A DNA stretch of 64,000 nucleotides from an uncultured Clostridium sp. (GTDB lineage Bacteria > Bacillota > Clostridia > TANB77 > CAG-508): contig CANSOY010000002.1 in assembly GCA_947648765.1 (NCBI GenBank), positions 7,364-71,363 of the forward strand, read 5' to 3'. The notes below the pieces were generated by a model, which had not been told where the DNA came from, did not search any database, and saw only the letters and a list, made by a program, of their open reading frames with translations. Made by a program: the position numbers and the translations under genes. Below, in pieces: positions 1 through 64,000 of this stretch. Every line of letters begins with the position of its first letter. The stretch's first letter is position 1.

Positions 1-36
1 GATATTTTTCGCAACTGGAAAAATATCTTTTCTGAT

Positions 37-216
37 TTATTTTTCTTCTTTTTTTGTAATCATTTTAAGAGCCTTTTGTCTTTCTAGCATAATGATATGT
101 CCACAACCAAGGCATTTTAGTTTGAAATCCACGCCTACACGAAGGATTTCCCAATTTTTACTACCACAAGGATGTACTTTTTTGGTTCTTACAATATCCC
201 CAATTTGATATTCCAT
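37..216 (-). CDS. DUF951-family small protein (YyzM-like), 59 aa
   Basis: Unlisted short ORF MEYQIGDIVRTKKVHPCGSKNWEILRVGVDFKLKCLGCGHIIMLERQKALKMITKKEEK. It matches the HPCG...KCLGCGH pattern of DUF951 proteins. An AAGGAGGAAATGAG ribosome-binding site sits upstream. Confidence 0.55.
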   Translation of the reverse strand: MEYQIGDIVRTKKVHPCGSKNWEILRVGVDFKLKCLGCGHIIMLERQKALKMITKKEEK

Positions 217-231
217 CTCATTTCCTCCTTG

Positions 232-1887
232 TTATAGAGCCTCGATTGCTGTTTGAAATCTTTTGGCAATACTTTCTTTTCCAAGCACTTTCATAATTTC
301 ATACATATCTGGTGTATTTCTTCTTCCTGTTAGTGCAACTCTTAAAACAGTACTAATATCTCCTACATGTCCTGGCCATTTTTCTGGTTCTTGTTTGTAT
401 GCTTTTACATCAGAGGCAAAGCCAAGTTCGTCTGCCATTTCCTTGATTTTATCAAACCATGCTTGCTTGTCTGCATTTTCGTCATAGTATTTGGCAAGAT
501 AAGTGTTCAAAATCCTTTCAATGGTTTCTTTGTCCTGAATTTTGTCGTAATCATAGGTTTGCTTGGTTCCAAAGAATTTTGTATCATAGAGATAAATAAT
601 ATTTTCTTTTACATCACTGTATTTTGCAATATCTTTTCTTGGTTTTGCATTTCCTCTTTCAATTCCCAGTACTTTAAGAGCATATTCTTTATCTTGTAGC
701 ATTTCAGCTAATTCTTCATCATACTTTTGTGCCCAAGTAAAAGATTTTGTATAAATTTCTTCTGCTGTGAAGCGAGAAATGACAATTTTGGATACGTCTA
801 ACAATTTTACCATATCGAAGAGTGCTCCACTGACACTCATCTTGTTTAGTTGAAAATCAAATTCGTCCATCGTTTTATCTGGATTCGCCCTTCTCCAGTT
901 TTCAAAAGTAGAATTTGCAATATTCAATAAATATTCTTTTACTGCACTTTCTGGAATTCCCTCTTCTTCATAATAGCAAACCGATGCTTCGGGGTCTTTT
1001 CTTTTACTCAATTTGCGTTTGTTTCCATCATCATTTTTCATAATTGGTGAGATATGAGCATATTTAGGTGTCTTAAATCCTAGTTCTTGGAATAGTTGTA
1101 AATGAAGTGGTACTGAAGATAGCCATTCGTCTCCACGAATGACATGAGTGGTTCGCATCAAGTGGTCGTCCACTGCATGTGCAAAATGGTAGGTTGGAAG
1201 TCCATCTGCTTTAATAATAACAATATCTTGGTCATTTTCTGGAAAGTCTACATTTCCTTTAATAATGTCTTTATGCTTAATCTTCTTTTCCTCATTTCCT
1301 GGTGAGCGGAAACGAATAATATATGGCACTCCTGCCTGAATTTTCTCAATGGCTTCATCAACTGGCAAATTGCGGTATTTCGCCCATACGCCATAATATC
1401 CTGGACGTAGTTTTGCCGCTTCTTGCTTTTGTCGCATTTCGTCTAGTTCTTCTTGCGAGCAAAAACATGGATAGGCTTTTCCTTGCTCAATTAAATATTT
1501 TGCATAGGCTTGATAAATTTCTTTTCGGTCACTTTGTTTATATGGACCATAATTTCCAATTTCTTTTGTTTCCGAAATTTGTCCTTCATCTGGTCCCATA
1601 TCAAATTCTTGTAAGGATTGTACAATTTCCGTAATCCCATTTTCAACTTCTCTTTTTTGGTCTGTATCCTCAATACGCAAGAAAAATACACCATTTGTTT
1701 TTTTCTTAACAGCAATGGCAATGAGTGCCTGATAAAGTCCACCAATGTGCATACGACCAGTTGGACTTGGTGCATATCTTGTTACGATTGCTCCTTCTGG
1801 AAGATTTCTTTCTGGATATTTTTCCTCATAATATGCAATCGGTTTTGCATCTGGAAAAATTAAGTCTGCTAAATCTTTATAATTCAT
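232..1887 (-). CDS. gltX: Glutamate--tRNA ligase
   Basis: Class I HIGG (APSPTGRMHIGG) and KLSKRK (KMSKS-like) motifs; 551 aa. Confidence 0.9.
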   Translation of the reverse strand: MNYKDLADLIFPDAKPIAYYEEKYPERNLPEGAIVTRYAPSPTGRMHIGGLYQALIAIAVKKKTNGVFFLRIEDTDQKREVENGITEIVQSLQEFDMGPDEGQISETKEIGNYGPYKQSDRKEIYQAYAKYLIEQGKAYPCFCSQEELDEMRQKQEAAKLRPGYYGVWAKYRNLPVDEAIEKIQAGVPYIIRFRSPGNEEKKIKHKDIIKGNVDFPENDQDIVIIKADGLPTYHFAHAVDDHLMRTTHVIRGDEWLSSVPLHLQLFQELGFKTPKYAHISPIMKNDDGNKRKLSKRKDPEASVCYYEEEGIPESAVKEYLLNIANSTFENWRRANPDKTMDEFDFQLNKMSVSGALFDMVKLLDVSKIVISRFTAEEIYTKSFTWAQKYDEELAEMLQDKEYALKVLGIERGNAKPRKDIAKYSDVKENIIYLYDTKFFGTKQTYDYDKIQDKETIERILNTYLAKYYDENADKQAWFDKIKEMADELGFASDVKAYKQEPEKWPGHVGDISTVLRVALTGRRNTPDMYEIMKVLGKESIAKRFQTAIEAL

Positions 1888-1967
1888 TTTGCTCTCCCCT
1901 TTCTCTTAAGTGTTTCCATTATACCCCATTTTTCTGGCTTTCGCAAGGCTTATCTCTTCCTTTTTTC

Positions 1968-1996
1968 TTTACTTTTTGGCTCTTTTATGCTATACT
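1968..1996 (+). promoter_or_regulatory. Putative sigma-A promoter: TTTACT, 17-nt spacer, extended -10 TGcTATACT. Followed by the palindrome GGTCGCtttGCGACC at 2009-2023.
   Basis: Hexamers with 17-nt spacing and a TG extension, read directly from the sequence. A perfect 6-bp palindrome sits at about +1, before the ribosome-binding site. Confidence 0.35.
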
Positions 1997-2046
1997 AGCA
2001 AAGATTATGGTCGCTTTGCGACCTTGTAGAAAAGGAGAGAAATCAT

Positions 2047-2277
2047 ATGGAACGGAAAAAGAAACCAGATGGTACCTACCGTTTCCCCTTCTTAGTCACC
2101 TTCATTGGTTGGCTGATTGAGATGCTGATCTTCGGCAATCTTGGGGTTTTCCAGCAAATTCCCGCACCCACCCTCTTGAGTTCTTTGGCACTTTTGACCG
2201 TCGGCTGGTGGCTGGGTATGTTCGGCTATTCGTTGCTTGGCTACCTCTACTTTCAGAATAAGAACAAGAAGCGTTGA
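2047..2277 (+). CDS. Small 2-TM membrane protein (76 aa), hypothetical
   Basis: ORF with ribosome-binding site AAAAGGAGAG 7 nt before the ATG and two hydrophobic helices. It has its own promoter and terminator. Local GC is markedly higher than the surroundings. Confidence 0.45.
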   Translation: MERKKKPDGTYRFPFLVTFIGWLIEMLIFGNLGVFQQIPAPTLLSSLALLTVGWWLGMFGYSLLGYLYFQNKNKKR

Positions 2278-2299
2278 GCACTCCCCTTGCCAAACCAAA

Positions 2300-2350
2300 G
2301 GAACAGAAGCGGCTAACAACTGTAGGTCGCCCCTGTTCCTTTTTAATTTT
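2300..2350 (+). terminator. Hairpin GGAACAG...CTGTTCC followed by TTTTTAATTTT
   Basis: Inverted repeat plus T-tract directly after the small ORF stop. Confidence 0.4.
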
Positions 2351-2407
2351 ACTTGAAAAACCGATTGAAACTTAATAGAAAGGTAACAAAAAGGTAACAA
2401 ATGAGAA

Positions 2408-2448
2408 TGTAAAAGCAAGAAAAGGCTTGATTTCAAGCCTTTTCTCTA
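2408..2448. terminator. Bidirectional rho-independent terminator AAGGCTTG-attt-CAAGCCTT
   Basis: 8-bp stem with A-run on the left and T-run on the right. It sits at the 3' end of the RNase J gene. Confidence 0.5.
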
Positions 2449-4371
2449 TACTTCCATGATAATCGGTAGTATCATTGGGTTTCTCTTTGTTTTGGTAAAG
2501 ATATAATCTCGTAAATTATCTTTTAAGGCAGACTTAATCGTTGCCCAATCACGAATATTTTGCTCTTCACATTTACGAACTTCTTCTCGAATAACATTTT
2601 TTACATCATCCATTAAGTTCTCTGACTCGCGAACATACACAAATCCTCTAGACACAACATCTGGTCCAGAAACAATTTCCCCTGTACTCGAGTCCATTGT
2701 CATAACAATCACAATTAACCCATCTTGGGATAAATGTTGACGGTCGCGTAAAACAATATTTCCAACATCACCTACACCTAAGCCATCTACTAGAATTTTA
2801 CCAGATGGTACAGAAGTCGTTAGTTTGGCTTCATTTTGGTTAATTTCCATGACACGTCCATTGGTCATAATGAAAATGTGTGTTGGGTCTATTCCCATTT
2901 TTCGTGCTGTTTCCGCGTGTGCTTTTAGTTGGCGGAACTCTCCATGCACTGGAATAAAGAATTTTGGTCGTACTAAACTTAAAATTAGTTTTTGTTCTTC
3001 TTGACAAGCGTGTCCTGAAACGTGGATTGCTTCCAAAGAGCTATATACAACCTCTGCTCCAATTTTCATTAAATCGTCAATTACCCTAGATACAAATTTT
3101 TCGTTTCCCGGAATTGGTGTTGCTGAAATAATAATCTTATCATTTGGGGTAATGACTACTTTGCGGTGGTCTCCATTCGCCATACGTGTTAAAGCAGACA
3201 TTGCTTCTCCTTGGCTTCCCGTTGTTAAAATTACTAATTGCTCGTCTGTATAGTTTTTAATTAAATCAATATCGATAAAAGTATTTTCTGGTACTTGAAT
3301 ATAGCCAAGTTCTCTTGCAGCAGTAATCATATTTATCATACTTCTACCACAAACAGCAACTTTTCTACCATATTTCACAGCAGAATTTACAATCTGTTGT
3401 ACACGATGAACGTTCGACGCAAATGTTGCTACTACGATTCTTTTGGTACAGTTTACAAATTGTTTATCTAACACTTCTCCTACACTGCATTCCGACATGG
3501 TATACCCTGCTCGTTCAGAGTTTGTACTATCTGACATAAGAGCAAGTACGCCTTGATTTCCAAGTTCTGCAATTCTGCCAAAGTCCATTACTTTATCATC
3601 AATTGGCGTAAAATCTACTTTGAAATCTCCTGTATGAAGAACAACTCCAGCTGGTGTGTGAATAGCAAGCATAACAGCATCTGGAATACTATGCGAACTA
3701 CGAATAAATTCTACTTTCATCTTACCAAAGTTCACCGTTTCTCCTTGTTGTACTTCAATCATTTTCGTGGATTTTAATAGTTTATGCTCTTCCAGTTTGT
3801 TTTTGATTAGTGCAACCGTTAATCTTGTTGCATAAATTGGCATATTGATTTTTCTTAAAATATATGGGATTGAACCAATATGGTCTTCATGTCCGTGCGT
3901 AATCACTAATCCCTTAATTTTTTCCTTGTTTCTCTCTAAATACGTAACATCTGGTATTACTAGGTCTACACCAAGCATACTGTCCTCTGGGAACTCTAAC
4001 CCACAGTCTACTAATACAATCTCATCTTCATATTCAAATACAGTAATATTTTTTCCGATTTCGTCCAATCCACCAAGTGGAATAATTTTCAAATTCGATT
4101 TTTTAAAACGAACATCAAACTTATCTGTTATTCTTTCTTTTGTAGCATTAACATTCTTTGTTCTTGTTTTTCTCGTATTACTTCTTAGTGGCATTTTTTC
4201 GATTTTGCCACTTTCTACAGAGCGATTTTCATTCTCATTTTTTCCGTTCTGTCTTGGAATACGTGGTTTTCTCTCTCCTTTTGAATTGGTGGTATTTCTT
4301 CTTTTTCCATTTGTTTTTCGAGCAAGATGTAATCCTTCTTGTCTTTCTTGCTTTTTTATCTCTTCTTCCAT
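2446..4371 (-). CDS. rnj: Ribonuclease J (metallo-beta-lactamase/beta-CASP) with a ~105-aa K/R/N-rich N-terminal extension
   Basis: HGHEDHIG motif and the RNase J core (KIIPLGGLDEIGKN...). Start chosen at MEEEIKK, which has a GGAGAA ribosome-binding site. The listed ORF extends 26 codons further without one. Confidence 0.85.
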   Translation of the reverse strand: MEEEIKKQERQEGLHLARKTNGKRRNTTNSKGERKPRIPRQNGKNENENRSVESGKIEKMPLRSNTRKTRTKNVNATKERITDKFDVRFKKSNLKIIPLGGLDEIGKNITVFEYEDEIVLVDCGLEFPEDSMLGVDLVIPDVTYLERNKEKIKGLVITHGHEDHIGSIPYILRKINMPIYATRLTVALIKNKLEEHKLLKSTKMIEVQQGETVNFGKMKVEFIRSSHSIPDAVMLAIHTPAGVVLHTGDFKVDFTPIDDKVMDFGRIAELGNQGVLALMSDSTNSERAGYTMSECSVGEVLDKQFVNCTKRIVVATFASNVHRVQQIVNSAVKYGRKVAVCGRSMINMITAARELGYIQVPENTFIDIDLIKNYTDEQLVILTTGSQGEAMSALTRMANGDHRKVVITPNDKIIISATPIPGNEKFVSRVIDDLMKIGAEVVYSSLEAIHVSGHACQEEQKLILSLVRPKFFIPVHGEFRQLKAHAETARKMGIDPTHIFIMTNGRVMEINQNEAKLTTSVPSGKILVDGLGVGDVGNIVLRDRQHLSQDGLIVIVMTMDSSTGEIVSGPDVVSRGFVYVRESENLMDDVKNVIREEVRKCEEQNIRDWATIKSALKDNLRDYIFTKTKRNPMILPIIMEV

Positions 4372-4685
4372 AAATTTCTCCTTCTTTTTTCTTTCCGTAT
4401 AGACACATAAGAAGACCCCTTGGTTATTGCAAAAGAAACCGTTTCGCACACCAAAACGATTTCACAAAATCAATGAAAAGTCATTGATTTTATTTCTCTC
4501 TGTTTCCATGAAAATTCCTCAATTCATGGTATCTTTAATCCGTTCTCTTTTTCTACAATGCCAAAGAATCCACTTCTTTGCCGATTACAAAAATCTCTTC
4601 TTTCCAATAGAATTATTGGTAATAACTAGTAATATTATACCCATCTTCTGCAATTTTGTCAAGTTCTGCTTGTACCAAGCACAAA

Positions 4686-4729
4686 AAAGCAGCATATTAA
4701 GGGGATTGTCTTAATATGCTGTCTTTTTA
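4686..4729. terminator. Hairpin CAGCATATTAAG-gggattgt-CTTAATATGCTG flanked by A and T runs
   Basis: 12-bp perfect stem; serves the minus-strand toxin-remnant unit. Confidence 0.5.
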
Positions 4730-4910
4730 ATCATCCAAAAAATCTAAGATTGCTTTTAAGGTTCTACTCAGATTTTGTCGCGTTAAAATTACGGCTATAA
4801 TTTCAATTCGTTCTTCTGCTATCCAATAGAATATTTTCTTTGTTTCTCAATGGATTTTCTGCAAACTCTTTTAGATTAGATTTTGCAAAATTAGTCCATT
4901 TTATTAGCAT
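4727..4910 (-). pseudogene. ParE/RelE-like toxin remnant (frameshifted, truncated)
   Basis: MLIKWTNFAKSNLKEFAENPLRNKENILLDSRRTN* then, after a frame shift, YWIAEERIEIIAVILTRQNLSRTLKAILDFLDD*. The C-terminus resembles a ParE/RelE tail (..IEIIrVlHgRqdl). Its ATG overlaps the stop of the upstream antitoxin-like gene (ATGCTAA). Confidence 0.4.
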
Positions 4911-5083
4911 GTATCAATCTTTCTTAGAAGTTCTTCTGTCGTAAGAGTATTGCCTGCTTCAACATCTTGTAATCCTTTTTCAATGCTTAATCTTACTAGA
5001 ATTGCGTCTAATATTTCTGCTAATGTTGCATTGTCTGGAAGACTCCTGGTAACTTCGATTACTAATTCTTTCATCATACGCAT
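4904..5083 (-). CDS. Small antitoxin-like protein (59 aa)
   Basis: Unlisted ORF MRMMKELVIEVTRSLPDNATLAEILDAILVRLSIEKGLQDVEAGNTLTTEELLRKIDTC with an AAAGGAG ribosome-binding site. The C-terminal G-L-Q-D-V-E-A-G-N...TEEL tail resembles RelB/DinJ-type antitoxin tails. It is translationally coupled to the ParE-like remnant. The real start may be M3 or M4. Confidence 0.45.
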   Translation of the reverse strand: MRMMKELVIEVTRSLPDNATLAEILDAILVRLSIEKGLQDVEAGNTLTTEELLRKIDTC

Positions 5084-5291
5084 TACTCCTTTCTAAAGCA
5101 TTTTGTAACAAAGTTTTATGTTCTTTTATTTTTTCGCTTTTTTCTTCTTTTATCCTAAATTTTTTCGTACATTTTTTATTGTTTTCGCTTTGGGACTTTA
5201 TGCTTCACAATCCCACTAGTATCATTGTATCTAAAAAACAGCATAATTGCAAGATCTCTCTTTGCATTATACTGTTTTTCAATCGTTTCCT

Positions 5292-6207
5292 TTAATCTTC
5301 TAATAGCACAGCACCTAAGATACCAGCATCGTTTTTTAGCCTTGCCATCTTTAGCGTTGGAGCCATATCATTGGCTAAATAGTTTGCTTCGTTTAATTTG
5401 GCTTGTAGTGGGTCTTGAAAGAACTCTGCAAAGTATGCAAAACTTCCTCCCATACAAATGGTTTCTGGTGCGAATAAGTTGACTAGGTTAATGATACCAG
5501 TTGTTAAGTCATTCAAATATTGGTCAATCACTTGTTTTACTAGTACATTATTTTTGAAATTTGTTAGAATTTCTTTCATATCTTCTCCAGATAAATTTGG
5601 AGCAATATTAAGCATGGCACATAAATCTGACTTGAACTTTCGCATGGAACCATAGGCTTCAAAACAACCACGGTTACCACAGCCACAACGAATTCCATCT
5701 TCTTTAATTATCATATGCCCAATTTCAAAACCTGGCACTCTTCCGAGGTCTTAACAACTTTCCATTTAGGAATACCCCTGCACCAATTCCAGTACCCAAG
5801 CAAAGAAAAATACAGTCTTTTTCTTTTTGGATTGCACCTTTTTTCTTCTCTGCCATAGCTGCACATTTTCCATCATTGTTGATACTAATTTTTTTATCCC
5901 ATAAGAATTTTGGTAAAACGTCTCGAATGCGAATATCGTCTGCTTTTAGATTAACCAATTTCTCAATCTTATTTACTTTTGGAACACCTGGTGCGGCAAC
6001 ACCTACAAATTCAATTTCTTCTTTTTTTACATCAAATTCTTGCAACAATGCTTCTATATTTTCTTGCAATATTTTTTGAATTTGTCTGATATCGATTACC
6101 TCATTTTGTTTTTCAAAGTCAATATGCTTGGTTTGAAACAATTTGAAATCCTCTGATATTAAACCAATTCCAATATGGCTTCCGCCTAAATCGATTCCTA
6201 GTTTCAT
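5292..6207 (-). pseudogene. ROK-family glucokinase split by a 1-nt frameshift
   Basis: N-terminal ORF MKLGIDLGGSHIGIG...GIGAGVFLNGKLL. C-terminal ORF ...PGFEIGHMIIKEDGIRCGCGNRGCFEAY carries the ROK Zn motif. The frames switch near 5735-5745. Confidence 0.7.
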
Positions 6208-6270
6208 AGTACTTTCCTTTCTTGAAAGAAAAAGGAACTATTACAATACCTGCATAGTTCCTTCTTTTTT

Positions 6271-7632
6271 CTATAAACCTGCTGTAAGATCGCTGTCTAG
6301 AACAAATCCACCCATGTAAACTTGGATACATGGTACTAATACAACTAATACGAAGAAGATTAGCACAGCTCCTACAAATGCATACGAGAACTCCGGCAAA
6401 ATTTTAACAATCTTTTGAATGGTATTGTCAATATCGATTTCGATAAAGTCAACTAATTTATCCATCATTTCTGGTAAGTCAGTTTGCATACCAATCTTTA
6501 ACATCTCAAGAACCATTGGAGAAGTTAAACCACTTCTTTCAAAAGGTTCAATCCAAGAAGCACCAATTAAAGTATTGTTAATTGCTGTTTCAATCATAGA
6601 TAGCATAACATAGTTTTTAATAACGTTTTTACTAACATCCAAAGCATCTTGGATTCTCATACCATTTTGTAGATTGAGAAGCATTGCTTTCATAAATCTA
6701 GATAGGTCTACTAAGTAAATCAATTTACCAAATATCGGCATGGTATATTTGAAATAGTGGAAATTGTATCTTCCTTTTGGTGTTGTTATGTATAAGTAAA
6801 TTCCTACTCCAATTGCTACAATAATGAGCGTTGGTATATACCAATATGCTGCTACCATATTTAAGAAATTCGAGAACCAAATGGTGATACCTGGCAATTG
6901 TGCATTGGATCCCATTGAATCAAATATGTTTTGAACTGCTGGTACAGCAAACACAGTACCTACAATTAACAATAGGAAAATTGCACAGAACTGAATAATA
7001 TTTGGTACTAAAATTCCTTTTACCTTTTTGGTAACATTGTTTGCTTCCTCTAGATATCTTTCCGCTTGTTCAAGTGAGTTTGTTAGCGAACCCGAAAGTT
7101 CTCCTACTTTTATCATATTGATGTAGATATATGGGAAAATATCCCCATAGTATTCCATAGTGGTATACATATACTCACCGGCTTCCACACCGGCTAATAT
7201 ATCCTCTAAAATTCCGCGAAAAGACATATTGTCTGTACTTTGAATAATGGTACTTAATGCGTGAATATTATTGAAATTTGCCTTTTTTAACAAATAGAAG
7301 TTTTGCGTAAAGGTACGGATATCCTCTGGTCGTACTCTTTCTGTTTTGCTAAGTGCTAAATTAAATTTTTCCTTTGTTGTTAAGTTTGCTTTTGCTTTTC
7401 CTTGGAAAACATTAGAAGCATTAGCGGAACGCATAACATCATCGATATCCGTGATGTTTCTCTTCTGTTGTCTTACTTTGTTTTTCGATGTATAACCAAC
7501 TTGCGTAATACTGATTGGTAATAAATCGCTTTTCTTTAATTTTTGAATGAGAATTTGTTTGCTAACATCTTCTACACGATTTCTTACCACAACACCTCTT
7601 TTGGTCATTGCACGATATACATACTCTGGCAT
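6271..7632 (-). CDS. pilC: Type IV pilus platform protein (GspF/PilC family)
   Basis: 453 aa polytopic membrane protein of T2SS-F architecture, last gene of the pil operon. Confidence 0.8.
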   Translation of the reverse strand: MPEYVYRAMTKRGVVVRNRVEDVSKQILIQKLKKSDLLPISITQVGYTSKNKVRQQKRNITDIDDVMRSANASNVFQGKAKANLTTKEKFNLALSKTERVRPEDIRTFTQNFYLLKKANFNNIHALSTIIQSTDNMSFRGILEDILAGVEAGEYMYTTMEYYGDIFPYIYINMIKVGELSGSLTNSLEQAERYLEEANNVTKKVKGILVPNIIQFCAIFLLLIVGTVFAVPAVQNIFDSMGSNAQLPGITIWFSNFLNMVAAYWYIPTLIIVAIGVGIYLYITTPKGRYNFHYFKYTMPIFGKLIYLVDLSRFMKAMLLNLQNGMRIQDALDVSKNVIKNYVMLSMIETAINNTLIGASWIEPFERSGLTSPMVLEMLKIGMQTDLPEMMDKLVDFIEIDIDNTIQKIVKILPEFSYAFVGAVLIFFVLVVLVPCIQVYMGGFVLDSDLTAGL

Positions 7633-7666
7633 TTTTCTACCTCCATCCTTTGTAAATTTTTATGGC

Positions 7667-8824
7667 TTATAGTCCTCTTAGAGCATTGGTTCCCATTGAT
7701 GGTGCTCCAGGAGCCCCGCCATTTTCGTTGTCTTTCTTGATTTTTAATTGCATAATAGTACGATTTAAGATTTCAACATTCTTTTCTTCAATTTGTGCTT
7801 TTGCTTGGTCTAGTGTAATAATGTCATTTACAAACAATTCTGCAAGTGAATTGATTAAGGCAATTGAGCCTTTTTCCGACCCACTTTGAATTGCATCTTC
7901 TAATTCAGATACACCAAATTTTTCTTTACGAATAACACCACCAATGATGTTATCTACTACCATTACTTCCGGTACTAAAACAAGGCTTCCATCTCTTGCT
8001 TTTAATAATCTTTGTGATACAACAAGTTTTAGTAGTGAAGATAATAGGTATTTAATACTCATTTGGTCTCCGATATCATAGAAGTTAATGATACGGTCAA
8101 TTGTTTCTGCACAAGATTTGGTATGTAATGTTCCAATTACTAAGTGTCCAGATTCTGCCGTGGCAATGGCTGCATCCATTGTTTCACGGTCTCTAATTTC
8201 TCCGATTACTAAGATGTCGCAGTCCTCTCTTAAAGAGTTCTTTACACCATCACTGAAAGATAGACAGTCTCTGCCAACACCAACTTCTTTTTGTACAACA
8301 ATTGATTTTTTACAAATATGCTTGTACTCAACAGGGTTTTCCAATGTTAGTATTTTCTTATTTTGTTCTTCGTTAATTTCATTAATTAATGCATTCAATG
8401 TGGTTGTCTTACCAGAGTTTGTTTTACCAGTTACTAGGATTAAACCTTGGTTCTGGTAAATCATTCTACGAACTACGTCTGGAACACCTAAGTCCTCATA
8501 TCTTGGTAATTCGTTTTTGATAATTCTGATGGTGAAGATTGGCACATCACTTTCCATTGAAATGTTAACCCTTAAACGAAGCCCTTGTACTTCTGCTGAA
8601 GTATCTAATTTACGTTTTTTACGATAGATTTCATCTTTTTCTACATTACCACGGATAAAGTAGTCATAGATATCATACATATCGTCGTCTGTTAATACAT
8701 CTGTTCCTTTAATTGGTAGCAATTCTCTACGAATTCTCATGGTAGGCTTAATACCTTTTATGAAGTGAACGTCTGATGCGTCTTTATCGATTGCTTCTTT
8801 TATAGCAGCCTCTATACTTATCAT
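7667..8824 (-). CDS. pilT: Type IV pilus retraction ATPase PilT
   Basis: Walker A GKTNSGKTTTL; PilT-like size and motifs. Confidence 0.8.
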   Translation of the reverse strand: MISIEAAIKEAIDKDASDVHFIKGIKPTMRIRRELLPIKGTDVLTDDDMYDIYDYFIRGNVEKDEIYRKKRKLDTSAEVQGLRLRVNISMESDVPIFTIRIIKNELPRYEDLGVPDVVRRMIYQNQGLILVTGKTNSGKTTTLNALINEINEEQNKKILTLENPVEYKHICKKSIVVQKEVGVGRDCLSFSDGVKNSLREDCDILVIGEIRDRETMDAAIATAESGHLVIGTLHTKSCAETIDRIINFYDIGDQMSIKYLLSSLLKLVVSQRLLKARDGSLVLVPEVMVVDNIIGGVIRKEKFGVSELEDAIQSGSEKGSIALINSLAELFVNDIITLDQAKAQIEEKNVEILNRTIMQLKIKKDNENGGAPGAPSMGTNALRGL

Positions 8825-8849
8825 TCTTCTTCCTCCTATTCTTTCGTGA

Positions 8850-10478
8850 TTAGTATAATACTAATTTATTATTGATTTCATCTAGAGTTGTTGTTCCATC
8901 TAATACTTTGCGAATTCCGTCTAATACCATTGGTTCAAAACCATTTTCAATTGCTTTTCTACGAATTTCCAAACTAGATTTTCCATTCGTAACTAATTCT
9001 TTGATATCTTCATCAATAATCAACACTTCGAAAATACCAATACGATCTAAGTAACCAGTTTTATTGCATTTTGCACATCCAACTGCATCATAAGTTTTCT
9101 TGCCAGTAAAGTCGATTTCTCTTCCATATTTTCCTGCAATTTCTTGCATAACTTGCTTTTCTTCTGGTGTATAGTCCCTTTCTCTTGCACAATGTGGGCA
9201 TATTCTACGTACCAATCTTTGTGATACGGAAGTAGCAAGTGTACTTGAAATATCATAATCAGAAACTCCCATTTTTCTTAAACGGGTAATTACTTCTACT
9301 GCATCAATGGTATGGATCGTAGATAATACATAATGTCCTGTTTGTCCAGATTGCATTGCAATTTCTGCTGTTTCCTGGTCACGGATTTCTCCTACTAGAA
9401 TAATATCTGGGTCTTGTCTTAATACGGTTCTTAATGCACCAGAGAAAGTAGATTTTGCATCAATTTCAATTTGGTTTAAGCCAGGTACTCGAATTTCGAC
9501 TGGGTCTTCAATGGTTGTAATGTTAATTTCTGGTCTGTTTAAGTATTGAATAATGCTGTATAGGGTTGTGGTTTTTCCTTCTCCTGTAGGTGCTGCTACG
9601 ATTGTGATACTGTTTCTCTTATTGAAACTTTTCTTCACAAGTTGCTCATCCTTTGGGAAACCTAAGTCAAATAGTCCACGGATGGTACTGTTTTTCTTTA
9701 ATAGTCTTAGTACAAATTTTTCTCCATAAACATTCTTTTGCGATGAAGAACGAATGTTATAGTCTGGGTACATTAGAATTCTACCATCTTGTGATTCTTG
9801 TTTTTCTTGGTGCATATTTGAAATTGCTTTCAAACGGCCAACAATTTGAGTTTGTTTATCATTTTCAATTTTAGCAGCATCCACAAGTCGTCCATCAATA
9901 CGATATCGAACACGAATACTTTTCTCTAATGGCTCAATATGAATATCACTTGCTCTTTTGTCGATTGCTGTCTTAATAATGCTATCCACTAAACCAGATA
10001 CATCTCCAGATGTATCAATATTCTCTTTTGCTCCACCTTCTAAAGAAGATAGTAATTTCATGATATTATCTTCAAAGGTTATGTATTTTTCCATTACAAG
10101 ACCTTTGTTCAAAAGTAATAGACGAATTACTTCTACACTTCTTGTATTCGTGGTATCAGAGAAACAAACTTTAATTTTGCCTCCCCCGATATCAAATGGA
10201 ATTGCTTTATTTTGACGACAAATGTCTAGTGAGATATATTCGGTTACATTAATGGTAACATCTCTTTCCATCAGAAAAATGCCTTTTTCATCCAAAATTT
10301 CAGCAATGGCTTGGATTAAAGTATTTGGATTACACACCTTCAAAATATTTAGAATATCCCCAATCTTCTTTCCTGGGTTATTTTTTTGATATTCGAGTGC
10401 TTTTTGAATATCGTTTTCTGTTACAACTCCTCTTTTTACTAACTCAACGCCTAAAGGTTGTCTTCTGCTTGCTTCCAT
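8850..10478 (-). CDS. pilB: Type IV pilus assembly ATPase PilB/GspE
   Basis: APTGEGKTTTL Walker A and an N-terminal GSPII domain. Start chosen at MEASRRQ, which has a GAAAGGAG ribosome-binding site. Confidence 0.8.
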   Translation of the reverse strand: MEASRRQPLGVELVKRGVVTENDIQKALEYQKNNPGKKIGDILNILKVCNPNTLIQAIAEILDEKGIFLMERDVTINVTEYISLDICRQNKAIPFDIGGGKIKVCFSDTTNTRSVEVIRLLLLNKGLVMEKYITFEDNIMKLLSSLEGGAKENIDTSGDVSGLVDSIIKTAIDKRASDIHIEPLEKSIRVRYRIDGRLVDAAKIENDKQTQIVGRLKAISNMHQEKQESQDGRILMYPDYNIRSSSQKNVYGEKFVLRLLKKNSTIRGLFDLGFPKDEQLVKKSFNKRNSITIVAAPTGEGKTTTLYSIIQYLNRPEINITTIEDPVEIRVPGLNQIEIDAKSTFSGALRTVLRQDPDIILVGEIRDQETAEIAMQSGQTGHYVLSTIHTIDAVEVITRLRKMGVSDYDISSTLATSVSQRLVRRICPHCARERDYTPEEKQVMQEIAGKYGREIDFTGKKTYDAVGCAKCNKTGYLDRIGIFEVLIIDEDIKELVTNGKSSLEIRRKAIENGFEPMVLDGIRKVLDGTTTLDEINNKLVLY

Positions 10479-10553
10479 AAGATAGGACTCCTTTCTTTTG
10501 TTACTAACTATATTATATACTAACAAACGCAAATTTTCATTCTTTTTTTGAAA

Positions 10554-11105
10554 TTACCAATATTTTAAAGTATATCGCATAGGGTTTTCCATATTTGTAA
10601 ATACTTCCCCGTTAGCGATTTCAATTCCTATAACTAATCTTTTTTTCGTACCATGAGTTTCAAGTTTAACTGACATATCGGTTACCCCTCCTGCAATCTT
10701 CAAGGTATTTCCTTGGTTGGTATATTTATATACCCCCTGATTTAAGTAACCAAACTTGTCACTATATACAGTTCCTTTTTCAGTATTGCCGTAGTATAAG
10801 TATACATTGCCGTTTCCAAACTTGAAAGCAGCCACTGGTTTCGTTTCACTTGTCCCTGTATGCGGATTTGCTGCGTCTGTATCAACACGATTCGTCTCGA
10901 TTCCTACGTTATAATTTCTTTTCGCATCTTGCACGATAAAACCATTTAATTTATTAAACTCACTTCCATAAAGTCCATCTTTTGAAATCAGTGAAATATT
11001 GTCATGAAAATGCGTACGAATAACAGCCATTCCTGCTAAGACAATCGTTATTAGCATTAAATATATGGTAAGATTTAATATGGTTATACCTCTTTCAGAT
11101 TTCAT
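10554..11105 (-). CDS. Minor pilin / pseudopilin-like protein
   Basis: N-terminal RG|ITILNL followed by a hydrophobic helix (class III signal-like). Confidence 0.5.
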   Translation of the reverse strand: MKSERGITILNLTIYLMLITIVLAGMAVIRTHFHDNISLISKDGLYGSEFNKLNGFIVQDAKRNYNVGIETNRVDTDAANPHTGTSETKPVAAFKFGNGNVYLYYGNTEKGTVYSDKFGYLNQGVYKYTNQGNTLKIAGGVTDMSVKLETHGTKKRLVIGIEIANGEVFTNMENPMRYTLKYW

Positions 11106-11120
11106 TTTACCACCCTTACT

Positions 11121-11543
11121 TTAATATTCATAATGTTTTAATCTTGTAATGGACGACGAATACGTATGTCCATTTACAATAAAGTACATTGTAACATTAA
11201 CAACTTTAATACTTCCTTTATTTTGGATCCAAATGTGAGTCCAAATTCCTTTTTCTTTTAAGTTATACTTTTCATCAATGGAAACTTTTCCACCTTGTCC
11301 ATCTTCAACTTCTGTTAAGTTTCCCGTTACATTCTTGAATTCCATCGCATCAATATCTTCGAGAATTTGTGTTTGATAAGCTGTTGCAACTGCTTGTTTT
11401 TGTGTTAATACCCTTAGATAATAGATATTATATATCATACGACCAATCAAGGCAACAAAGATAATCATAACAACAAAAGATATTTCAATATCGACCCATG
11501 CAATTCCTTTTTGCGATTTTAGTTTTTTTAACATATTCCTCAC
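11121..11543 (-). CDS. Minor pilin-like protein
   Basis: KG|IAWVDIEISFVVMIIFVALIG with Asp at +5; overlaps pilD by 4 nt. Confidence 0.5.
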   Translation of the reverse strand: MRNMLKKLKSQKGIAWVDIEISFVVMIIFVALIGRMIYNIYYLRVLTQKQAVATAYQTQILEDIDAMEFKNVTGNLTEVEDGQGGKVSIDEKYNLKEKGIWTHIWIQNKGSIKVVNVTMYFIVNGHTYSSSITRLKHYEY

Positions 11544-12352
11544 CTATAAATATAATATATGTTTGTTAAGATTACGACAATAACATTGGAAACACAAAGA
11601 TAAAATGCTATTGGTACATTTATTTTATCTTTTGCATTCACTTTTTTGCATTTCTTACGGTTTTGTTTTATTTTTTGCAATAACATATCAAAAGCAATGG
11701 ATAATAATGTTAAGATGACGGTAAAAACAAATTGTCCTTCATATGTAAATAATATCATTAGCATACTTAGGATTAAGATACCAATTGTATAATTATTTTT
11801 TGCTTTTTTATGTAAGTAATAGGTATTGATTGCGACAAGTACGCAAATAATCATCAAATACATGACATATCTATACATACTAGCATGTTCTACTATATAT
11901 AGATAAATCATATATACAGCATTTACAATGGTTAGATAAATTAACAAGGAATTTTCCACTCTTACTTTCTCTTTGTCAATTCCAGCAAGAATAAATAGTG
12001 CAGTAAAATAAAGCATGCCAAAAAATAGATACATATACTTATCTATTTGAAACGAATAAATATTTAATTGAAAAGAAAAAGCAAACAGTACAAAAACAAA
12101 TCCTGAGCAGATTTCTAGGATGAAATAACGTGGTCTAATTTTCTTTCCACAATATCTGCATTTTCCGCCAAGAGCTAGATAACTGAATACAGGTATCATA
12201 TCCCAAAAAGATAATTTGTGTTCACACTCTACACAAAAAGATCTTTTGTTCAAAATGTTCTCTCTTAAAGGAATTCGGTAAACTGCAAGTGTACAAAAGC
12301 TTCCAAATGTAATTCCCATAGCGAAGATAATTAGATACAAAATTACGTTCAT
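11540..12352 (-). CDS. pilD: Prepilin peptidase (A24 family)
   Basis: CVEC...CRYC tetracysteine N-terminus and 8 TM segments. Confidence 0.8.
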   Translation of the reverse strand: MNVILYLIIFAMGITFGSFCTLAVYRIPLRENILNKRSFCVECEHKLSFWDMIPVFSYLALGGKCRYCGKKIRPRYFILEICSGFVFVLFAFSFQLNIYSFQIDKYMYLFFGMLYFTALFILAGIDKEKVRVENSLLIYLTIVNAVYMIYLYIVEHASMYRYVMYLMIICVLVAINTYYLHKKAKNNYTIGILILSMLMILFTYEGQFVFTVILTLLSIAFDMLLQKIKQNRKKCKKVNAKDKINVPIAFYLCVSNVIVVILTNIYYIYR

Positions 12353-12475
12353 TCGTTTACCTCATTTTAGAAAATAAGAGGTTACCTGAGACTAAATATT
12401 CTAAAAATATATTGACCTTAGATAACCTCATATTAAATTTCAAATTATAAAATTTGGAATTTTTGTTAATTAGCT

Positions 12476-12694
12476 CTAGATTCCCTGTAATACATTGTCC
12501 ATGAAATTATTTGTTAATTCAGGTAATGTGTTAGCTTCGAAATCGATTCCATTAGCTGTTTTTTGTGTAGCGCTCTTAGCTTGATCAAAAAGACCACCAT
12601 TGAAAGCGATATTGATAGATACAGCAGCTAAGATTAGAAGAACTACGATGGTTACTACTAATGCTACTAAGGTAATACCTTTTTGGTTTTTCAT
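12476..12694 (-). CDS. pilA: Type IV pilin, very short (72 aa), non-canonical N-terminus
   Basis: MKNQKG|ITLVALVVTIVVLLILAAVSI prepilin-like leader with an AAGGAGG ribosome-binding site. Position +5 is Ala rather than the usual Glu. Confidence 0.65.
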   Translation of the reverse strand: MKNQKGITLVALVVTIVVLLILAAVSINIAFNGGLFDQAKSATQKTANGIDFEANTLPELTNNFMDNVLQGI

Positions 12695-12754
12695 GTGTTT
12701 TTCCTCCTTACTTATTAAAATTTATTGTGTATATTTATTTATATAAATATAACC

Positions 12755-13153
12755 TTATTTTGTACCAGAGTCTTTGAAGAATGTTCCTGTTGCATCTGGA
12801 TTTTTGGTTGTTGTACCACCGACTCCATTTCCACCTGCGATTGCATTTTCTGGGTCTACTACTTCATTAGATAAATCTGCAAATGGATCCGCTTTTCCTG
12901 GTACATAGCTTTTGGTTGAACGGTACAAACTCAAATCTGAATCTGTAATTTCATATACGACATTTTCTTTTTCGTATTCTGTAATTTCAACTTCAATTTC
13001 TTGTTTTACATTTTTCGGTGTCTCATAAGCGATTTTTTGAGGAAGCACTTTATTGTTTGGAATATAATCATAAAAGATCACTCCCAACACCAAGGCAATC
13101 GCTAAACATATTAAAATCATAATGGACACTTCTTTAAATACTGATTTAACCAT
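12755..13153 (-). CDS. Membrane-anchored hypothetical protein in pil operon
   Basis: N-terminal TM and a C-terminal G/T-rich tail. Confidence 0.5.
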   Translation of the reverse strand: MVKSVFKEVSIMILICLAIALVLGVIFYDYIPNNKVLPQKIAYETPKNVKQEIEVEITEYEKENVVYEITDSDLSLYRSTKSYVPGKADPFADLSNEVVDPENAIAGGNGVGGTTTKNPDATGTFFKDSGTK

Positions 13154-13182
13154 ATTTTTCTCCTTCTGTTCAGATTTTAGTT

Positions 13183-13854
13183 TTAAGATTTTGCATTGTT
13201 GTCATTTGTTGTAGCAGTTCCTGCTTGTGCATCGTCCGCAATGTTTTCACTACGAATTGCAATATTTCTTACAACAAATGAGCCTTGTAGTTTTGAACTA
13301 TTTGCTGAACTGGTGGATGCTTGCTCAGATGGTGCTAATGTTACTTTGAAATTTTCGATGCGAAAACTTAATTCGCTATCTTTTTCAACAGAAGATATAA
13401 AATTAATAATTGCTACATAACTTCCGTCAATGGTAAAGTTTAAGTTGCTTAATCCATCAATACCAGAAGGAACTTTTTCCATTTTTAGATTGACGCCTTC
13501 TTGTGTTGCATGGTTACCAATTCTTGCCCATAGATAGTCAATTAGATAAGTTTCTTGTCTGGTTGCACCTTTAATTTCACTATCACTGCTTAGGTTCGCT
13601 AAATCTAAATATTTTTGTTTTTCGGATAATAGTGTTTTTATTTGTCCATTTAATTCGCTTACTTTTCCTGGGTATGTGCTAGCAGTTAATTTACTTAATT
13701 CTGCTATTTGTGCTTCTAATTCAGCATTTTTTGCGCTAATTTGTTCTACGCTCAAGATATTTAGGAATGGAGTTTCTAGTCCTTCAATCGTTGAGAAATA
13801 GATTAGTACGCAAAGCGCAGCGATTAAAATAATTCCTAAAAGTTTCTTTATCAT
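13183..13854 (-). CDS. PilO-like pilus biogenesis protein
   Basis: N-terminal TM followed by a coiled coil (AELEAQIAELSKL). It sits after pilMN and overlaps its stop. Confidence 0.5.
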   Translation of the reverse strand: MIKKLLGIILIAALCVLIYFSTIEGLETPFLNILSVEQISAKNAELEAQIAELSKLTASTYPGKVSELNGQIKTLLSEKQKYLDLANLSSDSEIKGATRQETYLIDYLWARIGNHATQEGVNLKMEKVPSGIDGLSNLNFTIDGSYVAIINFISSVEKDSELSFRIENFKVTLAPSEQASTSSANSSKLQGSFVVRNIAIRSENIADDAQAGTATTNDNNAKS

Positions 13855-15449
13855 GGTAAATCTCCTTCTATCTTAATTTTAACGAAATCTCCGTCTTTGG
13901 TTCCTGCAGTAGAGACAACTGTATCAGATACTAAAATTCCGTCTTCTCTCAATTTGGCTTTTAAGTAACCTAATTGTTCATATTTCTTGGATTGAGCATT
14001 TATTACCATGTGCTTATCTGTCGTGTTTTCAACGGAAGTAATTTGTACTCCCTTTGGTATGATTCCCATTAATTGTGTTAAGAATGTTGGTATCATATTT
14101 TTGTTACGGTTATTTTCTGCTTGTGCATTGCTTGAGTCTTCCAAATTTTTAATCAAGGTTGCATACGTGTTAGCTTTTTCTTTTGTATTTTCGATATCCG
14201 ATTGAATTCTCTCGATTTGTTTGTCACTATCGGCTTTAGCAAGTCTTACTTGTTCTTTCTTTAGGTCAATTTGTCTGTCAAGTGCAACCGATGCTGCGCA
14301 ATAAAGAATTGCAAAAATAGCAAGAGCTGCTGTAAAACGTGTCATGACCTTTCCAAAATTATCCCAACTTTCTCCCGTTGTTATTTTTAAGGATAATTTA
14401 TCTTCTAGGAAAGTACGTAAGCCTTCTGGCAATCCATCATTTAAGCTTTGCTCTTTGAAGTTGATGTCTGGAATTCCACCACCTGCTCCTGTAAGTCCAA
14501 GAGCGATTGCTGAGTCTACTTCAATATATTCTTTCAAATTAATTTTCACATTGTCTTGAATAAAATATGGTTTTAAGAATTCGCATCTTGTATTTTTGAA
14601 GAATTCTTGGAAGTATAAGTCAATGTTATTGATTACTGCACCTGTTCCAGCAATGTAAATGCGGTCAATCTTTGCTACAGATAAAGAAATAATTTCTTGC
14701 ACTTTGCTCACAATATTGTAAAGGCATGGCATAATGTCTTCCATATATTCGTTATTGTCGCCTACTTGTAAATCTTGTCCATCCATCGTATAGATTGTCG
14801 TATTTTTGCAAACATCAAACGCTTTTGCATAAGAGTTTTCTTTGGAAGCAATACGATCTAAAACATCTTGCATACCAGTTTGTAATACATCAACCGTGTA
14901 AATTCTTTGATTCACGATTGTTGTAATTGTTGTTTTTTCTTCCAAGTTAACAATGGCTATGTTTTCATTTTGCTTCAAGTTTGCAATTCCCGCAAGTGCC
15001 ATTGGAACTGTAGTCATACAAGCAATTTTATTGCCTTCCATTTGTTGTACTCTCATCGTAATATCATTGCGGTTAACAGCTGCATGAACAATACGTACAT
15101 TATCTTTGTCTTCTACGCTTTTTGTTGTCGTATAACGTGTTTCAAATGCTTTTGAGTTTGTTCCTTTTTCATAGCATAGAGATTCAAACTCTGTTTCGAT
15201 GGCTTTGTTCATGTCTTTTTTGTTCAACATTCCAAACATCGTAAAGTAGTTATACACTTCATTTGACAAGTTAACACTGACTGGTATCTTAAAGCTATAA
15301 GTTTCTGCAATAATTTGTTTGATTGCCTCTCCTAAATTATCGTAGAATTTCGTACCAAATGCTTCGACTTTGACATTGTCATGCTCTTTTTCAACTTTCG
15401 CATATTTAATTAAACTTTTTTCAATATACAAACCAAGACAAGTTGACAT
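13851..15449 (-). CDS. PilM-PilN fusion (actin-like ATPase fold + TM + coiled coil)
   Basis: 532 aa; a TM segment (MTRFTAALAIFAILY) at ~aa 370 precedes a coiled-coil tail. First gene of the pil operon. Confidence 0.65.
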   Translation of the reverse strand: MSTCLGLYIEKSLIKYAKVEKEHDNVKVEAFGTKFYDNLGEAIKQIIAETYSFKIPVSVNLSNEVYNYFTMFGMLNKKDMNKAIETEFESLCYEKGTNSKAFETRYTTTKSVEDKDNVRIVHAAVNRNDITMRVQQMEGNKIACMTTVPMALAGIANLKQNENIAIVNLEEKTTITTIVNQRIYTVDVLQTGMQDVLDRIASKENSYAKAFDVCKNTTIYTMDGQDLQVGDNNEYMEDIMPCLYNIVSKVQEIISLSVAKIDRIYIAGTGAVINNIDLYFQEFFKNTRCEFLKPYFIQDNVKINLKEYIEVDSAIALGLTGAGGGIPDINFKEQSLNDGLPEGLRTFLEDKLSLKITTGESWDNFGKVMTRFTAALAIFAILYCAASVALDRQIDLKKEQVRLAKADSDKQIERIQSDIENTKEKANTYATLIKNLEDSSNAQAENNRNKNMIPTFLTQLMGIIPKGVQITSVENTTDKHMVINAQSKKYEQLGYLKAKLREDGILVSDTVVSTAGTKDGDFVKIKIEGDLP

Positions 15450-15673
15450 TTTTTTCTCCTTCGTTTTTATCTATATTTATGTTTTACAAAAGTGTACAAA
15501 ATAATACTTGATGATTTTTGAATAAAATTTATATTTTTCCAAATTCCATCTTTTTACCTCAATTTATGAATTTATTTTACCGCTGAAAAATAAAAAGTCA
15601 ATATGTTTTTTCGTTTTGTCATGTTTTTTTCACATTTTCGTAATATTCTTGTAATATTCAACTCCTTTTCACG

Positions 15674-15714
15674 AAAAAAATGACTAATTTTTCCTATTTA
15701 GTCATTTTTTCACT
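15674..15714 (-). terminator. Terminator TGACTAA-...-TTAGTCA + T7 after uppP
   Basis: Inverted repeat with T-run read on the minus strand, immediately 3' of the uppP stop. Confidence 0.5.
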
Positions 15715-15720
15715 TTCCTT

Positions 15721-16527
15721 TTAATGGAAGAGTAGTGTATAAGCAATGATAAAAATTCCAAATATTACTCGATAAATGGCAAATATTTTGAAGCTTCCTT
15801 TTTGCAAATATTTTAATAAAAATTTAATGACCACTAGCCCTACCGCAAAACTTACTAAAATACCTAAGAAAAAGGCTAAATTACATTCAAAATGTTTGAA
15901 TTCATATAAGGCTGCTGCGAGCACGATTGGTGTCGATAATAGAAAAGAATAACGTGCTGCCGACTCTCTTTCAATTTGCATACCTCTTGCTACTGTCATA
16001 GTAATTCCCGAACGGGATACACCTGGAAATGCTGCTGCTAGCGCTTGTGATACGCCAATCCAAATGGATTGTTTTAGACTAATTTGTTCATATTTAATTT
16101 TCGATTTTGCTCTTTTGTCTACAATATATAAAATAATACCCATAACAATCAAGGAAATAGCAATCACAATCATTTCTAATTTGAGATTACCGTCAAATAG
16201 TTTTCCTTTTAACTTTTCCAAAATAAGGCTTAAGATACCTGCTGGAATGGTGGCAATCACAATATACCAAAAAATTCTACCTTCGGTCGTATCTTCTTTT
16301 TTGACTACCTTTTTGATACCACCTTTGATTAAAGCAATCCAATCTTTCGCAAAAAAGATTACAATCGCAAGCAGTGTTCCAATATGTAATGCGACATCAA
16401 ATCCTTCTGGGATGTCTTGCCAGTTAAAAATCCATGGGATTAAATTTAAATGGGCTGAACTCGATACTGGCAATAATTCTGTCAGCCCCTGTATAATACC
16501 TAATATAACTGCTTGATAAATTTGCAT
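15721..16527 (-). CDS. uppP: Undecaprenyl-diphosphatase
   Basis: N-terminal GLTELLPVSSSAHL motif; 8-TM protein. Confidence 0.85.
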   Translation of the reverse strand: MQIYQAVILGIIQGLTELLPVSSSAHLNLIPWIFNWQDIPEGFDVALHIGTLLAIVIFFAKDWIALIKGGIKKVVKKEDTTEGRIFWYIVIATIPAGILSLILEKLKGKLFDGNLKLEMIVIAISLIVMGIILYIVDKRAKSKIKYEQISLKQSIWIGVSQALAAAFPGVSRSGITMTVARGMQIERESAARYSFLLSTPIVLAAALYEFKHFECNLAFFLGILVSFAVGLVVIKFLLKYLQKGSFKIFAIYRVIFGIFIIAYTLLFH

Positions 16528-16549
16528 GTTTTCTCCTTCTTTCTTTTGT

Positions 16550-17407
16550 TTATTGCATTAAAAAACGTTCCAATGCTTGTTTCAAAAATTTTGCTGATGT
16601 AAGCGGTGCTACTTTTCCTGGTAGAGCCAAAGCCCAATCAAAAGCAATTCCTCTTTTTGCAATTTCTGGTTGGTCAACGCCTCCAGGGCTAGAAGCCAAA
16701 TCAATTACATAGCAATCCGGATTTAGTGTTTGGATTTCTTTTTGGGTAAGAACAATATATGGGATGGTATTGGCAATGATTGAAAAGGGCGATAAATCCA
16801 TTGTCTTCAATTGTTCAAGTGGCACTGGATGATAGCCATAAGCTTCAATCCAAGCTAAGTCCTCTGGCTTTCTTGCCTCACACCAAATTTCTCCTCCAAA
16901 CTTTTCTAAACGATTGGCAAGTAATTTTCCAATTCTCCCAAATCCTAAAATAAGAATTTTACTCCCATAAAGTGTTGTTGTCGTTTTTTCCATGATTTTT
17001 TGGATAGCACCTTCTGCTGTCGTTACGGCATTTTGAATGGTTAGTGTTTCATCTTCTAATAAATCTACAAATTGAATTTTAGAAGTATATTTTTCTTTCC
17101 ATTCTGGCTTTATTCCACCCGCGATAAACGTTCCCATTTTCATATTCGCAAAAACGTCTTCGATTAAAATCTCTTTTTCTGCAAATGGTGCACCAACTTT
17201 CCTACCATCTTTGCTAAATGGCATGGCACTAAAAATCAGATTCGTCCTTTGACAGAACTCGGCTAGTTCTGCCACTTTTTCCATCGGCTCTTTTGCTTCA
17301 TATTGCTCCAATCCATAGGTTTGTACTTGCCAATTTTCATTTGCCAATAATTCGGCTAACAAAGCAATACGCAAGTCGCCACCTAAAATTGCAATTTTCT
17401 TTTCCAA
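16550..17407 (-). CDS. dpaA: Dipicolinate synthase subunit A-like
   Basis: IAILGGDLR... N-domain, GFGRIG Rossmann motif, and IDLASSPGG / ALPGKVAP as in SpoVFA. No dpaB adjacent. Confidence 0.7.
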   Translation of the reverse strand: MEKKIAILGGDLRIALLAELLANENWQVQTYGLEQYEAKEPMEKVAELAEFCQRTNLIFSAMPFSKDGRKVGAPFAEKEILIEDVFANMKMGTFIAGGIKPEWKEKYTSKIQFVDLLEDETLTIQNAVTTAEGAIQKIMEKTTTTLYGSKILILGFGRIGKLLANRLEKFGGEIWCEARKPEDLAWIEAYGYHPVPLEQLKTMDLSPFSIIANTIPYIVLTQKEIQTLNPDCYVIDLASSPGGVDQPEIAKRGIAFDWALALPGKVAPLTSAKFLKQALERFLMQ

Positions 17408-17457
17408 ATAACCATCTCCTTTGCTTTATGATTATTTGGTTTTTGAAAAATTATGCT

Positions 17458-18675
17458 TTAATATTCTTTCTCAATTTCGCTATTTTGTTGCTCTTGTTCT
17501 TCTTTTTCGACTGCTTTCACATTTTTCATCATTTCTAAATCACTGTTGTTTAATTTTCCTACAATATTATACATTTCTGCTAAATGTCTTTGTACTTTTT
17601 CCTCACGTTTTGTAATTTTATGCGTTCTTTTTTCTAGATTGCTTGGTTTGGTAACACGCATGCGTATTTTTACAAAAAGCGGTTCTTCTAGCATATCTTC
17701 ATAGACTGTTCCATCTTTTCCAGCAAGTTCAATTGCTAAGTTCAAGTAATTGACGGCATTATCTGTATGTCCTCTTAGAATTGAAATAATAGCTAAATAA
17801 TAGTATCCCCCAACTTCGGTATCTTCATTTTGAATACATTCCATGAAATGTTCTTTGGCTTGTACTAAATCTCCCATAATGAGTTCGATCTGTCCAATAT
17901 CAAATTTAGCATGATAAAGCATCGAATTCAAATCAGCTGCTTTTTCGTAATATTCTTTTGCCTTTTGGAAATCATTTAGCATCGTATATGCCATTCCTAA
18001 TTGATAATAAATCTCATATTGTGTTGGACGATATCTTAAAGCTTCTTGGTAAACACCAATCGCTTCTTTGTAGCGTTCTTCTCCTTGCAAAATATTGCCT
18101 AATAGCTCCGTTGCTCGGTATTCTGCTGGGCGTTGTTTTAGTAAATGGTTTAACATTTTTATTGCTTCTTCTTTATTTCCCATCTCATTTGAAATTTGCG
18201 CAATTTTGAAATACGAGTCTTTGTCAACGTTACGAAGGTCTACTGCTCTACGATATTCGTCAATCGCAACTTCCCAATTTTTCTGTTTTTCATAAAGCAT
18301 AGCTAATGTTTTGTGAGCTGGATAGGAAGTTGGATTTTTCTCAATTAAATTTAACAAGATTTGCTTGGCTTGTCTATCATCTTTTCCAATGAGCCATCTT
18401 GCTAGTAACAAACGTGTTATTTCAGAAAATGGATATCCTTTGAATTCAAGCCATAAAATTCCTGCTGGAATAATTACAGCAAGGATATACATTAAAAAAC
18501 GTACCCATATATTCCAGTAAATTGGTGTTACTAACTCCATAAAATTTAAGAAGATTCCTACAAATTCAATTGCCAAAATAACGATATAACTGGTGTCATT
18601 TTTTCGAATCAATTTGAAAAATAGGATAATAAATAGTGTGAATGCTAGTACATTAAATATAATTTTCTCAATCAT
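17458..18675 (-). CDS. TPR-repeat membrane protein
   Basis: Three N-terminal TM helices followed by multiple TPR-like repeats. Confidence 0.7.
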   Translation of the reverse strand: MIEKIIFNVLAFTLFIILFFKLIRKNDTSYIVILAIEFVGIFLNFMELVTPIYWNIWVRFLMYILAVIIPAGILWLEFKGYPFSEITRLLLARWLIGKDDRQAKQILLNLIEKNPTSYPAHKTLAMLYEKQKNWEVAIDEYRRAVDLRNVDKDSYFKIAQISNEMGNKEEAIKMLNHLLKQRPAEYRATELLGNILQGEERYKEAIGVYQEALRYRPTQYEIYYQLGMAYTMLNDFQKAKEYYEKAADLNSMLYHAKFDIGQIELIMGDLVQAKEHFMECIQNEDTEVGGYYYLAIISILRGHTDNAVNYLNLAIELAGKDGTVYEDMLEEPLFVKIRMRVTKPSNLEKRTHKITKREEKVQRHLAEMYNIVGKLNNSDLEMMKNVKAVEKEEQEQQNSEIEKEY

Positions 18676-18693
18676 TTTCTTAGTCCCCTTTTA

Positions 18694-19230
18694 TTAGTTT
18701 GCTTTGAATTTTTCTTGGTAACGAATGCGGCAGTCTTCGATTACTCTTTCTGCTTCTTCTCTTCCACAGATTTCATCGATGGAAGTTTGTTTTCCTTCTA
18801 ATTGTTTGTATACTTCAAAGAAATGTGAAATTTCAGAAGCAATATGGTTTGGTAATTCGCTCAAGTCCTGATATTCATTTAAGAATGGATCTTTTTTTGC
18901 AATCGCTATAATTTTCTCGTCTTTTGAATTATCGTCTACCATTTTGAGTACACCAATTGGATAGGCCTCTACCAGAGTTAATGGATAGATATTTTCCTCT
19001 TGGCAAAGTACCAAAACATCCAATGGGTCATTATCTTCTGCATAAGTTTTGGGAATAAAACCGTAGTTGGCTGGATAATGTGTTGAAGTATACAGTACAC
19101 GGTCTAGTTTTAACATTCCTGTTTCCTTATCCAATTCATATTTATTTTGACTTCCCTTTGGAATTTCTATAACTGCAACGAAATGATCTTTTTGAATTCT
19201 TTCGTCTGAAATATCATGCCAAATGTTCAT
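18694..19230 (-). CDS. ppa: Inorganic pyrophosphatase (family I)
   Basis: HYPANYGFIP and DPLDVLV signature. Confidence 0.9.
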   Translation of the reverse strand: MNIWHDISDERIQKDHFVAVIEIPKGSQNKYELDKETGMLKLDRVLYTSTHYPANYGFIPKTYAEDNDPLDVLVLCQEENIYPLTLVEAYPIGVLKMVDDNSKDEKIIAIAKKDPFLNEYQDLSELPNHIASEISHFFEVYKQLEGKQTSIDEICGREEAERVIEDCRIRYQEKFKAN

Positions 19231-19320
19231 ACTTCAGTCCTCCTTCTTTTTTCTCTATGGATATTATAGTGTAAAATTTTCAATCTTTCAACTTTTCTCA
19301 TATAAAAAAACTGTAAACTT

Positions 19321-19545
19321 TCATTTACAGTCTTTTTTCTCTTGTGTTATTTCTTTTAGCAGATTTCGGCATACCCTATTAAAACCCATGCCACTTAGGT
19401 AACTTATCGTTTGTGCAGAAAGCAGATTTTCGCTTACTGCATAGCGATTCCATTCCTTTTCACTTGGGATACGTTTCTCATTTCTTAAATATTCTTTTAA
19501 TCTTTTTACGCTATTCGTATAGACATCTTCTTCTCTTCTTACCAT
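19321..19545 (-). CDS. Hypothetical 74-aa protein coupled to the HTH regulator
   Basis: Start overlaps the stop of the HTH gene (ATGGTAA); no recognised motif. Confidence 0.4.
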   Translation of the reverse strand: MVRREEDVYTNSVKRLKEYLRNEKRIPSEKEWNRYAVSENLLSAQTISYLSGMGFNRVCRNLLKEITQEKKDCK

Positions 19546-19739
19546 ATCACTTTATACAACTCCGTTATCTCAACATCTAAAGCTCTGGCTAATTTAATCA
19601 TAACAAATAGACTTGGTGTTTTTAGGTTATTCTCAATGTCATTAATATGTGTTCTGGAAATTCCGCTTTTGTCTGCTAGTTTCCCTAACGTCATATTCTG
19701 ACCCATTCGAATTTGTTTTACTAATATTTCTACATGCAT
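19539..19739 (-). CDS. XRE-family helix-turn-helix transcriptional regulator (66 aa)
   Basis: Classic Cro/C1-type HTH: TLGKLADKSGISRTHINDIENN. Confidence 0.65.
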   Translation of the reverse strand: MHVEILVKQIRMGQNMTLGKLADKSGISRTHINDIENNLKTPSLFVMIKLARALDVEITELYKVIW

Positions 19740-19998
19740 AACATCACCGATTAACTTCTAAATAATAATTTAACTTATTGAAACACAGAAATCGTCCGCC
19801 ATGGCGGATTTAGTAAAATTTATTATTAGATTTCAATTCCGAACGGTTATTCCTTATCTATTCTATGCTGTTTTTCGCTTTTTCACTTTAGTAAATTTTT
19901 CTTGGTTATTTTATCATTTTTGTTTCAACCAAAGAAAAAAATTATACGAAAACGTCGTTTTTTGATATGAAAGTGTATTTTTTTACATTTTTACCTAT

Positions 19999-20673
19999 TT
20001 ATAACACGTAAAATAAGATACAAAAAAATTGTAGTAGGCTACCTAAAATAATACATAAATGAAAAATAGAGTGCATCCACTTCTTTTTTCTGCCAATTCC
20101 ATATAGAATTGCTCCGACTGTATAAGCAATTCCACCGGCAACAAGCAAAACAATTCCTGCTGGGTCTAATAGTTTTGGCAATAAATCTGCACGAAAGAGA
20201 ATAGCCCATCCCATAACAAGATAACAAATCATGGAGAAAACGCGGTAACGTTTCAAGTCAATGGAATTCAAAACAACACCCAAAATCGCCATCCCCCAGA
20301 TAACACCAAATATTTCCCAGCCTAATGCCACATTATATTCGCGAAAAAGAACTAAAGCAAACGGTGTGTACGAACCTGCAATGAGTAAAAAAATCGTGCA
20401 ATGGTCTAATACTTGAAAAACTTTTTTAGCAGTTCCTTGTCTACGAAGTCCATGATAAATACTGGACATAATATACAGTAGCATCATGGTAATTCCATAA
20501 ATCACACTACTGACAACGCCATAAGCATCACCATGGATGGCTGCCATAATGATACACAAAACCATGGCAACCAAACCAAAGGCTGCTCCCACCACATGGG
20601 TTACCATATTAAAAATTTCTTCTCCTTTTGAATACGTTGGAAGAACACGGTCTTTTAATTTAATTCGGTTCAT
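19999..20673 (-). CDS. Hemolysin III / PAQR-family membrane protein
   Basis: 7-TM protein with HxxxH motifs, typical of YqfA/HlyIII. Confidence 0.8.
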   Translation of the reverse strand: MNRIKLKDRVLPTYSKGEEIFNMVTHVVGAAFGLVAMVLCIIMAAIHGDAYGVVSSVIYGITMMLLYIMSSIYHGLRRQGTAKKVFQVLDHCTIFLLIAGSYTPFALVLFREYNVALGWEIFGVIWGMAILGVVLNSIDLKRYRVFSMICYLVMGWAILFRADLLPKLLDPAGIVLLVAGGIAYTVGAILYGIGRKKKWMHSIFHLCIILGSLLQFFCILFYVL

Positions 20674-20833
20674 TTTTGTTTCACTTCTTTCTATGTAGTA
20701 TTGAATACTATGTTATCATAAAATGATTTTTCTGGCAAGAAAATCTAACTCTTCTTTCTTAGTTTTACCGAAAGTTTTGTTTTTTAAACACAAAAAAGAG
20801 GTATTTTCATACCCCTTTTAACAAATTCATTTT

Positions 20834-21295
20834 TTATGAAACTGCTACTGCAAGTGCAAAAAATGCAATTCCAACAACAGCGATTAACCATAGAGCAACT
20901 ACTACAACATCAATGATACCAATAATCATACCAGCTGTTCCGATGGAGCGTGCTCCTTGTTTTCTTCCAAGTGCACCCATGATAATTGCTACAATTCCTG
21001 CAACTCCGGTTAAATATCCTTTTACAAAGATAAGCGCTAGACCAACGATTGCAATGATTAAAGCAATAATGCTTAAGGTGTTATTTTCTTCTGGTTTTTC
21101 GGTTTCAACCGTTCCTTCTGGCTCATTTGCTTCTTCTTTTACTGGCTCTGCTACCACTGGTGTTTCTTCTTTTTTTGCTTCTACTACTGATTCTTCTGCT
21201 TTCACTTCTTCTGCTACATTTTTTACTTCACTTCCACATTCGCCACAAAAAAATGACCCATCTGGAATTTCTTTTCCACAATTTGGACAAATCAT
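20834..21295 (-). CDS. Zinc-ribbon domain membrane protein
   Basis: MICPNCGKEIPDGSFFCGECG Zn ribbon, an E/P/V-rich linker, and two C-terminal TM helices. Confidence 0.6.
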   Translation of the reverse strand: MICPNCGKEIPDGSFFCGECGSEVKNVAEEVKAEESVVEAKKEETPVVAEPVKEEANEPEGTVETEKPEENNTLSIIALIIAIVGLALIFVKGYLTGVAGIVAIIMGALGRKQGARSIGTAGMIIGIIDVVVVALWLIAVVGIAFFALAVAVS

Positions 21296-21393
21296 TTGTA
21301 TATTTCCTCCTTTATTTTTACTTTTGTAAAATATATTCCTTCTTTTGGAATTTTACCACACAAAATCTCCGTTCGTCAACTATTCTCCTATGA

Positions 21394-21633
21394 TTATTTT
21401 TGATTTTTCTCCAAATAAGCTACGACATCTCCTACAGTTTTTAGCCCGCCAATGTCTTCATCATCAATGGTAACATCATATTTTTCCTCTAAACTCATGG
21501 ATAATTCCACTAAATCAAGAGAGTCTGCTCCTAAGTTGTCCATTAACGTTGCTTCTGGAACAATGCTTTCTTCGTCTACTCCTAAATGCTCTATAATAAG
21601 TTCTTTTACTTGATTAAAAATTTCTTGGTTCAT
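21394..21633 (-). CDS. acpP: Acyl carrier protein
   Basis: DSLD phosphopantetheine site (GADSLDLVEL). Confidence 0.85.
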   Translation of the reverse strand: MNQEIFNQVKELIIEHLGVDEESIVPEATLMDNLGADSLDLVELSMSLEEKYDVTIDDEDIGGLKTVGDVVAYLEKNQK

Positions 21634-21677
21634 TTTCTCATTTCCTTTCTTTTTTTCTTATTCTATCAAAAAATGTT

Positions 21678-22447
21678 TTACTCTGCAACAATCGAAAATC
21701 CATTATCGACATGTAACACTTCTCCTGTGATTGCACTTGCCATGGGGCTAAGCAAAAAGGCTGCTGCACTGCCTAATTCTTCCCCTGTCACATTTTTGTG
21801 CAAGGGCGATTTTTCTTCCACTAATTTTAGCGTTTCTTCAAAATTTTGAATACCACTGGAAGAAAGTGTTGCAATTGGACCTGCTGAAATCCCATTGATA
21901 CGGATTTTTCGTTTTCCTAAATCATTTGCAAGATAACGTACGCTTGCTTCTAGGGCAGCTTTGGCAACCCCCATTACTTTATAGTCCTTTACCACCTTTT
22001 CGGCTCCTAAATACGTTAACGTAACAATGCTTGCATTTTCTTGGAATAAATCCAATTCCACTGCCTTTTGGCAAACCGCTAAAAGAGAATACGCACTGAC
22101 ATCAGTAGCATGGCAAAATCCTTCTCTAGAGGTATGTAAAAACTCTGCTCGAAGGTCTTTGCTATGAGCGTGGGCAATACTGTGAACTAGCCCATCTATT
22201 TTTCCAAATTCTGCTTTTACCTTTTCCAAACATTCTTGAATACTGCTATCTGACGCCACATCACAAACACATCTTTTGGCTCCCAACTCTTCCATGAGTT
22301 CTTGCATCAGTTCTTCTTTTTCAAATGTACTATAAGTAAAAAAGACCTGTGTGCCTTGCTCTACTGCTGTTTTTGCAATATGCCAAGCAATACTCTGTCG
22401 GTTACGAATTCCCATTACTAAAATCTTTTTATTTGGTAAAATCATCC
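21678..22447 (-). CDS. fabI: Enoyl-ACP reductase (NADH)
   Basis: SDR fold and FabI-like motifs. Start set at MILPNKK, which has a GGAGG ribosome-binding site. Confidence 0.8.
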
Positions 22448-22507
22448 CATCGATCCTCCTTTTCTTAATATATATCGCTTTTTTACAAAAATAGCAACTG
22501 TTTCTTT

Positions 22508-22545
22508 CCTTGACGAACCTTGTCAAACGTGGTATGGTAAAGAAA
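22508..22545 (+). promoter_or_regulatory. Putative promoter: TTGACG, 17-nt spacer, TGgTATGGT
   Basis: Read from sequence upstream of the YlmH-like gene. Confidence 0.35.
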
Positions 22546-22562
22546 AAAAGGATCTTTCAAGT

Positions 22563-23366
22563 ATGAACCATTCTGAATTATTAAAAGATTATCATGATAG
22601 TGAAGATAAATTATGTCTTGCACAGGTACTAGATAAAATGGAATTCGTCCAAAAACGTGGTCAAATCGAAGCCACCTCTTTTTTGAGTATGCCTCAAATT
22701 TCTATGGTAGAAGCATTTCTTCGTAGAAATCATTTTGCAAATTATACTTTTTTTGGTGGCTACCCAGAGGCAGAAAGGCAAATGCTTTTCTTTTATCCAG
22801 CTGACTACACACCAGATATGGTAGAAAAAAATTATGCCAAATTTTTGAAATTGCTTTCCATTACCTTTGAGCCTGCTCTTAGCACACCTTACGAACATCG
22901 TATTTATTTAAGCGGTATTATAAAACTTGGCATTCGTCGTGAAAAAGTGGGAGATATTCTCGTAAGATCCAATGGTGCCGACATTATTTTTTCGGCTTCT
23001 ATTGCTAATATATTACCACAGGAATTAGCCTCTTTAACGCGTTTTCATGGTGCTACCGTACAAGTACAAGAACTTTCTGCTCTACAACTGCCAGAAAAAA
23101 CGTTTACTACTCTTTCTATCATCGTTCCTTCTCTTCGCTTGGATAACCTTGTTTCCGACCTAGCAAAAACTTCTCGTTCCGCTGCCAATACGCTCATTAC
23201 TTCTAACCTTGTTTTTGTGAATGGGAAATGTAATTGTAAGCCATCTAAATCCATTCATTCGGGCGATGTCATTGCTATTCGTAGAACAGGAAAATTTATT
23301 TTTCGTGAAATAGAAAAAACAACAAAAAGTGGCAACTTGGTTCTCAAAATTGATCAATATACCTAA
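22563..23366 (+). CDS. YlmH-like RNA-binding S4-domain protein
   Basis: 267 aa with a C-terminal S4-like segment and YlmH family architecture. Confidence 0.65.
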   Translation: MNHSELLKDYHDSEDKLCLAQVLDKMEFVQKRGQIEATSFLSMPQISMVEAFLRRNHFANYTFFGGYPEAERQMLFFYPADYTPDMVEKNYAKFLKLLSITFEPALSTPYEHRIYLSGIIKLGIRREKVGDILVRSNGADIIFSASIANILPQELASLTRFHGATVQVQELSALQLPEKTFTTLSIIVPSLRLDNLVSDLAKTSRSAANTLITSNLVFVNGKCNCKPSKSIHSGDVIAIRRTGKFIFREIEKTTKSGNLVLKIDQYT

Positions 23367-23416
23367 TAACTCAAAGAAGCAAAATGATAAAAATTATCAC
23401 TTTGTTTCTTTTTGTC

Positions 23417-26032
23417 TTAGATATTATCTTGTCTTATGGTTTCAATAATGTTTTGCTTTTCAATCTTTTTTAACGAATAGTGCATAATACAACCAATCAG
23501 GATAAAGACGGCAAGTGCTGAGATAAGCGTTCCACTGGTTGGGAAGTTAAATCCTGAATCTACTCCTTCTGCAAAACTTTTGTAGAAAGCAAAGGAAAGT
23601 ACAATTCCAATTGGTACACCAATACATAAAGATTTTAGTCCATAGAATAGACTTTCTAGACGTATCATGCGCTTGAATTCTTTGCTAGTCATACCAATAG
23701 AGCGAAGCATTGCAAATTCTTTTTTGCGAAGGTTCATATTTGTTGTAATTGTGTTGAAGATATTGGTAACACCAATCAAAGAAATTACCGTCATAAAGCC
23801 ATATAGGAAAATGGCAACAACAAGCCACATTGCCTTTTCTTGGCGTACATTTTCTTCGACATTAAAAATGGAAATTCCACTATTCGAATATGCTTTTTCC
23901 AATTCTTCTTGCAAAGCATTTGCTTGTTTTGTCTGAATGTATAGCGAATTGCTTGCATTTGCCTGCCCTTGTGCTTCTAGCCATTCATCACTTACGACAA
24001 AATATGCCATTCCACTGGTTTGCCCTTCTTCTGACATAAACGGTTCTTGGGTTACTTTTACTACTTCCAATCCTACTTGTCTTTTCGCTTCTTCACGACC
24101 AAAAATACCAGTAATTTTGTCGCCCTCTTGGTAACCATATTCTCGTCCAAAATGGTAAACTCTTTTACCTTCTACGATTTTTGGAACAAGTACATTATCA
24201 TATAAAATTGCTTTATCTTTTGCTTGTTCATAAGTTAAGCCTAATTTTTTCAAATATCTTGCATATTCTTCTTTTCCAATCGACATGATACATAAATGTT
24301 CAGTTGCATCTTCGTCACTTGCATTGACTGCTTTCATGTTTTCTTCTCGTAATGCTCCATATTTTACCTCTTTGGCTGGAACTCGTAAATACACGCCACA
24401 AGTCAAACTTGCCCTTTCTACTTTCTCATTTTGAGCAATTTTTTGTAGTCTTTCTCTGACTTCTTTTCCTTGGTTTCCGTTTAGTACTAGGTTATAAGAA
24501 TAGGTTTTATAATAAACGGAGGAAGTTTTGAATGCATAGCCGATAAAGGACGACATCGCAATAAAGATAGCAACAGATACCACAATCGATACCACAGTTG
24601 TACGATATTTTTTCTTATTTCGTTTTAGTGTTTTATATGCAATTTCTCCACCTAAGCCAAATACCTTTTTAATCCATTTTGGCGATTTTACTTTTTTCCC
24701 TTTTATCTTAATCTCTCCGCTGTTACGAATTGCCTCAATCGGCGATACTTTGGCTGCTTTTTTAGCAGAGGAAATCGCAGATAAATAAATGGTAACACCT
24801 GCCAAAACGATTGCTAAAACATTTGCCATAATAGAGGTTGCAAACATAAATTGACTTTGGAATAACATATCTTGTAAAATCGCACCAACTACTTTGGTTA
24901 GTACAAATACAGCAAAATTTCCGCCTAATATACCGATTGGAATACCAATCATAGCAAGAATTCTTGCTTCATATAGTACATTTTTCTTAATTTGTTTTGA
25001 GGTCGCTCCAATCGAGGATAGCATGCCATATTGCTTCATTTTTTCGGTAATGGATATTGCAAAACTGTTACGAATACAGAAAACACTTGTTACAATAATA
25101 ATCACAATTACCACACTGCAAACCGAATACATCATGGTAAGTGTGGAGTCGTTCATCTCCAAATTCACCCAACCAAATAAACCACGATTTCGTTTTTAAT
25201 CAAATATTGCTTGATTTGATTGTTATAGTTATTTATAGGTAAAGAGTTCTCCAATTATCTCTTTTTTTATAAAATTTTAATTTAATACTACAATTTGCTC
25301 TGTTACTTCGTCTTGGTGTTTCATTCCTTTTTTGGTATAGCGTGTGTAAATATCTGCTTTCTCTCCCACTAAGTTTTCACGTTTACAAATGACACTATAA
25401 CCAGGTGCTACTCGTGGTTCTATGGTTGTACTTGGTCTTTCGATCACACCAACAATTTTGAAACTTTTAGTTTCTTTTTCGGTAAAGGTTTCTTCTCCTT
25501 TGTTATACGGCGAACTTTGCCCGAGGGTAAATTCTGAGTCATTTGGTCTTCTTTCGCCAAGTGCTAATGTTAGGGTTTGCCCCACCTCATATTTTATTTT
25601 TCCATTGGTTTCCATATGTTGACTTATCACAATTTCGTCTTCTTGTTCTGGCAAACGTCCTTCGATTAGATTGAGATTGGATTTTTCCATTCCTTTTTGA
25701 TCCATTGCAAGTAAGTAAAGAAATGGTTTGTCTTCATTTTGGCTTTCTTTGCATTTCGCATAGCCAAGTTTTTGCACGGTATAGTAACTTTCAATGTTAC
25801 GGTTTTCTTGAATATATTTCAAGTCCTCTTTTCGTACATCTAAAAAGGCATAGTGGTAATCTCCACCTGTTCTTTTCTCCTCTTGCATTAAGGTTGCACG
25901 AAAACTTTCAGCAAGTCCTGCCACACCTGTAATGAGAGAAGTAGCGAGAATAATTCCCATAATGGTAACAATCGTTCTTTTTTTATTGAGTTTCAAACTT
26001 TTGCTGGTTAACTGCTTCATTAAATTTTTCAA
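23417..26032 (-). pseudogene. MacB/FtsX-type dual-domain ABC permease, disrupted
   Basis: A 251-aa N-terminal piece (TM1 + periplasmic domain) and a 583-aa C-terminal piece (FtsX TM2-4 with the KQYGMLSSIGATSKQI motif, plus a second FtsX domain). They are separated by ~110 nt. Across that stretch the reading frame changes at least twice (LN* / ..KNEIVVYLVG* / VNLEMNDS..). Confidence 0.6.
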
Positions 26033-26035
26033 TTT

Positions 26036-26707
26036 CTACACCTCCCCAACAATTTTTCCATCCTCAATTTTAATCATACGGTCTGCTAATTTTGCAATTT
26101 CTAAGTTATGGGTTATCATAATAATGGTTTGGTGATATTTTTGGTTGGATAAACGTAGCAATTCCACAATTTCGTCACTTGACTTTGAGTCCAAGTTTCC
26201 AGTTGGCTCGTCTGCTAGTACGATTGCTGGTCGATTGATTAACGCTCTTCCAATGGAAACTCTTTGTTGTTGTCCACCCGATAATTCATTTGGCAAGTGT
26301 TTTCTTCGATTTTCCAATCCTAAGGTTTTTAGCAATTCTTCCATTCTTTCTTTTTCCACTGGCTTCCCATCTAAATCACAAGGAAGTGAAATATTTTCTT
26401 CCACATTGAGAATTGGTATCAAATTATAGAATTGATAAATCAGTCCAACTTGTCTTCTACGAAAGATGGCTAAGTTATCATCCGATAGTTTATAAATGTC
26501 TTTTCCTTCAATCATTACCTTTCCTTCGGTTGGGCGGTCCACTCCTCCTAGTAAATGAAGAAGGGTCGATTTTCCGCTTCCAGAACTTCCCACAATCGCA
26601 ATAAATTCTCCTTTTTCGACTGAAAAAGAAATGTCATTGACTGCCATTACGGTATTTTCTCCTTTTCCATATTGCTTTTTTAAGTGTTCTACTCTTAATA
26701 TTTCCAT
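26036..26707 (-). CDS. ABC transporter ATP-binding protein (MacB/LolD-like)
   Basis: Walker A GSSGSGKST, the LSGGQQQR signature, and ILADEPT Walker B. Start at MEILRVEHL with an AAGGAGG ribosome-binding site. Confidence 0.85.
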   Translation of the reverse strand: MEILRVEHLKKQYGKGENTVMAVNDISFSVEKGEFIAIVGSSGSGKSTLLHLLGGVDRPTEGKVMIEGKDIYKLSDDNLAIFRRRQVGLIYQFYNLIPILNVEENISLPCDLDGKPVEKERMEELLKTLGLENRRKHLPNELSGGQQQRVSIGRALINRPAIVLADEPTGNLDSKSSDEIVELLRLSNQKYHQTIIMITHNLEIAKLADRMIKIEDGKIVGEV

Positions 26708-26815
26708 TTGTTTTCCTCCTTTATTTACTTTCATTTTACCGAGGCAAAGTGACAATTCAGTGACTGTATAAAAAAAACATCTAATTTTTTGAAAAGTTAG
26801 ATGTTTTCCTGTTAT

Positions 26816-28030
26816 TTATCTCATGTATCTTATGATAAAGGTGGTTCCTTTTCCCTTTTCAGACGCTACCGTAATATCTCCATTTTGGTTTTCTAAAATG
26901 GTTTTGGATAGAGCAAGTCCAATACCAATACTATCTTCAGACGCATTTTCTGCTTTATAGAAACGGTCAAAAATATGCTTTTGGTCTTCTCTACTAATGC
27001 CTTCTCCTTCATCACGAATGGCAATCTTACGATAGGCAGTATTTTCCTCAATTGTTACCCAAATTTTCTTTCCACTTGGGGTATGTTCGATTGCATTTTT
27101 TAGCACATTTTGGATGGCTTCTTTGTTCCAGTTGTAATCGCCTGTAATACAGATGGCAGCATCTCCTTGCAACAAAATCTCGACTTCTTTAATTTCAATT
27201 AGGATTTCCAAATTTGCCAAAATATCTTCTAGCATAGCACGAAGTCCAATTTTTTCTTCTTTGAAGCGAACTGCTCCTGCATCTAGTTTGGATAATTTTA
27301 GTAGAGCAATAATGAGCCAGTGCATTCCTTTAATCTGGGAAGAGGCTTCTAGCAAGAAATGTTTTCTGGTTTCAGCATCCATATTTTCGGTTTCTTGCAA
27401 ATTATCTAACATAATTTGAATAGATGTTAATGGTGTTTTGAGTTGATGGGAAATGTCCGAGACAGAAGTGGCTAGTGCATTTCTTTGGAAATACGACTCT
27501 TCTGCTTGTTCTTTCAACATAACCGTGATTTTATACAACTCATTTTTGAGGCTGTTTAATTCATCCTCCGAATTTTCTTCAATCGCAAGGGAGTAGTCTT
27601 TTTTCTCCAGTTGCTTTAGATACGTGGTTAGTTCGTCTAATTTTTTTTGACGGTGTTTCAAATACAAAAAGAAATATACTAAGAAAGCAACTCCCATGCT
27701 TGCAATTAACCCAACAAGAGAAATGGTTCTATGGTTTTCTCGGTCTTCTAATTCTCGAATGGCAAATTCGTCTTGAATGCCATATTTCTCTAAAACTTGG
27801 TTTGTTTTGCTCAACTTTGGTTGATTGAGGATATGCAAAATCTCGCCTTCTTCTACCTCTGGATATTTTTCTTGGACAATGTCTAAAATACTCTCAATTG
27901 CTCGATTAACAATCTCTTGATTTTTCTGTTTTTGCACTTGCAAAATCGCCACACAGAAAACGCAAGCCGTTACAATCAGTATGCCAAAGAGAATTAAAAA
28001 TCTTTTTCCTTCTTTATTTTTTAGTCGCAT
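26816..28030 (-). CDS. Sensor histidine kinase (2 TM, ~75-aa extracellular loop)
   Basis: H-box SHQLKTPLTS and a HATPase_c G-box GIGLALSK. Confidence 0.8.
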   Translation of the reverse strand: MRLKNKEGKRFLILFGILIVTACVFCVAILQVQKQKNQEIVNRAIESILDIVQEKYPEVEEGEILHILNQPKLSKTNQVLEKYGIQDEFAIRELEDRENHRTISLVGLIASMGVAFLVYFFLYLKHRQKKLDELTTYLKQLEKKDYSLAIEENSEDELNSLKNELYKITVMLKEQAEESYFQRNALATSVSDISHQLKTPLTSIQIMLDNLQETENMDAETRKHFLLEASSQIKGMHWLIIALLKLSKLDAGAVRFKEEKIGLRAMLEDILANLEILIEIKEVEILLQGDAAICITGDYNWNKEAIQNVLKNAIEHTPSGKKIWVTIEENTAYRKIAIRDEGEGISREDQKHIFDRFYKAENASEDSIGIGLALSKTILENQNGDITVASEKGKGTTFIIRYMR

Positions 28031-28699
28031 TCTTCTTCTCCTACACGATAACCTAAACCTCGAACGGTTTGAATGATTTTCCCATCTGTATCTCCGATTT
28101 TTTCTCGAATTCTTTTAATGTATACGGTTAAGGTATTATCATTGACAAAGTTTCCAGCAATGTCCCAAATATCATTCAAAATTTCTTCTCTTGTAATCAG
28201 TCTTTTTTTGTTGCGAAATAGATTAACCAAAATTTTATATTCGAGTTTTGTTAGGGTAACTTCTTGTTTTTCTCGATACACTTTTCCAGGAACGAGATCA
28301 ATTCTCACTTTTCCGCATACTAATTCTTGAATTTCTTTTCCATTTCTTCTAAGAACTGCTTTAATTCTTGATACCAATTCTCGATTTCTAAATGGTTTGA
28401 TAATATAGTCTTCTGCTCCTAAATCAAAGCCCTCTACAACATCAGACTCTTCTTCTCTTGCTGTTAAGAAAATGACTGGTAGTTTATATTGTTCTTTGAT
28501 TGCCTTGCATAAATCTAGTCCGCTTCCATCTGGTAAAGAGATATCTAAAATGGCTAGGTCAAAAGTATCTTTTTCTAACTCTACCAATGCCTCTTTTTTC
28601 TTCCTGACAATGGCAAAGGAAAATCCCTCTTGTTGAAACAAGAACTCAATTCCCATAATGATTTTTTCATTATCTTCTACAAATAGTATTTTGCTCATT
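28021..28699 (-). CDS. OmpR-family response regulator
   Basis: Receiver domain (DLAILDISLPDGSG) and a winged-helix C-terminus. Start at MSKILFV with a GAGGAG ribosome-binding site. Confidence 0.85.
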
Positions 28700-28765
28700 T
28701 TTCTCTCCTCTTTTCCACCTATTATATCACGCTTGTGGAAAAAGGCAAGATGCACCAAATGGCAG

Positions 28766-28815
28766 ACAAAAAACAGTAATCACTAAACGCCTTGTTCTTC
28801 GATTACTGTTTTTGT
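28766..28815. terminator. Bidirectional terminator AAAAAACAGTAATC-...-GATTACTGTTTTTG
   Basis: 10-bp stem flanked by A6 and T5. It separates the island operon from the two-component-system operon. Confidence 0.55.
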
Positions 28816-29085
28816 CGTTATTTATCTATCCCTTGCTGTTGCTCTATAGTTTGGCTTCTCTTGATTTTCCCTATCATAGCATTTATTTCTTCATCATTTT
28901 TTCATTTTAACGGTTTCTAATCTTTTTTATTGAACCATTTTCTATCAGTGCATTCCATAAGTCATCCTCTTCAAAGTCATTATCTGGTTCAAAATGTTTT
29001 AAGAATACGTTTCGGTTCTTTCGTATTCATACATTTCAACTTGTAACAAGTATACTTCCTTTTTTTCTCCTTCTTTTTATGATTT

Positions 29086-30138
29086 CTATTTTCCTCTAAT
29101 CTCTAATATTTCTTTTTCGCTGAAACCACACAACTTTAATCCCTCGTCTGTAAACCAATCAAATGAACTGTGATATTCTTGCATTATTTTTTCATAAGCA
29201 CTGATAAATAATGTAATATCTATTTCGTTTTTTAGTAGACTACTAACTGCTTTTAATAATCTTTCGATACCGTTTAGATTACCCTCAAAATATTCCCAAC
29301 TATCATAATCAAAAACATTGTCATAAAGAATTTCATGATTGTCATTGATGATATAGCCGGGACCTTGCATATCCGAGCAATCAAAACTCCCCTTACTTAA
29401 TCTATCTTGAAACTGATCATTCCAAGTTATCAAATGGTCTAATACAAATGGAAATTTTTCATAGTTCAAAACATATCCTCCGGCAAAAGGGGTTTGGGAC
29501 GTAGCCATCAATAAATCCCCTTTCTGAAACGGTGTAGGTATATTCAAACAAATACCATGAATATCTAACCAATCATTTTTCATATCTTGTATATTTACCA
29601 TTTCCAATTTTCTATCTTCATTTAGCTTATATTCTGCCACAATATTATACTTACTATCTTTTGAAAACTCTCTCTTTCGAATTAAAAAACTAATGATTTC
29701 TTGTTCTTCATCTTCTTTTAATTCATTGTCTATCTCTTTTTGTATTTCCTGAAATGTTTTATACACATCTCGATATTCATCTTTTCCCGTTGTAATGATA
29801 TGTCCTACACTATTGCACCAGTAATTATAGGTATAAATTACATCTTGTTCTTCTTGCTCTAATTTTTCTTTTAGTTGTTTTATTCTTTTTATTTCTTCTT
29901 TTATCATTGCCTTTACACTGTCATAATGGTTACAGTTTATTCTCTCGATTACTTCCATATCTGGATAATTTTTTATTAGTTCTTCATATGCACTTATCTT
30001 TTCGTCTATATTCATTCTTTTATTCCTGTAAATCAAAACTGCCAATTCTTCTGTATTAAATTTATGTTTGATTTTTCTACAATGTTCACTAATTGCTTCT
30101 GAATTTACTAAGTTATATTCATCTATCATTCTTTTCAT
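29086..30138 (-). CDS. Hypothetical protein (350 aa), last gene of island operon
   Basis: Long ORF 4 nt after the upstream gene; no recognised domain; very AT-rich. Confidence 0.5.
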   Translation of the reverse strand: MKRMIDEYNLVNSEAISEHCRKIKHKFNTEELAVLIYRNKRMNIDEKISAYEELIKNYPDMEVIERINCNHYDSVKAMIKEEIKRIKQLKEKLEQEEQDVIYTYNYWCNSVGHIITTGKDEYRDVYKTFQEIQKEIDNELKEDEEQEIISFLIRKREFSKDSKYNIVAEYKLNEDRKLEMVNIQDMKNDWLDIHGICLNIPTPFQKGDLLMATSQTPFAGGYVLNYEKFPFVLDHLITWNDQFQDRLSKGSFDCSDMQGPGYIINDNHEILYDNVFDYDSWEYFEGNLNGIERLLKAVSSLLKNEIDITLFISAYEKIMQEYHSSFDWFTDEGLKLCGFSEKEILEIRGK

Positions 30139-30142
30139 TCTC

Positions 30143-31024
30143 CTACTTTTTATTGGTTTCGATTTTCATAACTTCCCATTTTCGATTCAATGTTACTTTA
30201 CAATACGCATATTCATCCGAAAAATAATGTTTTTCTATTATGATTTGGATCTCTTGATATTGACTTGGATATTTGAGTGGTGGTTCTTTTCTTAATGCTT
30301 CTATTGTTTCTTCAATTGTCATATAACCATTTCTGTTGAAAAGATTAAGCCCATCTTCTAGAAAACATATTCGATAAAAATAGACTGCATTAGGAGTAGC
30401 TGCAAAATTCTCCTCTAGCATCTCATTGTTATTTTTCATGAACTCTTTTACGGCTCTTTCTTCCCTTGTCAATTCTATTTTATTGGTTCGTTCTGTTTTT
30501 CGATTGGAAAGATATTGATCGGAAGCAAGTTCAAATTCTGCGTCTATAATCGCTGTTTCAAAAGTCATATCCATCATTAAACAAATTGTATCTTCTGTCA
30601 TTTTTTTACGAATATATCGCTCTGTATTGGGTGTACCGACATCTGTATATTTGTAAAAAACATAATATCTATCATATTGCTCTAACGCTTTGTCTAATAA
30701 ATAGATATCTTGAATTGCTATTTGTTTTCTATTGTCTATCAATTCTGTAATCGTTTCTCTTTCTTCTATTGGTATTCGGTCATGTGGATCATAATCATAT
30801 TCTAATCGCTTATTATCACAATATGCTTTGTCTAATTCTAAGCGAAACTTTAGCACACCCTTTTCCTTATAACGACTATCCATTAAAATCGTATCGATTT
30901 CAAATTTTTTGATTGCTTTTCTTTCTATGATTGCTGTATCTAAGTTTGAGAACCCTAATCCTAACTGTTCAAACTTCTTGCTTTTTAGTAGATCTTTCCT
31001 TACTTTTTTTATTCCATAACTCAT
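30143..31024 (-). CDS. Hypothetical protein (~293 aa)
   Basis: ORF with an AAAGGATGG ribosome-binding site; start set at MSYGIKK; no recognised domain. Confidence 0.5.
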   Translation of the reverse strand: MSYGIKKVRKDLLKSKKFEQLGLGFSNLDTAIIERKAIKKFEIDTILMDSRYKEKGVLKFRLELDKAYCDNKRLEYDYDPHDRIPIEERETITELIDNRKQIAIQDIYLLDKALEQYDRYYVFYKYTDVGTPNTERYIRKKMTEDTICLMMDMTFETAIIDAEFELASDQYLSNRKTERTNKIELTREERAVKEFMKNNNEMLEENFAATPNAVYFYRICFLEDGLNLFNRNGYMTIEETIEALRKEPPLKYPSQYQEIQIIIEKHYFSDEYAYCKVTLNRKWEVMKIETNKK

Positions 31025-31039
31025 TTTCAATCCATCCTT

Positions 31040-32143
31040 TCACATGGCAAATACTACATTTTTTATATCTTGTGGCATGATTGTATATAAGTCATCACTG
31101 CCGTTTTCTTTGATTCGTACAGCTTGTTCAAATTTTATCTTCTCGACTAGATTTCGTACCAAATGTGCGTTTTCAAAATTTTCTTTGTTTTGTTTTACTT
31201 CGTTTTCCAAATACTTCAGCACAATTTCTTTACAGCCTTTCTCCAATTCTAGAAAATCTTCTTTTCGTTGTTTTGAAAATATTTCATATAGTTCTTCTAC
31301 CGTATAGTCTGGGAAGTCCATAAAAAATTGGATTCTATTTTTGAAACTTGGGGTTGCGTTCATCAGTTTTTCCATTTCTTCTGGATAATCTGCTAATATC
31401 ACACACAAATCTTCTCGATCGTTTTCCATTTCTTTCATCAATGTTTCGATCCATTCATAGCCATTTGTTCCTTGGACTAGCGAATATGCTTTATCAATAA
31501 ACAATACTCCACCGATTGCTTGTTGTATCACTTTTCTTGTTTTTGCTGCTGTATCTCCTACATATTCGCCAATAAAATCTTCTCGCCCCACTTCTACGAA
31601 AATTCTTTGCGTACTTAATACTCCATTTTCTGCAAAGATATCACTGATTATTCTTGCCGCTGTTGATTTCCCTGTACCAGGATTTCCACGCATACACATA
31701 TGTAGCATCGTTCTTCCTTGTCCGCCTCGCATTCCATCTACTTCCACATAACTCAATATTTTCCTGATTTGTTCTTTTACCTCTTTTAACCCAATTAGAG
31801 AGTTTAATTGGTGTAATCCATATTCAGATTTTGTATCTGCTTTTGGCTTCTCCCAGTTGAACAAGATATCCTCTAAATCAAAACAATCTGTGTTGATTTC
31901 TTGTAATTTTTGTTTATTTGCTTTCACACAGGCTCTAATCAGTGTTTTGTCTATCTCTATCATCGATTTTTCTGCAATCGAGTTTATCATCCAATCTTCT
32001 AACTTTATTTTTAATCCATTTTGTTTTGCTACATTTTTTATATATTGGATTTTTTCTTCCTGTGTAGGCTCTATTATCTTTAGTTCCCAATAAAAGTTTC
32101 TTTGTAACATTTCTCGTATGTCGTTTTTATCTTTTTTTTCCAT
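31040..32143 (-). CDS. AAA+ ATPase, SpoVK/CbbX family
   Basis: LIGLKEVKEQIRKI...GNPGTGKSTAARI (Walker A), VLFIDKAY (Walker B), and an arginine finger (PSFKNRIQ). The pattern aligns with SpoVK. Confidence 0.7.
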   Translation of the reverse strand: MEKKDKNDIREMLQRNFYWELKIIEPTQEEKIQYIKNVAKQNGLKIKLEDWMINSIAEKSMIEIDKTLIRACVKANKQKLQEINTDCFDLEDILFNWEKPKADTKSEYGLHQLNSLIGLKEVKEQIRKILSYVEVDGMRGGQGRTMLHMCMRGNPGTGKSTAARIISDIFAENGVLSTQRIFVEVGREDFIGEYVGDTAAKTRKVIQQAIGGVLFIDKAYSLVQGTNGYEWIETLMKEMENDREDLCVILADYPEEMEKLMNATPSFKNRIQFFMDFPDYTVEELYEIFSKQRKEDFLELEKGCKEIVLKYLENEVKQNKENFENAHLVRNLVEKIKFEQAVRIKENGSDDLYTIMPQDIKNVVFAM

Positions 32144-32176
32144 TAAATTTTCTTATTTTAGAATAACAAAAAATAT

Positions 32177-32569
32177 TCAGTCCCAATTTTTATGTATAAT
32201 TGCTTCTAATTTTCTATCGATGTTATTTTCATCATCTATCACATAAAGTTTCTTTTTCTCAAATTCCGTATTTTCTAGAGTATGTAAATCCGTAATAACG
32301 GTTATTCTGTCCTCTTCTATCATATTTTCTTTTCGCAGTATTTTGCGAATTATCTCTACTTCTTTTGCATAGTCTTTCGAATGGTTATCGCAGAATAGTA
32401 TGATATTATGATTTCCGATATTTATCTTGTTTGCCCTTTTGAGCCTAATATATTCCACATATTCTTCTAGTTCCTTTCTAAAAAAAGTTAGACCATAACA
32501 TTTGTCTAAACTTTTTAGAATATCTTCCGTTGTTTCTTCTTTCCTACTTTGTTTTTCTAAATTTTCCAT
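32177..32569 (-). CDS. Small hypothetical protein (130 aa), predicted alpha/beta
   Basis: Start at MENLEK with an AAGGGA ribosome-binding site. Alternating hydrophobic strands (NIILFCDNH, ITVITDL, KLYVIDDE). Confidence 0.45.
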   Translation of the reverse strand: MENLEKQSRKEETTEDILKSLDKCYGLTFFRKELEEYVEYIRLKRANKINIGNHNIILFCDNHSKDYAKEVEIIRKILRKENMIEEDRITVITDLHTLENTEFEKKKLYVIDDENNIDRKLEAIIHKNWD

Positions 32570-32692
32570 TCTAATTCCCTTCACAACCAAAAATCCTATC
32601 TACATTGTTAGTATATAGGATTTTTAAGTCTTTGTAAATTTTGTTGGTCATATAATGTATTGACTTGATGTCTAGAAAATTCTAAACATTCG

Positions 32693-33790
32693 TTATATTT
32701 GATAGAATTGGTCTAATTTTTTTCTACTCCAGAAGAAATTATTATGAATGAAAAAATCATATAATTTTCCTCGTTCTATTATTTTTATAATGCTATCTAA
32801 ACCTTCCTTTTTTATACGAATAGTCGCTTCCTTTTCTTCTATTTTATCTTCACTATATTGATTGCTACCAGAAAATAGATATATTTTATGATAAATCTTT
32901 TTCTGGGCATCTTCTACATATTTTGAATAATCTACAATCGCACGATTTTTTACTTGGCAAGTAATGATCTTAGGTTTCTCATTATCTTTCAAACACTTTT
33001 CTACTAGGTCAAATTCGTATTTCATTTTGTTTACTTTGCATTCTGATGGCAACAGTATATAATTATTCTCCTTTTCCTGTTTTAAGATATATAAATAAAC
33101 TAAGTCCTCTAAATCTCTGTAGTTCAAGGTATCTGTAAATGTTTCAAGTGTTAATTTTGTTTTTGGAAATTCAAAGTTTTCGTGTAAACCCTCTAAATAT
33201 TTCTGTTTATATAAATGATATATGTTTTCTTTTACCATATTCGTTTCAATACGGTCGATTGCACTATGTATTCTTTGTGAAAATCTTCCTACAATATTTT
33301 GTGGTAATTCATATTCGGAAAATTCATACCACTCTTTAACTGAACCATACCAACTTAGTCTAGGAATATTCAAGTCATTTGTTGCATATTCCCCCTCATT
33401 TAGTATATCTTTGCCATCACAATATCGAACTCCATTATTATCAACTACTCCTATATAATAATGTGCATTTTTTAGTCGCATAATTACGATGTCATTTTCT
33501 TGTATATTACTATAATTTTTTAGGCTTTTATGTGAAATCCCTGCCCCATCATATATGCTATTGTAATCTTTCTCATATTCAGCCGCTACCTTATCCGTCA
33601 AAATCTCATTTTTGTATTTTTTTCTAAAATCTTCTGAATTATGATGCCACCCCATTCCAAAGATTCCTTTTTGGATACAATTATTTTGATATTCTTCTAC
33701 AAATTCTTCGTTTCTATACTTCTTATCAAAAGGCATTAAATAGATAATCCAAAAGTTTTTTATCTCACCTTTTTCGATTATTTTATTCAT
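32693..33790 (-). CDS. Hypothetical protein: possible N-terminal EVE/PUA-like domain and C-terminal PD-(D/E)xK-like motif
   Basis: GGGAGG ribosome-binding site before MNKIIEKG. N-terminus: IFGMGW...ENDIVIMRLKNAHYYIGVV. C-terminus: YEFDLV...KIITCQVK, a D...QxK pattern. The domain assignment is inference. Confidence 0.5.
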   Translation of the reverse strand: MNKIIEKGEIKNFWIIYLMPFDKKYRNEEFVEEYQNNCIQKGIFGMGWHHNSEDFRKKYKNEILTDKVAAEYEKDYNSIYDGAGISHKSLKNYSNIQENDIVIMRLKNAHYYIGVVDNNGVRYCDGKDILNEGEYATNDLNIPRLSWYGSVKEWYEFSEYELPQNIVGRFSQRIHSAIDRIETNMVKENIYHLYKQKYLEGLHENFEFPKTKLTLETFTDTLNYRDLEDLVYLYILKQEKENNYILLPSECKVNKMKYEFDLVEKCLKDNEKPKIITCQVKNRAIVDYSKYVEDAQKKIYHKIYLFSGSNQYSEDKIEEKEATIRIKKEGLDSIIKIIERGKLYDFFIHNNFFWSRKKLDQFYQI

Positions 33791-33812
33791 TTTATAACCT
33801 CCCATCTATCTA

Positions 33813-35294
33813 CTACTTCTTAACTATCTCTTTCAGCTTTTCCCATATTTTAACCATTGCATAAGTATCTAATTTGCAATAAACTAAAAGTCCTTGTCTT
33901 ATTTCTTCTTGCTCCTCTTTTGTTTTCTGTGCAAGTGTTGCAAATACATTCATTGCTTCTCCGCCATTGTGTACCAATGGTAAATTATGATAATCCAGTT
34001 CTGGGTCATCTGGAAATAATGCTGGCAAAACATATTTAATTGAATAAGAACCTTGCATTTCTTTGCAATAATACATTCGACTTGCAAAAGGAACCATTAA
34101 GTCTTTTATATTGTTATGTATTATCCATAAGTCTTCTCTTAAATCTGCATATAATTCTGCTAGATTTTTGATTACCATTTTTTCGAATTGCATATTATAT
34201 GCTAAAACACAAGCATTTTTTTGGATATCTTTTACTAATCGCTCAGCCAGTTTTCTTCTTGGGTCAATTCCTGCCTCTGCTAGAAATTCTTTATGTTTGA
34301 GTTCTCCGCCTTCCTTTTCTATATAATGCAACGAATATTGAAAAGGTATTTGCATATATGGTCTTATTCCATCATATTGGGGAATTGGCTGTTGGAATGT
34401 TTCAAAATCCAAGAAATATAATGGATAATATAAATTTTTTAGAAAAGTTCTAATCTTTTCTTTGTCCATTATCGGTTCTTTATTAAATTCTTCAAATTCC
34501 ACTTGTTGCTTAGATTTCCAGTCTATCTCTTGCTTTAATAAATCTTTGAATTCATAAATGCCTTTATGATATAATTTCAATTTTTGGTCTTTTCTCATTC
34601 TTCTAATTTTGAACACATTGTTTTCCGGTAATTTTCTGGTACAATAATTCCAGTATTCACAATTATATGGAGCAAAACAATGCTTTCCGATGTCTTGTGT
34701 TGGTTCACTTTCTTGTTCCATATATTGATGAATTTCTTTAATTTTTTCTTTGATTTCCTCTTGCTTTGAAAGGGCAATTTCAGTTACATCTTCGATACGA
34801 AGTAACTTGTCTAATTCTAGTTCTCCCTTTCTTATATATTGATTGTTAATATACACGATACTTGCTTTCTTTACTTGATATCCTAAATTGAGAAGTATAT
34901 ACACTTGATAGGAAATATCGTCCAAATAAATATCGCTTATTGAAGTAGAACTTTTTACCTCATAGATTTCTACGCCATTTACATCATTTTTTAGAATATC
35001 TACACTACAGAAATTTTGGTCATACGCAAAGGAGGCTTCTGTAATAATATTAGGCTTTTTTTCCATTTGTTGCTTGGTTTGTTCTATCATTTTTGATAAA
35101 TCACTTTGATATTCAATATTACTGTATTCTCCAAGTAGTTCTCTCGCAAGTTCTCCCACTTCTGTTCCATTCTCCAAAACAGCCTCACTTGCTGTTTGTT
35201 CAGCACATTCTGGTTTATATTGATTTAACCATAATATTTTATTACATTGTTTCGCTTTGCAGTATTTCGATTTCGATAAGTGTACCTTGTCCAT
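33813..35294 (-). CDS. Cas4-like PD-(D/E)xK nuclease fused to a DEDD-like exonuclease (DUF2779-like architecture)
   Basis: N-terminal Cys (KYCKAKQC) and nuclease motifs (VDIL ... IYEVK ... YQVY). Three C-proximal Cys (CFAPYNCEYWNYC) suggest an Fe-S cluster. The C-terminal half has LYFLDFETF (a DxE exonuclease motif). Strong ribosome-binding site. Confidence 0.6.
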   Translation of the reverse strand: MDKVHLSKSKYCKAKQCNKILWLNQYKPECAEQTASEAVLENGTEVGELARELLGEYSNIEYQSDLSKMIEQTKQQMEKKPNIITEASFAYDQNFCSVDILKNDVNGVEIYEVKSSTSISDIYLDDISYQVYILLNLGYQVKKASIVYINNQYIRKGELELDKLLRIEDVTEIALSKQEEIKEKIKEIHQYMEQESEPTQDIGKHCFAPYNCEYWNYCTRKLPENNVFKIRRMRKDQKLKLYHKGIYEFKDLLKQEIDWKSKQQVEFEEFNKEPIMDKEKIRTFLKNLYYPLYFLDFETFQQPIPQYDGIRPYMQIPFQYSLHYIEKEGGELKHKEFLAEAGIDPRRKLAERLVKDIQKNACVLAYNMQFEKMVIKNLAELYADLREDLWIIHNNIKDLMVPFASRMYYCKEMQGSYSIKYVLPALFPDDPELDYHNLPLVHNGGEAMNVFATLAQKTKEEQEEIRQGLLVYCKLDTYAMVKIWEKLKEIVKK

Positions 35295-35421
35295 ATAATC
35301 CCTCTCTTTTTGATTATTTTATCAAATATTCTACCCTAATTCCACTATTTTGGTCATAAAACGCTTTTTAACCTATTTAATAGTATCATTTTGTGCCTTG
35401 CCTAGTATAGAAACCTAATAT

Positions 35422-35946
35422 CTATAAATTTTCACTCATCTCACTTACTACTTTATGTATTTTTTCTTGTTGACTCAGTATATCATTATAATTTAATGCT
35501 TGAAAACTATATTCTTTTATTACATTTAGTTTCAGATATTTAACAAATCCTCTAATTGAATGGTGCAACTCTTCTTTCGTTCCATTTTCATTTCCGCCAC
35601 CAACATAGATAAATATAACCTTCTTATTCGCTAATAGTCCACTTTTATATAATGGATGCAATCGGTCCATAAAATTTTTGAATAGCCCACTTACATTATC
35701 AAAATAATTAGGCACCCCAAAGATAATTAAGTCAGAAGCAATCATCTTTTCTATAATTTCTTTCATATCATCCTTGATTACACAATCTATCATTTTATGA
35801 CATGCTAAACAGCCTTTACAGTATTCTATGTTTTTATCTTTTAATAATAGCATTTGTGTATTCTGCCTATTTTTATCAATTATTTCTAATATGGATTGCG
35901 TATTTCCTTTTCGGTTACTTCCAGATATAAGTAATATATTCTTCAT
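35422..35946 (-). CDS. Flavodoxin-like / NAD(P)H-dependent FMN reductase family protein
   Basis: ILLISGSNRKGNT N-terminus and a flavodoxin-like fold with C..C pairs (iron-sulfur-flavoprotein-like). Confidence 0.7.
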   Translation of the reverse strand: MKNILLISGSNRKGNTQSILEIIDKNRQNTQMLLLKDKNIEYCKGCLACHKMIDCVIKDDMKEIIEKMIASDLIIFGVPNYFDNVSGLFKNFMDRLHPLYKSGLLANKKVIFIYVGGGNENGTKEELHHSIRGFVKYLKLNVIKEYSFQALNYNDILSQQEKIHKVVSEMSENL

Positions 35947-36017
35947 TTTCTATTCTCCCTATCCTATAAATAAAAAAATGCTCTTATCGGTTTAAAATCC
36001 TCTAAGAACACTTTTCT

Positions 36018-36104
36018 TGGTGCAGATAGTGGGAGTCGAACCCACACGGATGTTACTCCGCTGGATTTTGAGTCCAGTGCGTCTGCCAATTCCGCCACAT
36101 CTGC
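36018..36104 (-). tRNA. tRNA-Leu (anticodon CAA)
   Basis: Cloverleaf read by eye. Acceptor stem GCAGATG/CATCTGC, anticodon loop CUCAAAA, a long variable arm, T-arm GTGGGTTCGACTCCCAC, and encoded CCA. Confidence 0.85.
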
Positions 36105-36156
36105 ATAATTTACTCTCCTATCTTATCACAAAATAGACAGGAGAGCAAGTTTTTTC

Positions 36157-38487
36157 TTATCTTTTTTCATCTGCTTCATATTCTGTAATGTGAAGTTTTG
36201 CAAAAACTAATTCTTTCTTATCATTTTCATACGAATAGCCAACTTCTTTTTGCTCTTGTTCAAAGAAATCAAATTTATCAAAATCCACTAACATTTCTGT
36301 CGATAAATCCATTCCGACTGGTAACGTATTGTTGGTATTATCAAAAAAGATAATATTGGAATAGAAAATTACAGGCATTTTTTCTTTCAAGTTAATGCGA
36401 TACAATTTGCAAGTTTCGCCTTTGTTTTTGCACATGTTAATCGCATCTTGTGGATTTAAGAAACATACATGAATTCCTTTTGGTTCTTCTTCATCTGGTG
36501 CTAATAAATACACAGATAAATCCACTGGCAAAGTAATCTTTTGAAAAGACTCATGCAATAAATTTACAAAATCACGTAAACGGTCTTTGTAAAATTCAAA
36601 TTCCGTATCTGGACGAATGTTCAAAATCTGAAAGCGATTTTTTGGTGTTTCGCGATGTTGTGTGTTGCGAATGGTTTGCATTTTCGTCTTATCTTGGTAG
36701 GCTCCTCCAAAGATATCAAAATCCGCTGCTGCAATTTCTTTTTCGTTTTCTTTGTAGGCTTTTTTCATTTCTTTTAGTTCGTCTTCTAATTTTGCCTTAT
36801 CTGCTTTTAAGATACGTTTGCGATTAACTGCATTCATAGACTCTTCGCAATATCTTGCTACATAAATTGCATCCGTTTCGTCTTTGGAAAACTTTCTTCT
36901 TTGCAATTCGTCAATTTGAACGCCTAAGTCTTCTAAATCTGTTTCATAATCAAAATATTTTTTGATATGTTCTTTTCGCTCGCCATTTTTGTCTTCTTCT
37001 TCACCTTCATTTAGGCTCATAGCAACATCTTTATTCGTATATTTCCAAAATTCTAATAAACTCTTGCGATGGCTTTCAATTTCTTGTAAGTACATCGTTG
37101 CATTTTTGATTTTTTGCGTTAAAATTTCAGCTCGATTTTTTGATGCTTTCAAATCTAGTTTATTATTCTTTAATTCCGTTCTTTTTTTGTTGAGTATGGT
37201 ACAAAAAGCAATTAAATCCTCGATGGTATAATTCTTGTCTTCAATTTTAATCACTTCTTCTTTTTCCTCTTGAACGGCTTTTTCCGTTGCACCTTCTGCT
37301 TCTTTTTCTTGCTTTTTCAAATCGAGCACTTGGTTCATTTTATTTTTATTGCTTTTGCTCTTGAAGAAATACTTTACTTTTCCAAAGAATGTTTTTTTAC
37401 ATTCAATAAAGGCTAGAATTTGTTGCTCTTTTACGGCATATTCTTCACTTCGTTTTGCCACGATTTCTTTTTGCCCTGCTAATTCTTTTTTCACGCCATC
37501 ACATTCTAAGCGAATACGATTAACGGTGCTATTGATATGTAAAATCTGTTCAGTGATAAACTTTGGCAATGTCTTATGGTTGAGTTCGTCTTCTTCGCAA
37601 TAGAATTGCAAATTTCCTTGCTTGTTTAATTGATAGGTAAATTGATAATCTTCTTTCAATTCGCTTCCAATGATAAACAGTGCTTTCATGAGTTTATATA
37701 ACTCTTGTGCCTCTTTTTCGGTTTGTAGTACAATCGCATAGGTACTTTTTACTTTTTCATATACTGGTGCTTGCCCTACAATGCGAATGGTCCTTTTGCC
37801 TTTTTTATCATAAACCTCATAAATTTCTGGCCATTCTTTGGTAAAGAACCAGTAATAGTTTTGAAGATCTGCAATTTGGTCATTGGTAAGCATTTCTCCC
37901 GAAAATTCTTCATAATTAACCGGTGCATATAAGTATTGTTTCTTCTTTGTCTTGCTCATTTCAATTTGCTTTTTAATCACATACCACATAGCTGAATTGT
38001 CTGACTCTTTGGAGGAAACCAGCATAAAGTATTTTCCGATTGCATTGGAATAGAAAATCTGCCAAGCAAAATTATCGATATATTTTACTTTGGTTGGTAC
38101 TTCTTCTTGAAATTTTTCTTGCTCTTGTTCAATTTCTTGAATATGAGCAATATTGATGTTCATAACCATTTTCAAAAAGGCTGCGTGTTTTTCCAAATTT
38201 TCTTCACTGGAACTATCTAAGTATTCGCAAATTGGACTTGCCATTTTATATCGCTTTTGAATTTCCGCTAATCTTTCCACTGGTGAAATCATAATTTCAA
38301 TTTCACTCATATCAATATAGCGGTACACATGATATTTTTCCGCATCATATGATTTTGGTGCACGAAATTTAGGCGCCTCGAATTCTTTTAAGAACTTTGG
38401 TGGTCTTTCTAACTTTAATCCAATATATTCTAAGTTTGTTTTTACATGATCTTTTTCGTCGCTTCTTTTCTTAGGCATTTTTTTCAC
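36157..38487 (-). CDS. Large hypothetical protein (776 aa) with central coiled-coil
   Basis: Long ORF with a GGTG ribosome-binding site and an E/K-rich central region; no recognised catalytic motif. Confidence 0.6.
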   Translation of the reverse strand: MKKMPKKRSDEKDHVKTNLEYIGLKLERPPKFLKEFEAPKFRAPKSYDAEKYHVYRYIDMSEIEIMISPVERLAEIQKRYKMASPICEYLDSSSEENLEKHAAFLKMVMNINIAHIQEIEQEQEKFQEEVPTKVKYIDNFAWQIFYSNAIGKYFMLVSSKESDNSAMWYVIKKQIEMSKTKKKQYLYAPVNYEEFSGEMLTNDQIADLQNYYWFFTKEWPEIYEVYDKKGKRTIRIVGQAPVYEKVKSTYAIVLQTEKEAQELYKLMKALFIIGSELKEDYQFTYQLNKQGNLQFYCEEDELNHKTLPKFITEQILHINSTVNRIRLECDGVKKELAGQKEIVAKRSEEYAVKEQQILAFIECKKTFFGKVKYFFKSKSNKNKMNQVLDLKKQEKEAEGATEKAVQEEKEEVIKIEDKNYTIEDLIAFCTILNKKRTELKNNKLDLKASKNRAEILTQKIKNATMYLQEIESHRKSLLEFWKYTNKDVAMSLNEGEEEDKNGERKEHIKKYFDYETDLEDLGVQIDELQRRKFSKDETDAIYVARYCEESMNAVNRKRILKADKAKLEDELKEMKKAYKENEKEIAAADFDIFGGAYQDKTKMQTIRNTQHRETPKNRFQILNIRPDTEFEFYKDRLRDFVNLLHESFQKITLPVDLSVYLLAPDEEEPKGIHVCFLNPQDAINMCKNKGETCKLYRINLKEKMPVIFYSNIIFFDNTNNTLPVGMDLSTEMLVDFDKFDFFEQEQKEVGYSYENDKKELVFAKLHITEYEADEKR

Positions 38488-38606
38488 CTCTTATGTTTCC
38501 TATTATATACTAAAACCTATCTTTTTTTCAAGGCTTGTCCTTACGGATTTAAGAAAAAAGACACGAATTCGCCTAAAACTCGTATCTTTTTTCTCTAAAT
38601 TTTTTT

Positions 38607-64000: not shown

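Follow-up and report, generated by a model that had tools for sequence, protein, structure and literature searches.

A gene block near tRNA-Leu in an uncultured Clostridium as a possible composite, partly decayed copy of a recurrent gut-Clostridia cluster

A block of minus-strand genes lies near tRNA-Leu(CAA) in a 64,000-nucleotide stretch of DNA from an uncultured Clostridium sp. (GCA_947648765.1, CANSOY010000002.1:7364-71363; hereafter, the window). An earlier note proposed it as a six-gene operon and a candidate defence system, which raises the question of whether these genes form one system. Six tightly spaced ORFs were called, all on the minus strand (33813-35294, 32693-33805, 32177-32590, 31040-32143, 30143-31030, and 29086-30138). 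Their positions, strand, and spacing were as described; the gene count was not, as the real genes number five. The features are as follows.

36018-36104, minus strand: tRNA-Leu(CAA) (ARAGORN; Rfam, 57.4 bits)
35422-35946, minus strand: NADPH-dependent FMN reductase/flavodoxin-like gene (PF03358, E = 4e-24)
33813-35294, minus strand: G1, DUF2779 protein, 493 aa (PF11074, Cas4 models, invariant residues)
32693-33805, minus strand: G2, type IV restriction-endonuclease-like protein, 370 aa (PDC-S02 HMM, fold)
32589-32625, minus strand: terminator-like hairpin and U-run between G2 and the ATPase gene (fold calculation)
31040-32590, minus strand: AAA+ gene, 509 aa in relatives (window ORFs 32177-32590 and 31040-32143)
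32139-32201, no strand given: patch of 8 window-private G:C>T:A substitutions (window against near-identical contigs)
30143-31030, minus strand: G5, orphan protein, 295 aa (293 aa as called elsewhere; no family match)
29086-30138, minus strand: G6, 350-aa protein (modelled domains)
28766-28815, no strand given: inverted repeat, intrinsic-terminator-like hairpin at the end of the AAA+-G5-G6 unit (-20.2 kcal/mol, z = -3.65)

The block was reduced to five genes because its third and fourth ORFs are one gene, a single 509-aa ORF in 18/18 near-identical contigs retrieved (L001-L010, L092-L099). What had been taken for a separate 130-aa alpha/beta protein is the start of the degenerate first AAA+ domain of this gene. 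In the window, the gene is split by TGA and TAA stops created by the patch at 32139-32201, one of three such patches within 16 kb. All 33 window-private substitutions fall inside the three patches, 8 of them in this one, which is probably an artefact of the sequence or its assembly, or else one localised mutational event. The block genes are genuine: between-species dN/dS was 0.09-0.25 for G1, the AAA+ gene, G5, and G6 (0.10 for G1 and 0.23-0.25 for G5).

Tight spacing on one strand fits a single operon, but this is doubtful because a significant terminator-like hairpin lies between G2 and the ATPase gene. The hairpin folds at -17.7 kcal/mol (z = -5.2; 0 of 200 shuffles equally stable), is overlapped by a promoter-like site at 32638-32610 (10/12 in the promoter scan), and divides the block into a G1-G2 unit and an AAA+-G5-G6 unit. 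In relatives, a WYL gene occupies this position. The terminator proposed downstream of the block was recovered as the stable inverted repeat at 28766-28815.

No other 6.2-kb stretch of the window has a GC content as low as that of the block, which is in that sense AT-rich as claimed. GC content averages 30.2% across the block (27.6-33.3% for individual genes), compared with 35.4% in its flanks and 34.6% over the whole window, and not the approximately 25% against 35-38% given earlier. The tRNA-Leu, located as claimed by both ARAGORN and Rfam, is outside the gene cluster, and the FMN-reductase gene separates it from G1, the first block gene. Other species lack the FMN-reductase gene beside the cluster, L085 being a weak exception, and the gene is a mere neighbour unassociated with the cluster there.

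In contig L001, similarity to the window begins precisely at the tRNA-Leu 3' end, with a relaxase-bearing insert beyond, and this end serves as an integration site in the population. We consider it improbable that the block itself is the leftover of an integrated mobile element (e.g., a replication/partition module) that inserted at tRNA-Leu and later shed the integrase. Such an origin would fit the position of the block next to the tRNA 3' end, its GC content below that of the flanks, the match of its ATPase to phrog_4339, the integrases, methylases, and HEPN genes beside some G6 copies, and the replication-type (DnaB_C, PolC-like), tubulin/FtsZ-like, and GIY-YIG genes of relatives. However, the L001 insert separates tRNA-Leu from the block, which places the block outside that element. 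Consistent with the earlier note, the block ORFs have no Pfam match to an integrase or transposase domain. Around the block, the search for repeats yielded neither a copy of the tRNA 3' end nor an att-like or long direct repeat. Collections of phage records (50,697), plasmids (72,556), and IMG/VR contigs (2.9 million) contained no G6 homologue. The genomic context of the cluster varies between species with no tRNA linkage, and most related loci have no tRNA nearby.

The block occupies the identical site in 22/22 contigs of the species that were read, which bears out the suggestion of a fixed insertion without an integrase. A tRNA-integrated island or integrative element was rejected from this constancy and from the missing integrase domain and tRNA 3'-end repeat. 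Defence islands are usually strain-variable. The constant site differs from such islands and weighs against defence.

G1 has an N-terminal Cas4-like Fe-S PD-(D/E)xK nuclease domain and a C-terminal DEDD(y) RNase-H-fold 3'-5' exonuclease domain, as proposed for the first ORF. It scored 159.1 bits against PF11074 (gathering score 23.3) and 23.2 bits against Cas_Cas4 (22.7), and matched a PADLOC Cas4 HMM at E = 7e-11. Across 13 homologues, the cysteines C11, C16, C205, C211, and C217, the PD-(D/E)xK residues D98, E111, and K113 (D...ExK), and D295, E297, N366, E370, Y471, and D475 are invariant. In the literature, this two-domain architecture is that of the DUF2779 or 'solo-Cas4 plus DEDDh' nucleases (MMSYN1_0389; RNase-H-like clade F.17), with the same catalytic residues, including the Tyr replacing the DEDDh His. 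G1 retains all four Cas4 cysteines, compared with two in the Mycoplasma protein, and, unlike the MMSYN1_0389-type nucleases, has a WYL regulator and an AAA+ ATPase as linked partners; no description of DUF2779 in this linkage was found in the literature searched. Membership of NCBIfam UU173 was rejected (56.5 bits against a curated cutoff of 225). MMSYN1_0389 is quasi-essential in the minimal Mycoplasma JCVI-syn3.0, an observation that fits housekeeping DNA metabolism and counts against defence.

G2 is probably a restriction enzyme for modified DNA (type IV-like), because it matches PADLOC PDC-S02 (PDLC04816; E = 4.5e-28, 96.6 bits, residues 37-356) and its fold resembles MspJI/AspBHI/EVE enzymes. 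It is predicted to comprise an N-terminal EVE/YTH-like modified-base reader (of the EVE/YTH/SRA/PUA-like folds) and an Mrr/MspJI-like PD-(D/E)xK nuclease core in which the acidic residues and (Q/E)xK are conserved; a possible EVE/PUA-like N-terminus and a D...QxK C-terminus were first described. No ORF from 26000 to 39000 has a methyltransferase domain, cognate or otherwise. The nearest known enzymes are the reader-plus-nuclease type IV enzymes MspJI, AspBHI, and EVE-HNH enzymes such as VcaM4I. As for named anti-phage systems, no two block genes match the HMMs of one multi-gene system in PADLOC-DB v2, as claimed, but G2 alone fits the single-gene phage-defence 'candidate' PDC-S02. The listing of PDC-S02 as no more than a candidate also weighs against defence, and any role of these families in phage resistance is putative.

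The ATPase matched PF00004 and PF17866, and its N- and C-terminal halves aligned with each other (hhalign probability 79.5%, E = 1.5e-5). It is read from these alignments as a tandem AAA+ protein with a degenerate N-terminal copy and an active-type domain of the CbbX/SpoVK/EccA clade. The second domain matched CbbX (3zuh, E = 1e-42) and EccA1 (1e-34) and shares AAA_lid_6 and the Walker A motif GNPGTGKS with the clade; together with the NCBIfam scores, this agrees with the SpoVK/CbbX type proposed earlier. Unlike these proteins, the block ATPase carries an extra degenerate AAA+ domain and DK in Walker B, and falls below all three equivalog cutoffs. Identification as SpoVK was rejected (TIGR02881, 224.9 bits against 422.95; 509 aa against a single-domain protein of ~320 aa), as were CbbX (TIGR02880, 189 against 459) and EccA (TIGR03922, 173 against 467), and no Rubisco or ESX genes were found around the block in the window or in related loci. 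The PADLOC matches were generic (IetA, mad8, and TRIP13 at 1e-6 to 1e-3). Walker B reads FIDKA (E>K, DK for DE) species-wide and only in the species of the window; this Glu>Lys change would be expected to block ATP hydrolysis.

The sporulation alternative, in which the ATPase is the SpoVK orthologue and the operon is expressed in spore formation, is highly improbable. TIGR02881 spore_V_K is indeed its top NCBIfam match, and spoIIID, yabG-like, and sipL genes adjoin one related cluster (L015), but the CbbX and EccA models score similarly to its 225 bits (cutoff 423), SpoVK lacks the degenerate domain, and the constant partners of the ATPase are a WYL regulator and a nuclease rather than sporulation genes.

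G5 had no match in Pfam, NCBIfam, PADLOC, PHROG, or PDB. The 52 G5 clusters are all at least 56% identical, with only 6 representatives among 1.84 billion proteins, and G5 is a lineage-restricted orphan confined to the narrow lineage of the window. Its N-terminal domain is also found alone, as 168-187-aa proteins, and it has a weak profile link to the G6 middle domain (E = 0.017). G6 was confidently modelled, from N- to C-terminus, as a helical domain, a middle domain of alpha/beta type, an SH3/Tudor-like barrel, and a helical segment; the overall fold has no match among solved folds, the only PADLOC match covers 34 residues, and G6 defines a new domain family. It is strongly conserved and probably has an adaptor or docking role.

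Approximately 115 related loci, in many uncultured gut Clostridia, have a conserved DUF2779-WYL-AAA+ core, of which G1 is a member, and two variable slots. Slot 1, between the DUF2779 nuclease and WYL, is filled by defence-type nucleases such as G2, and G2 is exchangeable cargo: between close relatives, the slot-1 allele is swapped at 24% amino-acid identity between flanking genes of 80-86% nucleotide identity. The slot-1 genes of relatives matched PDC-S02, PDC-S26(-like), and dGTPase (5e-56) in PADLOC, next to the WYL regulator, which supports the defence-type context assumed earlier. Slot 2, which lies either between WYL and the ATPase gene or beyond the latter, frequently holds G6-domain proteins, often fused to truncated (exonuclease-less) PolC-like polymerases or DnaB helicase C-terminal domains (DnaB_C). 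This replication-type cargo would fit repair or replication equally, a further point against defence.

In a survey from G6 of the 35 loci whose flanks extended for at least 6 kb on either side, WYL was found in 22, AAA+ in 21, and DUF2779 in 16. In the ATPase-side survey, the triad was directly adjacent without G6 in L117 and L120 (809-5209), and included a slot-1 gene, again without G6, in L106, L108, and L109. WYL also stands beside the ATPase in metagenome loci. The intact cluster L043 (2325-12945) likewise gave only generic PADLOC matches.

The block genes are not found together as a set; DUF2779, WYL, and AAA+ are the conserved partners, with G2 swappable, G5 confined to a narrow lineage, and G6 optional. 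We assign a low probability to the model of the earlier note, in which all the genes are one new multi-component anti-phage system acting together. It is consistent with their tight spacing on one strand, the low GC content, the two predicted nucleases with an ATPase, and the conservation of the five genes and their order across all contigs of the species and, together with WYL, in the close relatives L016-L018 and L033. Against it, unrelated genes replace G2 in relatives, G6 is missing from most triads and from L100 and L101, where G5 and the ATPase are kept, and the hairpin splits the block; the species-wide Walker B change and the WYL loss suggest that the ATPase part of the window is not fully constrained.

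Regulators of the WYL family are known both as partners of defence islands and as ssDNA sensors (PMC9122601, PMC11662680). In relatives, the regulator is a wHTH-WYL protein of ~330 aa that matches PADLOC WYL models and lies beside variable nuclease genes, upstream of the ATPase, the typical arrangement of WYL-regulated islands of the BrxR and CapW families. The regulated genes (DUF2779, tandem AAA+, and G6 fusions) differ from those of BREX, CBASS, and any listed system, and the window itself has lost the adjacent WYL gene: no remnants of WYL (best tblastn E = 0.95), x168, or DnaB_C were found in it. The case for erosion rests mainly on this loss and the Walker B change, because assembly error may account for the stop codons. 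Within the species, non-synonymous to synonymous polymorphic codons numbered 29:14 in the block (9:1 in the ATPase) and 5:31 in the flanks (p = 1.4e-6), an excess that would be compatible with diversifying selection and decay alike.

We favour, at about even confidence, the reading that the block is a defence-island-type composite and partly decayed copy of a recurrent gut-Clostridia cluster, and not one six-gene system. The core of this cluster would be the DUF2779 dual nuclease, the WYL regulator, and the tandem AAA+ protein with a dead first and an active CbbX-type second domain. Gene structures, folds, motifs, co-occurrence, fixation in the species, and patterns of polymorphism are observed, and we infer an anti-phage function, a division of labour between the genes, and the adaptor role of G6. 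G2, in slot 1, would most likely be a self-sufficient type IV (modification-dependent) restriction endonuclease, its EVE-like pocket reading a modified base and its Mrr/MspJI-like domain cutting DNA. G1 would trim DNA ends, whether produced by this cut or otherwise, 5'-3' via its Cas4-like domain and 3'-5' via its DEDD domain. The ATPase-G5-G6 unit would be the remainder of slot 2 after loss of the WYL regulator and a DnaB-like gene, with G6 probably the docking or adaptor protein.

A DNA-damage response is possible but rather unlikely. The block would then be a reduced response or repair module, not immunity, with a restriction gene inserted alongside: WYL would sense ssDNA like PafBC and CapW and induce the DUF2779 end-processing nuclease and the AAA+ remodeller, and full versions would add a DnaB_C-like helicase and an exonuclease-less PolC-like polymerase, G6-tethered, for damage-tolerant synthesis or replication restart. 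The PolC-type motifs RVELxxHTKMS, EPDIDLNFS, and LYKFDILGHD are mostly intact, as is the DnaB Walker A, although some PolC-like copies have degenerate catalytic motifs (e.g., PDISLN and KLEILSSD). A DnaB_C::PolC-like fusion is present in L088, L100 and L101 carry a Y-family polymerase gene at a distance of 6 kb, and the DEDD exonuclease is separately encoded in G1; the polymerase and helicase genes are nevertheless optional, and many triads do without them. WYL regulators govern damage responses (PMC10693628, PMC12392091). The quasi-essential DUF2779 of JCVI-syn3.0, the chromosomal location of the cluster with G6 absent from phage, plasmid, and IMG/VR collections, and the constant block site also point to repair, whereas the PADLOC-type defence genes in neighbouring slots, the lack of synteny between species, the presence of more than one G6 locus in some MAGs, and the excess non-synonymous polymorphism argue against it.

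For the full cluster of relatives, the ImuA'-ImuB-DnaE2 mutasome offers a functional analogy only, and none of these genes is in the window. In both, the genes for a RecA-fold ATPase that lacks the usual N-terminal portion, a non-catalytic hub protein, and a polymerase of the Pol III alpha family lie together under damage-type regulation; in the cluster, however, the polymerase is PolC-like rather than DnaE2, the ATPase is DnaB_C rather than ImuA, and there is no Y-family ImuB. Returning to the composite reading, the block matters mainly as a lead to this larger, undescribed nuclease-regulator-ATPase cluster.

The six minus-strand open reading frames (ORFs) next to tRNA-Leu(CAA) described in the earlier note were all recovered in the window, and the position of the tRNA was confirmed. 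As explained below, the ORFs were revised to five genes, and the features of the region are as follows:

28766-28815, inverted repeat; its folding significantly exceeds that of shuffled sequences (-20.2 kcal/mol, z = -3.65)
29086-30138, minus strand, G6, 350-aa protein of a new domain family
30143-31030, minus strand, G5, orphan protein
31040-32590, minus strand, AAA+ ATPase gene
32589-32625, second significant hairpin, between G2 and the ATPase gene, followed by a U-run (-17.7 kcal/mol, z = -5.2)
32693-33805, minus strand, G2, predicted type IV restriction-like protein
33813-35294, minus strand, G1, DUF2779 protein (Cas4-like and DEDD nuclease)
between the first block gene and tRNA-Leu, FMN-reductase gene
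36018-36104, tRNA-Leu(CAA)
36157-38487, minus strand, Lys/Glu-rich protein of 776 aa (773 as called elsewhere), between thrS and tRNA-Leu

No other 6.2-kb stretch of the window has a GC content as low as that of the block, but the contrast of 25% against 35-38% suggested earlier was overstated: the GC content was 30.2% in the block, 34.6% in the whole window, and 35.4% in both flanks. Because the second hairpin separates G2 from the ATPase gene and is overlapped by a promoter-like site, the block probably comprises two transcription units. The Rfam search for non-coding RNA returned the tRNA only. The Lys/Glu-rich protein received no family assignment, and its sole match was a sub-threshold one to a bacterial PH domain; within the species it is conserved and shows very little non-synonymous diversity.

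Across the public index, 235 blocks had contigs with the exact G6 protein. What had been counted as a 5' ORF ("137-aa") and an ATPase ORF ("367-aa") formed a single 509-aa gene in all retrieved contigs, namely in 10 of 10 places fetched via G6 and in eight further places fetched through the flanking response regulator; the block therefore has five genes. Relative to these contigs, the window carried eight substitutions within 63 nt (32139-32201), all G:C>T:A, which created TGA and TAA stops and split the AAA+ gene. When 16 kb was compared with nine near-identical contigs, all 33 private substitutions of the window fell in three dense patches (25162-25287, 32139-32201, and 37553-37597), while each of the other contigs had 1-6 private changes. 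The changes were mostly to A/T in the first two patches and exclusively to C in the third. The first patch likewise splits a gene, encoding an FtsX permease (251 and 583 aa, compared with 867 aa in relatives). The three patches look like local sequence or assembly artefacts, or rare local events or localised hypermutation, and the split does not reflect the true structure of the ATPase gene.

The ATPase belongs to the CbbX/SpoVK/EccA clade, scoring approximately half of the cutoff for each equivalog. Its N-terminal half aligned with the C-terminal AAA+ domain (hhalign probability 79.5%, E = 1.5e-5) and reads GNYNIIIRN where the Walker A motif is expected; the 5' ORF encodes the first part of a degenerate AAA+ copy. 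In the window and ten near-identical contigs, the catalytic Glu of Walker B is replaced by Lys (GGVLFIDKAY, 31430-31460 region). Wherever the motif was found in homologues of this subfamily from other species, even at 75% identity, the Glu was kept; the Lys is limited to the species of the window.

G1 exceeded the thresholds of PF11074 (159 bits) and Cas_Cas4 and matched the PADLOC Cas4 models. Its four cysteines, D98/E111/K113, and DEDD(y) residues were invariant across 13 homologues. In the literature, DUF2779 proteins combine a Cas4-like domain with a 3'-5' exonuclease of the RNase-H fold, and they are described as quasi-essential in JCVI-syn3.0. G2 had no Pfam match and aligned with PADLOC PDC-S02 (E = 4.5e-28), an unvalidated candidate family. 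The nearest structures to its AF2 model (pLDDT 87.7) were MspJI, AspBHI, the EVE/PUA protein PH1033, VcaM4I, YTH domains, and McrB-N, and E263 and Q283-x-K285 were invariant; G2 is type IV restriction-like, and the window copy is a probable type IV restriction enzyme. Sequence and profile searches of the PDB gave no significant match for G1, G2, G5, or G6. In two contigs of the window's species with an identical response regulator (L094 and L095), the alleles of both G2 (365 aa, or 59 + 326 aa) and G6 (347 aa) were divergent, suggesting that recombination inside the block has replaced alleles.

G5 matched nothing in any family, domain, PHROG, or PDB search run. Its family is tiny, with 52 clusters, all at 56% identity or higher, and six representatives among 1.84 billion proteins. 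A protein of ~170-187 aa encoded between the WYL and ATPase genes of a related locus (L100 6646-7209) resembled the N-terminal domain of G5 (34% identity), so that G5 may have arisen from a small cargo protein as a two-domain form. A 168-aa protein occupies the same interval in L033 (6072-6578), the closest other species. The proposal that G5 is a diverged form of the 291-aa protein preceding DnaB_C in relatives was rejected, as hhalign found nothing (probability 0.2%); the 291-aa protein has the C-terminal motifs of G6.

A scan of species-representative genomes with G6 yielded 76 loci, all in gut metagenome-assembled genomes (MAGs) of uncultured Clostridia or of other Bacillota. The G6 domain (~340 aa; confident model, matching no solved overall fold) was stand-alone in 44 loci and otherwise lay behind a PolC-like core consisting of PHP, palm, and fingers, without exonuclease or C-terminal domains (16 loci), behind a fingers-only piece (12 loci), or behind a DnaB C-terminal domain (three loci). 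The fused polymerases carry PolC signature motifs, which excluded the label DnaE, and the DnaB_C proteins retain Walker A; some copies are degenerate. Among 35 G6 loci with full flanks, neighbours were WYL (22), ATPase (21), DUF2779 (16), DnaB_C-like (15), and PolC-like (12) genes. Fusions of PolC-like::G6 (L043 7691-11029, about 1112 aa), DnaB_C::G6 (L041 406-2352, about 650 aa), and DnaB_C::PolC-like (L088 12748-15915, 1055 aa, one Acutalibacteraceae MAG) are Rosetta-stone links among the G6 domain and truncated forms of a helicase and a polymerase. The DnaB and Pol III fusions had raised the idea that G6 is an intein or homing element in dnaB/dnaE. This was rejected, as there is no Hint or endonuclease domain and G6 follows complete domains instead of interrupting them, with no C-extein behind it. 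G6 was absent from INPHARED, PLSDB, IMG/VR, and BFVD, which cover phages and plasmids. In small ORFs amid the cargo of related clusters (L052 12068-12694, L084 1477-1863, and L076 6419-7051), the match was confined to the GTPase domain of FtsZ/tubulin (~200 aa) or to the C-terminal domain of DnaJ (~130 aa), or was to a GIY-YIG nuclease.

Metagenomes were scanned with a subclade alignment of the ATPase N-terminal domain (the full-width N-terminus alignment was too divergent), giving 38 loci. Many of these had DUF2779, WYL, and ATPase genes without G6, polymerase, or helicase; the conserved core is therefore this triad, to which G6-type genes are added as optional cargo. The three genes were directly adjacent in L117 and L120, and one additional gene separated the nuclease from WYL in L106, L108, and L109. 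The gene in this first slot, between DUF2779 and WYL, was highly variable across related loci: members of the G2 family (24-39% identity), PDDEXK_4 proteins with weak PDC-S26 matches, and unknowns were found, and a dGTPase matching a PADLOC defence model (5e-56) occurred near it. The second slot lies between WYL and the ATPase or after the ATPase. In L100/L101, a window-like cluster with G5 and a DnaB_C fragment and without G6 is followed ~6 kb downstream by a Y-family polymerase gene (IMS domain) and a 139-aa partner (16349-17833). Neither the triad nor G6 was described in the literature searched on DUF2779, PDC-S02, WYL, solo-Cas4, and SpoVK anti-phage topics. A DNA-repair role for the triad core is the main rival to a defence role.

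Compared with L033, DUF2779, ATPase, and G5-G6 of the window were 80-86% identical at the nucleotide level; the slot-1 gene was replaced (24% amino-acid identity), and the WYL gene, the 168-aa gene, and the DnaB_C fragment of L033 left no remnant in the window. Purifying selection was evident between species (dN/dS of 0.09-0.25 for G1, AAA+, G5, and G6). Within the species, the ratio of non-synonymous to synonymous polymorphic codons was 29:14 in the block and 5:31 in the flanks (p = 1.4e-6), with 9:1 in the ATPase and 0:1 in G6. The block location was identical in all 22 contigs read, no att-type direct repeats were found around it, and the genomic surroundings vary by species, with tRNA adjacency not general among related clusters. 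In one metagenome contig (L001 1-4120, junction at approximately window 36023), the 3' end of tRNA-Leu(CAA) directly abuts inserted DNA of 4 kb or more, which encodes a relaxase and separates the tRNA from the FMN-reductase gene. This makes the tRNA a live integration site, but the block is not part of the inserted element.

The evidence does not agree with one system of six genes, with an operon for sporulation, or with an element recently integrated at the tRNA. It is consistent with a composite locus of the defence-island type, in which a conserved core of nuclease, regulator, and ATPase is the basis; its cargo is a type IV restriction-like gene that stands alone, and its ATPase module is partly decayed. 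A more specific proposal, which we consider unlikely, is that the triad with G6 cargo is an undescribed immune (or damage-surveillance) machine of gut Clostridia that uses replication paralogues as baits or poisons, with the window holding a relic. Truncated paralogues of essential replication proteins (the exonuclease-less PolC core and the DnaB C-terminal ATPase without its N-domain, together with FtsZ-like and DnaJ_C-like pieces) would act against phage replication takeover. The PolC-like and DnaB_C-like paralogues are often joined to the new G6 domain; the CbbX-type AAA+ protein would remodel the complexes that carry this tag, and the dual nuclease would carry out the response. The AAA+-G5-G6 genes of the window would be what is left of such a system.

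The window copy itself is of modest interest, and its wider value is as a lead to a recurrent triad with two cargo slots in abundant yet uncultured gut Clostridia, and to a new domain with recurrent fusions to shortened versions of the replicative polymerase PolC and the helicase DnaB. An immune function of the triad would mean that defence uses replisome look-alikes in a new way; a repair function would make it a new auxiliary replisome under WYL control in Firmicutes. Either finding would also provide a first functional context for DUF2779, a family quasi-essential in a minimal cell.

What the first reader, a model, noticed from the sequence alone, without database searches (positions are those of the whole stretch)
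33813..35294. Cas4-like (Fe-S) PD-(D/E)xK nuclease fused to a DnaQ-like exonuclease as lead gene of the operon
The sequence has an N-terminal Cys plus D...EVK...QxxxY nuclease motifs. Three C-proximal Cys (CFAPYNCEYWNYC) suggest an Fe-S cluster. A second domain carries a DFET (DxE) motif typical of 3'-5' exonucleases. Two nuclease activities in one polypeptide, heading an operon with an AAA+ ATPase, is characteristic of nucleic-acid-targeting immunity or repair modules.
Basis: partly seen in the sequence, partly recalled or inferred. Interest (0 to 1): 0.55.

Follow-up and report, generated by a model that had tools for sequence, protein, structure and literature searches.

The report
Two-nuclease DUF2779 protein in defence island
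The gene encodes an intact member of the large, already catalogued but never experimentally studied DUF2779 family, a Cas4-like iron-sulfur nuclease fused to a DnaQ-like exonuclease; here it sits at the head of a small, partly decayed island of defence-type genes, not in a dedicated operon with the AAA+ ATPase.

Summary

This architecture is not new. Majorek 2014 and an mSphere 2026 paper already describe it in silico. The family has about 8,000 clusters at 50% identity and no member has been characterised biochemically.

The "operon with an AAA+ ATPase" reading is only partly supported.
- The next gene is an independent type IV restriction-like nuclease (EVE-like reader plus PD-(D/E)xK; PADLOC PDC-S02).
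- Relatives carry a WYL regulator between the two genes, and this window lacks it.
- The AAA gene here has two in-frame stops and a Walker B E-to-K change.
- The AAA gene and the restriction-like gene both occur elsewhere without DUF2779.

In Clostridia, DUF2779 is almost always near a WYL regulator and often near this AAA protein, in conjugative-element or defence-island settings. Interchangeable restriction-like genes sit directly behind it. The most likely role is a stand-alone DNA-end exonuclease that acts on both polarities in defence or damage processing. It is a new member of a known kind, of modest interest.

The parts
33813..35294 (-). DUF2779-family gene (493 aa): a Cas4-like nuclease fused to a DEDDy exonuclease
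34620..35294 (-). N-terminal Cas4/RecB-like PD-(D/E)xK domain (about aa 1-225), with D99, E112, K114, Q130 and the Cys ligands C17, C206, C212 and C218
33816..34424 (-). C-terminal DnaQ-like DEDDy 3'-5' exonuclease domain (about aa 291-493). Motifs: Exo I D296-x-E298; Exo II Y366-N-x-x-F370-E371; Exo III Y472-x3-D476. D398 is also conserved.
32693..33790 (-). Gene X, about 365 aa counted from the ATG at 33790 (370 aa from the upstream ATG at 33805). It has an EVE/YTH-like modified-base reader domain plus a Mrr-like PD-(D/E)xK nuclease, so it is type IV restriction-like and matches PADLOC candidate PDC-S02.
32589..32638 (-). Intergenic promoter-like site (TTTACA-17-TATACT) overlapping a 15-nt palindrome, just upstream of the AAA gene. 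Relatives have a WYL regulator gene at this position.
   Evidence: (I13). These are consensus matches only; function is not shown.
31040..32590 (-). SpoVK/CbbX-type AAA+ ATPase gene. It is colinear in one frame with 509-537-aa homologues, but here it is interrupted by two in-frame stops (TGA 32177-32179 and a TAA about 30 nt downstream). Walker B reads D-K instead of D-E.
   Evidence: Pfam AAA plus AAA_lid_6, NCBIfam SpoVK/CbbX/EccA-like below cut-offs. tblastn colinearity with L008. Intact in conspecific L001 and L086. The Walker B D-K is also present in L086.
30143..31030 (-). Gene g295, of unknown function, which travels with the AAA gene in close relatives
   Evidence: No hit in Pfam, NCBIfam, PADLOC or PHROGs. 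70-76% identical copies follow the AAA gene in L002, L005, L006, L008, L053 and L075.
29086..30138 (-). Gene g350, of unknown function, which follows g295 in some relatives
   Evidence: No family hit apart from a marginal PADLOC PDC-M10A match. Homologues in L002, L008, L053, L024 and L021.
36018..36104 (-). tRNA-Leu(CAA) bordering the low-GC stretch that holds the island. It is a possible former integration site.
   Evidence: ARAGORN and Rfam. GC is 0.28-0.32 across 28-36 kb against about 0.35 on either side. No repeat of its 3' end was found.

Best explanation
SHOWN.
- The gene encodes a full-length, catalytically intact member of the widespread DUF2779 (PF11074) family.
- One polypeptide joins two nuclease domains through a helical linker. 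The first is a Cas4/RecB-type PD-(D/E)xK nuclease whose four invariant cysteines are placed as in the Fe-S cluster of Cas4. The second is a DnaQ-like DEDDy exonuclease.

INFERRED from the biochemistry of the two folds (Cas4, AddB and Dna2 are metal-dependent 5'-3' ssDNA exo/endonucleases; DEDD enzymes are two-metal 3'-5' exonucleases).
- The protein is a helicase-less nuclease that can degrade free DNA ends or single-stranded tails in both polarities.
- In effect this is an AddAB/RecBCD-like nuclease pair without the motor.

CONTEXT (shown).
- This copy lies in a low-GC, 6-kb remnant of a conjugative-element-type defence island next to tRNA-Leu.
- It is followed by an independent type IV restriction-like gene and by an AAA+/g295/g350 module whose ATPase is damaged here.
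- In Clostridia the family member is almost always found near a BrxR-like HTH-WYL-WCX regulator. Interchangeable single-gene restriction-like nucleases (PDC-S02, PDC-S26, GmrSD/HEC-05/HEC-06) are inserted directly behind it.

INFERRED ROLE.
- It is a stand-alone DNA-end-degrading enzyme that serves island-borne defence or damage processing. One example would be destroying linear or restricted foreign DNA.
- It is not a subunit of an obligate nuclease-ATPase system.
For: Identity and folds.

Catalytic and Cys conservation across 35-89% identity.

Family size and constant length of about 490-500 aa: 8,260 clusters at E<=1e-3.

Prior in-silico description.

Mobility:
- 86-92% identical copies sit in quite different upstream contexts, with a T4SS coupling protein, HTH_36 and serine recombinase.
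- Conspecific contigs share the window's context.

Hotspot behind the gene:
- Occupants are PDC-S02 (window, L008, L002), PDC-S26/PDDEXK_4 (L005), GmrSD/HEC-06 (L024) and HEC-05 (L032, E 2e-183).
- In other loci DUF2779 abuts or overlaps the WYL gene directly.

Linkage:
- Of 38 loci with at least 5 kb on both flanks, 15 have WYL, 15 have AAA and 12 have both.
- By my reading of the tree and context table, about 22 of 23 Clostridia loci with enough flank have one or both.
- The trio appears again in another order when sampling starts from an AAA homologue (L082).
- WYL is also near DUF2779 on Selenomonas plasmid pSRC1.

Independence of modules:
- X occurs without DUF2779 next to WYL in integrative elements.
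- AAA occurs without DUF2779 in the fully flanked L084, and none is seen in the truncated flanks of L083 and L085.

Phages: no full-length copy among 50,697 phage records.
Against: - No biochemical datum exists for any family member. Substrate (DNA or RNA), polarity and Fe-S content are all inferred.
- More distant homologues in Bacilli, Erysipelotrichaceae and 'Tenericutes' lie in conserved contexts without WYL that look housekeeping.
- The mycoplasma member is quasi-essential or needed in cell culture. The family's primary role may therefore be repair or nucleotide recycling rather than defence.
- DUF2779 is not a model in PADLOC v2.
- The co-localisation with WYL and AAA could simply reflect shared residence in one family of conjugative elements.
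- The sample of loci was seeded with peptide patterns from this protein, so it is biased towards gut and rumen Firmicutes.
Confidence: 0.6

Rival explanations
1. DUF2779 is the nuclease effector of a multi-gene immunity system whose other parts are the AAA+ ATPase, g295 and g350, with or without the WYL regulator. The genes would be transcribed as one operon, with the ATPase sensing or licensing nuclease action.
For: - All the genes lie on the same strand with short gaps.
- DUF2779, WYL and AAA co-occur in 12 of 38 well-flanked loci and in nearly all Clostridia loci, across about 45% sequence divergence and with rearranged gene orders.
- The trio reappears when sampling starts from AAA (L082).
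- The AAA protein has weak similarity to the defence ATPases IetA and mad8.
Against: - Unrelated, self-sufficient defence genes sit between the supposed partners.
- AAA homologues occur without DUF2779 (none in the truncated flanks), and many DUF2779 genes have no AAA.
- This species lacks WYL, has a Walker B D-K ATPase (also in L086) and, in this window, a twice-interrupted ATPase frame. The DUF2779 gene nevertheless stays intact.
- The IetA and mad8 scores are far below family level: 18-30 bits, and the NCBIfam cut-off is 510.
Confidence: 0.15
2. Housekeeping DNA repair or nucleotide-salvage nuclease. The family would be a general end-resection or DNA-recycling enzyme, and its position in an island here would be incidental.
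For: - The family is very large and found in many phyla.
- The gene is quasi-essential in JCVI-syn3.0.
- An M. bovis transposon mutant is growth-deficient in cell culture, alongside replication, repair and nucleotide-metabolism mutants.
- Bacilli, Erysipelotrichaceae and 'Tenericutes' homologues lie in conserved contexts without WYL or AAA, and without a defence gene that I identified there.
- The closest solved relative of the C-terminal domain is the repair exonuclease MrfB.
Against: - This copy and its 86-92% identical relatives move between unrelated contexts together with defence cargo and conjugation genes.
- The local GC is below the surroundings.
- In Clostridia the neighbours are restriction-like genes and WYL regulators.
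Confidence: 0.2
3. CRISPR-associated Cas4 acting in spacer acquisition. In this reading the fused DEDD domain would provide the 3' trimming that DnaQ-like domains supply in some adaptation modules.
For: - The best structural matches are Cas4 proteins from adaptation complexes.
Against: - There is no CRISPR array in the 64-kb window.
- No cas1 or cas2 gene is among the neighbours here or in any of the annotated related loci.
- The Pfam Cas4 score is only marginal.
Confidence: 0.02

Closest known systems
PF11074 / DUF2779 family (for example MMSYN1_0389 of JCVI-syn3.0; Mbov_0804; the UU173 family of Mollicutes)
   Same: Same two-domain architecture (Cas4-like N-terminal half, DEDDy C-terminal half) and the same conserved D/E/K and DEDDy residues. 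The Pfam score of 159 bits is far above the 23.3-bit cut-off.
   Different: - The mycoplasma proteins are longer (about 650 aa).
- According to PMC13621843 they keep only two of the four cysteines. This protein and its relatives keep all four.
- The NCBIfam UU173 model scores only 56 bits against a cut-off of 225.
- The genomic setting here is a mobile defence island, not a core gene.
Cas4 (CRISPR adaptation nuclease; SSO0001 4IC1, Cas4-Cas1 7MI4, Pcal_0546 4R5Q)
   Different: - No CRISPR array and no cas1 or cas2 gene are nearby.
- The literal QxxxY motif is replaced by YQxY.
- The domain is fused to a second nuclease.
DEDD(h/y) DnaQ-like 3'-5' exonucleases (MrfB 8UN9, Pol III epsilon, ExoI, family B polymerase proofreading domains)
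   Different: - The Exo II acidic residue is Glu (F370-E371) rather than Asp, and there is an extra invariant D398.
- There is no MrfA-like helicase partner.
- The domain is fused to a PD-(D/E)xK domain.
AddAB / RecBCD / AdnAB end-processing nucleases
   Different: - There is no helicase or translocase domain and no Chi-recognition module.
- The second nuclease is DnaQ-like rather than a second RecB-type domain.
BrxR/CapW-type WYL-regulated defence islands (PMC9122601)
   Same: In Clostridial relatives an HTH-WYL-WCX regulator lies next to DUF2779 among type IV restriction-like and other defence genes.
   Different: - The window itself has lost the WYL gene, or never had it.
- DUF2779 has not, to my knowledge, been listed among the systems associated with BrxR. 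No paper in the library links them.

Membership tests
DUF2779 (Pfam PF11074) | Match to the family HMM above the gathering score | tested here: met
   159.1 bits against a cut-off of 23.3, covering profile positions 1-126 of 126.
DUF2779 (Pfam PF11074) | Full-length colinearity with family members, including the N-terminal Cas4-like half | tested here: met
   All 150 best representatives listed (35-58% identity) match in a single or at most two stretches, most of them over nearly the whole query and at lengths of about 490-500 aa. Alignments A2 and A3.
Cas4 / RecB-like PD-(D/E)xK nucleases | Catalytic D...(D/E)xK triad conserved | tested here: met
   D99 99%, E112 84-98%, K114 96-100%.
Cas4 / RecB-like PD-(D/E)xK nucleases | Four cysteines (one N-terminal, three C-terminal) that bind an Fe-S cluster | tested here: met
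   C17 is 98% conserved and C206, C212 and C218 are 100% conserved. This shows the residues only; actual cluster binding cannot be tested here.
Cas4 / RecB-like PD-(D/E)xK nucleases | Cas4 fold | tested here: met
   [not shown]
Cas4 / RecB-like PD-(D/E)xK nucleases | Motif IV QhxxY | tested here: inconclusive
   Q130 is conserved (91-100%), but the tyrosine is at +2 (Y132, 65%) and -1 rather than +4.
CRISPR-associated Cas4 (adaptation module) | Location next to cas1/cas2 or a CRISPR array | tested here: not met
   No array in the window. No cas genes among neighbours here or in the related loci.
DEDD (DnaQ-like) 3'-5' exonucleases | Exo I (DxE), Exo II (acidic residue after F/Y) and Exo III (Y/H-x3-D) motifs | tested here: met
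   D296, E298, F370-E371 and Y472...D476 are all 98% conserved. The Exo II acid is Glu rather than Asp.
DEDD (DnaQ-like) 3'-5' exonucleases | RNase H-like exonuclease fold | tested here: met
   [not shown]
UU173 family (NCBIfam NF045869) | Score above the curated cut-off | tested here: not met
   56.5 bits against a cut-off of 225, and only the C-terminal part aligns.
IetAS-type or other known ATPase-containing defence system (for the neighbouring AAA gene) | Family-level match to the ATPase, plus the partner protease or effector | tested here: not met
   IetA hits are 14-31 bits, and the NCBIfam IteA model gives 18 bits against a cut-off of 510. No IetS-like protease is present.
Type IV (modification-dependent) restriction endonucleases, MspJI-like (for neighbouring gene X) | Modified-base reader domain (EVE/SRA/YTH-like) fused to a PD-(D/E)xK nuclease | tested here: met
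   [not shown]
Any nuclease family | Demonstrated nuclease activity, polarity and metal or Fe-S content | not testable with these tools
   This needs purified protein.

The most novel reading that the evidence does not exclude
In Clostridia, DUF2779 together with an HTH-WYL-WCX regulator (and often a SpoVK-like AAA+ protein) forms a conserved cassette carried on conjugative elements. The junction directly behind DUF2779 is an insertion hotspot for interchangeable single-gene, mostly type IV restriction-like nucleases. In this reading DUF2779 is itself an uncharacterised anti-phage or anti-plasmid factor. For example, it could be a 'clean-up' exonuclease acting on both polarities that destroys DNA ends made by the neighbouring restriction enzymes, under WYL control.
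Probability: 0.25. Interest if true: 0.6.

Novelty: new member of a known kind. Interest (0 to 1): 0.3.

Why it matters
DUF2779 is one of the larger nuclease families that still has no experimental function. It has about 8,000 clusters at 50% identity, is quasi-essential in the minimal cell JCVI-syn3.0, and is present in many phyla and in gut archaea.

This window adds no new architecture. The comparative context does give a testable lead. In Clostridia the gene travels with WYL regulators and swappable restriction-like genes on conjugative elements. That points to a role in handling foreign or broken DNA, and it marks a cargo hotspot that could be mined for new defence genes.

If the enzyme really combines 5'-3' and 3'-5' degradation in one helicase-less polypeptide, it would be a compact alternative to AddAB/RecBCD-type end processing.

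Tried and rejected
- **Sequence searches of the PDB.** Neither the protein nor a 44-sequence profile found a relevant entry. Only fold comparison worked.
- **PHROGs.** No hit for DUF2779 or gene X.
- **tblastn against phages and plasmids.** The phage search found only short C-terminal fragments in Helicobacter prophage-like records. Plasmids hold the gene rarely, in 32 of 72,556 records.
- **Metagenome scan seeded with the AAA protein.** It returned a single distant locus, so it was useless for statistics.
- **Search for att-like repeats.** I looked for a copy of the tRNA-Leu 3' end and for direct or inverted repeats flanking 29-36 kb. Nothing convincing turned up, and no integrase is present, so the island's borders remain undefined.
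- **CRISPR-associated Cas4 reading.** Rejected, because there are no arrays and no cas genes.
- **Known defence systems.** PADLOC gave only generic Cas4 hits for DUF2779 and sub-threshold IetA/mad8/TRIP13 hits for the ATPase.
- **Promoter and terminator scan.** Counts were no better than in shuffled sequence, so it cannot define transcription units.
- **g295 and g350.** No family, PDB or defence-database match.
Full report
**Observation**

The window holds a 493-codon ORF at 33813..35294 on the minus strand, exactly as reported. A purine-rich ribosome-binding sequence precedes its ATG.

Profile searches place the C-terminal half in Pfam PF11074/DUF2779 (E 8e-47, 159 bits against a cut-off of 23.3). 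The N-terminal half matches Cas4 marginally in Pfam (23.2 against 22.7 bits) and more clearly in PADLOC (E 7e-11, aa 16-221). NCBIfam gives only a sub-threshold match to the mycoplasma UU173 family.

**Conservation**

I collected two comparison sets: 75 genomic loci from one genome per species, and the 150 best cluster representatives from an exhaustive HMMER scan. The scan found 8,260 clusters at E<=1e-3 and 2,501 at <=1e-30.

- In 68 homologues of 41-89% identity, the residues C17, C206, C212, C218, D99, K114, D126, Q130, D296, E298, E371, Y472 and D476 are invariant. E112 is at least 98% conserved.
- In 128 full-length representatives of 35-56% identity, the three C-terminal cysteines are 100% conserved and C17 is 98%. 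D99 is 99% and K114 96%. D296, E298, E371, D398, Y472 and D476 are each 98%.
C12 is not conserved, so C17 is the N-terminal ligand candidate. The literal QxxxY motif is absent, and the sequence is YQ130xY.

**Fold**

An AlphaFold2 model built on 58 sequences is confident (pLDDT 93.7, pTM 0.86).

- Foldseek agrees, with Cas4 8d3l and 4r5q on top.
- Sequence-only searches of the PDB found nothing.

**Is the architecture new?**

No.

- Majorek et al. 2014 (PMC3985635) placed DUF2779 (their family F.17) in the 3'-5' exonuclease clade of the RNase H-like superfamily. They noted its co-occurrence with DUF83, the Cas4-like PD-(D/E)xK domain.
- A 2026 mSphere paper (PMC13621843) describes the JCVI-syn3.0 member MMSYN1_0389 as a fusion of a Cas4-like nuclease and a DEDD(y) nuclease. 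[quoted passage not shown]
- The only phenotype I found is a growth defect in cell culture of an M. bovis transposon mutant.
- One difference is that the mycoplasma protein keeps only two cysteines, whereas this protein and its relatives keep all four.

**The 'operon'**

Downstream on the same strand lie four units: a 370-aa gene (X), a 137-aa ORF plus a 367-aa AAA+ ORF, a 295-aa gene and a 350-aa gene.

*Gene X.*
- X most likely starts at the ATG at 33790, 22 nt after the DUF2779 stop codon, with its own GGAGG.
- It matches the PADLOC candidate PDC-S02 (E 4.5e-28).
- Its family is small, with 38 hits. It has invariant E233, E264 and Q284-V-K286.
- An AF2 model (pLDDT 86) matches the modification-dependent restriction enzymes MspJI, AspBHI and VcaM4I. 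It also matches EVE/PUA, YTH and McrB-N reader domains.
- X is therefore a reader-plus-PD-(D/E)xK, type IV restriction-like nuclease.
- Homologues of X at 36-38% identity sit next to WYL regulators in integrative or mobilisable elements (MobL, integrase, ParA, PcfJ, GmrSD) with no DUF2779. X is an independent module.

*The AAA gene.*
- The 137-aa and 367-aa ORFs are one gene. They align colinearly and in one frame with 509-537-aa SpoVK/CbbX-type AAA+ proteins, but two in-frame stops interrupt them.
- Two conspecific contigs have intact codons at that position. L001 carries DUF2779 at 97% identity. L086 is 99.63% identical over 20.9 kb and has the same synteny.
- The window differs from L086 by a tight patch of nine G>T/C>A changes at 32139-32201. 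A second patch at 25162-25287 splits an FtsX permease. Whether these are real or artefactual cannot be decided here.
- Independently of that patch, the lineage's ATPase has Walker B D-K instead of D-E, and L086 has it too. This substitution would be expected to abolish ATP hydrolysis.
- A 102-nt gap with a promoter-like site and a 15-nt palindrome precedes the AAA gene.

**Comparative context**

I called ORFs in all loci and clustered them. Two families recur near DUF2779.
- A protein of about 330 aa with HTH-WYL-WCX domains occurs in 28 loci (Pfam WYL plus WCX).
- The AAA+ protein of about 530 aa occurs in 26 loci.

The typical order is DUF2779 - [0-4 variable genes] - WYL - [variable genes] - AAA - (168 aa) - g295 - g350 - a DnaB_C-like fragment.

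The gene directly behind DUF2779 varies between loci.

| Occupant | Loci |
|---|---|
| PDC-S02 | window, L002, L008 (E 1.8e-60) |
| PDC-S26 / PDDEXK_4 | L005 |
| GmrSD / HEC-06 | L024 |
| HEC-05 | L032 (E 2e-183) |
| Unknown | L006, L021 |
| None; DUF2779 abuts or overlaps WYL | L003, L020, L039, L042, L069 |

Other neighbours include a dGTPase-like HD protein, DUF2201 plus a MoxR-type AAA plus an SNF2 helicase, SbcCD-like pairs, NERD and McrBC.

Copies that are 86-92% identical to the window protein have quite different upstream genes. These include a T4SS coupling protein, HTH_36 and sigma-like regulators, and downstream there is a serine recombinase. A 70% homologue lies inside a conjugative-element-like region. 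This clade of DUF2779 therefore moves with its downstream module on conjugative elements.

Linkage counts:
- Of 38 loci with at least 5 kb on both sides, 15 have WYL, 15 have AAA and 12 have both.
- By my reading of a neighbour-joining tree with context flags, about 22 of 23 Clostridia loci with enough flank have one or both. No Bacilli, Erysipelotrichaceae or 'Tenericutes' locus does, and two Methanobrevibacter loci have only the AAA gene.
- I also sampled in reverse, starting from AAA homologues of 44-45% identity. One locus had McrBC-AAA-WYL-...-DUF2779 (L082). Three loci in conjugative-element-like contexts showed no DUF2779 in the available flank, but only L084 has full flanks on both sides.

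The window's locus lacks the WYL gene, as do its conspecifics. It sits in a low-GC stretch (0.28-0.32 against about 0.35) beside tRNA-Leu(CAA). No integrase or att-like repeat was found.

**Interpretation**

Shown:
- The protein is a two-nuclease polypeptide with both active sites conserved.
- It belongs to DUF2779.
- It lies in a mosaic of separable defence-type modules.

Inferred from the enzymology of the two folds:
- It is a helicase-less enzyme that can attack DNA ends or single-stranded tails in both polarities.
- Given its company (WYL regulators of the BrxR type, which are known to accompany defence islands, PMC9122601; type IV restriction-like genes; conjugative elements) and its absence from phage genomes, the most likely role of this copy is degradation or processing of foreign or broken DNA.
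- It probably acts as a stand-alone factor rather than as a subunit of an ATPase-nuclease machine.

The main rival is that the family is basically a housekeeping repair or recycling nuclease, as the mycoplasma data and the non-island contexts in Bacilli suggest. In that reading the Clostridial island location is secondary. A CRISPR role is excluded for this locus.

**Verdict**

The gene is a new member of a known, uncharacterised family. Interest is modest at 0.3. The most novel reading still open is a conserved DUF2779-WYL cassette with a restriction-gene hotspot, in which DUF2779 is itself a defence factor. I put its probability at about 0.25 and its interest, if true, at about 0.6.

Noticed in passing
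window 32139-32201 (AAA gene) and 25162-25287 (FtsX permease): Two tight patches of almost exclusively G>T, C>A and A>T differences from a 99.63% identical conspecific contig (L086). The first creates two in-frame stops in the AAA+ gene. The second splits an 867-aa FtsX permease into 251 aa and 583 aa. This is either an assembly or read artefact or local hypermutation.
   Followed up: partly
window 31040-32143 (also L086): The AAA+ ATPase of this lineage has Walker B 'LFIDKAYSL' where relatives have 'LFIDEAYSL', plus a 6-residue deletion just after it. The same change is in the conspecific contig whose gene is intact, so the ATPase may be hydrolysis-dead even when uninterrupted.
   Followed up: partly
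[not shown]
   Followed up: yes
window 36018-36104 (-) and 28-36 kb: tRNA-Leu(CAA) borders a low-GC stretch (0.28-0.32) that contains the FMN reductase gene and the island. No integrase and no duplicated tRNA 3' end were found, so this may be an old, decayed integration.
   Followed up: partly
window 32589-32638 (-): A 15-nt near-perfect palindrome (AAAAATCCTATCTAC / GTATATAGGATTTTT) overlaps a promoter-like TTTACA-17-TATACT just upstream of the AAA gene. Relatives carry the WYL regulator gene at this spot, so it may be an operator remnant.
   Followed up: no
L020:5176-6975, L024:7891-8697, L008:8571-9008, L003 downstream genes: Related loci carry odd fragments of replication proteins next to WYL and AAA. 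These include stand-alone DnaB C-terminal ATPase domains (145-268 aa), DnaE PHP and finger pieces, and one 599-aa ORF that fuses DnaE palm and finger segments to a DnaB_C domain. Their meaning is unknown.
   Followed up: no
L023, L030, L033-L037, L040, L041, L044-L046, L071, L078: Full-length DUF2779 homologues of 51-57% identity occur in many Methanobrevibacter (archaeal) genomes from rumen and gut. This suggests transfer between domains in that habitat, although some of these contigs are short and could be mis-binned.
   Followed up: no
L075:9596-10150 and upstream: One relative has only the last 49 residues or so of DUF2779 (92% identical). It lies directly downstream of a T4SS coupling protein, an SbcCD-like pair, a release-factor-like gene and an AAA_14 ATPase. 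The X-WYL-AAA-g295 module behind it is intact, so the module can persist without DUF2779.
   Followed up: partly
window 36157-38487 (-): A 776-aa protein between ThrRS and tRNA-Leu has no family match apart from a marginal bacterial PH-domain hit. It is conserved in the conspecific contigs.
   Followed up: no
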